Shown in pieces: positions 1 through 32,000 of a stretch of 32,000 nt of DNA. Under the pieces are notes generated by a model. The model searched no databases, was not told where the DNA came from, and saw only the letters and a program-made list of their open reading frames with translations. The stretch is from Akkermansia muciniphila ATCC BAA-835 (GTDB taxonomy: Bacteria > Verrucomicrobiota > Verrucomicrobiia > Verrucomicrobiales > Akkermansiaceae). Every line of letters starts with the position of its first letter. The stretch's first letter is position 1. Both the position numbers and the translations under genes were made by a program. The stretch covers positions 2,100,001 to 2,132,000 of the forward strand of contig NC_010655.1 of NCBI RefSeq assembly GCF_000020225.1, given 5' to 3'.

Positions 1-56
1 TATTGGAATGATTTTTATTAAAATAGTTTTTTCACCGCAGTCGCTTGAATTCGTAA

Positions 57-254
57 AGCGGATTAAAAATTCGCCGTGTAATGGGAACCGGGCCAATATA
101 CCAGAGTTGCCCCGCCTGTTTGCTTATACTGATAAGGATAGAACGATGGATGCCCCTGATTCCAGACCAGATAAAGCATGGAAATACTCTTCTGGATGAT
201 GCGCAACACCTACGGAATCAATGTTTAAGCTTGTAGGAGGATTTTTAATCCGCT
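57..254. repeat. Perfect 14-bp inverted repeat pair bracketing a 170-bp AT-rich segment upstream of the autotransporter gene; candidate invertible promoter element
   Basis: AGCGGATTAAAAAT at 57-70 is the exact reverse complement of ATTTTTAATCCGCT at 241-254. The match stops on both sides (56/255 and 71/240 do not pair). The right arm ends 63 nt before the ATG at 318. The repeat is read directly from the sequence; inversion is inference. Confidence 0.45.
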
Positions 255-317
255 AATGATGGTAAAAAGCCTCCTGTCAGTTTTGGGAGGAATTTCACGT
301 ACGCCCTTTTAAAAACT

Positions 318-3300
318 ATGAAGTTGCACCTCCCTTTAAGTCTTTTGTCCTCCCTGCTTGCCTGCATGGCTGCTGTTTCCTCACCGCATGCCGTTGCGGA
401 AACCTATACATGGCTGGGGGGGACGGTGGATGTTCATTTAAATACTAACTGGACTCCGGATTACGGCAGCAGCAACTGGTCGGCAACATGGGCCGGAACG
501 GCGACAAACAGCATGCGTTTTGATGCGGGTAGCATGACGGGGCAGGTCAAGGCTCTCCAGGCTTCTTTCAATACGCTTTCACTTGGGGGAATAACCGTTA
601 CGGATAATTCCGATGGATTCAGCGTTTCCAAAAGCAACGGCTCCAACCGCACCGTTAATTTACGTGATGGAGGAGAAGGGTATACGCTGTTTGACATAGG
701 CGGGGATTTTTCTCTGGGAGTTGCCAGCCAGGTATGGAACGGAGTTGTTTTCAACTCCAGCGCCCTGTTTAACATTGCCTCCGGCAAGACCATGAATATT
801 TACGGTGGTCTGGGAATGGCTGGAACGGGAGCCAGGACGATGACGGTGGGGACGGACGGTTTTGCGGGAACCCTTATCCTGAATACGGCTGCCCAGTCTT
901 CCATGACGGCTGATTGGGTCATTTCCCATGGGGCGACCGTTCAACTGAACAATGCCGCGGCTTTGGGGTCCGGATCGGTCAGCTTAAACGGCGGCAATAT
1001 AACGGCCCAGCACGATGCTGTTTATAACAATGCCCTGGCCGTGAGCGGTTCTTCCGGCATGAACGTGAATGCTGCCACGCGGTTTGCCAGTGTCAGCCTT
1101 TCCAATGCCGCTGTCCTGAACATGAACGGAGGGACGCTTGGCATTGCGAATGCCGGCGTTTTGACACTGGGTTCTTCAGGGACCATTACGGGGAATTTGA
1201 CGCTGGGAAACACGTCTCTCCTGAATTTTTCCGCTCTTCCGGCTTCCGGATCATATTTGCTTAATGTAACAGGAACGCTGACCGTGGGCAGTGAATTGCT
1301 TCTGGGGCAGGAAACGATGGAAGGCGTAGCCTGGACGGAGGGTTCCTACAGTCTGGTTCATGCGGGTTCCGTAGAGGGAGTCCCTGCCAGCTCTTTCGTT
1401 CTGGGCGACAATCTTCTGGGTTCATGGAGCACGGAAAACAATAATCTTACCCTGGTTGTGGAGCAGGTGGCTTTGCTTGAATGGAAAGGCGGCGACGGGA
1501 TATGGTCTGTAACTGCTCCGGCTTCTTCACCGTGGAAAAATGAAGGTGTGTACAATAATGCTTCCGGAGTGGTCATGGGAGATATTGACGGAAGTTCTCT
1601 GCAAACAGTAACCATTGATGGAGTTGTCTCTCCCTCAATCATGATGGTCCAGGCGGATACGACGGATTATGTGTGGAATGCCGCAGATGAAGGAGGTGCT
1701 CTGGAAGGCAGCGGTAATCTGGAGAAGACCGGCAGTGCCAAGCTGACCATTAATATGGATAATGCTGATTATGCCGGAAAGGTCATTTTGGGGGGTGGAA
1801 CGCTTGAAATGGGGAATGATGCCGCTTTAGGCACAGGTGATCTGGCATTTGACGGCGGTACCCTCCGGTATGGAACAGGGGTAACGGCGGATATTTCCGG
1901 GCAGATTTCCACAACGAGCAAAAGTTCCGTGAAGGTGGATACCAACGGTAATAACGTAAGCTGGGCTTCCGCGGATCATTACAAGGCTCTGAACTTGGAA
2001 AAGTCCGGGAACGGTGTGTTGACTCTCGGCGGCGCCGTGTATACGGGGGGCCTGACAGTAGATGAAGGAGGCGTGTCCATTACTTCCGGCAGTGTTCAAA
2101 CGAAGTTTTCTGCGGGAGTCACGGTAAATGCAGGAGGAACGCTTGCCATTTCCAGCGCCATTAACGGAATATCGACCGGAGACAACGCCAATATCGTCAT
2201 CAACGGCATGAGCGGAGCGGGGCGGATTGAGCTGGACAACCAGGCTGCCAAATCCCGTTTTTATATTTCCGGAGATAATTCTTCCTTTACCGGGGAATTG
2301 GTGGCGACCGGACTGAACAATAATCCGGGAAATACGAATGATGCCCGCGATCTTCAGTTTGCCACTGCTGCCAGTATGGGAAGAGGAACGGTAACCCTGA
2401 ATGGACGCGGGTTCTGGCTGGGAACCGCCAATTCGGCGGATACCGCCGTCATGGCAGCAATCAATGTTCTGGAGAAAGGTTCCTATCTGAACGGGGGAAG
2501 CGGAAATTCCTATTACTTTGGCGGGGCGTTTACCGGTTCCGGCACCATGACCACGGCTCTGGGCAATGCGTTCGCATATTTGACGGGAGATATGACCGGG
2601 TTCCAGGGAGCATTCTCCCACACGGGTGATTCCCTGTTTACCTGGGCATTCGGCAACAATACGGAGGCAGTTCTGAATGATGGAAAGCTTTTCGGGGATG
2701 GAGTGGTTTTGAAGGCTGATGGAGGGACAAGCCAGTTTAAATTCTCCTATACCAACGATATTATACTGATGAACGCCACTGTAGGCGCAGAAGGGGCCTT
2801 GAACGCCAGGGTGGAACAGGCCGGAACCGGAACGCTGGTGCTAACGCAGGACAATAGCGCGACGGGAACGCTCACCATTACCAGCGGCACGGTTCAGCTG
2901 GGCAATGGAGAGGTTTCCGGCTCCTGGACAGGGCAGATTACCGGAGCAGGGGCTCTGGTGGTGGACAGGTCTGCAGGTTCCTCTGCTCTGGAACTGAACT
3001 CCGCCAACGATTATCAGGGTGGAACTACGCTGAACGGCGGCACAGTGAAGGCGTTGGGCGCCGGTTCCTTGGGAACTGGCGATGTTTTCGTCAACGGCGG
3101 TTCCATCCTGGATATGAACGGACAGGCGATTGCCAATAATGTCGCTATTACCAAAGGAGGGCTGCAACATGCCGGGGCCTACGCCACGTCGGGCGGCGTA
3201 ACCGTAAATGCGGAGGCTGATTCCGGGGACATTGACCTGGGAGGCCTGTCCGGCGACAAAGTGGGGGGCATCAATACCACCACGGCGGGAACGGCCATTA

Positions 3301-6179
3301 CCGGCCTGACGGGAAATTTGACGCTGACGGGGAATAATGCCCTGCATGTGGGGGTGGAAAATACCACGTATGCTTCTGACGGAGACCAGAAAAGTCTGAT
3401 TCAGTTCAATGATGCGGCTACGGGGACTGTTTCCTTAGGCGGAGATTCTTCCGATCTCACGCTGCACATGGATATTGATACGGATATCCTGATTGCCATG
3501 CGCGAACTGGATTCTGTCGGTATCCTGCTGACAGACGGGACGATTACCGGATTGCCGGACAGCGGTCTGGTGGCGTGGCTCAACCAGCATCTTACGTTTA
3601 ATGCCACACTGGAAAGCCTGGGGTTCGGCATCCAGGGAGTGGATGGAGGAAACATTATCATTTCCGGAAGAACGGACCAGATTTACATTGCTTCCGTAGA
3701 CGGTTCCTCAGTGACGGAAATTCCGGCTTTGAATTCCTATGCCCAGGTGATTGTTGATAAGGATCTTTCTCTGAATTTTGATGTTCCCGCATCTAATACG
3801 GACAAGACCATCGTTCGTCATCTTTCCTCCGGCACCAGCGCTACTGGCAATCTGGCAGTGAATGTCGCCGGAGAAGGTTCCTTGAATATTGAACTGGCCA
3901 ACGATTTGGACGATTCCGTTTTTAACGGAAATCTTATCGTAAACGGAAACGGTGCGGACCTGGTCAAAACAGGAGAAAAGACGCTGGTATTGAATGGGAG
4001 TGTCAGTACATCCAATGCAGTGATTGCCAAAGAAGGCACACTGGTTCTGAACGGGAGCGTCAACAACATCGGCACGCTGGCTTTGGCCTCCGCTTCTGCA
4101 GATGCAATTGCGCGTACCGTGATTGGTGGGACTGTCACAGCCACTCTGTCGGATGAAGATGAAGGCGGTTCCCTGGAGATTGCTGCGGGGGGAACACTCA
4201 AGACCGCCGGAGATTCCGTCCTGGACCAGGCGACCTCCATTTCCGGAGCAGGGAGTTTGAATATTCAGGAAGGTTCCGCCCTCTCCCTGACGGGGAAAGC
4301 CGGCCTGTCCGGAACTTCCGTGACGCTGAACGGAACGCTGGGTCTGTCCGGGACTGGGGAAAAATCCATCCAGTCCCTCTCCGGTTCCGGAACGCTGGCG
4401 TTGAACGGCGGCACTCTGTCTGTCACTTCCGCTTCCGCCAGAAACGGTTCTTTCTCCGGTACGCTGGATGGAGAGGGACGTATTGACGTATCCGGCAGCG
4501 TAACCCAGGTAATGCAGACAGGAAGCTCTACGTATGACCTGGGCGTTCATGGAGGGGGGACGCTGGTATTAAAAGGCACTTCTGCCGCCCCTGCGCTTGA
4601 TTACCGTAATGTTGCAGTAGGTTCTGCCGGCACCCTGCGTATTGAAGCCATTGGGCATGAGGCCGGAGACTCCAATACCTCCTTAAACGTCGGCAGCATT
4701 GATTTTCAAAGCGGCTCTACGACGGAATTCGTTTATAATTTAAGTGCGTCTGATCCTTTCGGCTCCGCTATGCTGACGGCGGATTCCATCACCATTGGAA
4801 ATGGGGCGGGATTCTCTCTTGCCAACATGGAAGGCAACACGGGGCTGGGAACGTATGACAACCTGGACGGCGTGGTGCTGATGACAGCGGACACGATTGA
4901 CGGACTGACGGAGGGGGAATCCATATCCGTGGGGACTTCCGGCCTGTTTGCCGTTTATTACAAGGATGCGACCATGAGCCGGGAGGGCAATCATATTGTG
5001 CTGAATGCCACGGTGCAGCAGGACAATATTTTTACGCCTGCGGTGAATTCCCATAATTCCGGAGCAGGTTCCGAACTTCTGTGGGAGGCAAAAAATAATC
5101 TGGATGCCACTTCCCAGCTTGGGCAGGCGATGCATTCCATCAGCACCATGATTACGGGAGATAATCCCGACTTGGCGGGGGCATCCAGGGCTTTGGCAGC
5201 AGTGGCTGGGAGCACGGTCAACGCGCTGGGGACGGCACAGAGGGACGCCCTGCGCGACCAGATGGGCTGGATCAGGAACCGGACCACCCTCATGGGCGTC
5301 AACCCGGCCTACGTCAACGACGACCTCCCCCGCTTCCACATGTGGATGGAAGGCACGGGCTCCTACGCCAAGCTCGACACCCGCGGGGATGAAAGCGGCT
5401 ACCAGCTCACCACCTGGGGAGGCACGGTAGGCATGGACGCGGACCTCAGCGACCGCCTCACGGTGGGAGCGGCCTTCACGGCCGGCTACGGCGACCTGAC
5501 GGCCGGCGCGGCGGACAGCGCCGACGGGCACCTGGACAGCTACTACGCCAGCCTCTTCGGCCGCTACCAGGACAGGCGCTGGGCGCACACGCTCATCCTG
5601 ACGGGAGGGTGGAACGACGCGAAACTCAACCGTACGGTCAACTATGGGGAAGGAAGCTACGGGACGCAGGGAAGCACCAGCGGGTGGGGCTTTGGAGCGA
5701 TGTATGAACTCACCTACGACGTATACCTCAACGAAAACCGCAGCAGCGTGCTGCAGCCGCTGTTCAACGCCTCGGTGGTGACGACGCGGATGGACGGCTA
5801 TGAGGAAACGGGTGCGGGCAACGCGGGCCTGAACGTCGGCAGGCAGGACTGGACGACGGGGACGCTGGCGCTGGGCGGCCGGTGGATGGGCCTGGTGGGC
5901 AGCAACATCTTCGGACGAGAAGCGCTGGCGGAAATCCGAGTAAACGCGGCGCAGGACCTGGGAGACCGGAGAGGGGAAACGAACGTCTCTCTGCTGGGCA
6001 ACCCCGGCTTTGCGCAAAGCGTGAGGGGGGCGAAAGAGGGAACGACGGCGCTGCAGCTGGGAGCCGGACTGAGCGTGCCTGTAGGAACGAAGGGAACCAT
6101 CTACGTGAACGGGAACGCGGACATCCGTGACGGGTCCAGCGCACTGAACGGAAGCGTCGGCTACCGCTACGACTTCTAA
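318..6179 (+). CDS. Giant autotransporter outer-membrane protein (1953 aa): signal peptide, long beta-strand-repeat passenger, C-terminal autotransporter beta-barrel
   Basis: The N-terminus MKLHLPLSLLSSLLACMAAVSSPHAVA is signal-peptide-like. The Gly/Thr/Asn/Leu-rich passenger carries recurring units such as EKTGSAKLTINMDNADYAGKVILGGGTLEMG, EKSGNGVLTLGGAVYTGGLTV and GTLVLTQDNSATGTLTITSGTVQLG, typical of autotransporter-associated beta-strand repeats. The last ~280 aa (HMWMEGTGSYAKLD...GAAFTAGYGDL...SVGYRYDF) have alternating-pattern barrel strands and a terminal aromatic F. Confidence 0.93.
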   Translation: MKLHLPLSLLSSLLACMAAVSSPHAVAETYTWLGGTVDVHLNTNWTPDYGSSNWSATWAGTATNSMRFDAGSMTGQVKALQASFNTLSLGGITVTDNSDGFSVSKSNGSNRTVNLRDGGEGYTLFDIGGDFSLGVASQVWNGVVFNSSALFNIASGKTMNIYGGLGMAGTGARTMTVGTDGFAGTLILNTAAQSSMTADWVISHGATVQLNNAAALGSGSVSLNGGNITAQHDAVYNNALAVSGSSGMNVNAATRFASVSLSNAAVLNMNGGTLGIANAGVLTLGSSGTITGNLTLGNTSLLNFSALPASGSYLLNVTGTLTVGSELLLGQETMEGVAWTEGSYSLVHAGSVEGVPASSFVLGDNLLGSWSTENNNLTLVVEQVALLEWKGGDGIWSVTAPASSPWKNEGVYNNASGVVMGDIDGSSLQTVTIDGVVSPSIMMVQADTTDYVWNAADEGGALEGSGNLEKTGSAKLTINMDNADYAGKVILGGGTLEMGNDAALGTGDLAFDGGTLRYGTGVTADISGQISTTSKSSVKVDTNGNNVSWASADHYKALNLEKSGNGVLTLGGAVYTGGLTVDEGGVSITSGSVQTKFSAGVTVNAGGTLAISSAINGISTGDNANIVINGMSGAGRIELDNQAAKSRFYISGDNSSFTGELVATGLNNNPGNTNDARDLQFATAASMGRGTVTLNGRGFWLGTANSADTAVMAAINVLEKGSYLNGGSGNSYYFGGAFTGSGTMTTALGNAFAYLTGDMTGFQGAFSHTGDSLFTWAFGNNTEAVLNDGKLFGDGVVLKADGGTSQFKFSYTNDIILMNATVGAEGALNARVEQAGTGTLVLTQDNSATGTLTITSGTVQLGNGEVSGSWTGQITGAGALVVDRSAGSSALELNSANDYQGGTTLNGGTVKALGAGSLGTGDVFVNGGSILDMNGQAIANNVAITKGGLQHAGAYATSGGVTVNAEADSGDIDLGGLSGDKVGGINTTTAGTAITGLTGNLTLTGNNALHVGVENTTYASDGDQKSLIQFNDAATGTVSLGGDSSDLTLHMDIDTDILIAMRELDSVGILLTDGTITGLPDSGLVAWLNQHLTFNATLESLGFGIQGVDGGNIIISGRTDQIYIASVDGSSVTEIPALNSYAQVIVDKDLSLNFDVPASNTDKTIVRHLSSGTSATGNLAVNVAGEGSLNIELANDLDDSVFNGNLIVNGNGADLVKTGEKTLVLNGSVSTSNAVIAKEGTLVLNGSVNNIGTLALASASADAIARTVIGGTVTATLSDEDEGGSLEIAAGGTLKTAGDSVLDQATSISGAGSLNIQEGSALSLTGKAGLSGTSVTLNGTLGLSGTGEKSIQSLSGSGTLALNGGTLSVTSASARNGSFSGTLDGEGRIDVSGSVTQVMQTGSSTYDLGVHGGGTLVLKGTSAAPALDYRNVAVGSAGTLRIEAIGHEAGDSNTSLNVGSIDFQSGSTTEFVYNLSASDPFGSAMLTADSITIGNGAGFSLANMEGNTGLGTYDNLDGVVLMTADTIDGLTEGESISVGTSGLFAVYYKDATMSREGNHIVLNATVQQDNIFTPAVNSHNSGAGSELLWEAKNNLDATSQLGQAMHSISTMITGDNPDLAGASRALAAVAGSTVNALGTAQRDALRDQMGWIRNRTTLMGVNPAYVNDDLPRFHMWMEGTGSYAKLDTRGDESGYQLTTWGGTVGMDADLSDRLTVGAAFTAGYGDLTAGAADSADGHLDSYYASLFGRYQDRRWAHTLILTGGWNDAKLNRTVNYGEGSYGTQGSTSGWGFGAMYELTYDVYLNENRSSVLQPLFNASVVTTRMDGYEETGAGNAGLNVGRQDWTTGTLALGGRWMGLVGSNIFGREALAEIRVNAAQDLGDRRGETNVSLLGNPGFAQSVRGAKEGTTALQLGAGLSVPVGTKGTIYVNGNADIRDGSSALNGSVGYRYDF

Positions 6180-6238
6180 CAAGAAAGAAAACACAAGGAG
6201 GGGGCCCCACCCCCGAAAGGCCTTCCTCCTGACCCTCC

Positions 6239-6271
6239 AGAGCCGCTCCGGAACAACTTCGGAGCGGCTCT
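6239..6271 (+). terminator. Strong GC-rich hairpin 60 nt after the autotransporter stop; terminator-like but without a U-tract
   Basis: AGAGCCGCTCCG (6239-6250) pairs perfectly with CGGAGCGGCTCT (6260-6271), a 12-bp stem with a 9-nt loop. It is followed by GTTGCC rather than a T-run. Confidence 0.4.
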
Positions 6272-6501
6272 GTTGCCTGAGGAAAGCCCCTTGGGGCGGC
6301 CCGGATGGGCCAAAAACAAAACAGCGGCAAGAAAAAAGAATGCGCCGTCCCCACGGAAGCCATGGCCCTTTTTCCCCTCGTCCCCTCCCGTGAAACGCCT
6401 CATCCTCTCCTCAAATCTGTAAAAACGCGCCAAATGTTTCCGGAAGCCCTCTCCGCTGTCCGGAGCCGGAAAAGAACGGAACGCGAGCAATAGGGCCTTT
6501 T

Positions 6502-7251
6502 TTATGCGATTTCAGCGGTTTTCCATTCCAATACCGCTTCCGCCCGCAGTTCATCTCCGTGCATGAGGTGGTGGGTGGTGAGGGAGTCCCGGAAGAACAG
6601 CAGGGATTTCATGGAATCTCCCGCATGGGTTTCTTTTCTAAAATGCAGGTGAATTCCCGTCAGTTGGTGGTTCTTTAGCCAGGAGTCCGGAAGGGAGTCC
6701 AGAGCCCAGACCAGGTAGGCGGCATTGTTGATGTGGCGGTTGAAATCCGTATCCCGGCGTTCCGCCGTCCATTCCCTGATCATCGGCAGAAGTCCCGAAA
6801 TGTCCATGGATACCGGAGCCACCGTTTCTTTGCATGGGGTATCCGGGAAAGAGCTGATATGCCTGTTTAATGGCACAGGACGCCTGCGGCGTATGTCAAT
6901 GACAGCCCACAGACAGCTTGCTGCAACGATGCAGTTGCCTTGGGCATCCCTGATTTCCAGGTTGCGGCGCGCCAGCAGAGGCGTTTCCTGGGCCGTCCAG
7001 GTTCGGAGTTCCACCGTTTCCTTCCACCGGGGAAGGCGGCTGACGGCCGCATCCATGCGCACTTCCACCCAAGCCAGGCTGCGGGACGTTACGAAATCAT
7101 AGCCGAAACCCAGGCAGGAGGCATGGGCTTCCGCTATTTCCTGAAACCAGTGCAGAACCGTTTCCGGTTTCATCAGGCCATTCGCACCGCTTTCGTAAGT
7201 GCGGACGGTTGCCTGAACGGAATAGATTTCCTTGTTGCTGGCATGTTCCAT
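6502..7251 (-). CDS. Acyl-ACP thioesterase family protein
   Basis: The 249-aa ORF has an ATG at 7251. Its double hot-dog layout and sequence resemble the FatA/FatB-like acyl-ACP thioesterase family (SVQATVRTYESGANGLMKPETVLHWFQEIAEAH...; second half DTDFNRHINNAAYLVWALDSLP). Confidence 0.82.
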   Translation of the reverse strand: MEHASNKEIYSVQATVRTYESGANGLMKPETVLHWFQEIAEAHASCLGFGYDFVTSRSLAWVEVRMDAAVSRLPRWKETVELRTWTAQETPLLARRNLEIRDAQGNCIVAASCLWAVIDIRRRRPVPLNRHISSFPDTPCKETVAPVSMDISGLLPMIREWTAERRDTDFNRHINNAAYLVWALDSLPDSWLKNHQLTGIHLHFRKETHAGDSMKSLLFFRDSLTTHHLMHGDELRAEAVLEWKTAEIA

Positions 7252-7418
7252 AACATCTTATGCTAGCGGAGCCGTTCTTTCGGAGCCAGTCAAAAACGGG
7301 TAATATCCGGCTGTTTGGCATGCCGCACCCCCGGTAAATGAATGGCCCCGTAATTTCCGGGCTGTCGGCATGCAATAGAAATTTTGTCAGCAGCCGCTGA
7401 GATTGACTTACCTTATTT

Positions 7419-8351
7419 CTAGAGAATGCTCCGGAAATAGGCGATGGTCTTTTCCAACCCTTTTTCCAGCGTAATATGAGGCTTCCAACCCAGCTTTTCT
7501 TTTGCCAGCCGAATATCCGGTTTGCGTTGGGTCGGGTCGTCCAAGGGCAGAGGACGGAATACTGTTTTGGAAGAAGAGCCTGTCATTTCAATGACTTTTT
7601 CTGCCAGTTCCAGCATGGTGAATTCCTCTGGATTACCCAGGTTGACCGGGCCGGAAAAACCTTCCGTATCCATCATGCGCACCATCCCCTCCACCAGGTC
7701 GTCCACGTACTGGAAACTCCGGGTCTGTTTGCCCGTTCCGTAAATGGTGATGTCTTCCCCCTTCAGCGCCTGGACGATGAAGTTGGAGACTACTCTTCCG
7801 TCGTTAGGGTTCATTCGCGGTCCGTAAGTGTTGAAGATGCGGATGATGCGAACGTCCACCCCGTTCATGCGGCGGTAGTCCATGAACAGGGTCTCCGCGC
7901 ATCTTTTGCCTTCGTCATAGCAGGAGCGGACGCCCACGGGGTTGACGTTTCCCCAGTAGGTTTCCGGTTGGGGATGGACCATGGGATCTCCGTATACTTC
8001 GCTGGTGGAGGCCTGGAGGATTCTGGCCTTGCACCGTTTGGCAAGGCCCAGCATATTCAGAGCGCCCAGCACGGAGGTCTTCATTGTGTGGATGGGGTCA
8101 AACTGATAATGGGGAGGAGAGGCGGGGCAGGCCAGGTTGTAGATTTGGTCAACTTCCATGACATAGGGAACGGTAACGTCATGGCGTATTACTTCAAATC
8201 CGGGATAATCCGTCAGGTGGAGGATGTTTTGTTTGCTGCCCGTGAAGAAATTGTCCATGCAGATAACTTCATGGCCTTCCCTGAGAAGCCGTTCGCTGAG
8301 ATGGGAGCCGATGAAGCCGGCGCCTCCGGTAATCAAAATCCTTTTGCTCAT
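7419..8351 (-). CDS. UDP-glucuronate decarboxylase (UDP-xylose synthase), extended SDR
   Basis: [18 protein letters not shown] is a Rossmann motif. [12 protein letters not shown] carries the catalytic YxxxK in the context typical of UXS enzymes. There is family-wide similarity over ~310 aa. I chose the ATG at 8351, because the tracked ORF's 40 extra N-terminal codons (to 8471) look non-coding. Confidence 0.9.
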
Positions 8352-8591
8352 GATGGCATGTCCGTGCGTTTGTTCGTTCCGCCGCGCCGGAAGGGAAGCA
8401 AGCGGAAAGTTTTCCCCTGTCCGTGCGTTGCGGTTCAATGTCACATATCCGTCACGGGAAGGCAAGCGCATAGCATCCCGGACGGGATATTACAGGGATG
8501 TCCGGGAAAGGCAGGGGAGGAACCAGGAAGGTTTTTCCGTACGGACCGGGAGGCGAATTCCGGTTGGTTCCCGGCTGTCCCGCTGGCAGGT

Positions 8592-10229
8592 TCAGGATTT
8601 GGGAATCGTCAGCAGAAAGCTGGCTCCCCCCAGGGTGCCGAATTCCAGTTTCAGGTCTCCCCCCAGGGAACGTGCCGTATCCCTTGCCAGCGCCAGCCCC
8701 AGGCCTACGCCGGGTTTCCGGCTGTTGGTAGCGTCTTTTGTGCGCCGGAAGGGCTTGAAGACAAGCTTGCGGTTTTTCGGGGAAATTCCTGGGCCGTTGT
8801 CGCGGAAGCGGATGACGATGTTGTGGCGGTCCGCCTGGACGGTGAGCTGGACTTTGGCGTTTTCCCCCTTGGCGTATTTAATGGCGTTGGAAGTCAGGTT
8901 GTCCATAATCTGCTCTACGGAAACGGCATCCGTATGAATAGGAAGGATGCGGATGGGCTGGGCCAGGGCAAAGGAGAAGCTGATGTCCGCCTCCCGGAGG
9001 CGGCGTTCTATTTTTTCCGCAATGGGTTCAAAAAGCTCCTGACAGGTGAGCGTGTCCCGCGCGCGGCGAATAGCGTTCCGCTGAAGCCGGGAGTAGGAGA
9101 GTACGTTTTCAATCAGGTGTTCCAGACGGCGGCATTCCCGCTGCATGTTGGCATAGTATTCCGGCTTTTTCTGTTCCGGCACCATGCCGTCTTCCAGCAT
9201 TTCCGTGTACAGGGAGAAGGACGTGAGGGGCGTCCGGAGTTCATGGGTGACGGCGGAGACGAAGTCCCCGCGGCGCTGTTCCAGGCGGAAGGTTCCCAGC
9301 ATGAGCCAGATGACCCCAGCCGCACCCAGGAGCACCATGCTCCAGATGAGGGTGAGCGTCCAGGTCAGCATTTTTTTGTGGTCCTGGAGAGGAACGGCTC
9401 CGGTGTCTCCCGGAAGGAAAATCAGAGGGGCGTTGGCAAAGGGGAGTGCGCCCGCCTGCCGGGGTTCCTCCGGGGGCGGGGAGGACGGGTTAAAGGTTGC
9501 CAGGCGGCTGTGGGGAAGCAGCATCTTTACCTGGCCGGGCAGGCGTCTGTTCAGATTGTCCATGTTCATCAGGGCCCCCTGCAAATAAATGCCGCGGCTG
9601 GTGTGCACCTGGCGCAGGATGTAAAGGTTCCCTCCGTCTTCCACGGGAACGAAGGAAGTGACAGTTTCCACTTGTGCCGGAGAGCCGGATACCGTTGGCT
9701 CCGGTTCCGGAGATTCATGCAGAATTTCATTCCGGATATCCGTCCAGAGGTTTCCGCTGGACGGAACGGAGGTAAGGGAGGAGACCTTGCCGTTCAGCCG
9801 CTGGTAAAGGTCCTTCTGTTCATTCAGCCGCCCGGCAAGCTCCGGGGGAAGAGCGGGGCCGGTTACGCGCCCGGCAGGGGAAATCTGAATGAAGGCTGTA
9901 ACGTAGTCCGGCAGGTAGGCGGCGAGATTGGAACCACGGGTTGCTTCTCCGGGGGCCGGGGCGCCCATCCTCAGGTCATAGGGGCGTTTGTAGGCGTAAA
10001 CGGGCTGGTATTCAAAATAGCCGCGGGCCTGTTCGAATGTGATGAAGGAGGTCAGAAGGCGGTCCATTTCCAGCTTGGCTTCATGGGCCAGGGCTTCCAC
10101 CCTGATACGCTGTTCGGAATGGCCTGTTTCTTCCGCCTGCACCAGCAGAACATGGGTGAGCCATCCGAGCGTGCCGATGACCAGCAGCAGGCTGATTGCC
10201 AGCAGAATGATGCGTATGCGCCGGTTCAC
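8592..10229 (-). CDS. Sensor histidine kinase (two TM segments, ~260-aa periplasmic domain, HisKA + HATPase_c)
   Basis: H-box FVSAVTHELRTPLTS, G1 RDNGPGI and G2 GVGLGLALARD are present. TM1 is IILLAISLLLVIGTLGWL and TM2 is LTLIWSMVLLGAAGVIWLMLG. The start is GTG at 10229, 3 nt after the response-regulator stop. Confidence 0.9.
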   Translation of the reverse strand: MNRRIRIILLAISLLLVIGTLGWLTHVLLVQAEETGHSEQRIRVEALAHEAKLEMDRLLTSFITFEQARGYFEYQPVYAYKRPYDLRMGAPAPGEATRGSNLAAYLPDYVTAFIQISPAGRVTGPALPPELAGRLNEQKDLYQRLNGKVSSLTSVPSSGNLWTDIRNEILHESPEPEPTVSGSPAQVETVTSFVPVEDGGNLYILRQVHTSRGIYLQGALMNMDNLNRRLPGQVKMLLPHSRLATFNPSSPPPEEPRQAGALPFANAPLIFLPGDTGAVPLQDHKKMLTWTLTLIWSMVLLGAAGVIWLMLGTFRLEQRRGDFVSAVTHELRTPLTSFSLYTEMLEDGMVPEQKKPEYYANMQRECRRLEHLIENVLSYSRLQRNAIRRARDTLTCQELFEPIAEKIERRLREADISFSFALAQPIRILPIHTDAVSVEQIMDNLTSNAIKYAKGENAKVQLTVQADRHNIVIRFRDNGPGISPKNRKLVFKPFRRTKDATNSRKPGVGLGLALARDTARSLGGDLKLEFGTLGGASFLLTIPKS

Positions 10230-10232
10230 GGA

Positions 10233-10937
10233 TCAGGAAACGAAGGATGAATTCCAGCGGTAGCCCTGGCTTCTAAGCGTCTCCAGGGGGGAGGCGGAGG
10301 CGGCCCCGAGCTTGTCCCGGAGACGCATGACGGTCATTTCCACGGAGCGCGTATCCGTCAGGCGCGGGTCCACGTCCCATACGCGCCGGAGCAGTTCGTC
10401 CCTCGTGATAACGCGGTTGGGGTGGGTGGCCATATAGGTGAGGAATTCGAATTCCCGCGCGGTCAGGGAGGTTTCCCTCCCGTCTTTAAAGGTGATCAGG
10501 CGGTTGGCGCTGTCCAGGGTGGCGCCGGGGATCCTGATTTCCCGGAGCTGGCGCGGCCGTTCCGGAGACCTGCGCAGAACGGCCTCGATGCGGGCGAGCA
10601 GTTCCCGGATGCTGAACGGTTTGACAATATAGTCGTCCGCCCCCAGCTTGAGCCCCTGCACGCGGTCTTCCTCCTCTCCACGGGCCGTGAGCATGATGAC
10701 AGGCGTTCCGGGGCGTTCCTCAGACATGACCTGCAGCACCTGGAATCCGTCCGCGCCCGGCATGGCCACGTCCAGCAGGGCGAGGTCGAAATTGCGTTCC
10801 CGCACGGCATGGATGGCGGCCAGGCCTTCTTCCAGAGCCAGCACTTCGTAGCCGGATGCGGTCAGAACGTCCGTCAGGGCATGCCTGATGCTGTCGTCGT
10901 CCTCCGCAATCAGAATGGTATAGGCTGAATCACTCAT
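10233..10937 (-). CDS. OmpR/PhoB-family response regulator (receiver + winged helix)
   Basis: Receiver residues are ILIAEDDD...ALLDVAMPGADGF...IMLTARG...ADDYIVKPF. The C-terminal winged-helix region reads LTAREFEFLTYMATHPNRVITRDELLRRVW...VMRLRDKL. Confidence 0.93.
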   Translation of the reverse strand: MSDSAYTILIAEDDDSIRHALTDVLTASGYEVLALEEGLAAIHAVRERNFDLALLDVAMPGADGFQVLQVMSEERPGTPVIMLTARGEEEDRVQGLKLGADDYIVKPFSIRELLARIEAVLRRSPERPRQLREIRIPGATLDSANRLITFKDGRETSLTAREFEFLTYMATHPNRVITRDELLRRVWDVDPRLTDTRSVEMTVMRLRDKLGAASASPLETLRSQGYRWNSSFVS

Positions 10938-11027
10938 CGTTTGATTCTATAAAACCACAATATTTCCCCTGTTGTATAGAGAAACCTGCGCCCTTTCAGT
11001 AACAATGCCATAACAGGCCGTCTTCCC

Positions 11028-11040
11028 GGGGGGGGGGGGG
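11028..11040. repeat. Homopolymeric G13 tract (C13 on the coding strand of the flanking minus-strand genes)
   Basis: Read directly: ...tcttccc + 13 G + c. The tract sits 1 nt downstream of the TAA stop (11042-11044) of the upstream minus-strand ORF and 91-103 nt upstream of the response-regulator ATG (10937). Confidence 0.95.
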
Positions 11041-11041
11041 C

Positions 11042-11413
11042 TTAGTGATGCCGGAGTTCCCGTAAGGGGGGAGGAAGGCTGCCGGAGGGAATTTCAATGG
11101 CCTCCATGGGACCGGGGACAATTCCTTCAAAGAACGGCGTGCCTTTGTAGGAAAGGATGATTTTGGAATGCACCATGCCGCCCGTAGTCTGGCGCAGGAA
11201 ATCCGCATCCCGGAAGACCAGGAGCGTCTTTCCGTTTTCCCCGGGTACAGGACGGCACTGGAAGTCGCCAAGCGGTGTTCCGTCAGCCGCCGTCATCTGG
11301 ACGGGCAGTATATAGGCTTCCGAAAAAGAAGGAGCGTAAACACCCCAGAAGGAAGTGAGCGCCATAACGACGACGATCACGATGCCGACAATGATTTTCG
11401 TGGAGGTGGACAT
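11042..11413 (-). CDS. Small single-pass membrane protein, function unknown
   Basis: Starting at the ATG at 11413 gives MSTSTKIIVGIVIVVVMALTSFWGV..., one N-terminal TM helix plus a ~95-aa soluble part. The longer tracked ORF (to 11488) would overlap the hemB stop. I recognise no family. Confidence 0.55.
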   Translation of the reverse strand: MSTSTKIIVGIVIVVVMALTSFWGVYAPSFSEAYILPVQMTAADGTPLGDFQCRPVPGENGKTLLVFRDADFLRQTTGGMVHSKIILSYKGTPFFEGIVPGPMEAIEIPSGSLPPPLRELRHH

Positions 11414-11469
11414 GCGGAGGGCGGTGTTCTGACCCGTACGTCCACCTCCGGTACGGTGGCCGTGCGGCG

Positions 11470-12465
11470 TCAGCGTTGTTGAAGCCATTCGGCGGCCTGG
11501 GGGGCGTAATACGTAAGGATCATATCGGCCCCGGCGCGCCGGATGGATATTAGAGTCTCCAGAACTGTTTCCCGTTCATCCAGCCAGCCGGAAGCTGCGG
11601 CGGACTTGATCATCAGGTACTCCCCGCTGACATGGTAGGCGGCTATGGGAAGGGTCACCTGCTTCCGCATGGCGGCCATAACGTCCAGATACAATGTGGC
11701 GGGTTTCACCATCAGGATGTCCGCTCCCTCAGCTTCATCCAGCTGCGCTTCCCTAAGGGCTTCCCGGATGTTGCCGGGATCCATCTGGTAGGTTTTTTTA
11801 TCCCCTTCCTTGGGTGCGCTCTCCAGAGCTCCGCGGAACGGCCCGTACAGAGCGCTGGCGTACTTGGCGGTATAGGCCATGATGGAGACATCGTCCAGGG
11901 CTTCGGAATCCAGGGTGGCGCGGATGGCGGCCACGCGGCCGTCCATCATGTCGCTGGGGGAGACGATATCCGCCCCGGCATCCGCGTGGCACAATGCCTG
12001 GCGGCAGAGAACCTCCACGGAATCGTCGTTAAGGATTTCCATCGTTCCGTCGGAGCGGAATTCCACCAGGCCGTCATGGCCGTCGGAATTGTAGGGATCC
12101 AGGGCTACGTCCGTCATGACGGTGATGCCCGGCACTTCGCTTTTGAGCGCGTAAATGGTGCGCGGGATGAGGCCGTCAGGGTTGCAGGCTTCGCAGGCGT
12201 CCGGCGTTTTTTTCTCATCCGGAATGGCTGGAAAAAGATCCAGCGTCCGGATGCCCAGATCCATCAGGCGTTTGGCTTCTTCCACCAGTCCCTTGACGCT
12301 CCAGCGCGTGCAGCCCGGCAGGGAGGGGATGGGCTGGTTCCCGGTCCCTTCATGGACGAAGACGGGATAGATGAGGTGTTCCGGGGAAAGGGAGGTTTCC
12401 CGGATAAGGCCCCGGATGTTGGCGGATTTTCTGTTGCGGCGAGGCCGTATCGGTAGATTCATCAT
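11470..12465 (-). CDS. hemB: Porphobilinogen synthase (delta-aminolevulinate dehydratase)
   Basis: The Schiff-base lysine context GADILMVKPATLYLDV, the motif AYHVSGEY, and the Asp-rich metal site DVALDPYNSDGHDG (the non-zinc type) are present. Family similarity runs over the full 331 aa. Confidence 0.95.
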   Translation of the reverse strand: MMNLPIRPRRNRKSANIRGLIRETSLSPEHLIYPVFVHEGTGNQPIPSLPGCTRWSVKGLVEEAKRLMDLGIRTLDLFPAIPDEKKTPDACEACNPDGLIPRTIYALKSEVPGITVMTDVALDPYNSDGHDGLVEFRSDGTMEILNDDSVEVLCRQALCHADAGADIVSPSDMMDGRVAAIRATLDSEALDDVSIMAYTAKYASALYGPFRGALESAPKEGDKKTYQMDPGNIREALREAQLDEAEGADILMVKPATLYLDVMAAMRKQVTLPIAAYHVSGEYLMIKSAAASGWLDERETVLETLISIRRAGADMILTYYAPQAAEWLQQR

Positions 12466-12519
12466 GGTGTGGTAATGAAAAGGTTTTTAGGAAGGCATGG
12501 CGTTCCGGGACGGATATGA

Positions 12520-14142
12520 TCAGGGAGCCTTGGGGGCCTCCAGTTCCAGCGGCTGTTCCGCATCGGCCCCGGCGAGCATCCAGCCGCCGTCCGTTTGGAT
12601 GAAGTGCAGGTTGTTGACGGAGAATTCATTTCCAACTGCTGTACGCACGCCGATGGTGGCCTTGATTCCGGCGCAGCCGTCTCTGGCGGCGGGAATATAC
12701 GCCGCTTTGACTTCGGGAACGTCTTTTTCCCTTACCCCGGTGTGCGGGGTGGGAATCCTTCCCATGACTGTTTTCAATTGGGAGAGCGCGTCTTCAAATT
12801 CCTTCACGGAGGCGAAGTTGGACGGGGCCAGCATGCGCATCATGGCCAGGCTGTCCCGGTTCGCCAGGGCGCGGCCGGCGGCGGTTACGGCCTCTTCCGG
12901 TGTGGGAAAGGACAGCGGAGGATACGTCCGATGGAAATCCGCCATGATGCGGGCGGTGGTGGATTCGTCCGGTTTCAGATTCCAGGAAGCGAAAGCGTCC
13001 GTCAGGTTCATCTTGAAGACGGGAAGGCCGTCTGTGGGATCCTTGGTTTTTTCCAGCGCATAGCGGTAAATGAGAGCGGGTTTGTCTATGTCCGGCATGC
13101 TCATGCGCGGCGGCAGGATGGTCATGGCTCCGATGCTGTGGATGTCCTTGCCGTTCTTCTTCGCGTTGTTTTTATTGGCTTCCTCCTGCTGGTCTTCTTC
13201 ACGGCTGTTCGGGGCCATCTGGTCGTCCGGATGGGGGCTCAGGGGAACCAGGATGGTATTCGGAAAGGTCATGAAGCTGAGGTGGGTAGGCTGGATATAG
13301 CGGTTTTCCTCCCTTCTGTCCTGGAGGCGCATGGCCTTGACCACGGGAATGAGGCGTGCGCTCTGGGTAATGGCGGATTCCGTATAATACGGGGAAACGA
13401 GCAGGGCGGCGATGAGGGCCGGGTCATCCCCCTTCACGGCCCGGATGAGCAGGTTCTTGAGTTCGTCGTCCGTTGTTCCCCTGACGTTTTCCTGACGGAA
13501 ACGCTTGATATGTTCCAGGGCGGCTTTAACGGCGGCTACGGAGTACTGGTGGGCGAGGCCGAAAATTTTCTTCTTGGCCTCCGAGGATATTTTTTTCGCT
13601 TTCTCACGGATGCCGTCGTCAAAGGGAAGAAATGTGTTGTCAAAGCTTCCGGGAGTCAGGGAGGCCTTCCATTGGCCTTCTTTCTTCACCAGGGCCACGG
13701 CGGTGGCCGCATAAACGTACGGGTTGGCCTTGTCCGGCAGCAGGATGTAGGCCATCGCCAGGTCGCCTTCAGCAATGATGGAGTCTTCATCCACAAAGGG
13801 CGGACGTTCCGGGGCCGCTCCGGTGACATACCCCTGGACCGCCTCCATGCGGGAAAGGATGCTTTTCAGCCTGAGTTGGCTTACAAAGGGGGAAGTGGCG
13901 GGCAATGACTTGTACGGCTCGTGTTTCCAGTCCGTTTTTTCCTGAAGGGCGCGGAGCAGCAGTTTGGCCGCGTTCAACGGCGTGCTCTGGTTCGGAACGG
14001 GGCCCGTGGACGGAGCCTTGTTTCCCGCAGCCTGATCCATATTGATCCGGAAACGGACAGGAGCGCCTTCCGGCGGCTGGCCGCCCCGGGAAAACCCGCA
14101 GCAGAGGCAGAGGCAGAAAAGGGAGAGGGGGAGGATGTTCAT
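12520..14142 (-). CDS. Secreted or lipoprotein-like hypothetical protein (540 aa), no recognisable domain
   Basis: The N-terminus MNILPLSLFCLCLCCGFSRGG is hydrophobic with Cys residues, a lipobox-like signal. The long ORF has protein-like composition and is co-directional with hemB, 54 nt upstream of it. Confidence 0.72.
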   Translation of the reverse strand: MNILPLSLFCLCLCCGFSRGGQPPEGAPVRFRINMDQAAGNKAPSTGPVPNQSTPLNAAKLLLRALQEKTDWKHEPYKSLPATSPFVSQLRLKSILSRMEAVQGYVTGAAPERPPFVDEDSIIAEGDLAMAYILLPDKANPYVYAATAVALVKKEGQWKASLTPGSFDNTFLPFDDGIREKAKKISSEAKKKIFGLAHQYSVAAVKAALEHIKRFRQENVRGTTDDELKNLLIRAVKGDDPALIAALLVSPYYTESAITQSARLIPVVKAMRLQDRREENRYIQPTHLSFMTFPNTILVPLSPHPDDQMAPNSREEDQQEEANKNNAKKNGKDIHSIGAMTILPPRMSMPDIDKPALIYRYALEKTKDPTDGLPVFKMNLTDAFASWNLKPDESTTARIMADFHRTYPPLSFPTPEEAVTAAGRALANRDSLAMMRMLAPSNFASVKEFEDALSQLKTVMGRIPTPHTGVREKDVPEVKAAYIPAARDGCAGIKATIGVRTAVGNEFSVNNLHFIQTDGGWMLAGADAEQPLELEAPKAP

Positions 14143-14402
14143 GACCGCTGGCCGCCACTATGGCATAAACGGCTGCGGGTGTAAATCATTCGTTGGGAAT
14201 GTTGACGCGGCCGTTGCCGCAGGGCGGACAACCCTGGACTCCGGGGAAAAGCGAACAAAAAGGGGGGAAAGGATGCGTTCCGGAAGAAGAATCCGAAAGC
14301 CGGAGGAAAGGGCTTTCCCGCGGCGTTCATGCCTTGAATTTTCGGGAAGAAGGTCTTTTTGCATTTGCCAACAGCGTTTAAGAGAGGTTTACTGATGCGC
14401 GT

Positions 14403-16295
14403 ATGTCCGAACACAAGGAAAGAAAGACTCTTGAAGAACGCCAACAGATGTCTGATCTGGAACGGCTGCGCCACTCCTGCGCGCACGTTCTGGCTACGGC
14501 CATTTGCCGCCTCTGGCCGGATGCCCAGCTGGCCGGCGGGCCTGCCGTGGATAACGGTTTTTATTACGACGTGGAGCTGGACCACCGCATCAGCACAGAG
14601 GATTTTGAACGCATTGAGGAGGAGATGAAAAAAGTGGTGAAGGAAAACCAGGTTTTCCAGAAGGAAGTCATTTCCCGCGCGGATGCCATGAAGATGGCGG
14701 AATCCGGGGAGCTGGGCGCCCTGGGCCCCCGCAGCGAGCCTTCCCGCTTCAAGATTGACCTGCTGAACGACATCCCGGAAGACGAGGAGATTTCCCTCTA
14801 CCGCAACGGGGATTTTACGGACTTGTGCGCCGGTCCCCACGTGGGCCGCACGGGCAACTGCAAGGCATTCAAAATCATGAGCGTGGCGAGCGCCTTCTAC
14901 AAGGGGGACAAAAACCGCCCCATGCTCCAGCGCATTTACGGCACCTGCTTCCCGAACCGCACCCAGCTTGACGAACACCTGGAACGGCTGGAAGAGGCGC
15001 GGCGCCGCGACCACCGCAAACTGGGCCGCGAACTGGGCCTGTTCTGCATTGACGAATCCGTGGGGCAGGGGCTCATCCTCTGGAAGCCCAAGGGGGCTCT
15101 CATCCGCCGTTCCCTGCAGGACTTCATCACGGAAGAGCTGGACAAGCTGGGCTACTCCCAGGTGTACACGCCCAACATCGGCAAGCTGGACCTGTACCGC
15201 ACGTCCGGACACTTCCCGTATTATCAGGAAAGCCAGTACGCGCCCATCCCAGAACGGGACGCCATGGAAAAACTCAGCCAGGAGGGGGCTTCCTGCGCGG
15301 AACTGTTCAACGGCCTGGCCACCGGCACCATTGAGGGCTATATGCTCAAGCCGATGAACTGCCCCCACCACATCAAGATTTACGCGAATGACGCCCACTC
15401 CTACCGGGACCTTCCCGTGCGGCTGGCGGAATTCGGCACGGTGTACCGTTGGGAACAGAGCGGAGAGCTGGGCGGCATGACGCGCGTGCGCGGTTTCACG
15501 CAGGATGACGCCCATATCTTCTGCACGCCGGACCAGCTTGCCGGGGAAATCCGCCAGTGCCTGGGCATCGTGAAAACCATTTTCGGTACGCTGGGCATGA
15601 CGGACTACCGCGTGCGCCTTTCCATGCGCGACCCGGAAAGCGACAAATACGTGGGTTCTCCGGAAAATTGGGACAAAGCGGAACAGGCTCTGCGGGAAGC
15701 TGCGGAATGGCTGGGGGCGGACTACAGCGAGGAAGCTGGGGAAGCCGCCTTCTACGGCCCCAAGATCGACTTCATCGTGCGCGACGCCATCGGCCGCGAA
15801 TGGCAGCTGGGAACCGTGCAGGTGGACTACAACCTGCCGGAACGCTTTGACCTCCATTACACCGGAGCGGACAACAAGCCGCACCGGCCCGTGATGGTGC
15901 ACCGCGCCCCCTTCGGCTCCATGGAACGCTTCACGGGGCTTCTGATTGAACACTTTGAAGGCAAATTCCCCACCTGGCTTTCCCCGGAACAGGTGCGCGT
16001 GCTTCCCATCTCCGACAAGGTGACGGACGTGGCCGCCGCGCATCGAACCGCCCTGGCCGCCAGAGGCGTGCGCGTCACGGTGGACGAAACGCCGGACAAA
16101 ATAGGCGCCAAAATCCGCAATGCCCGTCTGGACCGCGTTCCCTACATGCTGGTGCTCGGCCAGCGGGAGGCGGAAGACGGCACCGTCTCCGTCCGCCACC
16201 GGGACAAGGGGGATCTGGGCGCGATGCCCTTTGAGCAATTCGCGGACCTCGTAGCCCGGGAAATCGCGGAGCGTCATATTTCTCCCGTGATTTGA
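14403..16295 (+). CDS. thrS: Threonine--tRNA ligase
   Basis: The editing-domain motif RHSCAHVLATAI and the class-II core YRWEQSGELGGMTRVRGFTQDDAHIF are present, along with a C-terminal anticodon-binding domain. The HxxxH motif lies at residue ~23, so there is no N-terminal TGS domain. Confidence 0.97.
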   Translation: MSEHKERKTLEERQQMSDLERLRHSCAHVLATAICRLWPDAQLAGGPAVDNGFYYDVELDHRISTEDFERIEEEMKKVVKENQVFQKEVISRADAMKMAESGELGALGPRSEPSRFKIDLLNDIPEDEEISLYRNGDFTDLCAGPHVGRTGNCKAFKIMSVASAFYKGDKNRPMLQRIYGTCFPNRTQLDEHLERLEEARRRDHRKLGRELGLFCIDESVGQGLILWKPKGALIRRSLQDFITEELDKLGYSQVYTPNIGKLDLYRTSGHFPYYQESQYAPIPERDAMEKLSQEGASCAELFNGLATGTIEGYMLKPMNCPHHIKIYANDAHSYRDLPVRLAEFGTVYRWEQSGELGGMTRVRGFTQDDAHIFCTPDQLAGEIRQCLGIVKTIFGTLGMTDYRVRLSMRDPESDKYVGSPENWDKAEQALREAAEWLGADYSEEAGEAAFYGPKIDFIVRDAIGREWQLGTVQVDYNLPERFDLHYTGADNKPHRPVMVHRAPFGSMERFTGLLIEHFEGKFPTWLSPEQVRVLPISDKVTDVAAAHRTALAARGVRVTVDETPDKIGAKIRNARLDRVPYMLVLGQREAEDGTVSVRHRDKGDLGAMPFEQFADLVAREIAERHISPVI

Positions 16296-16334
16296 GTTGC
16301 CAAGTTATTCCTTTTAGTTTAGTAGTATCCGGAC

Positions 16335-16973
16335 GTGCCAACCAAGCCAACGAAGAATAATGACGGAAATCGCCGCCGTGACCGCGGCGATCAGACTCGG
16401 ATCAATGAACGGATTCGCGCGCCCCGCGTGCGGGTAGTGACTGCCAACGGCGACCAGCTGGGCGTCATGAACACGCGCGACGCGCTGGAAAAAGCCAAGG
16501 CTCTGGGTCTGGACCTGGTGGAAGTGGCCGGCAATGCCGATCCGCCCGTATGCCGCGTGGTTGATTACGGCAAGTACAAATACCAGCAGGCCAAGCTCCA
16601 GAAAAACAACAAGAGCCGAACCGTCAAGCTTAAGGAAATCAAGCTCCGCATCGGTACGGATACCAATGACTATAATGTGAAAATGGCCCGTACGGAAAGC
16701 TTCTTGGACCATGGCCACAAGGTCCGCTTCCAGCTCCGTTTCCGCGGTCGTGAGAACGCCCACCAGGAGCTTGGCTACGACGTCTTCAACAAAGTCATCG
16801 CGGATATGAAGACCATGGCGCAGGTGGATCAGGCCCCGCGTTTGGCCGGCAACACCATGCACATGGTGCTCTCCCCGCTCCCCGCCCAGCAGCGCGTGAA
16901 GAAATTCACCGCCCACCTGGATAAGGATTTTGATTCCGAAGATTCCGCCTTTGACGCGGAGGATGACGAGTAA
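16335..16973 (+). CDS. infC: Translation initiation factor IF-3, GTG start, acidic C-terminal tail
   Basis: RINERIRAPRVRVVTANGDQLGV, DLVEVAGNADPPVCRVVDYGKYKY and LKEIKLRIGTDTNDYNVK are IF-3 signatures. In-frame TAG TAG stops at 16320-16325 leave GTG 16335 as the first possible start. Confidence 0.93.
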   Translation: MPTKPTKNNDGNRRRDRGDQTRINERIRAPRVRVVTANGDQLGVMNTRDALEKAKALGLDLVEVAGNADPPVCRVVDYGKYKYQQAKLQKNNKSRTVKLKEIKLRIGTDTNDYNVKMARTESFLDHGHKVRFQLRFRGRENAHQELGYDVFNKVIADMKTMAQVDQAPRLAGNTMHMVLSPLPAQQRVKKFTAHLDKDFDSEDSAFDAEDDE

Positions 16974-16994
16974 GACGGCATTTTTTTCTTTTTC

Positions 16995-17031
16995 AGGCTT
17001 TCCACCCTTATAAGGGTGGAAAGCCTTTTTT
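16995..17031 (+). terminator. Rho-independent terminator after infC
   Basis: AGGCTTTCCACCC (16995-17007) pairs with GGGTGGAAAGCCT (17014-17026) around the loop TTATAA. A T-run follows through 17031. Confidence 0.85.
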
Positions 17032-17049
17032 ACGGGCAGATGATTTTCC

Positions 17050-17488
17050 ATGGCTCTTTTCTATAATGATACTAGGGAATTTTCCCCGGAGGCGCTGGAG
17101 GAATTGTTTCTTTCAGTTCAATGGGAATCCGGAAACCATCCGGAACGCTTGGCGAAGGCATTGCGCCATTACGGGGCAGTGTTCTCCGCTTGGGATGGGA
17201 GCAGACTGGCGGGGCTGGTAGCCGCCATGGATGACGGAACCATGACGGCTTATGTCCATTATCTGCTGGTGCATCCCTAGGTACCAGGGATGCGGTGTCG
17301 GTTCGTGGTTGCTGGGTATGTGCAAAAGACGCTATGCCGGGTATTTGCGCATAGTTCTCACTTCCTGCAGGGAAAAGGTTCCTTTTTACGAAAGGAATGG
17401 TTTCTTTCCGGACCGGACGCAGGAGGCTGTGCGTTTGATTCCTCCTACGTTCGGAGAAACCGGGATTGAACAGGAAGAAGGAGAGTAA
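17050..17488 (+). pseudogene. GNAT-family N-acetyltransferase interrupted by a 1-nt frameshift
   Basis: ORF 17050-17280 ends ...AYVHYLLVHP*. ORF 17252-17488 continues in the +1 frame with ..PRYQGCGVGSWLL (GNAT motif A). Deleting one C from CCC at 17275-17277 restores LLVHPRYQGCGVGS and a ~145-aa protein. Confidence 0.7.
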
Positions 17489-17492
17489 TATC

Positions 17493-18725
17493 TCAATTTT
17501 TCTGGGAAATCCGCTTGCGGAAGGGCTGCATGCGGCACATGGTGGCGGTGCGCCAGAGCCATTCCAAGGGGCCGTACAGGAAATGGCTTAGCCAGAGGCG
17601 GCAGGCCCAGGCCTGGAGGAGGAAGACGGCAACGGCTGCGCACAGGCATGGCCACGGCCCCATGTCCTGGGCCAGGCCCAGCCCCCACCCGAAGAAGAGG
17701 AAGGTGAAGACCAGCGTCTGGGTGATGTAGCAGGTCAGCGTGCATTTGCCGGCGCTGCTGAGCAGTCTGGCAGGCAGGGGGAGGCCGGGATGGGTGAACA
17801 GCAGGACGGCGGCGGAGACGAAAGCCGCGGTATAGGCCAGGTTTTCCCATTGGTGCAGAAGGTGTCCTGCGTCCACTTCCAGCGCGGAGTCCAGCCGGGA
17901 GGGGAGTAACAGGCGCGCCGCCAGCAGAGCCAGGAACAGGGTTCCGGAGATTCCCAGCATCCGCAGGAACAGGCGGCGTTTGTCGGGCGCGTCTTCAAAG
18001 GTGCGCCATCTGCCCGCCAGCATGCCCAGGATGAAGAGGCCCAGCGTTTGCCAGAGGCGGCCGCTGAGCAGGAAGAAATGCCATTTGCCCGCCTGTCCCT
18101 GCGTCAGGTTCCACAGGGCCGCCTGGCCCCAGCTGCCGTGGGCGTACAGGAATTCCCGCGTGGGGCTCGCAGCCGGGGAGGCCGTATGGAACCAGCCGGA
18201 GGAGTGGGGCCACCAGTCCGCCAGCCCGGCATGGTTCAGCAGGTCCATGAGCATGACCGGCTGGAGCAGGCACAGGGCGCAGAGGGTGATGAGCAGGGGT
18301 GTCCCGCATTTGTAGAGCATGACCAGGGCAAAGCCCAGAATGCCGAAGAGGGTGAGGATGTCCCCGTCATAGAACAGGGTATGCGCCAGCCCCAGCAGGA
18401 ACAGGAGCGTCAGGCGCCACATGAAGCGTTTCCGGAAGTCGATTCCTTGCTGCTCCCGCCTGTCCAGCTGGATGAAGAAGCTGAGGCCAAACAGGAAGGA
18501 GAAGAGCAGGAAGGATTTGCTGACAAAGAGATGTTCATAGGCCCAGTCCGCCGCACTGTTGGCCGCAGCCTGCCATCCTTCCGCCGGGGGCATGGGAAGA
18601 TAGAGGTTGAAGTGGTCGTGCGTGTGGACGATGACGATGCCCAGCAGGGCCAGGGCCCGGAGGATATCCAGAATGGTGATGCGCGCGGCCGGGGGCGGCG
18701 TTCCGGCGGGAGTCCGGGCGGTCAT
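17493..18725 (-). CDS. DUF418/YeiB-like polytopic membrane protein
   Basis: From the ATG at 18725 the protein reads MTARTPAG...ILDILRALALLGIVIVHTHDHF, followed by ~10 hydrophobic segments. The 60 extra codons of the tracked ORF overlap the dxr 3' end and are Pro/Arg/Trp-rich. Confidence 0.75.
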   Translation of the reverse strand: MTARTPAGTPPPAARITILDILRALALLGIVIVHTHDHFNLYLPMPPAEGWQAAANSAADWAYEHLFVSKSFLLFSFLFGLSFFIQLDRREQQGIDFRKRFMWRLTLLFLLGLAHTLFYDGDILTLFGILGFALVMLYKCGTPLLITLCALCLLQPVMLMDLLNHAGLADWWPHSSGWFHTASPAASPTREFLYAHGSWGQAALWNLTQGQAGKWHFFLLSGRLWQTLGLFILGMLAGRWRTFEDAPDKRRLFLRMLGISGTLFLALLAARLLLPSRLDSALEVDAGHLLHQWENLAYTAAFVSAAVLLFTHPGLPLPARLLSSAGKCTLTCYITQTLVFTFLFFGWGLGLAQDMGPWPCLCAAVAVFLLQAWACRLWLSHFLYGPLEWLWRTATMCRMQPFRKRISQKN

Positions 18726-18729
18726 GGCG

Positions 18730-19905
18730 TCAGCAGGGGCGGGAAAAGGATGGGAGCAGCTCCGCCGCGCGCCTCCTGGCCCATTGGTCCGCTTCCAGAA
18801 TGGGGGCCAGTTCCCCGCAGGGATCCGCCGGGGTGTGGTCGTCCATGACGGCCTCCACCAGTTTCCAGATGCCGGGGAAAGAGATTTGGCCGTGGATAAA
18901 GGCATTTACCGCCGCTTCATTGGCGGCGTTGTAAACGGCTGCCAGGGTGCTGTTGCCGGCTCCGGCCCTGCGCGCCAGGTCCAGGGCGGGGAAGACGTCC
19001 GTGCGGGGGGCCTCGAACACCAGCCGGCCGATTTCCGAGAAATTGAGCTGTTTCAGGGAGTTGGGAACGCGGTCCGGCCACGTGACGGCGTACTGGATGG
19101 GAAAGCACATGTCCGAGCTGCTCATCTGGGCCAGCACCGTGCCGTCTCGGTATTCCACCATGGAGTGCACGATGCTCTGCGGGTGGACGATGACGTCCAC
19201 TTTTTCCATGGGGACGTCAAAGAGCCAGCGGGCCTCAATCATTTCCAGCCCTTTATTGAACAGGGTGGCGGAGTCTATGGTGATTTTGCGGCCCATGCTC
19301 CAGGTGGGGTGCTTGAGGGCCTGTTCCAGCGTGACGTGTTCCAGATCTTCCCTGTTCCAGGTGCGGAAGGGGCCGCCGGATGCCGTCAGAATCAGGCGGG
19401 AGACGGCTTCCGGGCCGCCGTGGCTGCCGTTCAGGCATTGGAAAATGGCGTTGTGCTCGCTGTCCACCGGAAGCACCTGCACACCGGCCCGGCGGGTTTT
19501 TTCCATGACAATTTGCCCGGCCATGACCAGGATTTCCTTGCTGGCGATGGCGAGGTCCTTGCCTGCTTCAATGGCGGCCAGAGCGGGTTTGAGCCCGGCG
19601 GTTCCCACGATGGAGATTAATACCATGTCCGCCTCCGGGAGCTGCGCCAGGCGGCACAGCCCCTCTTCTCCCGTTTCCACCTGCGCGCCGGGGAGGGAGG
19701 CCGCCAGACCGGCAGCTCCGGACGGGTCATAAATGCATACGTTGCGGACGTTGAATTCGCGTGCCTGGCGGGCCAGCGCCTCCACGCTGGTTCCTGCGGC
19801 CAGCCCCACGATTTCCATTCTGTCCGGAATGTCCCGGGCGACTTTCAGGGCACTGGTTCCGATGGAACCTGTGGACCCCAGGATGACAACGCGTCGTTTC
19901 TGCAT
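18730..19905 (-). CDS. dxr: 1-deoxy-D-xylulose-5-phosphate reductoisomerase
   Basis: VVILGSTGSIGTS (NADPH site), PVDSEHNAIFQ, ATLFNKGLEMIEA and HPQSIVHSMVEY are present. The protein is full length at 391 aa. Confidence 0.96.
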   Translation of the reverse strand: MQKRRVVILGSTGSIGTSALKVARDIPDRMEIVGLAAGTSVEALARQAREFNVRNVCIYDPSGAAGLAASLPGAQVETGEEGLCRLAQLPEADMVLISIVGTAGLKPALAAIEAGKDLAIASKEILVMAGQIVMEKTRRAGVQVLPVDSEHNAIFQCLNGSHGGPEAVSRLILTASGGPFRTWNREDLEHVTLEQALKHPTWSMGRKITIDSATLFNKGLEMIEARWLFDVPMEKVDVIVHPQSIVHSMVEYRDGTVLAQMSSSDMCFPIQYAVTWPDRVPNSLKQLNFSEIGRLVFEAPRTDVFPALDLARRAGAGNSTLAAVYNAANEAAVNAFIHGQISFPGIWKLVEAVMDDHTPADPCGELAPILEADQWARRRAAELLPSFSRPC

Positions 19906-20193
19906 AACGGAGAAACATGATGCAAAAAATACGGCCTCTTGACAAGCCGGGGGATGAAAATCTTCCCCGCGCCGCGTGGACCGTTTTTTCCGTCAGTACG
20001 GCTTCATTCCGGTGGGCCGGGAGGAAGGCCGCCACGTATTCGTGCCGCAGGCGGCAGGTGCCGTGGGTTGATACGTTCCTGCTGGCTTGTCAGGCAGGGA
20101 ACCCCGGAAAAGAGCGGGTTTGGACGTGAAGGAAAGTTCCGCCGCATGGAAAAGGGTTGTATTTTCCTCCGGTGGGCGTATAGGATGGCACGA

Positions 20194-20703
20194 ATGAAGC
20201 GCATCGCCGTGTATGCCGGTAGTTTCGACCCTCTGACCAACGGTCATTTATGGATGATCAGGCAGGGGGCGAGGATGTTTGATGAACTGATTGTGGCCAT
20301 GGGCGATAATCCGGACAAGCGTTATACGTTTTCCCATGAGGAGCGCATGGATATGCTGCGGGTGGCGCTTTCCGACATGCCGGATGTGCGCATTGCCGAG
20401 TTCCACAACCGCTTTCTGGTGGATTTTGCCAATGAACACGGGGCCACGTTCATGCTGCGCGGCATCCGTTCCACGCAGGATTACGAGTATGAACGCGTGA
20501 TGCGCCATATCAATGCGGATATGGCCCCCAAGGTCTGTACGGTGTTCCTGATGCCTCCCCGGGATACGGCGGAGTTGTCCTCCAGCATGGTGAAAGGGTT
20601 GATTGGGCCGGAAGGCTGGGAGGGCCAGGTGAGCCGCTATGTTCCCCACAATGTATTCGCCATGTTGAAGGAGAAGTACCGTGAGGTTTTTCCGTGTTCC
20701 TAG
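20194..20703 (+). CDS. coaD: Phosphopantetheine adenylyltransferase
   Basis: [22 protein letters not shown] (T/HxGH motif), [13 protein letters not shown] and SSSMVK are present. ATG 20185 (MARMKR...) is an alternative start. The tracked ORF start at 19939 adds an implausible Gly/Arg/Pro-rich extension. Confidence 0.92.
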
Positions 20704-20727
20704 CGGAGATTCCGGATTTCCGTTCTG

Positions 20728-21090
20728 TTATTCGCTGTCCGGTGGAGAGGGGGCAGGGGCGGAACGCCTCCGCCTCCTTCTGTCTTTCTGCTTTCTCATG
20801 CGCTGGATGACGCGGGTTCTTGCGGCGCATCGGCCCGTTTGCATTTGTTCCACAGCATCGCACAGTTCCCTGCGCGCCAGAAAGCGGTTGAGTTCCCTGG
20901 ATCTGTCCGCATGGCATTTGACGGCGATGCCCGTGGGCGTGTGCCTGAGGTAAACGCAGTTGTTGGTTTTATTTACTTTCTGGCCGCCTCGCCCGCTTCC
21001 GCGGACAAAGCTTTCCTCCAGATCCTGTTCACGGATGCCCAGGGCCTCCATCCGTTCCCGGAGAGCTGCCAGTTTTTCAGGCCTGACCAT
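20728..21090 (-). CDS. Small GGQ-motif peptide chain release factor-like protein (ArfB/RF-1-domain-like) with Arg-rich tail
   Basis: From the ATG at 21090 the protein reads MVRPEKLAALRERMEALGIREQDLEESFVRGSGRGGQKVNKTNNCVYLRHTPTGIAV.... The C-terminal tail is RMRKQKDRRRRRR. Confidence 0.8.
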   Translation of the reverse strand: MVRPEKLAALRERMEALGIREQDLEESFVRGSGRGGQKVNKTNNCVYLRHTPTGIAVKCHADRSRELNRFLARRELCDAVEQMQTGRCAARTRVIQRMRKQKDRRRRRRSAPAPSPPDSE

Positions 21091-21631
21091 AGCCGGAGGA
21101 TTGCAAGGTGTTAACGCGCTGCCGGACAGCATGGGCCAGCATGTCCCGGCTGGCGGCCGTCATGGGGCGAAGGCTGACGGCAACGGTTGATCCGTCAGTC
21201 AGGCGGAGGTTCAGCCGTCCGCCTTCCCGGTCCGCGGAGCGAATCTGCTGCCAGAAGAACCATTGCATGGTGCGCTGCGTTCTCAGGAACGGCAGGATTT
21301 CCACTCCCACCGGGGTGACGATGACGGCCGCGTGTTTCAGGCAGCGGCTCCCCGCAGCCAGGCAGAGGGCGGCGGGAACAAGCGCCGCGGCCTGCATGGC
21401 CCACAGGGGGGCGGGCAAATACGGGGTAATTGTATCATATCCCGTGAGCTGGAGGAAAGCGGCAGTGGCTGCCAGAAGGAACCCCGCCGCCGTCAGTATG
21501 GCGCCTGACCGGTTCCGGGTGAAGCGCAACTCCCGTTTCCGGACGGGAATGTGCCGGATGTCCTCCACGCCCAGACCGGCCTGAACCGGACGGGGCGCGG
21601 AAGCGGGAAGATGGCGTTCAGGCTCCGGCAT
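21077..21631 (-). CDS. Hypothetical membrane protein (two TM helices plus a small soluble domain)
   Basis: The ATG at 21631 overlaps the upstream stop by 14 nt, and the stop overlaps the next ATG by 14 nt. The hydrophobic segments are AILTAAGFLLAATAAFLQL and LWAMQAAALVPAALCLAAG. Confidence 0.6.
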   Translation of the reverse strand: MPEPERHLPASAPRPVQAGLGVEDIRHIPVRKRELRFTRNRSGAILTAAGFLLAATAAFLQLTGYDTITPYLPAPLWAMQAAALVPAALCLAAGSRCLKHAAVIVTPVGVEILPFLRTQRTMQWFFWQQIRSADREGGRLNLRLTDGSTVAVSLRPMTAASRDMLAHAVRQRVNTLQSSGYGQA

Positions 21632-23003
21632 AGACGCCCGGGAGGATTTCCTTCGTTTCGTCGGAGTCGTTTTCCATCAGCAAGGTGCCCCGGAGAACGG
21701 CTCCGTCCTGGAAGTGGAAGCGGCCGCGCAGGGTCAGCTTGTCCATGCCTATCAGGGAGGGCAGGCCCAGCCCGTCCAGGGAATCCACCAGCTTGTACAG
21801 TTTGGAATCCAGGTCCACCACCGGGGTGTTGCCCTGCCGTTCCGGCGCCAGGGCCACGTTGCCGTGTTCATCCACGGCGATGGCGTCCGAACGGAGCAGG
21901 AACAGGTCGGAAGTGGTTTTGACGGGGAAGAAACGGGAACGCGGGACGTTGACGGCCCTGGCGCCGGGGAAGCATTCGATGCCCGCGCCCATGGCCGTTT
22001 CCAGCTGGTACACCGGGGCGGATTCCGGATCGCGGGGGTTGAGCGTCTTTTTATTACGGATCATGGGCAGCGGGAGTACGCCGCCGTTGGCGTCCAGAAT
22101 TTCCTTGAGGGCGTCCAGGCGTATCCAGAGCGTATTGGTGTTGAAATAGCGGTGCCTGGAAATGTTCTGGAATTCAGGAATGTCCTCATCCGGGCACTGG
22201 GCCACTTCCCGCAGAATCAACTGGCCGTCCGATTTCCTGACAGCCAGGTGGCCGCCTTTCCTGTCCGCCACCGTGCGGCGGGTGACTTCCATGACGAAGG
22301 GGGCGCCGCTTTCCGCAAACCAGCGGAGGAAGTTCATGTCAAGCTGGGCGCCCAGATTGTCGGAATTGGAGACAAAAGCGTATTTAACGCCATCCTCCAG
22401 CAGGCGGTCCAGCCAGCCGGACCCCAGCAGGGCCGGATACAGGTCCCCATGGCCTGGCGGGCACCATTCCAGCTCCGGCTGTTCCGGGCAGCTGGCCGGG
22501 GAGAGGCCGTCCGCCAGGATTTTGGGAACGCGGTTTTGCAGCAGCTCCACTTCGGCGCGGTCCGCAAAGCCGTCCGCCGCGTATTTTTCCAGGTAGGCCA
22601 GCGTGTCCGCGCTGGTGGAGAAAGAGTTCATCAGCAGAAGGCGCACAGGCGTGCCGGAGATGGAGCGCAGATGCTTCACCTGCCTGACGATCAAATCCAG
22701 GAACGTATCCTCTCCTTTTACTTTCAGCAGGCTTTTCGCTTTCTGGAGGCCCATGCTCGTGCCGAGGCCGCCGTTGAGCTTGATGCATACGCAACGGGAA
22801 ATCAGGTCCTTGTCCGCCGCGGGGGTGGAGGCCGTGATGTCCTGCCAGTCTTCCACCTGGTCGGCGGGCAGGATGTCCGTTTCCGGAATCATGCCGGAGT
22901 GGTTGGAAACAAGGGCTTCATAACAACGGGAGAAAGCGTTGACGGCCGCGGCTGAAACGCCGGCGGACTCCATCTTTTCCGCAAAAGGAGTGAACGTACT
23001 CAT
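21618..23003 (-). CDS. UTP--glucose-1-phosphate uridylyltransferase of the eukaryotic UDPGP (type 1) family
   Basis: IKLNGGLGTSMGLQKAKSLL is the UGP-type nucleotide-binding loop. The 461-aa length and overall layout match UDPGP-family enzymes rather than GalU. Confidence 0.87.
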   Translation of the reverse strand: MSTFTPFAEKMESAGVSAAAVNAFSRCYEALVSNHSGMIPETDILPADQVEDWQDITASTPAADKDLISRCVCIKLNGGLGTSMGLQKAKSLLKVKGEDTFLDLIVRQVKHLRSISGTPVRLLLMNSFSTSADTLAYLEKYAADGFADRAEVELLQNRVPKILADGLSPASCPEQPELEWCPPGHGDLYPALLGSGWLDRLLEDGVKYAFVSNSDNLGAQLDMNFLRWFAESGAPFVMEVTRRTVADRKGGHLAVRKSDGQLILREVAQCPDEDIPEFQNISRHRYFNTNTLWIRLDALKEILDANGGVLPLPMIRNKKTLNPRDPESAPVYQLETAMGAGIECFPGARAVNVPRSRFFPVKTTSDLFLLRSDAIAVDEHGNVALAPERQGNTPVVDLDSKLYKLVDSLDGLGLPSLIGMDKLTLRGRFHFQDGAVLRGTLLMENDSDETKEILPGVYAGA

Positions 23004-23101
23004 TGGCGGCTTTTGTACAAAATGCCCGGAGGAGGCTCAAGCATTATCAGCGTATCCGGAATGCCCGCGCGTTTTCTCTTTCTTGCGGGGACTGCTCCGG
23101 G

Positions 23102-23845
23102 TTATCTGGCTGCCGTCACCCGGATCCGCCGGTAGTCCGCCACCCATTGGGAACCGTCCCATAACTCATCTTTCAGGGAATCCTCCATTTCCTTGAAAAT
23201 CTGGATGCGCTGTTCTTCGCGGAGGTTGTTCAAGTCTTCCCGGAAGAATTGACACGCCCAGTTGCGCAGGCCGTCAGGACCGCCTTTCAGCGGCGTAGGG
23301 CGGTCAAATTCCTTCATTGTTTCCGGGCGGAGCCCGGCTTGTTCCAGAACGCTGCCGTATTCTTCCGCGGCGGGAAAGTAAAAACGCGTTGTGTACGGGA
23401 GGTTCCTGCGTTCCAGGGCTGTCCGAAAAGCTTCCCTGATGCGGAGAATATTGAGGTGGGCTCCGAATTCGCAGACCAGTTTCCCCTGCGGTTTCAGGAC
23501 GCGGGAAACGGCATTTAAGAGAGTCCCATGGTCCGGTATCCAATGGAGGGCCGCATTGGAGAAAACGATGTCAAATCTGTTGCGCCAGGGCATGAGGCGG
23601 GCGTCCAGCACGCGGAAGTCCATGCCGGGATAGAGCTGGCGGGCTTTTGCTATCATTTCCGGAGAGGAGTCCAGGCCGGTGACGGACGCCGATTTCTCCA
23701 GCAGAGCGTGCGTCAGCGTACCGGTTCCGCAGCCCAGGTCCAGAATGGACTGGTCTGGATTTTCCGGTACGCAGGAGAGCAGTTCCCTGCCGTATTCCGC
23801 GACAAAACCGTGTTTGTTTTCGTACCATTCAGCGTTCCAGTCCAT
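23102..23845 (-). CDS. Class I SAM-dependent methyltransferase (Tam/UbiE-like)
   Basis: Motif I is ILDLGCGTGTLT. Post-I is VTGLDSSPEMI, and the later DIVFSNAALHWI is also present. Length is 247 aa. Confidence 0.85.
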   Translation of the reverse strand: MDWNAEWYENKHGFVAEYGRELLSCVPENPDQSILDLGCGTGTLTHALLEKSASVTGLDSSPEMIAKARQLYPGMDFRVLDARLMPWRNRFDIVFSNAALHWIPDHGTLLNAVSRVLKPQGKLVCEFGAHLNILRIREAFRTALERRNLPYTTRFYFPAAEEYGSVLEQAGLRPETMKEFDRPTPLKGGPDGLRNWACQFFREDLNNLREEQRIQIFKEMEDSLKDELWDGSQWVADYRRIRVTAAR

Positions 23846-24000
23846 TACCTCTCCATCATAGGGAAAAAGGGGTTTTTTTTCAAGAAAGACCCTGTCTTTT
23901 TTTCATGGTATTTTTCCCGGAGGGTCTCTGTCCATTTCTCCGCGCCGTGCCGGGATTCTTCTTGCGTTGGCGGGCGGGAAATGGTTAAGATAAGCTTACT

Positions 24001-24849
24001 ATGAAAGCAACAGCCCTGTTCCTGGCGGCTTCCGCCCTGGCCGCGGTTTCCGCCGTCGCCTATGACGGATACGGTTATGACCCCCGGCCCGCGAGTTCCT
24101 ATAACAATACCATCAGCGGAGCGGCCCATATCGGCTATGATTCCCGGTATGCCTATAAAGACGTGGTGGCTTCCTCCCTGCTGAACCGCAGCGGCGTGTT
24201 TAACATCGGCGGCGAGCTGAACCTCAACCTGGCCAGAGACTGGAAGCAGGAAATCGGCGCGGAATACATGGCTTTCTGCGACGGGCTGCTGAGCGACAAG
24301 GACGCCTTTGACGCCAGCTGGAAGGCTGTCAAAGAGCTGTTCCCCAATCTTTCCTTCCGGGGCGGGTATGAGTTGAATTACGGCGGCCTCCCGGGGTATT
24401 TGAGCAAGCGCATGGGGAAGGCTCCCCATTCCCTCGCCCAGTCCGTCACGGCGGGGCTGGCGTATGACGATCCGGGCCACGGCTATTTTGGCTCCCTGGA
24501 TGTGCAGTACGGCTTTTACGGCATGACCGGCTGGCGTATTGACCTGAACGCGGGCAAGCGATGGAGCGGCCTGATTCATGAAAAGGTGGATTTGGAGCTG
24601 AGCGCCGGAACAGGTTATTCCTCCAGTTACTGGGGGCCCGGCGCAGCCGGGTTTGACCAGGTTAACATCAAACTGGCGGCTCCCGTGCGCGTAACGGGTG
24701 TGGACTCCAGCCGCGGGTTCCGGATTATTCCTTTCATCCAGCTTGACTGGGCGGGAAACACCCGTTCCGAAATCCGCCGCTACGCCGGCATGAACGCGAT
24801 TGAGGACTTCCGCATCCGTGTGGGCGTGGAAGCCGTTTACCGTTTTTAA
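24001..24849 (+). CDS. Predicted outer-membrane beta-barrel protein, function unknown
   Basis: The signal peptide is MKATALFLAASALAAVSAVA. The protein is Gly/Tyr/aromatic-rich with alternating strands and ends in the OMP-like signature ...RVGVEAVYRF. Confidence 0.7.
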   Translation: MKATALFLAASALAAVSAVAYDGYGYDPRPASSYNNTISGAAHIGYDSRYAYKDVVASSLLNRSGVFNIGGELNLNLARDWKQEIGAEYMAFCDGLLSDKDAFDASWKAVKELFPNLSFRGGYELNYGGLPGYLSKRMGKAPHSLAQSVTAGLAYDDPGHGYFGSLDVQYGFYGMTGWRIDLNAGKRWSGLIHEKVDLELSAGTGYSSSYWGPGAAGFDQVNIKLAAPVRVTGVDSSRGFRIIPFIQLDWAGNTRSEIRRYAGMNAIEDFRIRVGVEAVYRF

Positions 24850-24858
24850 GCGGCTGCT

Positions 24859-24888
24859 CCGCGGCCCTTTCACCGGGAAGGGCCGCGG
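24859..24888 (+). terminator. GC-rich hairpin 10 nt after the OMP gene stop (no U-tract)
   Basis: CCGCGGCCCTT (24859-24869) pairs perfectly with AAGGGCCGCGG (24878-24888), with an 8-nt loop. Confidence 0.35.
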
Positions 24889-24948
24889 AAGCGTTCCCCC
24901 TTTCCGGGGGCGCATGCCCCCTCCCCGGCTTCTCTTGAATCCCCTGCC

Positions 24949-25545
24949 ATGTTGAAAATGATTTTTCTGCTGGCCCGGCGCATGTTTATACGGCTGCTGC
25001 TGGTGCTGCTTCCGCTGGGCCTGTTTATGTTCCTGGCGCAGGCCATTCCCCTTTCCCCTCTGCAATCCCTGCTGGTGCTGGTTCCGGTGATTGCCTTTGA
25101 AGTGTGGCTCGTCATCAGGCATCTGCTGCCCGTCATGGGGGAGCTGGTGACCAAGACGCTGTATTCCTCCAATATTACTACGGATGAGGAAGTGCTGGTG
25201 GAGGCTTCCAGGCGCATGCTGAATTCCGGGGATCCCCAGGGCGCTCTGGAATTGCTGGAACGCTACCGGAAGGAGAATCCGGGGCTGGTGCGTTCCTGGC
25301 TCATGGAATCCAGCCTGCTGAACGATATGCGCCGGTACGCGGATTCCGTCAACGTCCTTCAGAAAGGACTGGAATACGGAGGGTGGCGCAAGGAGGACCG
25401 GGCTCTGTTCCTGTACAAGATAGGAGCCATTTACGAGTCCCAGCTCAATAACCCGGACAGGGCCCGGAAGTATTGGGAGGAAGCTGCGGATAAATATCCC
25501 GATACGGCCTATGGCCGCTCCGCACGGGACAAGGTTATGTTTTAA
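24949..25545 (+). CDS. Membrane-anchored TPR-like repeat protein
   Basis: The N-terminal part has two hydrophobic stretches (LLLVLLPLGLFMFLA, LLVLVPVIAFEVWLVI). The C-terminal half has helical-repeat sequence (GDPQGALELLERYRKENPG..., YKIGAIYESQLNNPDRARKYWEEAADKYPDTAYG). Confidence 0.7.
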   Translation: MLKMIFLLARRMFIRLLLVLLPLGLFMFLAQAIPLSPLQSLLVLVPVIAFEVWLVIRHLLPVMGELVTKTLYSSNITTDEEVLVEASRRMLNSGDPQGALELLERYRKENPGLVRSWLMESSLLNDMRRYADSVNVLQKGLEYGGWRKEDRALFLYKIGAIYESQLNNPDRARKYWEEAADKYPDTAYGRSARDKVMF

Positions 25546-25807
25546 TGCGGCTTTCCGTGAAGGGATGGCCATCCGGAATTTTTTCATTGCTTTAAAGAAC
25601 CGCGCGTGACGGAGGAATAAGTCTTTTTCCTTATTTTGCGCTGGGAAATATTCTTCAGGGGAGGCGCGATGCCATAGTGGTTCTTTCTGCTGAGCACGGG
25701 GTAATTAAGCATTGTATAGATCAATGTATGTGCTACGATTCTTCCGCATTTAATAATCATGCTTTGCCGTTTCCTTGGAACCGGATTAATTTTTCAACTA
25801 ACAGGAT

Positions 25808-26767
25808 ATGAGTAAAATAAGCCATATAAAATATATGGTGCTTTGCAATCTTCCCTACCGTTTGCGGGAAATCGCCGGACGGATTGCGAAGAAATGCAGG
25901 AGAAGGAAAGACCGGTCTCTTGAAGCGAAGCTGGAGGATATTCGCAATTTGCTTATTTATAACCACCCTATTTCCTCAGTTCCCCCGGCGACGGGGAAGT
26001 TGAGGCTCCTTCAGGACGGCAATACGGTTTTGCTGGCCCTTTTTGCGCGCAAATGCCGGGAAAACGGACTGCGGTACTGGCTGGATTACGGCACTTTGCT
26101 GGGGGCGGTAAGGCACAGGGGCTTTATTCCGTGGGATGATGATCTGGATGTGAGCATGATGAGGCCGGAGTTCGACCGCCTGCTGGAACTGCTTCCCGTT
26201 CTTTTCCCCCGTGAGGAAGGATTTACCTGGAACAGGCACGCCTTTCTGCAAATAGGATATGAGGGCACCCCCCTCAACCTTGATGTGTATCCCTATCATT
26301 TTTATGCAGAGAGTCTTTCATCTCCGGAACAGCATGAAAAGCTGGACAGGCTTTTGAGCGGATTTAAGAAAGACGTGGTGCTGGTAGGTTCCAGGATGAA
26401 CCTGACCGATGGGCAGGTTCAGGAGAAAATCCGCCAGGATATTCTGGAAGGAAGGGATGCTGCCGGGGAAGATGAAGCCCCCGGGATTTTTCTTTCTCCT
26501 GCCATTACGTTTACAAAAAACACGCACCTTTCCTATGAAACGTTCTTTCCCCTTGGCTCCGCAGAATTTGAGGGGATAATATTTTCCGTGCCCAACCATG
26601 CCCGCCAGTACCTGCAATTTTTTTACGGCGACTATCTGTCTTATCCGGAACGCATCCAGTTCAAGCATCCTTCCGTGAAGGCCATGGTGGAGAAGGTTCC
26701 CTTTGAGGCGGCGGTCAACCGTTTCATTGACGTTTACGGAAAGCGGATTGATGCGCTCATGCCATGA
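25808..26767 (+). CDS. LicD-family phospho-headgroup (CDP-alcohol dependent) transferase, copy 1
   Basis: The hallmark LicD motif is LRYWLDYGTLLGAVRHRGFIPWDDDLDVSM. The stop overlaps the next ATG (ATGA at 26764-26767). ATG 25835 is an alternative start. Confidence 0.88.
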   Translation: MSKISHIKYMVLCNLPYRLREIAGRIAKKCRRRKDRSLEAKLEDIRNLLIYNHPISSVPPATGKLRLLQDGNTVLLALFARKCRENGLRYWLDYGTLLGAVRHRGFIPWDDDLDVSMMRPEFDRLLELLPVLFPREEGFTWNRHAFLQIGYEGTPLNLDVYPYHFYAESLSSPEQHEKLDRLLSGFKKDVVLVGSRMNLTDGQVQEKIRQDILEGRDAAGEDEAPGIFLSPAITFTKNTHLSYETFFPLGSAEFEGIIFSVPNHARQYLQFFYGDYLSYPERIQFKHPSVKAMVEKVPFEAAVNRFIDVYGKRIDALMP

Positions 26768-28119
26768 AAACGGTTATTACTTACGGAACCTTTGATTTGC
26801 TGCACACGGGGCACGTGAATCTGCTGAAGAGAGCCCGGAAACTGGGGGACCGGCTCATCGTCGGCGTGACTACGGACAGTTACGACCAGAGCCGCGGCAA
26901 GCTGAATGTCATGGAGAGCCTGGAGGAACGCATGGAAAATGTGCGGAAAACCGGTCTGGCGGATCTCATTATTAAGGAAGAACTAGAAGGGCAGAAGATT
27001 CATGACATACGGAAGTACGGGGCGGATGTTTTTGTGATTGGCTCCGACTGGTCGGGGAAATTTGACTATCTTCGCGATTATTGTGAGGTGGTTTACCTGG
27101 AACGCACCAAGGGCGTTTCTTCAACAGACCTCCGTTCCGCCCGGAATCCCATTGTATATATGGGAATTGCAGGTCACGGGCGCATAGCGGGCCGTTTTCT
27201 CCGGGAGTCCAAATATGTCAGCAATATTGAAATAACAGCCGTTTTCGGAAGGAATGAGGAGAAAGTCCGCCGTTTTGCAGAGTTCCACGCTCTGCTGGAA
27301 TATTATACGGAATACGAACAGTTTCTGGACCGGGTTCATGCCGTTTATATTGCCGTCCCCCATCATCTCCATTATGAAATGGCCAGGAGGGCCCTGTTGC
27401 GGGGGAAGCATGTATTGTGCGAGAAGCCTCTTGCCCTTGCCCGGGAGGAGGCGGAAGAGCTGTTCCGGCTGGCCGAAGAGAAAGGAGTCGTTTTGCTGGA
27501 AGCCCTTAAAACTGCGTTTTGTCCGGCTTTCCAGCAACTGACCAGTTTGGCGGGGAGCGGCATTATTGGTTCCATCAAGGCGGTGGACGCCACGTTTACC
27601 AAGCTGATAGAGGATGAGGCTGCCAGGGAGTATGACCCCATGCAGGCCGGAGGCGCCTGGACGGAACTGGGTTCCTATCCCGCCTTTGTCATTGGGAAGC
27701 TTCTGGGAACCGAGCCCCGCAGGATTCGTTTTGTTACTTGCAGAAAGCCTCATACGGGCGTGGACGTGTTCACGCGCGCGGAATTTCTTTATTCCAATGC
27801 AGTAGCCACCGCCACGGCAGCCATAGGAGCCAAGCAGGAAGGGGACTTGTGCATTACCGGAACGGAGGGGTATATTTATGTGCCGGCGCCTTGGTGGAAG
27901 ACGGAGATGTTTGAAGTGCGGTTTGAGGATGCCCGGCTCAACAGGAAATATTTTGCCAATTTTGAAGGGGATGGGCTGCGTTATGAACTTGGCGCGTTTT
28001 TGCGCCTGATTCATGGCTGCCAGCACGGCAACCGTCTTTTGACCCGTGAGGATTCCGTGTTCATGGCTGATGTTGCCTCCCGTTTCAGGAGAGGGTATTG
28101 CGTGGAAGAGATCAGTTAG
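26764..28119 (+). CDS. Fusion protein: TagD-like (HxGH-type) cytidylyltransferase (aa 1-~130) + Gfo/Idh/MocA-family NAD(P) oxidoreductase (aa ~135-451)
   Basis: The N-terminal part is MKTVITYGTFDLLHTGHVNLLKRARKLGD...RTKGVSSTDLR, carrying the HxGH and RTxGISTT motifs of glycerol-3-phosphate cytidylyltransferases. The C-terminal part is VYMGIAGHGRIAGRF...AVYIAVPHHLHYEMARRALLRGKHVLCEKPLAL, a Rossmann fold plus EKP motif. Confidence 0.85.
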   Translation: MKTVITYGTFDLLHTGHVNLLKRARKLGDRLIVGVTTDSYDQSRGKLNVMESLEERMENVRKTGLADLIIKEELEGQKIHDIRKYGADVFVIGSDWSGKFDYLRDYCEVVYLERTKGVSSTDLRSARNPIVYMGIAGHGRIAGRFLRESKYVSNIEITAVFGRNEEKVRRFAEFHALLEYYTEYEQFLDRVHAVYIAVPHHLHYEMARRALLRGKHVLCEKPLALAREEAEELFRLAEEKGVVLLEALKTAFCPAFQQLTSLAGSGIIGSIKAVDATFTKLIEDEAAREYDPMQAGGAWTELGSYPAFVIGKLLGTEPRRIRFVTCRKPHTGVDVFTRAEFLYSNAVATATAAIGAKQEGDLCITGTEGYIYVPAPWWKTEMFEVRFEDARLNRKYFANFEGDGLRYELGAFLRLIHGCQHGNRLLTREDSVFMADVASRFRRGYCVEEIS

Positions 28120-28216
28120 AAAGAAGAGGCCTTCTTACACCTGTGGAATTCTGGGGTAGTGCCGACGGAACTTTTTCTTGGAACCGTTTTGTTTCGCATG
28201 AATGGAAGCCATCCTA

Positions 28217-29266
28217 TTATTTCTTCCGAAATGGGGAGAATCTGTTCAGTATGGAGGTGTTCCATTCCACAAAGGACTGGAGTGTAGGAACCGGAATGTT
28301 TAATTGCTCCGCCAGATAGCAAATGGGTTTGGTGCCCAGAGGAACATCTTCCGTAAAGTAACGGGAAGAAAAATCGGGAATCCATCCTTGTTTCCGGCGG
28401 GTCATGGGAGCTTTAACCCCATGGAATGCCGGAATAGATTGAATCTTTTTAGTCAACTCTACGGCATTTCTGGATTCATAATAATCTAGGACGGGAATGA
28501 TGTCCTTTCCGATTTCCATGCCGGGACAACAGGAACAGAGGGTCAGAAGTTCTCTATCTGCCTGGATGTACAACTCACTGGCCTCCTCCGTCCATTCTTC
28601 ATAAAAAAGAAACTGCTTGTCATAAAACGTTCCTTCCCTGTAGTGGCGAAACAGACTCATGCAGCGGGAAGGGTGGAGAAGGGGGTTGGAGTTGGTCAAC
28701 AGAAAGGGCCAGGGAGAAGAAAGATGAGTCAGAGGAGTGTCAAATAAGGTTTCCAACATGGCGGACCAATGTTCGGCATTATTTCCTGGGGCTACCCATA
28801 TCCTGTTAAGAGGGCGGCTTCCGAGAATGGAGACGGAATGTCCATATTCCTGCGTCCGACAAATCAGGGGAACCTTGTATATTCCCATCAGGCTGACGGT
28901 GGAAGTCCAAGAGGGATCTTCTGCCATCTCCATGACCTCCGGAGTACCGGGTACAATAACGAGCCCCTGTTCTCGATGCAGATAGGGTTTAATGCGGTGG
29001 CATACCTCCCGAATGCCAAAGCGGGGAACCGCCACCAGCACAAGGTTGCAGTCTTTCAATGTTTCCGGATGGTTGCTGATATGCCCTAGGGGAGCATGGT
29101 GCGTAGTACCGTTTGGAAAGATAGCGGAGAGACTTTTTCCCCATTGATTAGGGTTTCGGGTTAGGATATTGACATGTAGGCCGCGTGTACCCAGCCATCC
29201 CGCCATGGCATGGGCCAGGTTGCCGCCGCCGCAAATGCCTATGACAGGAGTGGAAATTGTATTCAT
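28217..29266 (-). CDS. NAD(P)-dependent octopine/nopaline (opine) dehydrogenase-family protein
   Basis: The N-terminal Rossmann motif is VIGICGGGNLAHAMAGWLGTRG. The ~350-aa size and the motif LLTNSNPLLHPSR resemble the opine-dehydrogenase family. The family call rests on my recognition only. The ATG shares one nt with the upstream stop (TGATG). Confidence 0.68.
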   Translation of the reverse strand: MNTISTPVIGICGGGNLAHAMAGWLGTRGLHVNILTRNPNQWGKSLSAIFPNGTTHHAPLGHISNHPETLKDCNLVLVAVPRFGIREVCHRIKPYLHREQGLVIVPGTPEVMEMAEDPSWTSTVSLMGIYKVPLICRTQEYGHSVSILGSRPLNRIWVAPGNNAEHWSAMLETLFDTPLTHLSSPWPFLLTNSNPLLHPSRCMSLFRHYREGTFYDKQFLFYEEWTEEASELYIQADRELLTLCSCCPGMEIGKDIIPVLDYYESRNAVELTKKIQSIPAFHGVKAPMTRRKQGWIPDFSSRYFTEDVPLGTKPICYLAEQLNIPVPTLQSFVEWNTSILNRFSPFRKK

Positions 29267-31158
29267 CAGGAGGCTGAAGTGGAACAGGATGAAAAAGGGG
29301 ATTCTCCGTTAGTGGGACAAGTAGAAGACGGTTCCGAGCCGGTTTCTGCATGCATGGCCCGGACCAGGGCATCATTGTCGGTTGCGTCTCTGACGGCGAT
29401 ACGGATGAATTCTCTGCCTTCAAATCCTTTTTTCCGGCTACAGTCCTTAACAAGGATGGAGTGGTTTTTCAGCAGAAGGCCGGTCAGGGAGCGGGCTTTC
29501 ATGGGGGGCTTGACCTCGCACATGAAATAGTTTGCCTGGGAGGGGAAAACGTTCAGGAAAGGCACGCGGGAGAGTTTCTGCATGAAGCGGTCCCGTTCCT
29601 TCATGAAACGGTTGCACGCGCGCACGTAGGATTGCTCGTATTTCCCGAAGATTTGCATGTAGAATTCCGCGATGGAATTGATGTTCCAGATGGAAACGTC
29701 TTTTTTTATCCATGCCGCCAATTCCCTGTCTGCGGAGGCCAGAACACCCAGGCGGAGGCCCGGAACGCCGTAGGATTTGGAAATGCTTTTTACCACGGCC
29801 AGGTGGGGATATTCTTCCAGGATGCCGTCTTTCAGCAGCGTATTGTCCGGCATTCCGCAGGAGAAGTCTACAAAGGATTCATCCACGATCAGGCGGATGC
29901 CGCGGGTTTTTGTCCACAGGCAGAGGCGTAGCACATCGCCTTTCGGCAGGAAGAATCCGGAAGGGTTTCCCGGATTGACGAGGAGCAGGGTACCGATGTC
30001 TTTCCCGGAAAAGAATTCCATCAGGTCGTCCGCCGTATAAGTGAAATTCCGGGAAGCGGTATGGAAGGGAACCACCATATCCGGTTTCACCCGGTTGGGG
30101 TATTCTTCAAAGGTAGGGTAGATGACCCCCATTTTCCCTTCCAGGCGGGACATGAGCGCCTTAATGAGTTCCGCCGCGCCGTTGCCGATGCAGATGTATT
30201 CCTGGCTGATGCCGAAGTATTTTGCCGCCAGCAGGCTGTTGACTCTCATTCCGGACGGGTATTCCCTCACTAGGCGTTCAAAATTCGCCTTGAGTTCGGA
30301 CATGAGGCGTTTGTTGGGGAAATAGGGATTGACCAGGTAACAGAAATCCCTGATGCGGGGATAGCGCCAGTAGCCTCCGTACCGGGATTCCATCAGGCGC
30401 AGGTGTTCTTCCCTGTCCGGGGTGAATATGGAGGCTGCGATGTCCAGATCCTGGATGTCGTCTATTTCATACCATGCTTCGCCGCCGAGGCGCAGCGCCT
30501 TGATTTCCGGCTTGTCCAGCAGGGCGATGACCCGCAGCACCTGTTCGTAATATTCATTATTGCCCAGGGCTTTGCTGTAGGCTGTAAGAAAGGGGACGTA
30601 ATGGGTCCGGGAGAATTCCCTGCTGAATTTGTAAATATTGACTGTTTTAAAATATTCCGTCTTTTTCTTGTAGGAGAATTTGCTGCCGGGAATGAATTGC
30701 CTGATGTTGTCGTCTTCATCCAGAGTGACGACCGTGCCGTCCATCCAGCTTTCAAATTTGGCGACGAGAGCAAGGCTGGGGTAGGGATGGCGGAGCAGGG
30801 CATCAATAACGGAGTCTTCAAAAATCAGGTCGGATTCAAAGAGCAGCGTATCGTCCTGAAGCAGGTGTTCCTTGGCCAGGTACAGGGAATAAATATTGTT
30901 GGTGCTGGCGTACAGGGGATTGTCCACATATTCCACAGGGGTGGAAATGTCCAGCTGGGAAAGGAAGGTTTTGAGTTTTTCCCCCTCATAACCCGTAACA
31001 ATCACGATTTTTTCCAGAGACGGGGAAAGGCGGTCCAATTGTCTCATCATGCGTTCTATCAGCGTCACTCCGTTGACCTGGATCATGCACTTGGTATTGT
31101 TCCGGGTGAGCGCTCCCAGTCTTTTTCCCATTCCGGCCGCTAAAATGATCGCCTGCAT
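29266..31158 (-). CDS. Fusion protein: LicC-like sugar/alcohol-phosphate nucleotidyltransferase (aa 1-~245) + CobD/HisC-like class I/II PLP enzyme (aa ~260-600)
   Basis: The N-terminal part is MQAIILAAGMGKRLG...TKCMIQVNG...NNIYSLYL...AWYEIDDIQDL, which parallels the CTP:phosphocholine cytidylyltransferase LicC. The C-terminal part has DFCYLVNPYFP, LLLVNPGNPSG, the PLP-lysine context VKSISKSYGVPGLRLGV (K461) and FIRIAVR. It ends in a Ser/Thr/Pro-rich 25-aa tail. Confidence 0.85.
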   Translation of the reverse strand: MQAIILAAGMGKRLGALTRNNTKCMIQVNGVTLIERMMRQLDRLSPSLEKIVIVTGYEGEKLKTFLSQLDISTPVEYVDNPLYASTNNIYSLYLAKEHLLQDDTLLFESDLIFEDSVIDALLRHPYPSLALVAKFESWMDGTVVTLDEDDNIRQFIPGSKFSYKKKTEYFKTVNIYKFSREFSRTHYVPFLTAYSKALGNNEYYEQVLRVIALLDKPEIKALRLGGEAWYEIDDIQDLDIAASIFTPDREEHLRLMESRYGGYWRYPRIRDFCYLVNPYFPNKRLMSELKANFERLVREYPSGMRVNSLLAAKYFGISQEYICIGNGAAELIKALMSRLEGKMGVIYPTFEEYPNRVKPDMVVPFHTASRNFTYTADDLMEFFSGKDIGTLLLVNPGNPSGFFLPKGDVLRLCLWTKTRGIRLIVDESFVDFSCGMPDNTLLKDGILEEYPHLAVVKSISKSYGVPGLRLGVLASADRELAAWIKKDVSIWNINSIAEFYMQIFGKYEQSYVRACNRFMKERDRFMQKLSRVPFLNVFPSQANYFMCEVKPPMKARSLTGLLLKNHSILVKDCSRKKGFEGREFIRIAVRDATDNDALVRAMHAETGSEPSSTCPTNGESPFSSCSTSAS

Positions 31159-31205
31159 AAGTATTCTAATTTGTCTTCAGAACCTGAGAAAGAACCGGGA
31201 ACTAT

Positions 31206-31381
31206 GTTTAACGGATTGAGCATCCGCCGTCAAAGTAAAAATTTCTGTAAGAATATGTTAATGGGATATTACCCGGGCGAAAAGAAAAAACCGCCTTTTA
31301 TGTTTCATCGCAATCCTTTTATTTTTCATTGATTTAACTTTGGACAGAATGGGAGAAACGTTTAACGGATGCTCAATCCGC
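31206..31381. repeat. Two 22-nt lox-like sites, identical except for a reverse-complemented 5-nt core, flanking 139 bp in a divergent promoter spacer; candidate inverton
   Basis: Site 1 at 31206-31227 is GTTTAACGGAT-TGAGC-ATCCGC. Site 2 at 31360-31381 is GTTTAACGGAT-GCTCA-ATCCGC. This is equivalent to a perfect 15-nt inverted repeat, CGGATTGAGCATCCG (31212-31226) and CGGATGCTCAATCCG (31366-31380). Confidence 0.5.
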
Positions 31382-31492
31382 TTGTTGCCAATACCGTGGA
31401 AAGGGAAGGATAAGGTCTGTCTGCATTTTGGAAAAAGCAGCGTTAATATCATGGAACGGGTGTTTTCTCCGAAAAGGATAATTTGTTTTTCA

Positions 31493-31520
31493 TTGACTTG
31501 TAAAAAGTGGGGGATAAGGT
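31493..31520 (+). promoter_or_regulatory. Candidate sigma70-like promoter for the second LicD gene
   Basis: TTGACT (31493-31498), a 16-nt spacer, then TAAGGT (31515-31520). It lies 74 nt upstream of ATG 31594. The -35 is part of a recurring TTTTTCATTGAYTT motif. This is sequence-pattern evidence only. Confidence 0.3.
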
Positions 31521-31593
31521 TCTGATTCTGCCGGATGTGCTTTCCTGGAAAAATGAATCATATCCTGCGTGTTTTTGACCCAATTTATCTGCG

Positions 31594-32000
31594 ATGAAGC
31601 TGCCATCATTCATTACCGCCGGAAGGACTGGAAAATTAGTAAGGGGAAAGCATTGGTGGGTGACGGAAGTCCGGTGCTGCGGCCTGAAAGTGCTTTCTTC
31701 CTGCACGGATAGGAAAAAGCGTTTCATCCGTTTTTTCGGTATTCCATGCGGACGGTTCAAGGTGGGCCGGGAAGGTGAAGCCTCCCAATTGGGCAAACTG
31801 GTAAAAGCTACCGTTCGGGCCGAGGAGATGCCCCAGGCGTCCGGAGTGCTGAGGATTGTGCAGCAGGCCATGACCTGTTTTTTGAATGAAGTGGCCGGAA
31901 TTCTTGAGGAGGGCGGTTATCCGTACTGGCTTGATTTCGGGACGCTGCTGGGCGCGGTGCGGCACCGGGGCTTTATCCCCTGGGATGACGACCTGGATAT
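31594..32000 (+). CDS. LicD-family transferase, copy 2 (5' partial; runs off the window; not in the supplied ORF track because it has no stop)
   Basis: My translation of the frame in which 31594 is a first codon position is open from 31579 to the window end. It reads ...MPQASGVLRIVQQAMTCFLNEVAGILEEGGYPYWLDFGTLLGAVRHRGFIPWDDDLD. This matches the copy-1 motif at the protein level with different codons. The start is either ATG 31594 (third-position GC is elevated from ~31650 on) or ATG 31828, which would give a canonical LicD N-terminus. Confidence 0.8.
   Translation, partial: MKLPSFITAGRTGKLVRGKHWWVTEVRCCGLKVLSSCTDRKKRFIRFFGIPCGRFKVGREGEASQLGKLVKATVRAEEMPQASGVLRIVQQAMTCFLNEVAGILEEGGYPYWLDFGTLLGAVRHRGFIPWDDDLD

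Follow-up and report, generated by a model that had tools for sequence, protein, structure and literature searches.

Akkermansia muciniphila ranks among the leading candidates for next-generation probiotics, and what the host sees of it is its surface. The stretch of DNA analysed here (hereafter the window; 32,000 nucleotides) corresponds to positions 2100001–2132000 of the closed 2,664,102-bp genome of strain ATCC BAA-835, and it begins with a pair of short inverted repeats placed directly upstream of a giant autotransporter gene. This arrangement raises the question of whether the DNA between the repeats is a promoter-bearing segment that inverts and, if so, which of its two orientations serves the gene. 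We propose that positions 57–254 very probably constitute an invertible promoter of the Akkermansia CGGATTnnnAATCCG family, which would impose reversible phase variation on the 1953-aa autotransporter. An invertible segment between short inverted repeats had been the core idea of an initial annotation of the window, and it is borne out both by membership of the locus in this family and by naturally flipped copies.

The recombination sites and their genome-wide family

The sequences AGCGGATTAAAAAT (57–70) and ATTTTTAATCCGCT (241–254) were re-read and are exact reverse complements, as annotated; the inverted-repeat match continues to 19 nt at 89% (57–75 against 236–254). The right repeat lies 64 bp from the ATG at position 318, which opens, also as annotated, the 1953-aa reading frame of the putatively regulated gene (318–6179, plus strand). 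The encoded protein contains an autotransporter β-domain (PF03797, E 3.9e-40) and PATR repeats, and its gene is the downstream member of a tandem autotransporter pair. The upstream 1845-aa autotransporter-like paralogue ends at window position −150, which leaves an intergenic gap of 467 bp. Beyond the end of this paralogue, at about −88 to −58, lies a conserved terminator hairpin. Since the 1845-aa gene has its own terminator, the 1953-aa gene needs a promoter of its own within the 467-bp gap. Besides the region itself, a BLAST search of 41–320 against the genome returned short matches to the arms and a weak resemblance to a sister switch, and nothing else. The plus-strand TATACT reported previously is present at 125–130.

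Each repeat corresponds to a recombination site with a 15-bp dyad core. The left site (57–75, strand-neutral; core 59–73) reads CGGATT-AAA-AATTCG, with a perfect outer half-site and one mismatch in the inner half-site, and the right site (236–254, strand-neutral; core 238–252) reads AGGATT-TTT-AATCCG, its one mismatch likewise falling in the inner half-site. Accordingly, the left arm CGGATTAAAAATTCG and the right arm AGGATTTTTAATCCG each carry a single mismatch to the dyad CGGATTnnnAATCCG, and a perfect left arm is found in the orthologues of two other lineages. The centre triplets, AAA on the left and TTT on the right, are reverse complements of each other. The two sites are intergenic, inverted and spaced 179 bp start to start, which is the geometry of the family. 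Measured from site centre to site centre, the invertible segment spans 68–243 (~176 bp, strand-neutral) and is essentially the segment 71–240 that had been proposed to invert. The initial annotation had considered that absence of the arms from close relatives retaining the gene would argue against a switch; both sites are kept in 20 orthologous sequences from four Akkermansia lineages. The left flank varies across lineages, unlike the arms, the hexamer TTGTAG and the TA of the −10-like element, which are invariant.

The family was delineated across the whole genome, in which 75 perfect inverted repeats (at least 14 bp, with spacers of 30–750 bp) were found, as opposed to 3–6 in block shuffles preserving composition. 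About half of the 75 have the 15-bp dyad CGGATTnnnAATCCG as their arm. When at most one mismatch was allowed, the dyad occurred at 105 genome sites versus 7 in a shuffle. These sites included 46 neighbouring pairs, which lay mostly 145–300 bp and at most 443 bp apart (spacers of about 130–300 bp), and the centre triplets were reverse-complementary in 46/46 and in direct orientation in 0/46, the chance of one triplet match being ~1 in 64. The triplet varies between loci yet always matches inside a pair, which is what a crossover region needing identity between partners would look like, and locus-specific triplets would also block recombination between neighbouring switches. Judged by their sequence, the arms at 57–254 are two copies of the Akkermansia inverton dyad CGGATTnnnAATCCG and not a product of chance. 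Since the arm is recognisable as a copy of a family site, the earlier reservation about the evidential weight of an AT-rich 14-mer has lost its force.

These data bear on two other explanations of the repeats. A chance repeat, or a long-range RNA stem formed in the 5′ leader without DNA rearrangement, would be compatible with an arm that is AT-rich and perfect over 14 bp. However, chance is refuted by the excess of repeats over shuffles, by the specific family dyad and by the existence of flipped DNA copies, and an RNA stem is countered by the lack of any match in an Rfam search of 1–600 and by the left arm being upstream of any plausible transcription start of the gene, so that this explanation retains a negligible probability. 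A small non-autonomous mobile element of the MITE type, with the arms as its terminal inverted repeats, would account for short terminal repeats around ~170 bp and for the many pairs in the genome. Against it, different loci have unrelated interiors, the promoter module and the sister paralogue excepted, orthologues of the locus are found in conserved synteny in four lineages, and its natural variation consists of in-place inversion instead of presence or absence. We consider a mobile element to be extremely improbable.

The sister inverton (genome 2094059–2094248; window −5942 to −5753) is 190 bp long and is found 6 kb upstream of 57–254, 65 bp upstream of the first autotransporter gene. Its arms are CGGATTAGCAATCCG and CGGATTGCTAATTCG, it possesses a canonical TTGACgg promoter end, and the intergenic region containing it aligns with the 57–254 locus over the whole length. 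The sister centre triplets, AGC/GCT, differ from AAA/TTT at 57–254, and recombination between these two neighbours is therefore not expected. If both autotransporters have independent switches, four surface states could arise from one clonal population at this locus alone.

Elsewhere in the genome, two family invertons were observed back to back within 600 bp (1677826–1678419), with centres AGG/CCT and TCA/TGA. Within the window, the other candidate of the initial annotation (31212–31380), whose arms are CGGATTGAGCATCCG, also belongs to the family as a canonical member. Its left-facing promoter end (TTTGACgg) is separated by 54 bp from the start of a minus-strand ORF (29266–31158), whose 630-aa product joins a nucleotidyltransferase to a class I/II aminotransferase.

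Inversion in natural populations

The 57–254 locus undergoes precise inversion in natural Akkermansia populations. The comparison of both orientations among strains and assemblies that had been suggested in the initial annotation was performed on metagenome contigs, which were scanned with a pattern comprising the outer half of the right site and the fixed gene-side flank. This pattern is identical in either orientation. A total of 17 contigs matched, distributed over four Akkermansia lineages, and 15 of them displayed the reference orientation. The two flipped contigs belong to two different lineages, namely L013 (OHAF01008045.1), which is muciniphila-type, and L022 (OKSL01000646.1), from the lineage of genome G035.

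Contig L013 matched an in-silico flip of 68–243 at 463/501 positions, compared with 356/509 for the unflipped reference, and both of its flanks were collinear with the reference. Its left junction, at which CGGATTAAAAATCCT is directly followed by CCTACAAG, was exactly as predicted. The right junctions, likewise at the predicted place, joined ACACGG to CGAATTTTTAATCCG in L013 and CCCTAG to CGGATTTTTAATCCG in L022, and the latter contig, once un-flipped, agreed column for column with its lineage mates. In the flipped contigs the mismatched inner half-sites had moved together with the interior, and the crossover is thereby located within the 14-bp identity. Assembler k-mers exceed the arm length (14–19 bp), and the flipped junctions should therefore derive from real reads.

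The reference orientation was found in the reference genome, in three further closed assemblies (from NCBI, ~2.66 Mb, with an identical 1953-aa protein) and in the species representatives G007 and G035. Closed assemblies of the strain type were thus in the reference orientation in 4/4 cases. Extrapolating from the relatives with flipped copies, the segment would also flip in strain ATCC BAA-835 itself, for which the predicted flipped-junction sequences are CGGATTAAAAATCCTCCTACAAG on the left and CATTACACGGCGAATTTTTAATCCG on the right.

In the mechanism that we propose, the asymmetric 3-nt centres (AAA, TTT) of the 15-bp dyad sites would set their inverted orientation. A site-specific recombinase would then exchange strands within the 14-bp identity, whereupon the ~176-bp interior would flip. 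Phase variation of the autotransporter would accordingly be both reversible and heritable.

The promoter module and the polarity of the switch

A conserved module was found at one end of 37 of the 46 family members. It reads tAA....tTtttt.T.Aaaattt.a..TTGAC.. and stops 2 nt before the site. The tRNA promoters of the genome consist of an A-tract followed by TTGaC/TTGCC, ~17 nt and TAnnnT, with the A-tract directly upstream of the −35 element. By analogy with this layout, the family module would represent a UP-like tract and a −35 element, with transcription directed outward through the site.

At 57–254, this module is located at the right end. An A/T-rich, UP-like segment, GCAACACCTACGGAATCAATGTTTAAGC (204–230, plus strand), lies upstream of the −35-like element, is nearly invariant in the four lineages and is aligned with GCAACATGCATTGGATCAATGTTAAATA of the sister switch. 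It is followed by the −35-like hexamer TTGTAG (231–236, plus strand), which ends 1 nt before the core of the right site in the register of the family TTGACn; this hexamer is a 3/6 variant of the −35 element and is invariant in the 20 orthologous sequences. The right end reads gtttaagcTTGTAgg, AGGATTTTTAATCCG and cTAATGA in succession, and can be aligned base for base with the canonical ..TTGACgg and adjoining CGGATT.. of the sister, so that the promoter motif of the family is present in a variant form, TTGTAgg adjoining AGGATT. With the family matrix, the right end scored +9.0 bits and the left end −24, compared with 5.7–33.1 for the 37 promoter ends (leave-one-out), a maximum of 2.7 for 37 non-promoter ends and 4.4 for the 99.9th percentile of random positions.

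With a spacer of 17 nt after TTGACn, the −10 element would fall on outer positions +2 to +7, within the fixed flank. At 57–254, the putative −10-like element TAATGA (254–259, plus strand) is found there, 17 nt downstream of TTGTAG. It is weak, as its last base is A instead of T; the TA of this flank (254–255) is conserved in all 20 orthologous sequences from the four lineages. Across the family, TA was present at outer +2/+3 in 24/49 flanks facing a gene start versus 4/25 facing a gene end (Fisher p = 0.006), and the remainder of the outer −10 hexamer was weakly conserved. On balance, these observations lean towards a split promoter, with the −35 element on invertible DNA and the −10 element in the fixed flank. 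The interior would contribute, at one end, the A/T-rich tract and the −35 element ending 1 nt before the site, the gene-side flank would contribute the TA-initiated −10-like element, and the right site would by inference double as the 17-nt promoter spacer. Two other arrangements, a −10 element inside the arm and a module reading inward, were ruled out on spacing. A generic scan of 1–500 for sigma-70 and terminator consensus sequences gave no match, being too strict for the variant elements present here.

The position of the module bears directly on the polarity of the switch. The initial annotation had suggested that the reference orientation may be OFF, with a minus-strand element of the extended −10 type, TGGTATATT, turned toward the gene after inversion. 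The complement of 95–103 indeed reads TGGTATATT, and the prediction that it would face the gene after inversion holds true in the flipped contigs, in which the element is placed ~22 nt inward of the right site, with ~110 nt between it and the downstream ATG. It coincides with TGnTATAAT at 8/9 positions, and TATATT serves as the −10 element in tRNA promoters of the genome. Moreover, it is part of a 14-nt block, GCCAATATACCAGA (92–105; minus strand TCTGGTATATTGGC), which is 100% conserved in the 20 sequences from four lineages. Against this polarity, the paralogous block of the sister switch, AATAGACCAGAAT, gives TGGTCTATT, which lacks the critical −11 A. That the −11 A is lost from a block otherwise kept suggests that the latter is conserved for another reason. 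Furthermore, no usable −35 partner was found for TGGTATATT, and an outward promoter at the non-promoter end is not characteristic of the family, in which neither extended −10 (6 vs 10) nor TTG-N-TAnnnT motifs (8 vs 6) directed toward that end are enriched.

The family promoter module, in contrast, is at the other end of the segment and faces the gene in the reference, as indicated by the scores of the two ends and by homology with TTGACG of the sister switch. A genuine switch with the reference as its OFF state is therefore decidedly unlikely. The prevalence of the reference orientation, seen in 15/17 gut contigs and in all closed genomes, also counts against that polarity, although it is silent on which state is ON. 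Since the family promoter module faces the gene in the reference, the reference is the most likely ON state, and we hold this assignment to be probable. In this orientation TTGTAG (231–236) would be directed toward the gene, and the flip would replace the module with non-promoter DNA, the hexamer then in the −35 register being TACACG. Gene context had no power to separate the ends across the family, as in the reference 19/37 ends of either kind, promoter or non-promoter, face a gene start; such an outcome is expected if about half of the switches are in their OFF state in the reference or separate divergent genes.

A further explanation is that both orientations transcribe, from TTGTAG/TAATGA in the reference and from the extended −10 element when flipped. 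Inversion would then alter the level or regulation of expression instead of producing simple ON/OFF switching, and the gene would be expressed in both phases under different control. Both elements are invariant in four lineages and each faces the gene in one natural orientation, and the complete conservation of TGGTATATT would allow for a role in the flipped state. The objections to a TGGTATATT promoter nevertheless apply here as well, and other family members have no second promoter, which makes such a promoter swap unlikely. Also envisaged, and distinctly doubtful, is a promoter swap with a split sigma-70 promoter, in which occupancy of the site by the recombinase could modulate transcription.

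Additional elements were observed within and next to the segment. The motif ACCAGA occurs twice in invariant interior blocks, at 99–104 (GCCAATATACCAGA) and at 166–171 (GACCAGAT), 67 nt apart. The sister switch retains the first copy, and the motif may be bound by an accessory or regulatory protein. A conserved hairpin (270–290, plus strand; CCUCCUG / UGGGAGG) is found in the 5′ leader, a few nt past the predicted transcription start. Its fold energy is no better than that of shuffles (z = 0.43), and covariation between lineages is seen at one pair of the stem (U-A, C-G, U-G). A different hairpin (CAGCC..GGCUG) occupies a comparable position at the sister locus. The 270–290 hairpin may act as a stabiliser of the mRNA 5′ end or as an attenuator. 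A small upstream ORF at 256–311 (MMVKSLLSVLGGISRTPF) was discarded because its start codon is missing in another lineage.

Relation to known switches and candidate recombinases

The sequence CGGATT..AATCCG is the Akkermansia inverton motif of Jiang et al. 2019, as cited in PMC13343947. The motif is termed "group 138" in PMC11892184, where it comprises 32 invertons of A. muciniphila ATCC BAA-835 identified by read mapping and is associated with a promoter-like motif. A group-138 example given therein, 2092093–2092283, is located upstream of the neighbouring autotransporter. The sister inverton (2094059–2094248) fits this example in length and arm geometry, with a coordinate offset of 1965. If this 1965-bp offset is constant, the 57–254 locus is expected near A-mu-ATCC-BAA-835__0:2098091-2098289. 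The switch class and the sister locus are thus already published, and 57–254 is either a new or an already listed member of the family. As the mechanism class has been published, the present analysis adds detail, not discovery; its practical yield is two verified junction sequences that can serve for orientation PCR, a probable ON/OFF assignment and a shortlist of candidate invertases. In the accessible literature, orientation has been linked to a phenotype only for the family member at the cps1 capsule inverton (PMC13343947).

Like the published Akkermansia invertons, 57–254 combines dyad arms, inverted geometry, a spacer within the same range and a promoter motif by one arm, is located upstream of a cell-surface gene and is found in both orientations in gut samples. 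It is, in addition, a direct paralogue of a published group-138 inverton. It differs from them in its diverged −35 element (TTGTAG vs TTGACn), in one inner half-site mismatch per site and in the extra invariant block at 92–105, which the family lacks.

Among more distant systems, the invertible promoters of Bacteroides (capsular polysaccharide, SusC/D and fimbrial) likewise switch surface structures ON and OFF in a gut commensal, and entail many scattered promoter segments with short inverted repeats that are served in trans by one or a few recombinases (Mpi, Tsr-type invertases). They differ in having other inverted-repeat motifs and a −33/−7 promoter wholly inside the segment, and their global invertase, Mpi, is a serine recombinase, a class absent from this genome. 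Escherichia coli fimS (9-bp inverted repeats, 314-bp element, FimB/FimE tyrosine recombinases) is likened to 57–254 by architecture, as an adhesin promoter inversion of the tyrosine-recombinase type with short inverted repeats and a sigma-70 promoter reading out across one of them. In fimS, however, the element contains the entire promoter and has the recombinase genes next to it, whereas 57–254 appears to have its −10 element outside the element and to use the site as the promoter spacer. Finally, the Hin/Gin/Cin systems also invert a promoter- or gene-bearing segment between inverted sites with an asymmetric core, but they employ a serine recombinase, a 26-bp site with a 2-bp core and a Fis enhancer, and the odd 3-nt centre at 57–254 misfits the symmetric 2-bp stagger of the Hin type.

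No recombinase gene adjoins the 57–254 locus. The resolvase/invertase family PF00239 gave 0 matches in this closed, 100%-complete genome, although ~46 invertons are present; the control search was positive in 12/14 genomes. Eight genes matched PF00589. Two of them are XerC/D-like by score and length, and five others encode paralogous proteins with 37–52% mutual identity. Because the closed genome has no serine recombinase, we infer that the invertase is one or more of these five paralogous tyrosine recombinases. A 15-bp dyad with an odd centre would be better suited to a tyrosine recombinase with a ~7-bp overlap (TTnnnAA) than to a serine recombinase with its symmetric 2-bp stagger.

Three of the five paralogues (709686–710834, minus strand; 1333195–1334292, plus strand; 2436986–2438134, plus strand; genome coordinates) start 17–30 nt past a family inverton (710770–710930, 1332963–1333165 and 2436887–2437046, respectively); in the reference, the promoter-like end of each inverton points toward the recombinase gene. 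The remaining two paralogues map to 2006208–2007329 and 2029859–2030950. Phase variation may therefore extend to the inverton-fronted candidate invertases. In PMC11892184, invertases near invertons are described as generally not regulatable, and these inverton-fronted recombinase genes, if phase-variable, would be an exception to that rule. The accessible text of PMC11892184 does not tie group 138 to any invertase group, and the family recombinase is left unnamed there and in that of PMC13343947.

Two further repeats were observed close to genes of this group. Immediately downstream of the recombinase gene at 2436986–2438134, in the region 2438222–2438984, AAAATAAGGCACAGTA recurs 11 times in direct orientation, every ~66 bp, and once inverted; the region may be a tandem array, CRISPR-like or of another kind. 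At genome 2008385–2008473, ~1 kb from the recombinase paralogue at 2006208–2007329, two perfectly inverted 29-nt arms flank a spacer of 31 nt.

Follow-up and report, generated by a model that had tools for sequence, protein, structure and literature searches.

CDP-ribitol is produced by TarI and TarJ, or by the fused enzyme Bcs1, in which an IspD-type transferase is combined with an MDR or SDR reductase. The routes leading to CDP-mannitol, CDP-glucitol and CDP-methylerythritol also consist of an IspD-type transferase (PF01128) and a dedicated reductase, and the systems Mnp1/Mnp2 (CDP-mannitol) and HS5.18/HS5.17 (CDP-6-D-glucitol) combine PF01128 with the SDR reductase family PF01370; in these CDP-alditol synthases NAD(P)H-dependent redox chemistry and CTP activation feed a phosphotransferase (PMC10918830). 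CDP-glycerol follows a different layout. CpsC of Actinobacillus pleuropneumoniae, a LicD-family Gro3P transferase/polymerase, was experimentally established to use CDP-glycerol made by the stand-alone TagD-type enzyme CpsB (PMC11666461), and in CpsB/CpsC, CshA/CshB and CszA/CszB (Neisseria meningitidis) a TagD-type gene adjoins a LicD-family gene within a locus for surface polysaccharide (PMC11666461, PMC3647402).

The same adjacency occurs in Akkermansia muciniphila ATCC BAA-835, within a window of 32,000 nucleotides (NC_010655.1:2100001-2132000), which is the whole stretch of DNA analyzed and to which all positions refer (Table 1). The CpsB-type transferases are 399-nt stand-alone genes with no oxidoreductase partner and belong to group 2 capsule loci with TagF-like polymerases, whereas the Akkermansia island has none of these components and its transferase is fused to an oxidoreductase. 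The logic of the fusion protein (P0001) is that of the CDP-alditol synthases, but a PF01467 transferase and a PF01408/PF22725 redox domain are used, and many lineages can dispense with the redox half. Since the characterized CDP-alditol routes pair IspD-type transferases with dedicated reductases, the architecture is non-canonical. P0001 has no PF01128 domain and its redox half is neither SDR nor MDR, and membership in the Bcs1/Acs1 or TarI+TarJ systems was rejected. A sequence-only reading had proposed a CDP-polyol synthase built from non-canonical parts; the fusion, its coupling to LicD-1 and the unusual protein families held, but a product beyond CDP-glycerol found no support.

Table 1. Features of the fusion gene and its neighborhood, in window coordinates.
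Feature	Position	Strand	Basis or remark
LicD-1, LicD-family phosphotransferase, presumed user of the CDP-activated donor	25808..26767	+	Pfam LicD E 5.3e-31
ATGA start/stop overlap, LicD-1/fusion	26764..26767	+	read from sequence
Fusion ORF (P0001), 451 aa	26764..28119	+	single ORF, zero internal stops
TagD-type cytidylyltransferase domain, residues 1-125	26764..27138	+	PF01467, PDB alignments
HTGH, residues 14-17	26803-26814	+	
R44-G45-K46	26893-26901	+	
RTKGVSST, residues 114-121	27103-27126	+	RTxGISTT-type motif
Gfo/Idh/MocA (GFO) oxidoreductase half, residues 130-451	27151..28119	+	PF01408, PF22725
GIAGHGRIA, Gly-rich (G134, G137, G139)	27163-27189	+	
EKP (E220-K221-P222)	27421-27429	+	aligns with CEKP of 2o48 and 4had
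ELGSY (E301...Y305)	27664-27678	+	TELGSY aligns with LDLGIY of 2o48
PAPWWKT, subfamily motif	27883-27903	+	
Octopine/opine-dehydrogenase-like gene	28217..29266	-	PF02317 E 5.5e-31; PDB 3iqd/3c7a E 1e-18
LicC-like nucleotidyltransferase fused to CobD/serine-phosphate-decarboxylase-like PLP enzyme	29266..31158	-	PF12804 E 1.7e-11; PF00155 E 1.8e-28
LicD-2	31594..32000, past the window edge; ends at window-equivalent 32610 (L008:1594-2610)	+	Pfam LicD E 8.5e-27

Pfam assigned CTP_transf_like (PF01467) to residues 5-125 (E 6.6e-21; 75.3 bits against a cut-off of 21), GFO_IDH_MocA (PF01408) to residues 133-245 (E 1.1e-24; 87.9 bits against 24) and GFO_IDH_MocA_C3 (PF22725) to residues 256-371 (E 3.9e-9), and an AlphaFold2 model of the protein reached a mean pLDDT of 94.1 and a pTM of 0.85. 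These domains and the motifs in Table 1 bear out the view that one ORF carries an N-terminal cytidylyltransferase followed by a full Gfo/Idh/MocA dehydrogenase with its EKP motif. Six other Akkermansia loci (L009-L013 and L017; 78-96% identity) contain the uninterrupted 1356-nt ORF, a cluster 98% identical to the fusion (P0002) comprises 1800 member sequences, and 448 proteins in a 50%-identity representative library matched it at E <= 1e-30. All three Pfam domains, or the N-terminal two in truncated sequences, were found in 120 of the 120 fusion homologues listed. The three-domain arrangement is shared by thousands of proteins spanning five phyla or more; it is present in Verrucomicrobiota, Bacillota, Pseudomonadota, Actinomycetota, Bacteroidota and Elusimicrobia. 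An assembly artefact or frameshift, considered earlier as a stop that other strains might reveal, was ruled out by an ORF that is whole in seven Akkermansia genomes and by the thousands of homologues. The TagD-GFO fusion is confirmed as real and widespread. No paper describing it was found in a literature search, and the family is a large one with no characterized member found in the literature.

The N-terminal domain (residues 1-124) aligns end to end with TagD/TarD of B. subtilis (1coz/1n1d) and S. aureus (2b7l). In a PDB search the solved glycerol-3-phosphate (G3P) cytidylyltransferases were matched at E 2e-35 (2b7l) and about 1e-32 (1coz), in contrast to only 1e-7 to 1e-13 for choline- and ethanolamine-phosphate enzymes. 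HxGH, D-W and RTxGxSST are common to TagD/TarD and the fusion, which also has basic residues at 44 and 46, and among 168 fusion proteins H14, H17, R44, K46, D95, W96, R114 and T115 are near-invariant, the two histidines being present in 164 and falling in gaps in the remaining four. These alignments show the N-terminal domain to be an intact TagD-type cytidylyltransferase. It also has features of its own. TagD is a stand-alone protein of about 130 amino acids, to which the fusion adds a 320-aa oxidoreductase, and the domain scored 113.6 bits against the TagD equivalog TIGR01518, below the cut-off of 165.4. In the alignment R44-G45-K46 and one extra residue after it stand where TagD has K-x-K; the K44R exchange is invariant among the fusions and does not occur in stand-alone TagD. 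TGLAD takes the place of RYVD, a motif replaced in all fusions, and position 74, eight residues after RYVD, is L here, Y in most fusions and W in TagD. The stand-alone TagD proteins of four loci (L018, L019, L026 and L028) retain both RYVD and the W, and the signature of the fusion N-domain follows the fusion state and not the LicD partner. Lys44 and Lys46 of TagD reportedly contact phospho-glycerol in the 1N1D work, and RYVD lies at the dimer interface in the TagD enzyme family. The fusion N-domain, which differs from TagD at K44R, W74 and RYVD, may have an altered phospho-alcohol specificity.

The GFO half resembles 4had (an uncharacterized Gfo/Idh/MocA protein), 3rc1 (KijD10, a TDP-sugar 3-ketoreductase), 2o48 (dihydrodiol/D-xylose dehydrogenase) and 3e9m in fold (Foldseek TM 0.83-0.89, target-normalized). 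KijD10, 2o48 and 4had (TM 0.86-0.88; 0.83-0.88 when target-normalized) are about 26% identical to it and have the EKP lysine and the acid-x-x-x-Tyr pair as in the fusion; the catalytic acid is Glu in the fusion and Asp in that group, PAPWWKT is peculiar to the subfamily of the fusion, and none of the three is fused to a nucleotidyltransferase. The aligned residues of 2o48, a dimeric dihydrodiol dehydrogenase, are the catalytic Lys97, Asp176 and Tyr180. No named NCBIfam equivalog was reached by this half, the best being xylose 1-dehydrogenase (81 bits; cut-off, 350). The signature G134/G137/G139, E220-K221-P222, E301 and Y305 is intact here; of 168 fusions sampled 128 have it, and so do almost all forms that stand alone or are fused to GDPD. 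The comparisons show an oxidoreductase half that is structurally complete, with an intact cofactor motif and Lys/Glu/Tyr set, and it is likely to be active in this protein. In most fusion lineages represented at 50% identity the GFO half has lost its catalytic residues, in many cases together with the glycine motif, while the transferase of these degenerate lineages is still 56-88% identical. The losses, at least three of them independent, all occurred among TagD-fused forms. Given that the GFO residues were lost while the transferase was conserved, the redox step is not a general requirement for making the substrate of the transferase.

Translational coupling to LicD-1 had been proposed from the ATGA overlap (gccATGAaa), in which TGA closes LicD-1 and ATG opens the fusion, and it proved to be conserved across seven Akkermansia genomes. 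In the six other Akkermansia loci a LicD gene lies directly 5' of the fusion in every case, ending at 8004 with the fusion starting at 8001, the identical 4-nt overlap, which was also seen in other phyla, at unrelated loci including L019 and L033. In Anoxybacillus and in two MAGs, one alphaproteobacterial and one from Elusimicrobia, the fusion has a LicD or TagF-like gene as its neighbor, and LicD or TagF was found within 6 kb of it in 37 of the 42 metagenome loci that have at least 3 kb of flank on each side.

The fusion and LicD-1 lie within a low-GC accessory island outside cps1; membership in that capsule locus was ruled out by position (cps1, 2.527-2.553 Mb; window start, 2.100 Mb). The island holds the only two LicD transferases of the genome, LicD-1 and LicD-2, together with two different fused CDP-activating enzymes, the second being the LicC-like/CobD-like protein. 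The latter matched 6oux, which is serine/threonine-phosphate decarboxylase-like, at E 2.8e-44 (residues 271-603) and LicC 1jyk at E 9e-13 (residues 2-129); assignment of this 630-aa fusion as a PntC-AEPT phosphonate enzyme was rejected, 6oux being its best solved relative and 6pd1 being absent from the matches. The opine-dehydrogenase-like gene, whose matches 3iqd and 3c7a are octopine dehydrogenase (PDB), is part of the island's second module, which is convergent and lies outside the operon of the fusion, and we suspect this module to be homologous to pneumococcal Gtp1-3. A 580-aa ORF at 23845-25587 (-) was rejected as a divergent membrane partner: its composition is not protein-like, it belongs to no family, and it breaks up in sister species; a TPR gene lies on the plus strand instead. 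Scans for promoters/terminators and tRNAs were uninformative.

In related loci members of the GFO subfamily are repeatedly joined to, or lie beside, GDPD glycerophosphodiesterases and transferases of the LicD and TagF-like kinds, in architectures that include GFO-GDPD, TagD-GFO-GDPD, Metallophos-TagD-GFO-GDPD and GFO-GDPD-LicD. GDPD yields sn-glycerol-3-phosphate, and it was present as a gene or domain in 48 of 70 TagD-GFO loci, a set biased by a query that itself contained GDPD; the contexts of strongly degenerate lineages and of stand-alone GFO proteins were sampled from the numbered locus set. In L018 and L019 a stand-alone TagD sits next to LicD just as the fusion does. In a degenerate-GFO clade (L015) a class V aminotransferase lies between LicD and the fusion, which fits the aminotransferase and the intact GFO being two alternative ways to handle C2 of a triose phosphate. 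Some 25 related cassettes are extended by a second GFO and by two TIM-barrel genes of the xylose-isomerase-like type (PF01261), which hints at ketose/polyol chemistry more elaborate than a single triose reduction; searches of solved structures with both TIM-barrel proteins gave no useful match.

The fusion is best explained as a two-domain enzyme that provides the co-translated LicD-1 with a CDP-activated phospho-alcohol, probably a CDP-glycerol-like donor used in the phosphate-linked decoration of a surface glycan. The transferase would convert CTP and glycerol phosphate, or a close C3 analogue, into CDP-glycerol, LicD-1 would pass the glycerol-phosphate group to a surface glycan, and the oxidoreductase half would act as an accessory enzyme of the same pathway, most likely converting dihydroxyacetone phosphate (DHAP) to glycerol phosphate and back close to the active site of the transferase and thereby feeding it, as the GDPD domains would in related cassettes. 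Triose-phosphate/glycerol-phosphate redox is our best guess for the GFO substrate, and we know of no Gfo/Idh/MocA enzyme that acts on DHAP or G3P. We rate the scheme in its entirety as evenly poised between right and wrong. The genome encodes GpsA and a search of it for GDPD found none, and a dedicated G3P-forming reductase would therefore be redundant here. The sub-cut-off TIGR01518 score and the N-domain substitutions, with which specificity could differ, also count against it, as do the roughly 25 extended cassettes, the loss of GFO residues in most lineages and the published analyses of Akkermansia lipooligosaccharide (LOS), which mention no glycerol phosphate, glycerol, phosphocholine or ribitol and show no matching substituent; the cps1 paper gives no CPS composition.

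The GFO half might instead be non-catalytic in Akkermansia too, replacing a lost TagD dimer interface or docking LicD in a protein that serves as the only TagD of the genome. The repeated losses of GFO residues beside a conserved transferase, the replacement of RYVD in all fusions, the status of the fusion as the sole TagD-like gene and a GFO half that evolves about three times faster than the N-domain are consistent with such a scaffold. It is nevertheless unlikely, since every cofactor and catalytic motif is retained in this protein and in its clade (several phyla, at least 55% identity), as are the polar residues that set the intact clade apart (R140, R144, H200, H203, K249, R288 and K357), a dN/dS of about 0.12 among Akkermansia orthologues indicates purifying selection on this half, and TagD-GFO copies with point losses (Y305S or K221N) always shared their locus with a further GFO gene that is intact. 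Improbable as well is an inverted order of steps, in which CDP-glycerol would be made from housekeeping G3P, already supplied by GpsA, and the GFO half would then oxidize C2, giving CDP-dihydroxyacetone, or invert it, giving the enantiomeric CDP-glycerol, before LicD-1 transfers the tailored C3 phosphate. In its favor, KijD10, a ketoreductase that acts on a nucleotide-linked sugar, is one of the structures nearest to the GFO half (TM 0.87-0.88), the confident two-domain model fits a fixed tandem arrangement, L080 joins intact GFO domains to a class V aminotransferase in a classic dehydrogenase-plus-transaminase pairing, and the CDP-mannitol and CDP-glucitol routes cytidylylate first and then reduce a CDP-linked ketose (PMC10918830). 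However, the TagD-less GFO-GDPD proteins keep the catalytic set, which is easier to reconcile with G3P/DHAP than with CDP-glycerol as substrate, and the GFO of the aminotransferase clade is dead, so that the keto substrate there cannot be made by this domain.

The reading first proposed from the sequence, a CDP-alditol or CDP-cyclitol other than CDP-glycerol with the GFO half reducing erythrose-4-P, pentulose-5-P or hexose-P or processing an inositol derivative, appears quite improbable. The invariant signature of the N-domain (R44-G45-K46, TGLAD for RYVD, Y/L for W74) and its score under the TagD cut-off would agree with it; the best named GFO matches are xylose 1-dehydrogenase and inositol 2-dehydrogenase, a stand-alone GFO of the subfamily is paired with a LicC-like transferase beside LicD (L105, L106), and the PF01261 pair and second GFO of the extended cassettes are, in our view, reminiscent of inositol or ketose interconversion. 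Against it stand the far closer match of the N-domain to G3P than to choline- or ethanolamine-phosphate enzymes, the GDPD association, which points to G3P, and the Akkermansia island itself, where no kinase, isomerase or TIM-barrel gene was found. Moreover, no position of the N-domain changes from live-GFO to dead-GFO lineages, and the substrate of the transferase seems therefore to be independent of the redox step. Together with the stand-alone TagD beside LicD, the CpsB/CpsC precedent and the loss of GFO residues next to a conserved transferase, this evidence does not support a product other than CDP-glycerol and favors glycerol-phosphate chemistry over a new alditol or cyclitol. A donor other than ordinary CDP-sn-3-glycerol in the broader sense, whether enantiomeric CDP-glycerol, CDP-dihydroxyacetone or another CDP-polyol, is rather doubtful; if true, it would mean an undescribed phosphodiester-linked surface decoration in Akkermansia and thousands of other bacteria, and an enzyme class, a TagD-type transferase with a Gfo/Idh/MocA domain, that has no characterized member.

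The surface glycans of A. muciniphila, a gut symbiont under intensive study, are just beginning to be defined, and identification of the product would supply a missing surface epitope that probably varies among strains. With a single series of assays, annotations could be given to thousands of genes presently labelled "Gfo/Idh/MocA oxidoreductase" or "glycerol-3-phosphate cytidylyltransferase", and the repeated formation of GFO pseudo-enzymes offers a clean natural case for why dead domains persist.

The TagD-type cytidylyltransferase and the Gfo/Idh/MocA (GFO) oxidoreductase were confirmed to share one open reading frame (ORF) of 451 codons in which three Pfam domains are recognized, as the sequence-only reading had described. 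The motifs it had named were all found and their coordinates checked on the sequence, and its observation of ATGA coupling to LicD-1, the LicD-family phosphotransferase gene directly upstream, holds as well, since the TGA of LicD-1 lies inside gccATGAaa and the same ATG opens the fusion. The host genome is one contig of 2,664,102 bp. The closest public loci belong to Akkermansia species (78-96% protein identity); in six Akkermansia loci the fusion again spans exactly 451 stop-free codons and the LicD ORF ends 4 nt past its start.

Features of the window, with the domains and motifs of the fusion protein (P0001)
Feature	Position	Strand	Match or remark
Autotransporter, 1953 aa, PATR repeats and C-terminal beta-domain	318-6179	+	PF03797, E 4e-40
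Eukaryote-type UDP-sugar pyrophosphorylase beside class I SAM methyltransferase	21618-23845	-	PF01704, E 2e-119 (pyrophosphorylase)
ORF of 580 aa	23845-25587	-	almost certainly not a real gene
Gene of unknown function, 282 aa	24001-24849	+	upstream of LicD-1
TPR protein gene	24949-25545	+	upstream of LicD-1
LicD-1	25808-26767	+	LicD family, E 5e-31
Fusion (P0001), single ORF, 451 aa	26764-28119	+	
CTP_transf_like domain	P0001 residues 5-125		Pfam E 6.6e-21
GFO_IDH_MocA domain	P0001 residues 133-245		Pfam E 1.1e-24
GFO_IDH_MocA_C3 domain	P0001 residues 256-371		Pfam E 3.9e-9
HTGH motif	26803-26814		
RTKGVSST motif	27103-27126		
GIAGHGRIA motif	27163-27189		
EKP motif	27421-27429		
Octopine-dehydrogenase-like gene	28217-29266	-	
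LicC-like nucleotidyltransferase fused to CobD/serine-phosphate-decarboxylase-like PLP enzyme	29266-31158	-	best PDB match 6oux, E 3e-44
LicD-2	31594-32610	+	past window edge, to L008:2610 (host continuation)

The domain-architecture search called for by that reading recovered the same architecture widely and in multiple phyla. All 8000 scored candidates of a word-indexed search fell at E <= 0.001, all of the 120 matches listed carry the same domains in ~450 aa, and an exhaustive search gave 448 matches at E <= 1e-30 among 50%-identity representatives. Verrucomicrobiota, Bacillota, Pseudomonadota, Actinomycetota and Bacteroidota are all represented among the automatic clusters with this architecture, and source names add Anoxybacillus and Elusimicrobia. 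This wide homologue set, together with the stop-free ORF in six Akkermansia loci, rules out an assembly artefact. No publication on a TagD-GFO fusion was found in literature searches. The fusion shares with TarI/TarJ, Bcs1, Mnp1/2 and HS5.18/17 the logic of redox chemistry, CTP activation and a phosphotransferase; however, it is built from other protein families and fails the defining features of those systems.

The N-terminal domain is closely similar to TagD and matches, over its whole length, the solved glycerol-3-phosphate (G3P) cytidylyltransferases of S. aureus (2b7l, E 2e-35) and B. subtilis (1coz, E 1e-32), against 5e-13 for ethanolamine-phosphate enzymes and 6e-7 at best for choline-phosphate enzymes. 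Across 168 fusion proteins, residues H14, H17, R44, K46, D95, W96, R114 and T115 hardly vary, and identity in this domain is 56-88% throughout representative fusion lineages. Judged by sequence, it nevertheless departs from textbook TagD, scoring 113.6 bits with TIGR01518, under the NCBI equivalog cut-off of 165.4, and missing two family motifs. As invariant features of its own, the fusion family has R44-G45-K46 for K-x-K, TGLAD for RYVD, and Y or L at TagD W74. Stand-alone TagD proteins retain the canonical residues both beside LicD (loci L018, L019) and beside TagF (L026, L028), so that the signature goes with the fusion and not with the partner transferase.

The C-terminal half is a complete Gfo/Idh/MocA enzyme with intact cofactor and catalytic motifs; when it is aligned by HMMER with dimeric dihydrodiol dehydrogenase (2o48), K221 matches the lysine of CEKP and E301/Y305 (TELGSY) match LDLGIY. 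The AlphaFold2 model of the fusion reached a pLDDT of 94.1 and a pTM of 0.85, and Foldseek gave 4had, 2o48 and the TDP-sugar 3-ketoreductase KijD10 as neighbours of the GFO half (TM 0.83-0.88, ~26% identity) and no solved structure with the two-domain architecture. A comparison of the seven Akkermansia orthologues gave dN/dS values of ~0.04 (N-domain) and ~0.12 (GFO half); both halves are constrained, the latter about three times less.

Across the family the fate of the GFO half is uneven. Of 168 sampled full-length fusions, a set rich in close relatives, 128 keep the whole signature (G/G/G, EKP, E, Y), and only ~12 of 51 fusion representatives at 50% identity do so; in the rest of these representatives the lysine, acid, tyrosine and often the glycine motif are gone, and GFO identity falls to 15-30%. 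A tree built from 96 GFO domains by quick maximum likelihood, many of whose forks are weak, requires at least three independent losses; its strongly degenerate domains occur in TagD-fused proteins and their fragments. Almost all stand-alone GFO proteins (~320-335 aa) and those fused to other partners keep the catalytic set. A cassette of LicD, class V aminotransferase and TagD-GFO in Lachnospiraceae MAGs (L015:6008-9332, L016) has catalytic Lys, acid and Tyr all substituted (signature GGSESPPL). The same aminotransferase type occurs together with intact GFO domains in locus L080. Lineages with a live and with a dead GFO half are not consistently set apart by any position of the N-domain.

Longer relatives extend the GFO subfamily, by Pfam, to TagD-TagD-GFO, Metallophos-TagD-GFO, Metallophos-TagD-GFO-GDPD (1240 aa, P0124; GDPD, glycerophosphodiesterase), TagD-GFO-GDPD, GFO-GDPD, GFO-Metallophos and GFO-GDPD-LicD; the catalytic set is intact in the large relatives P0124, P0123, P0129, P0126 and P0122, and Tyr is changed to His in P0208. 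Eighty metagenome loci were retrieved with a GFO-GDPD profile, and 70 of them carry a TagD-GFO gene. Sampling of neighbourhoods is uneven and partly biased by this query; among the 42 of the 70 loci that are flanked by 3 kb or more on either side, LicD or TagF lies within 6 kb in 37 and GDPD is present in 30, a figure inflated because the query contained GDPD. An extended cassette of LicD, TagD-GFO, two xylose-isomerase-like TIM-barrel genes (PF01261), GFO-GDPD and LicD recurs in ~25 metagenome loci (e.g., L033:3626-10686, L036, L040, L043, L054, L087), and no informative solved relative of its TIM-barrel proteins was found. A minimal pair, the fusion beside a TagF-like gene (Anoxybacillus) or LicD (alphaproteobacterial and Elusimicrobia MAGs), lies inside polysaccharide loci with no further pathway gene nearby. 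Within one glycan cassette, an AAA_21 ATPase and RloB-like pair that looks like a defence-type OLD/Abi module separates TagD-GFO from GFO-GDPD (L032:6133-7977).

We hold with about even confidence that the N-domain supplies a CDP-glycerol or CDP-glycerol-like donor for LicD-1 and that the GFO half serves the same pathway. The N-domain would form CDP-glycerol or a C3 compound close to it, LicD-1 would place a phosphate-linked group onto a glycan, and the GFO half would act at the triose-phosphate/glycerol-phosphate node. This last step we infer from shared-metabolite logic rather than from evidence, because GDPD yields G3P, TagD consumes it, and the dead-GFO cassette holds an aminotransferase, which could provide an alternative handling of DHAP C2. 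The GFO subfamily is recurrently linked to GDPD, LicD and TagF; no GDPD was found in the Akkermansia genome. In another system, the LicD-family CpsC is established to use CDP-glycerol from a stand-alone TagD-type enzyme (PMC11666461). Against the triose idea, GpsA, encoded in this genome, already provides G3P, we know of no GFO enzyme that acts on trioses, and the cassettes with TIM-barrel genes suggest a more elaborate chemistry.

A purely structural GFO half, to which the repeated signature losses are relevant, is unlikely; twelve metagenomic TagD-GFO copies with point losses (Y305S in ten, K221N in two) all have a second intact GFO in the locus, and as they probably go back to no more than about two separate events, the pattern weakly suggests that GFO activity matters. 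Redox tailoring of CDP-glycerol by the GFO half is a rather unlikely alternative, to be set beside the structural match of this half to KijD10, which acts on a nucleotide-linked sugar. The sequence-only reading had proposed a CDP-alditol or CDP-cyclitol other than CDP-glycerol or CDP-ribitol, and a different polyol as product is improbable given the match to G3P enzymes. Its room lies in the N-domain motifs: in CCT/GCT enzymes RYVD belongs to the dimer interface and the alcohol pocket is lined by the Trp, thus changes at these two sites could mean new quaternary structure, new specificity, or both. K44/K46 of TagD contact the phospho-glycerol.

The CDP-glycerol(-like) donor would be made within an island of five genes, LicD-1, the fusion, the octopine-dehydrogenase-like gene, the LicC-like/PLP fusion and LicD-2, in which both minus-strand genes converge on the fusion and diverge from LicD-2. 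The last three constitute a second CDP-activation module, which may yield a CDP-amino-alcohol, possibly opine-modified, and which may resemble the pneumococcal Gtp1-3 set for CDP-2-glycerol; it is kept in most, not all, Akkermansia loci, and in L013 another LicD and a TagD fragment stand in its place. GC content is 0.48-0.54 in the island against 0.56-0.65 in the flanks (window 25000-32000 and L008:1-3000), with values of 0.50-0.54 for the island genes and 0.57-0.62 for their flanks, returning to ~0.59 beyond 32.6 kb; a glycogen-branching-enzyme gene follows, and neither a tRNA nor an obvious mobile-element gene was found at the borders. Just upstream, the UDP-sugar pyrophosphorylase/methyltransferase pair is syntenic in other Akkermansia loci, and the ORF of 580 aa is almost certainly no real gene, being Q/H/G/R/P-rich, without a family and broken up in sister species. 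An autotransporter gene lies elsewhere in the window. The cps1 capsule locus, at 2.527-2.553 Mb (PMC13343947), is excluded as the identity of the island by position (window at 2,100,001-2,132,000).

LicD-1 and LicD-2 are the only LicD genes of the genome, and the fusion is its sole TagD-like gene. Two published Akkermansia LOS analyses make no mention of glycerol, phosphocholine, phosphoethanolamine or ribitol. A family-level sample contained the fusion in three of seven further Akkermansia species and in not one of the 73 genomes drawn from 19 more genera, which makes it an accessory trait that was probably gained by horizontal transfer.

Follow-up and report, generated by a model that had tools for sequence, protein, structure and literature searches.

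Organisation of the locus

The window, by which we mean the whole 32,000-nucleotide stretch of Akkermansia muciniphila ATCC BAA-835 that was analysed (NC_010655.1:2100001-2132000), contains a gene in which a nucleotidyltransferase (NTase) and a PLP domain are joined in one chain, in the company of a dehydrogenase gene and LicD genes on both sides. The features, counted from the first letter of the window, are as follows.

25808..26767, plus strand: LicD1, 319 aa (PF04991, E=5.3e-31), convergent with the fusion strand
26764..28119, plus strand: TagD-like cytidylyltransferase fused to a GFO/IDH/MocA oxidoreductase (TagD-GFO), 451 aa (PF01467, E=6.6e-21; PF01408, E=1.1e-24)
28217..29266, minus strand: octopine/opine-dehydrogenase family protein (ODH), 349 aa (PF02317), directly downstream of the fusion gene
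29266..31158, minus strand: fusion gene, NTase plus PLP domain, 630 aa (ATG-initiated open reading frame; Pfam and NCBIfam domains)
29269..29340, minus strand: Ser/Thr/Pro-rich tail of the fusion, aa ~607-630 (from pLDDT and length variation)
29341..30378, minus strand: fold-type I PLP domain of the CobD/SMUL_1544/HisC subgroup, aa ~261-606 (6OUX and CobD matches, Foldseek)
30409..31158, minus strand: LicC/PntC-like cytidylyltransferase domain, aa 1-~250 (LicC 1JYK and PntC 6PD1 matches)
31159..31593, no strand: divergent, AT-rich intergenic region between fusion and LicD2, GC about 0.42, the presumed promoter region (from sequence and composition)
31594..32000, plus strand: LicD2, a LicD-family phosphotransferase (from its translation), divergent from the fusion and truncated by the window end; start inferred at 31594

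The fusion gene coincides exactly with the reading frame for which the preliminary description had claimed a single polypeptide with a LicC-like and a CobD-like half. Pfam recognises both halves, and the 630-aa translation contains every motif quoted there, namely MQAIILAAGMGKRLG, NNIYSLYL, YEIDDIQD, DFCYLVNPYFP, NPGNPSG, SISKSYGVPGLRLG and IRIAVR. The identical protein occurs on 619 A. muciniphila contigs and full-length relatives extend to ~31% identity, which together show that the gene is real and conserved and not a chance reading frame. Its product is confirmed as a two-domain protein, with a predicted CTP-activating domain and a vitamin-B6 decarboxylase-like domain, and fusion of the two halves is the rule among relatives rather than the exception. 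The C-terminal tail had been left unexplained; pLDDT falls below 50 across residues 612-630 of the predicted structure, members of the 90% cluster differ in where they terminate (611, 613 or 630 aa), and the majority of relatives end at ~606 aa, so that the tail is best described as a non-conserved extension, predicted to be disordered and variable among strains. The last base of the fusion's TGA stop (29268-29266) also belongs to the ATG of the downstream ODH gene (junction CCTCCTGATGAATAC), and through this 1-nt overlap the two genes are translationally coupled.

The cassette and both LicD genes lie in a low-GC island (GC 0.47-0.55 against 0.60-0.65 in the flanks), and the flanking LicD genes noted previously are indeed present on either side of the fusion. 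In the closest locus outside A. muciniphila (L003, with the layout LicD< FUS> ODH>), the only LicD gene is placed like LicD2, with which its product shares 58% identity over 57 aa; LicD1 is 48% identical to the same protein over 297 aa. The LicD1 stop overlaps the start of the TagD-GFO gene, and LicD1 may act together with TagD-GFO, or else serve the island as a second transferase that modifies an acceptor. TagD-GFO itself, which scores 113.6 bits against TIGR01518, under the cut-off, is probably a separate CDP-alcohol module within the same island. A promoter scan of the intergenic region between the fusion and LicD2 performed no better than chance.

The nucleotidyltransferase and PLP domains

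At gathering cut-offs, the N-terminal domain is matched by the Pfam families NTP_transf_3 (PF12804, aa 3-133, E=1.7e-11, 45 bits against a cut-off of 27) and NTP_transferase (PF00483, 30 bits against 21.2). The PDB sequence search returned LicC (1JYK) over aa 2-129, with E about 9.5e-14 to 9e-13, and PntC (6PD1) from aa 2 to about 253-254, with E=9e-11. The G-loop of the LicC/PntC type (L-x-A-A-G-x-G-x-R-L), the catalytic lysine and the acidic metal ligands are all found, the key residues being LAAGMGKRL, K23, TNNIYSL, E108-S-D110, K171, Y204-E205 and WYE231-I-D233. In a census of 111 full-length family members these residues, including the G-loop, K23, D110, E231 and D233, are kept in at least 93%. 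Mutagenesis of the PntC-AEPT enzyme Tde1415 has targeted R15, K25 and K153, and in the same PntC (Tde-PntC) the amine of AEP is held by Glu104 and Glu196. E108 of the fusion aligns with Glu104, and the near-invariant E205 falls one residue away from Glu196 in a gapless alignment, whereas LicC has Asp at both matching positions. Judged by E108 and E205, the pocket of the fusion is putatively of the amine type.

The C-terminal domain contains Aminotran_1_2 at aa 311-601 (Pfam, E=1.8e-28, above the gathering cut-off). The best NCBIfam match is CobD (TIGR01140, aa 266-602), with 158.8 bits against an equivalog cut-off of 290.55, followed by HisC (TIGR01141), with 122.9 bits against 276.55. Since both scores lie so far below their cut-offs, the domain forms a separate clade whose reaction specificity is unreadable from sequence, and sequence alone does not separate a decarboxylase from a DHAP-type transaminase. 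The PDB sequence search nonetheless ranks SMUL_1544 (6OUX) first, over aa 271-603 (E=2.8e-44, 154.8 bits, 30-31% identity), then CobD (1LC5; E=6.8e-31, 110.6 bits, 25% identity), with validated HisC structures at no more than 77.7 bits. Foldseek with the predicted fold gives the same picture, with TMt values of 0.79-0.83 for 6OUX and 0.82-0.84 for CobD, both ranking above the HisC structures (E ~1e-23). The preliminary description had left the choice between decarboxylase and transaminase to such searches; by sequence and predicted fold the domain is closest to the decarboxylases SMUL_1544, which acts on L-Ser-P, and CobD, which acts on L-Thr-P. HisC-type transaminases are only moderately further away.

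The key residues of this domain are GGYWR, N277-P, N398, D426, S458, K461, R469, K571 and R586. K461 is the Schiff-base lysine (codon 29776-29778) and, with D426 and R586, provides the features of a fold-type I site (CobD counterparts: K216, R323, R337). CobD R337 corresponds to R586, and CobD R323 to the conserved K571, which keeps the charge but changes the residue; this lysine is family-specific, the same phosphate site being occupied by arginine in CobD, SMUL_1544 and HisC. The PLP lysine is present in 97 of the 111 full-length members, so that the signature residues of both domains prove to be conserved in relatives, as the earlier reading demanded; the other 14 have lost this lysine, and some lineages can therefore do without the PLP chemistry. 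Among the neighbours of the fusion, which are LicD, ODH, TagD-GFO and polysaccharide genes, there are no cob/cbi genes, and no his genes were found near it.

A conserved cassette with exchangeable dehydrogenases

The fusion family is present in at least 594 species genomes, where it is annotated generically, and gene order was counted in 82 loci. A LicD gene lies within 8 kb of the fusion in 53 of these, and a LicD or TagF-like transferase in 59, which bears out the expected linkage to LicD. The order fusion, then ODH or OCD, then LicD or TagF is conserved in gut Bacteroidales, Clostridia and Akkermansia, and the cassette is thus common among gut bacteria. The main signal in this context, an octopine-dehydrogenase homologue or an OCD enzyme directly downstream of the fusion, had no place in the preliminary description.

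The ODH of the window scores 108 bits against PF02317 (cut-off 30) and aligns over its full length with the Pecten octopine dehydrogenase (3C7A/3IQD, E=1e-18), which points to a genuine opine-dehydrogenase homologue. Its H198, R302 and D307 align with His212, Arg324 and Asp329 of 3C7A, which we take to be the catalytic residues of OcDH, and the triad is invariant among 36 partner ODHs. ODH occurs in 35 of the 82 loci, the window included, and OCD, an imine reductase of the OCD/mu-crystallin type that is unrelated to ODH, in 19; the two never co-occur, account together for 54 loci and stand directly downstream of the fusion in 51. The OCD partners are similar to imine reductases and SbnB. When loci are ordered by nearest-neighbour similarity of their fusion proteins, ODH and OCD loci are interspersed, which indicates that the partners are interchangeable. 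Neither is found in 28 of the 82 loci, or in 17 when the count is confined to the 59 loci that extend 3 kb or more to each side. In such loci LicD, a TagF-like gene or Wzx comes straight after the fusion, which shows that the cassette does not require a dehydrogenase.

Further fusions extend the pattern. ODH-LicD fusion proteins are encoded at three loci (L077, L079 and L083), in one relative (P0240) a TagF-like CDP-alcohol phosphotransferase is joined to the PLP domain, and NTase-PLP-SAM-methyltransferase triple fusions occur, one of which overlaps a TagF-like gene. The partner enzymes are all predicted to act on amines. Taken together, the slot shared by ODH and OCD and the ODH-LicD and methyltransferase fusions suggest that the amine product is tailored further. 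The earlier proposal that a plain CDP-amino-alcohol passes straight to LicD overlooks these partners and needs amending to include such N-modification.

Proposed pathway and alternatives

We propose that the fusion, its opine-dehydrogenase partner and LicD probably add an amino-alcohol phosphate decoration to surface sugars, and that the donor is probably an N-(carboxyalkyl), ‘opine-type’ phospho-amino-alcohol rather than plain CDP-ethanolamine. The PLP domain would make a phospho-amino-alcohol by decarboxylating a phospho-amino acid, for which O-phospho-L-serine is the most likely candidate and O-phospho-L-threonine a less likely one, and the LicC/PntC-like domain would use CTP to produce the CDP-activated form. 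ODH would then condense the free amine reductively with a 2-oxo acid and NAD(P)H, pyruvate being the simplest candidate, to give an N-(1-carboxyalkyl)amino-alcohol phosphate as an ‘opine-type’ head group, and LicD may transfer this head group from the CDP donor to an A. muciniphila glycan. We infer the substrate, decarboxylation as opposed to transamination, the dehydrogenase step, the oxo-acid and the acceptor. As a whole, this reading of a bifunctional surface-glycan enzyme, with phospho-amino-alcohol formation, CDP activation, N-carboxyalkylation by ODH and transfer by LicD, has in our estimation an even chance of being right. In its favour, N-(1-carboxyethyl) ‘opine’ groups are present in bacterial O-antigens; against it, published analyses of the A. 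muciniphila LOS do not report phosphate substituents of the ethanolamine or choline type. The Proteus O14 glycan reportedly bears a 2-[(1-carboxyethyl)amino]ethyl phosphate substituent.

The preliminary description had also assumed that decarboxylation precedes cytidylylation, and this order is challenged by FrbH, the only characterised fusion of an NTase and a decarboxylase, which cytidylylates first and then decarboxylates the CMP conjugate. By analogy, L-Ser-P and CTP would yield CDP-L-serine, the PLP domain would convert this to CDP-ethanolamine, and ODH would act on the CDP-linked amine ahead of LicD. This possible sequence of events, which we favour less than our proposal, departs from it in the order of steps only. 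A distant family member (P0252) resides in a natural-product cluster, as FrbH-type enzymes do, the PLP-TagF and ODH-LicD fusions place PLP and ODH chemistry beside the CDP-consuming step, and K571 in place of arginine would fit a less charged phosphodiester at the phosphate site. However, CobD, SMUL_1544 and Cj1436 all use free phospho-amino acids, and E108 and E205 resemble the pocket of PntC, which takes a simple amine.

It is rather unlikely that the PLP domain is instead a transaminase like HisC or Cj1437, turning DHAP or another 2-oxo-alkyl phosphate into serinol phosphate for CDP activation, with or without N-carboxyalkylation, and transfer by LicD, because no validated HisC comes as close to the domain, in sequence or in fold, as the two validated decarboxylases consistently do. 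Membership of the same subfamily as HisC would allow such a reaction, DHAP is an abundant metabolite, and a capsule-locus precedent exists for each chemistry: the HisC-type transaminase Cj1437 converts DHAP to serinol-P, and Cj1436, an L-Ser-P decarboxylase like SMUL_1544, also acts in a capsule locus. The TagD-GFO oxidoreductase of the island could supply a keto intermediate, but it accompanies the fusion in just 6 of the 82 loci.

Simpler still, the fusion alone might produce plain CDP-ethanolamine or CDP-aminopropanol for LicD to transfer unmodified, in which case the role of the dehydrogenase would be unrelated or would not involve amines. Glycans commonly carry phosphoethanolamine, and about a third of the related loci manage with neither ODH nor OCD. 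We consider this improbable, because the ODH gene of the window overlaps the fusion gene, two unrelated imine-reductase folds alternate in one downstream slot, ODH is found fused to LicD, and the ODH triad is invariant.

Phosphonate tailoring in the manner of PntC-AEPT or FrbH, in which 2-aminoethylphosphonate or another C-P compound would be formed and activated for the cell surface, draws on the PntC-like Glu residues of the NTase domain and on PntC-AEPT (6PD1/6PD2) being the only whole-length structural match, yet is scarcely credible, since the PEP-mutase motif EDKxxxxxNS is absent from the window and 83 related loci save for one chance match in a 101-aa reading frame, no Ppm/Ppd families are among the recurrent neighbour clusters of the related loci, and the transaminase domain of Tde1415 is of class V and not of the CobD/HisC type.

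Comparison with known systems

The concept of such a fusion was already known, FrbH and PntC-AEPT being precedents; a search of open-access papers found none that links the fusion, dehydrogenase and LicD gene families. FrbH, from the FR-900098 biosynthesis of Streptomyces rubellomurinus, is likewise described as one polypeptide in which a cytidylyltransferase precedes a PLP decarboxylase, and it yields a CMP-activated amino compound. Its substrate, however, is the phosphonate amino acid 2-amino-4-phosphonobutyrate and its setting an antibiotic cluster, whereas the fusion described here lies in a LicD/opine-dehydrogenase cassette without PEP mutase. The actinobacterial P0252, which is 31% identical and located in an NRPS-type natural-product cluster, suggests that the fusion family reaches FrbH-like enzymes.

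PntC-AEPT (Tde1415) of Treponema denticola also carries a LicC-like NTase N-terminal to a PLP enzyme, which makes the amine that the NTase activates, and serves cell-surface tailoring with LicD-like transferases. Its PLP domain is, however, of class V (PhnW-type) and acts on phosphonoacetaldehyde, whereas that of the fusion is of the class I/II CobD/HisC type; the sequence match of 6PD1 is confined to the NTase half, and the PLP half belongs to Aminotran_1_2. The relative orientation of the domains also differs (TM 0.38, rmsd 22 Å), and the fusion lacks the Ppm/Ppd context. The PLP-domain relatives SMUL_1544, Cj1436 and CobD have in common with the fusion the PLP lysine, the Asp and one of the Arg residues that bind phosphate, but consist of a single domain; two of them, SMUL_1544 and CobD, belong to cobamide biosynthesis.

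The LicC/LicD phosphocholine pathway of Streptococcus pneumoniae and Haemophilus resembles the proposed system in its PF12804 NTase, the CTP activation of a phospho-amino-alcohol and LicD transfer to glycans. It differs in that the fusion system lacks both the LicA kinase and the LicB transporter, since in our proposal the fused PLP domain makes the head group de novo, in the pocket residues, which are Glu as in PntC rather than the Asp of LicC, and in the additional opine-dehydrogenase step. The window ODH is homologous to the octopine dehydrogenase of Pecten (3C7A), on which the triad alignment is based, and to Arthrobacter CENDH (1BG6), and would be expected to join an amine and a 2-oxo acid with NAD(P)H. 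Further opine dehydrogenases include CntM of staphylopine biosynthesis and the OCD-family tauropine dehydrogenase. We know of no opine dehydrogenase that takes part in LicD-dependent glycan decoration or has a phospho-amino-alcohol or CDP-amino-alcohol as its substrate, and the cassette enzyme is set apart from these relatives by its interchangeability with an OCD/mu-crystallin enzyme.

Results

Domain structure and fold of the fusion protein

The gene at 29266..31158 on the reverse strand is an ATG-initiated open reading frame of 630 codons, and its translation contains all of the motifs quoted in the preliminary description, which had read it as a LicC-like nucleotidyltransferase (NTase) joined to a CobD-like PLP enzyme. 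The Pfam domains NTP_transf_3/NTP_transferase (residues 3–133) and Aminotran_1_2 (residues 311–601) both score above their gathering thresholds, while the leading NCBIfam models, CobD (TIGR01140, residues 266–602, 158.8 bits) followed by HisC (TIGR01141, 122.9 bits), each fall well below the equivalog cut-off. Sequence matches in the Protein Data Bank are to LicC (1JYK, E ~1e-13) and the PntC half of Tde1415 (6PD1) for the N-terminal half, and to 6OUX (E=2.8e-44), 3FTB and CobD (1LC5, E=6.8e-31) for the C-terminal half. A database search placed the identical protein on 619 contigs. Its annotation is generic only, WP_065529109.1 being named ‘aminotransferase class I/II-fold PLP-dependent enzyme [Akkermansia muciniphila]’ in the sources.

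An AlphaFold2 model was generated with 30 homologues as input and is of high confidence (mean pLDDT 83.6, pTM 0.82). The single whole-length match that Foldseek returned for it in the Protein Data Bank is the PntC-AEPT fusion (6PD1/6PD2), which shares the domain order in a different orientation (TM 0.38, rmsd 22 Å). The best single-domain match is 6OUX, ‘SMUL_1544, a decarboxylase from Sulfurospirillum multivorans’ (30–31% identity, TMt 0.79–0.83), the second is Salmonella enterica CobD (TMt 0.82–0.84), and true histidinol-phosphate aminotransferases rank after these. The choice between decarboxylase and transaminase, which the preliminary description had left to such a search, thus falls by a moderate margin in this ranking to the validated phospho-amino-acid decarboxylases, to which the PLP domain lies nearer while forming a separate clade. 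To our knowledge, there are no reliable diagnostic residues that separate decarboxylases from transaminases, or phosphoserine from phosphothreonine as substrate. The Ser/Thr/Pro-rich C-terminal tail is a strain-variable extension and not a domain, since three different endings (611, 613 and 630 residues) occur within one 90%-identity Akkermansia cluster, most relatives end at ~606 residues and the final 19 residues are disordered in the model.

The locus

The fusion gene lies among the following features.

25808..26767 (+): LicD1, convergent with the octopine-dehydrogenase-family gene; its stop overlaps the start of the next gene
26764..28119 (+): TagD-GFO, a fusion of a TagD-like (PF01467) cytidylyltransferase and a GFO/IDH/MocA oxidoreductase, 451 aa, convergent with the octopine-dehydrogenase-family gene
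28217..29266 (−): octopine-dehydrogenase-family (ODH) gene, 349 aa, overlapping the fusion stop codon
29266..31158 (−): NTase-PLP fusion gene
upstream of the fusion gene, 435 bp: AT-rich region, followed by the divergent LicD2
from ~31594 (+): LicD2, divergent from the fusion gene and cut by the window end

The fusion stop and the ODH start overlap by one base (TGATG). All five genes, a block of 47–55% GC, are contained in a low-GC stretch at ~25500–32000 (GC 0.42–0.56, versus 0.60–0.65 in the flanking housekeeping genes), the drop beginning at ~25.5 kb, and this contrast with the neighbouring genes suggests a horizontally acquired island. The only LicD in the closest non-muciniphila locus (L003) resembles LicD1 and LicD2 alike, and the visible fragment of LicD2, at 57 aa, is too short to settle which of the two pairs with the fusion. 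Six of the 82 related loci also carry TagD-GFO, whose product is probably another CDP-alcohol donor, with a polyol phosphate in either reduced or oxidised form. Scans for promoters and terminators across 25.5–32 kb gave no excess over the shuffled expectation.

Just outside the island lie a eukaryotic-type UDPGP-family UDP-sugar pyrophosphorylase (21618–23003, −; PF01704, 399 bits) and, adjoining it, a class I SAM methyltransferase (23102–23845, −). The 580-aa frame between the methyltransferase and LicD1 (23845..25587, −) has no domains and a biased composition, runs antisense to TPR-containing ORFs and was treated as spurious. It is one of four ORFs of 540–924 aa without domain matches, the others being 14139–16277 (−), 12520–14142 (−) and 7476–10250 (+). 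Real genes lie on the strand opposite three of the four: the TPR-containing ORFs, thrS, and a histidine kinase together with an epimerase. For 12520–14142 no such gene was identified, and all four appear to be spurious frames typical of a GC-rich genome. At 318–6179 (+) the window also encodes an autotransporter of 1953 aa, which has PATR repeats in its passenger and a beta-domain at the C terminus (PF03797, E=3.9e-40).

Family and active sites

A search of 1.84 billion representative proteins returned 638 matches to the fusion at E≤1e-30; the best 150 of these are nearly all end-to-end fusions of ~600 aa, with identity down to 31%. Scanning one genome per species found a relative in at least 594 genomes, the best 80 of which are chiefly gut Bacteroidales and Clostridia. 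One distant actinobacterial member (L084:10001–11842, 31% identity) sits within an NRPS-like natural-product cluster with adenylation, PCP, condensation and ATP-grasp genes, from which it follows that the family also serves secondary metabolism, as does FrbH; distant members of this kind may carry out different chemistry.

Among 111 full-length members, conservation reaches at least 93% at each of G9, G11, R13, K23, N87, D110, K171, E231 and D233 of the NTase domain. For the PLP domain, 110 members retain D426, 104 retain R586, 97 have the Schiff-base lysine K461 and 93 have K571. Loss of catalytic residues among orthologues, which the preliminary description had named as fatal to its assignment, is therefore not what this census found. 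In the HMMER alignment to CobD, R586 corresponds to R337 and K571 stands in place of R323, the two arginines with which CobD grips the substrate phosphate, and a phosphate or phosphodiester substrate is accordingly to be expected. In the NTase domain of Tde1415 (Tde-PntC), Glu104 and Glu196 hold the amine of AEP, where LicC has a shorter Asp. The near-invariant E108 of the fusion aligns with Glu104, and E205 lies within one residue of Glu196, which the gapless alignment sets against Y204. This likeness to the PntC glutamate pair points to a small, amine-bearing NTase substrate rather than choline.

The Schiff-base lysine is lost, with the NTase catalytic residues kept, in 14 of the 111 members (P0123, P0126, P0130, P0131, P0136, P0147, P0148, P0155, P0161, P0166, P0173, P0187, P0195 and P0268). 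Their PLP domains are probably pseudo-enzymes, which would make the PLP step dispensable in some lineages.

Conserved partners of the fusion

Gene context was surveyed in 82 non-redundant loci carrying the closest fusion relatives (56–70% identity), with ORFs called by a simple ATG-longest-ORF heuristic and neighbours typed by Pfam and by HMMs built from seed sequences. The 68 same-strand genes directly downstream of the fusion include 34 that encode an octopine dehydrogenase homologue (Octopine_DH, PF02317) and 17 that encode an OCD/mu-crystallin imine reductase (OCD_Mu_crystall, PF02423); one or the other occupies this position in 51 of the 82 loci. ODH is present in 35 loci and OCD in 19, never together; about a third of the loci have no dehydrogenase, and ODH, OCD and partnerless loci are interleaved among nearest-neighbour fusion proteins. 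Mutual exclusivity combined with interleaving is the mark of a single function undergoing non-orthologous displacement. Fifty-three loci contain LicD, a number that rises to 59 when TagF-like phosphotransferases are counted as well. In the 59 loci whose flanks extend 3 kb or more in both directions, ODH or OCD is found in 42 and LicD or TagF-like in 46. The usual order is fusion, ODH or OCD, then LicD, set in polysaccharide loci with Wzx, Wzy, glycosyltransferases, Wza and Wzz; in L003 the cassette is minimal, with only LicD, divergent from the fusion, and ODH downstream.

Further fusions join the same functions. Three Prevotellaceae loci encode ODH-LicD single proteins of 596–922 aa (L077:9838–12606, L079:9858–11648 and L083:9852–11648) directly downstream of the NTase-PLP gene. 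NTase-PLP-SAM-methyltransferase triple fusions of 830–854 aa were found in P0123, P0124 (L086:5416–7944), P0223 and P0238, one of whose genes overlaps a TagF-like gene, and in P0240 a TagF-like domain replaces the NTase. The recurrent partners are all amine-modifying enzymes or CDP-alcohol phosphotransferases. The triple fusions and P0240 hint at N-methylated, choline-like head groups made de novo; the fused methyltransferase domains have a generic class I fold, and their likeness to phosphoethanolamine N-methyltransferase is weak and non-diagnostic (24.7 bits).

ODH and OCD have unrelated folds, and their common chemistry is the NAD(P)H-dependent reduction of imines formed from an amine and a 2-oxo acid. 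Full-length alignments link the window ODH to the octopine dehydrogenase of Pecten (E=1e-18) and to the N-(1-carboxyethyl)-norvaline dehydrogenase of Arthrobacter. Its H198, R302 and D307 align with His212, Arg324 and Asp329, the catalytic residues of the Pecten enzyme, and the equivalents are invariant in 36 of 36 partner ODHs. The OCD partners resemble pyrroline-2-carboxylate reductase, SbnB, ketimine reductase and archaeal alanine dehydrogenase.

Discussion

We tentatively propose that LicD, the NTase-decarboxylase fusion and the opine/imine dehydrogenase could together form the hitherto unassigned route by which bacterial polysaccharides acquire ‘opine-type’ decorations, namely N-(1-carboxyalkyl)aminoethyl (or aminopropyl) phosphate, with phosphoserine, CTP, a 2-oxo acid and NAD(P)H as its inputs. 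Such a route, which we regard as possible rather than probable, would supply a zwitterionic or acidic phospho-head group and be widespread among Bacteroidales, Clostridia and Akkermansia of human and animal guts, in their loci for capsule and O-antigen. The methyltransferase-fused sister variants would build N-methylated (choline-like) head groups de novo, with no need to import choline. Substrates, products and step order are deduced here from homology and gene context. In the version with the best support, the PLP domain would make a phosphorylated two- or three-carbon unit that bears a primary amine, most likely by decarboxylating the central metabolite O-phospho-L-serine to phosphoethanolamine, as Cj1436 and SMUL_1544 do. 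The NTase domain would give the CDP-activated form, ODH or OCD would turn the primary amine into a secondary N-(1-carboxyalkyl)amine, and a LicD or TagF-like enzyme would move the head group onto the glycan. The dehydrogenase is placed after the PLP step because a secondary amine cannot be a PLP substrate. No pathway kinase is encoded in the loci; the sole recurrent kinase-like neighbour, ‘AIR synthase-related’, is ThiL (TIGR01379, 323.7 bits; cut-off 184), a flanking housekeeping gene.

The PLP and NTase steps may come in either order. FrbH cytidylylates first and then decarboxylates the CMP conjugate, and the TagF-PLP fusion, the ODH-LicD fusions and the replacement of Arg by Lys where the phosphate binds hint at chemistry on the CDP level. 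A less likely alternative to decarboxylation is a Cj1437-like reaction in which DHAP is transaminated to serinol phosphate. The plain CDP-amino-alcohol foreseen in the preliminary description may well be the donor in the third of loci that lack a dehydrogenase. Cobamide and histidine biosynthesis are ruled out by gene context and the equivalog cut-offs, a Tde1415-type enzyme by the class V fold of its transaminase, unlike the fusion PLP domain, and a phosphonate pathway by the lack of a PEP-mutase motif in the window and 86 loci, where the one match is a chance occurrence in a 101-aa ORF.

The proposed opine-type product has precedents. The O14 antigen of Proteus mirabilis contains 2-[(1-carboxyethyl)amino]ethyl phosphate. 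Providencia O-antigens have N-(1-carboxyethyl) ‘opine’ groups as established components. Our searches found nothing in the open-access literature on the combination of LicD, opine dehydrogenase and decarboxylase and nothing usable on carboxyethylamino-ethyl phosphate, and the A. muciniphila LOS and capsule papers mention neither the locus nor an ethanolamine or choline phosphate substituent. We know of no assigned role for an opine-dehydrogenase step in any glycan pathway.

Phospho-head groups on glycans (phosphocholine, phosphoethanolamine, aminoethylphosphonate) influence how the host recognises the cell, how complement and CRP bind to it, and how well it resists antimicrobial peptides. If the proposal is correct, the cassette is a choline-independent route to a head group from central metabolites, and gut commensals, among them a species of strong therapeutic interest, carry one that is absent from current reports on A. 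muciniphila glycans. A functional assignment would allow many capsule loci to be better annotated and would predict a surface epitope that is new, and the NTase-decarboxylase with ODH would offer an enzyme pair for CDP-activated amino-alcohols.

LicC/LicD, PntC-AEPT and FrbH share a known logic, in which an amine near phosphorus is followed by CTP activation and a LicD-type transferase; FrbH, Cj1436 and Cj1437 were compared with the fusion by their described architecture and reactions. FrbH and PntC-AEPT are established cases of an NTase fused to a PLP enzyme, and the present family is a new branch rather than a new principle. What is new is that glycan loci encode a CobD/SMUL_1544-type domain joined to a LicC-type NTase, that this family, generically annotated in the sources checked, is so large and so distributed in the gut, and that its opine/imine-dehydrogenase partner is conserved and interchangeable.

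Follow-up and report, generated by a model that had tools for sequence, protein, structure and literature searches.

[quoted passage not shown] The switch itself is already known, being a catalogued, read-verified member of an established inverton family; the hypothesis of an invertible switch at this position, which an earlier sequence-only reading had put forward, is therefore correct, though it is not a new discovery. Our full account holds that the element is a phase-variation switch of the CGGATT..AATCCG inverton family, acted on by a recombinase in trans, and that it employs a split promoter to turn an adjacent operon ON and OFF. Taken as a whole, we consider this account likely to be right. 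The stretch that was analyzed, called the window here, is 32,000 nucleotides long and corresponds to about 2.098-2.130 Mb of the MucT-type chromosome. The features that carry the argument are the following, in window coordinates.

31212-31226, no strand: left recombination site and inverted-repeat arm, CGGATTGAGCATCCG (perfect repeat with the right arm, family consensus, published inverton listing)
31227-31365, no strand: invertible segment, 139 bp (reverse-complemented in 9/21 contigs; published reads in both orientations)
31366-31380, no strand: right recombination site and inverted-repeat arm, CGGATGCTCAATCCG (repeat search, motif count, published listing)
29266-31158, minus strand: nucleotidyltransferase::class I/II aminotransferase fusion, 630 aa, ACD05567.1, the proposed first gene of the regulated operon (Pfam NTP_transf_3 and Aminotran_1_2)
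28217-29266, minus strand: octopine/nopaline-dehydrogenase-family gene, 349 aa, ACD05566.1 (Pfam Octopine_DH)
31594-32000, plus strand: LicD-2, 338 aa in full, running past the end of the window (Pfam LicD; gene calls in contigs L001-L004)

The 435-nt spacer between the 630-aa gene (minus strand) and LicD-2 (plus strand) holds the site pair, with 53 nt on the side of the 630-aa gene and 213 nt on the LicD-2 side. A repeat search of the 32-kb window returns the two arms as a perfect inverted repeat of 15 nt (100% complementarity, 139-nt interval), just as the sequence-only reading had described it. The likeness that it saw between the two 22-mers is also present: both have GTTTAACGGAT and ATCCGC in common, and their 5-nt centers, TGAGC and GCTCA, are reverse complements of one another. 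The left flanks resemble each other in direct orientation as well, with 71% similarity over 31 nt between 31197-31227 and 31351-31381. The pattern CGGAT-N5-ATCCG is found 2 times in the 32-kb window where 0.04 would be expected, and 0/100 shuffles contain two or more matches. The one copy of TTTTTCATTGATTT that had been placed inside the segment is indeed there, at 31322-31335; comparison with other invertons shows that it is not the motif shared by the Akkermansia family. The possibility that the direct repeat stems from a tandemly duplicated spacer unit of ~155-165 bp was considered and rejected, the alignment revealing similarity only at the sites and at a short motif. Searched against Rfam, the spacer gives no match above noise, and ARAGORN finds no tRNA in the 32-kb window, so the site does not read as a tRNA gene or a remnant of one.

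Public contigs contain the segment in both orientations. Across 21 contigs, the window included, it lies in the window orientation in 12 (the window, L001-L004, L085, L086, L090, L106-L108 and L113) and is flipped in 9 (L087-L089, L091-L093, L109, L110 and L112). The nine metagenome contigs L085-L093 were typed by BLAST and flank alignment, with 6 flipped and 3 window-like for the 169-bp module, and L106-L113 were retrieved by way of three variants of the 630-aa protein. Contigs encoding the identical 630-aa protein (MucT-identical) are all in the window orientation. Comparison of L113 (window-like) with L112 (flipped) gives 103 differences inside the 139-bp segment and 0 in the other ~4.5 kb; similarly, L108 (window-like) and L109 (flipped) differ at 103 positions inside the segment and by 4 SNPs outside it over 6.7 kb. 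L085 (window-like) and L087 (flipped) show 5/1581 flank differences from each other, and each is separated by >20 from the window lineage. The ends of some contigs are tied to the repeats, with L111 stopping exactly at the inner edge of a repeat and two SPAdes contigs stopping 40 nt past the far repeat, which amounts to one 56-mer graph edge; these ends fit mixed orientations within one sample. An exact look-up of the small orientation-specific ORFs finds records only for those of the window orientation, the flipped ORFs being too short for gene calling. A neighboring published inverton, 2092093-2092283, lies ~6 kb left of the window (L095 3742-3931) and upstream of an 1842-aa autotransporter. 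It is flipped in CP024738.1 (L096 3743-3932) relative to CP071807.1 and CP174100.1, and comparison of complete genomes therefore already shows switching in the Akkermansia inverton family.

The element is listed in Table S5 of the hCom2 inverton study (bioRxiv 10.1101/2024.06.01.596983 = PMC11892184) as A-mu-ATCC-BAA-835__0:2129241-2129256-2129395-2129410, group 138, with the inverted repeat CGGATTGAGCATCCG. Compared by eye, the sequence of the entry is identical to window 31212-31380, and the gene gaps of 53 nt and 213 nt match too. The PhaseFinder counts given there come from one defined clonal strain, and forward denotes the reference orientation, which is that of the window. Isolate culture yielded 1692 forward and 154 reverse reads, pooled mouse stool 4823 forward and 6628 reverse, first-generation mice 527 forward and 1307 reverse, and fifth-generation mice 1751 forward and 1069 reverse (PMC11892184, Table S5). 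These counts, thousands of reads each way, supply the read support for both orientations that the sequence-only reading had proposed as a check. The same study reports 32 'group 138' invertons in ATCC BAA-835, and its Table S9 marks the genes on both sides of the present element as 'regulatable', ACD05567.1 and ACD05566.1 included, by geometry alone (PMC11892184). The inverted-repeat motif CGGATT..AATCCG of Akkermansia invertons is credited to Jiang et al. 2019 in a 2026 mBio paper (PMC13343947). For the cps1 inverton, of the same family, flipping was demonstrated by PCR/restriction digest and qPCR, and tracked capsule ON/OFF (PMC13343947).

Both orientations thus occur in assemblies, including assemblies with identical flanks, and in published reads, which bears out the proposal of a recombinase-type site pair driving inversion of the 139-bp segment. 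Since each site is itself a 5+5 dyad, it could be thought that the dyads are operators of a dimeric regulator, or weak hairpins, with no inversion taking place. However, 9 contigs and thousands of published reads carry the segment inverted, and the exact reverse-complementarity of the two centers is not something that an operator requires, leaving this explanation with next to no likelihood. It could also be argued that the opposite orientations are assembly artifacts, or old inversions fixed in particular lineages, considering that the contig evidence amounts to one orientation per contig and that all of the MucT-identical contigs retrieved are in the window orientation. This we hold to be very improbable. 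Assembly k-mers are longer than the 15-nt repeat, both orientations are seen in backgrounds separated by 0 to 4 SNPs over 4.5-6.7 kb, the contig comparison also detects the neighboring published inverton as flipped in CP024738.1, and the PhaseFinder reads derive from a single defined strain.

The anatomy of the family was derived from 24 published group-138 invertons with 48 oriented sites. The oriented site consensus is CGGATT-NNN-(A/T)ATCCG, with T6 and A11 invariant in 48/48 sites, and in these 24 members the two centers of a pair are without exception reverse complements, and they vary widely from one inverton to another. Arms of 6 bp (CGGATT/AATCCG) around a 3-nt core are found in most members. 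The window site departs from the 48-site consensus only at position 10 (C for A/T), which gives it 5-bp arms and an atypical 5-nt core; the symmetric arms and asymmetric core described in the sequence-only reading are thus a property of the whole family, but the 5+5+5 layout is not typical of it. Motif-matching inverted sites, the presence of both orientations, the catalogue listing and a promoter-like motif in the invertible DNA make the element a member of Akkermansia group 138. In site consensus, size range, intergenic position by surface-related genes and one-sided TTGACN it agrees with the other members, and it differs from them by the C at position 10, by an inner segment that at 139 bp is the shortest among the 24 compared, and by a flank duplication that builds a 45-nt palindrome. 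The promoter-like motif is a TTGACA-like hexamer at an offset of exactly 1 nt from the site, present at just one of the two ends; at least 5/6 positions match in 18 of the 24 members and at least 4/6 in 21, with column counts of T22 T22 G21 A21 C20, and the opposite end averages 2.0/6.

A second site pair of the same family is found at window 57-254, with sites at 59-73 (CGGATTAAAAATTCG) and 238-252 (AGGATTTTTAATCCG). It lies 63 nt upstream of a 1953-aa autotransporter gene (318-6179), and TTGTAG occurs one base from the gene-proximal site. The pair has no entry in Table S5, in which the list jumps from 2092093 to 2129241, and it has the same orientation in the three complete genomes retrieved; it may be either an uncatalogued switch or a decayed (locked) one. 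Just left of the window start, at L095 9593-9627, the first autotransporter gene is followed by a perfect palindrome of 17+17 nt, CAGAGCCGTTCCGGAAT/ATTCCGGAACGGCTCTG, which is probably the terminator of that gene.

The elements relevant to the output of the switch are the following.

31228-31233, minus strand: -35-like box TTGACG, located 1 nt from the left site and directed at the 630-aa gene when the segment is in the window state (18/24 family rule; putative promoter role)
31205-31210, minus strand: candidate fixed -10, TAAACA, 17 nt downstream of the -35-like box and outside the invertible DNA (read from the sequence; weak, three flanks, no final T)
31163-31190, minus strand: TTCTCA-16-TAGAAT, a fixed sigma-70-like site with its end 5 nt short of the 630-aa gene's ATG (consensus scan only)
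31493-31520: LicD-2's own promoter-like site, TTGACT-16-TAAGGT (read by eye)
31197-31211, plus strand: outer left flank GGGAACTATGTTTAA, direct-repeat partner of 31351-31365 (repeat search)
31351-31365, plus strand: inner right end GGGAGAAACGTTTAA, direct-repeat partner of 31197-31211 (repeat search, RNA folding)

With the -35 box one base from the 15-bp site, the -10 position falls just outside the invertible DNA. At this predicted position the gene-proximal flanks of two neighboring invertons read TAATAG and TAATGA, and TAA is therefore found there in 3/3 gene-proximal flanks (the window inverton and the two neighbors) and in 0/3 distal flanks. The distance from site to gene is 53 nt here, compared with 63 and 73 nt at two autotransporter invertons. 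After a flip, the -35-like box faces LicD-2, where the -10 position reads TTGTTG and is not -10-like. These observations suggest a split promoter, with the -35 in the invertible DNA and the -10 in the fixed flank, a model to which three flanks with imperfect -10s lend moderate weight. Because the -35-like box is one-sided and faces the 630-aa operon, ON/OFF control of that operon appears more likely than a toggle between the divergent units. The switching between the two units that had been envisaged from the sequence is accordingly not favored, given the single box and the lack of a -10-like partner on the LicD-2 side after the flip.

Inversion also changes the predicted structure of the flank. 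The flip sets GGGAGAAACGTTTAA against the left site opposite GGGAACTATGTTTAA, resulting in a 45-nt near-palindrome centered on the left site. RNA transcribed toward the operon is predicted to fold in the flipped state with -22.5 kcal/mol (z -4.4), after which GGUUCUUUCUC follows, as compared with -9.6 kcal/mol (z -0.3) in the window state. Neither of the two neighboring invertons has the flank palindrome, which is specific to the window inverton. On the basis of this folding, the hairpin could insulate the operon in the OFF state.

The mechanism that we propose would begin, in keeping with what is established for conservative site-specific recombination, with a recombinase encoded elsewhere, which would bind the palindromic arms CGGAT(T)/(A)ATCCG and exchange strands in or next to the asymmetric center. 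With the center identical within a pair and differing between invertons, each pair would be specific for itself, and rearrangement among the ~30 genomic invertons would be avoided. In the window (forward) state, TTGACG would stand 17 nt from the fixed TAAACA, with the 15-bp site serving as the promoter spacer, and the 630-aa/349-aa operon would be ON. In the flipped state, the box would face LicD-2 without a -10-like hexamer, the left site would center the 45-nt hairpin-forming palindrome upstream of the operon, and the operon would be OFF. The net effect would be heterogeneity within the population in the phospho-alcohol (LicD-type) decoration of a surface glycan. A broader version of this proposal is that Akkermansia invertons are split-promoter switches using the 15-bp site as spacer, that the hairpin reinforces the OFF state in the present case, and that the pair-specific 3-5-nt center inside invariant arms, a form reminiscent of a tRNA anticodon arm, points to one integrase-like tyrosine recombinase acting in trans on ~30 loci without cross-recombination; this we offer tentatively, as possible rather than probable.

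Several observations count against the main account. The promoter, in its direction and nature, is a prediction from sequence, and TAAACA, TAATAG and TAATGA all lack the final T that is usually conserved. The family member 489820, in which the listed repeat reaches into the flank, has T-CAG at the -10 position. Scanned by consensus in both orientations, the segment contains no complete sigma-70 promoter; together with the lack of an adjacent recombinase gene, this sets the arrangement apart from the fimS type. In addition, the fixed site TTCTCA-16-TAGAAT is placed between switch and start codon, where it could serve the operon whichever way the segment points, and basal or leaderless transcription independent of the switch may result from it. 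Finally, the published 'regulatable' flag covers both sides.

Two other explanations of the output have to be weighed against these same data. In the first, a complete outward promoter in the segment would serve the 630-aa operon in one orientation and LicD-2 in the opposite one, as might be expected of a switch placed between divergent genes that are both flagged 'regulatable'. Also in favor of such a toggle, TTTTTCATTGAYTT is present 3 times in the window, always on the plus strand upstream of a LicD gene, with one copy inside the segment pointing at LicD-2 in the window state. We judge the toggle to be distinctly unlikely, however, as the element conserved in the family is a single -35-like box at one end and the flipped box meets TTGTTG at the -10 position. 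Moreover, the right site is 213 nt from LicD-2 as against 53, 63 and 73 nt to the regulated genes in the three cases inspected, and LicD-2 has its own fixed promoter-like site at 31493-31520. As a promoter, TTTTTCATTGAYTT was itself tried and rejected, there being no consistent -10 after its three copies, and other invertons do not share it. Alternatively, TTGACN may not be a -35, and the relevant element may be an unrecognized internal promoter, a state-specific hairpin or terminator, or an asymmetric accessory recombinase site. The -10 candidates are poor, and promoter rules for Akkermansia are not established; furthermore, the flipped state makes the -22.5 kcal/mol hairpin followed by GGUUCUUUCUC, and read-through transcripts could come from a promoter-like site at 31504..31475 that points leftward. 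These points make the alternative worth keeping in mind, unlikely as we believe it to be. The position-by-position match to TTGACA, with a fixed 1-nt offset and at one end only, is that of a promoter half-site and not of a symmetric recombinase site, and the flank palindrome on which a hairpin or terminator would depend is confined to the window inverton and absent from two neighbors. The reading that we favor is ON (window state)/OFF (flipped) control of the 630-aa operon.

Other promoter-like features were noted in the region. The motif TTTTTCATTG(A/C)(T/C)TT is found 3 times (0.4 expected), at 25580-25593, 31322-31335 and 31486-31499, all on the plus strand. The copies lie 95-272 nt upstream of LicD genes (LicD-1 at 25808, LicD-2 at 31594), one of them inside the invertible segment, and the motif may be a regulatory element shared by both LicD genes; no consistent -10 follows it. 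Sigma-70-like sites at 14157-14185, 19917-19945, 23855-23883 and 31163-31190, all on the minus strand, end 5-15 nt before start codons, those of a 540-aa protein, DXR, a methyltransferase and the 630-aa gene. This placement suggests, from sequence position, that very short or absent leaders occur in Akkermansia muciniphila.

The recombinase appears to be encoded outside the region. None of the scanned ORFs of the 32-kb window matches a recombinase Pfam family, which confirms the earlier statement that the window holds no recombinase gene; among the Table S9 genes covered within 5 kb of the switch none is annotated as a recombinase (PMC11892184), and the term 'recombinase' occurs 0 times in PMC13343947. 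One motif is common to ~30 loci, which argues for an enzyme acting in trans. By analogy, invariant arms with pair-specific centers agree with the need of tyrosine recombinases for homology, though the arms are short. Likeness to Cre/loxP and FLP/FRT is one of logic only, namely palindromic arms, an asymmetric orienting center and inverted sites leading to inversion. The loxP and FRT sites have 13-bp arms and an 8-bp spacer, whereas 5-6-bp conserved arms and a 3-5-nt center are found here; with 5-6 bp per arm conserved over 48 sites, the site does not correspond to a lox/FRT-type core with arms of ~11-13 bp and an overlap of 6-8 bp. Nor does the element resemble a Hin/Gin-type serine invertase system, which would have an invertase gene in or beside the segment, 26-bp hix-like sites and an enhancer, as the 139-bp segment carries no gene and the window encodes no resolvase/invertase domain.

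Among characterized switches, the cps1 capsule inverton belongs to the same repeat family, controls a surface glycan and flips in culture, mice and humans (PMC13343947). It corresponds to the Table S5 entry 2523944-..., which contains the published orientation primer, and it has TTGACA one base from the repeat. It is found at another locus (~2.52 Mb vs ~2.13 Mb), and the demonstrated phenotype, comprising capsule, mucus association and biofilm, is that of cps1 (PMC13343947). The cps1 primer sequence has no match in the viral contigs. The capsule promoter invertons of Bacteroides fragilis are alike in being many scattered short invertible promoters by surface-glycan loci, with one shared motif and a recombinase that need not adjoin them. 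The Bacteroides fragilis recombinase is the serine invertase Mpi, and by analogy a serine invertase acting in trans could still be at work in Akkermansia. Bacteroides fragilis differs in its phylum and its repeat motif, and the promoter is described there as lying inside the invertible DNA, whereas the Akkermansia -35 abuts the repeat. In fimS of E. coli (FimB/FimE), 9-bp repeats are recombined by tyrosine recombinases, and a short repeat flanking an invertible promoter likewise turns a surface structure ON and OFF. However, fimS has a complete promoter inside its 314 bp and adjacent recombinase genes, while the Akkermansia switch has no recombinase gene in the 32-kb window. The hybrid promoters formed at IS ends are alike in that promoter elements are split across a recombination junction, with the -35 in the mobile DNA and the -10 in the target; they arise by transposition and are not reversible.

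The family site CGGATT-NNN-AATCCG also occurs as the sequence of a common tRNA anticodon stem-loop, and paired sites sought in viral contigs came up only in phage tRNA arrays (L097-L105). Integrases classically target anticodon arms, and by analogy the likeness might hint at the origin of the recombinase. Read as 4-bp arms and a 7-nt center, the site would fit an anticodon-loop-type integrase target, which is a conjecture.

Hundreds of assemblies encode the 630-aa protein, which is identical to ACD05567.1 of Akkermansia muciniphila ATCC BAA-835. The 349-aa gene overlaps the 630-aa gene by one base and is therefore probably part of the same operon. By Pfam, the genes nearby encode the 349-aa octopine-dehydrogenase-family protein, a cytidylyltransferase::Gfo/Idh/MocA fusion, LicD-1, a methyltransferase and UDP-glucose pyrophosphorylase. 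The locus is a glycan phospho-decoration neighborhood, distinct from the cps1 capsule locus at 2.527-2.553 Mb. Among the matches listed, homologues of the 630-aa fusion that are ~58-64% identical occur across Bacteroidales, Clostridia and others, and the homologues in two other Akkermansiaceae MAGs are only 70-71% identical; the site motif is absent from both of these MAGs. This pattern of identity fits a horizontally exchanged glycan-decoration gene. In metagenome contig L110 (2155-4655), the 349-aa gene is truncated to 236 aa, and after it an N6_N4 DNA methyltransferase and unannotated genes take the place of the usual neighbors, which represents a strain-specific insertion or rearrangement directly after the switch-controlled operon.

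A. muciniphila is a candidate probiotic, and the way it interacts with mucus and with the immune system is shaped by the molecules on its surface. The remaining interest of the element is mechanistic, and concerns the split promoter, the recombinase and the glycan that is modified. The switch places a LicD-type phospho-decoration pathway under phase variation, the parts of which include a nucleotidyltransferase/PLP-enzyme fusion, an opine-dehydrogenase-like enzyme and two nearby LicD transferases. From the published counts, the reverse orientation rises from ~8% in culture to ~58% in mice, and this shift suggests that the decoration is probably under host selection. If the ON/OFF reading is true, most of a cultured population would have the operon ON, and most would have it OFF early in mouse colonization.
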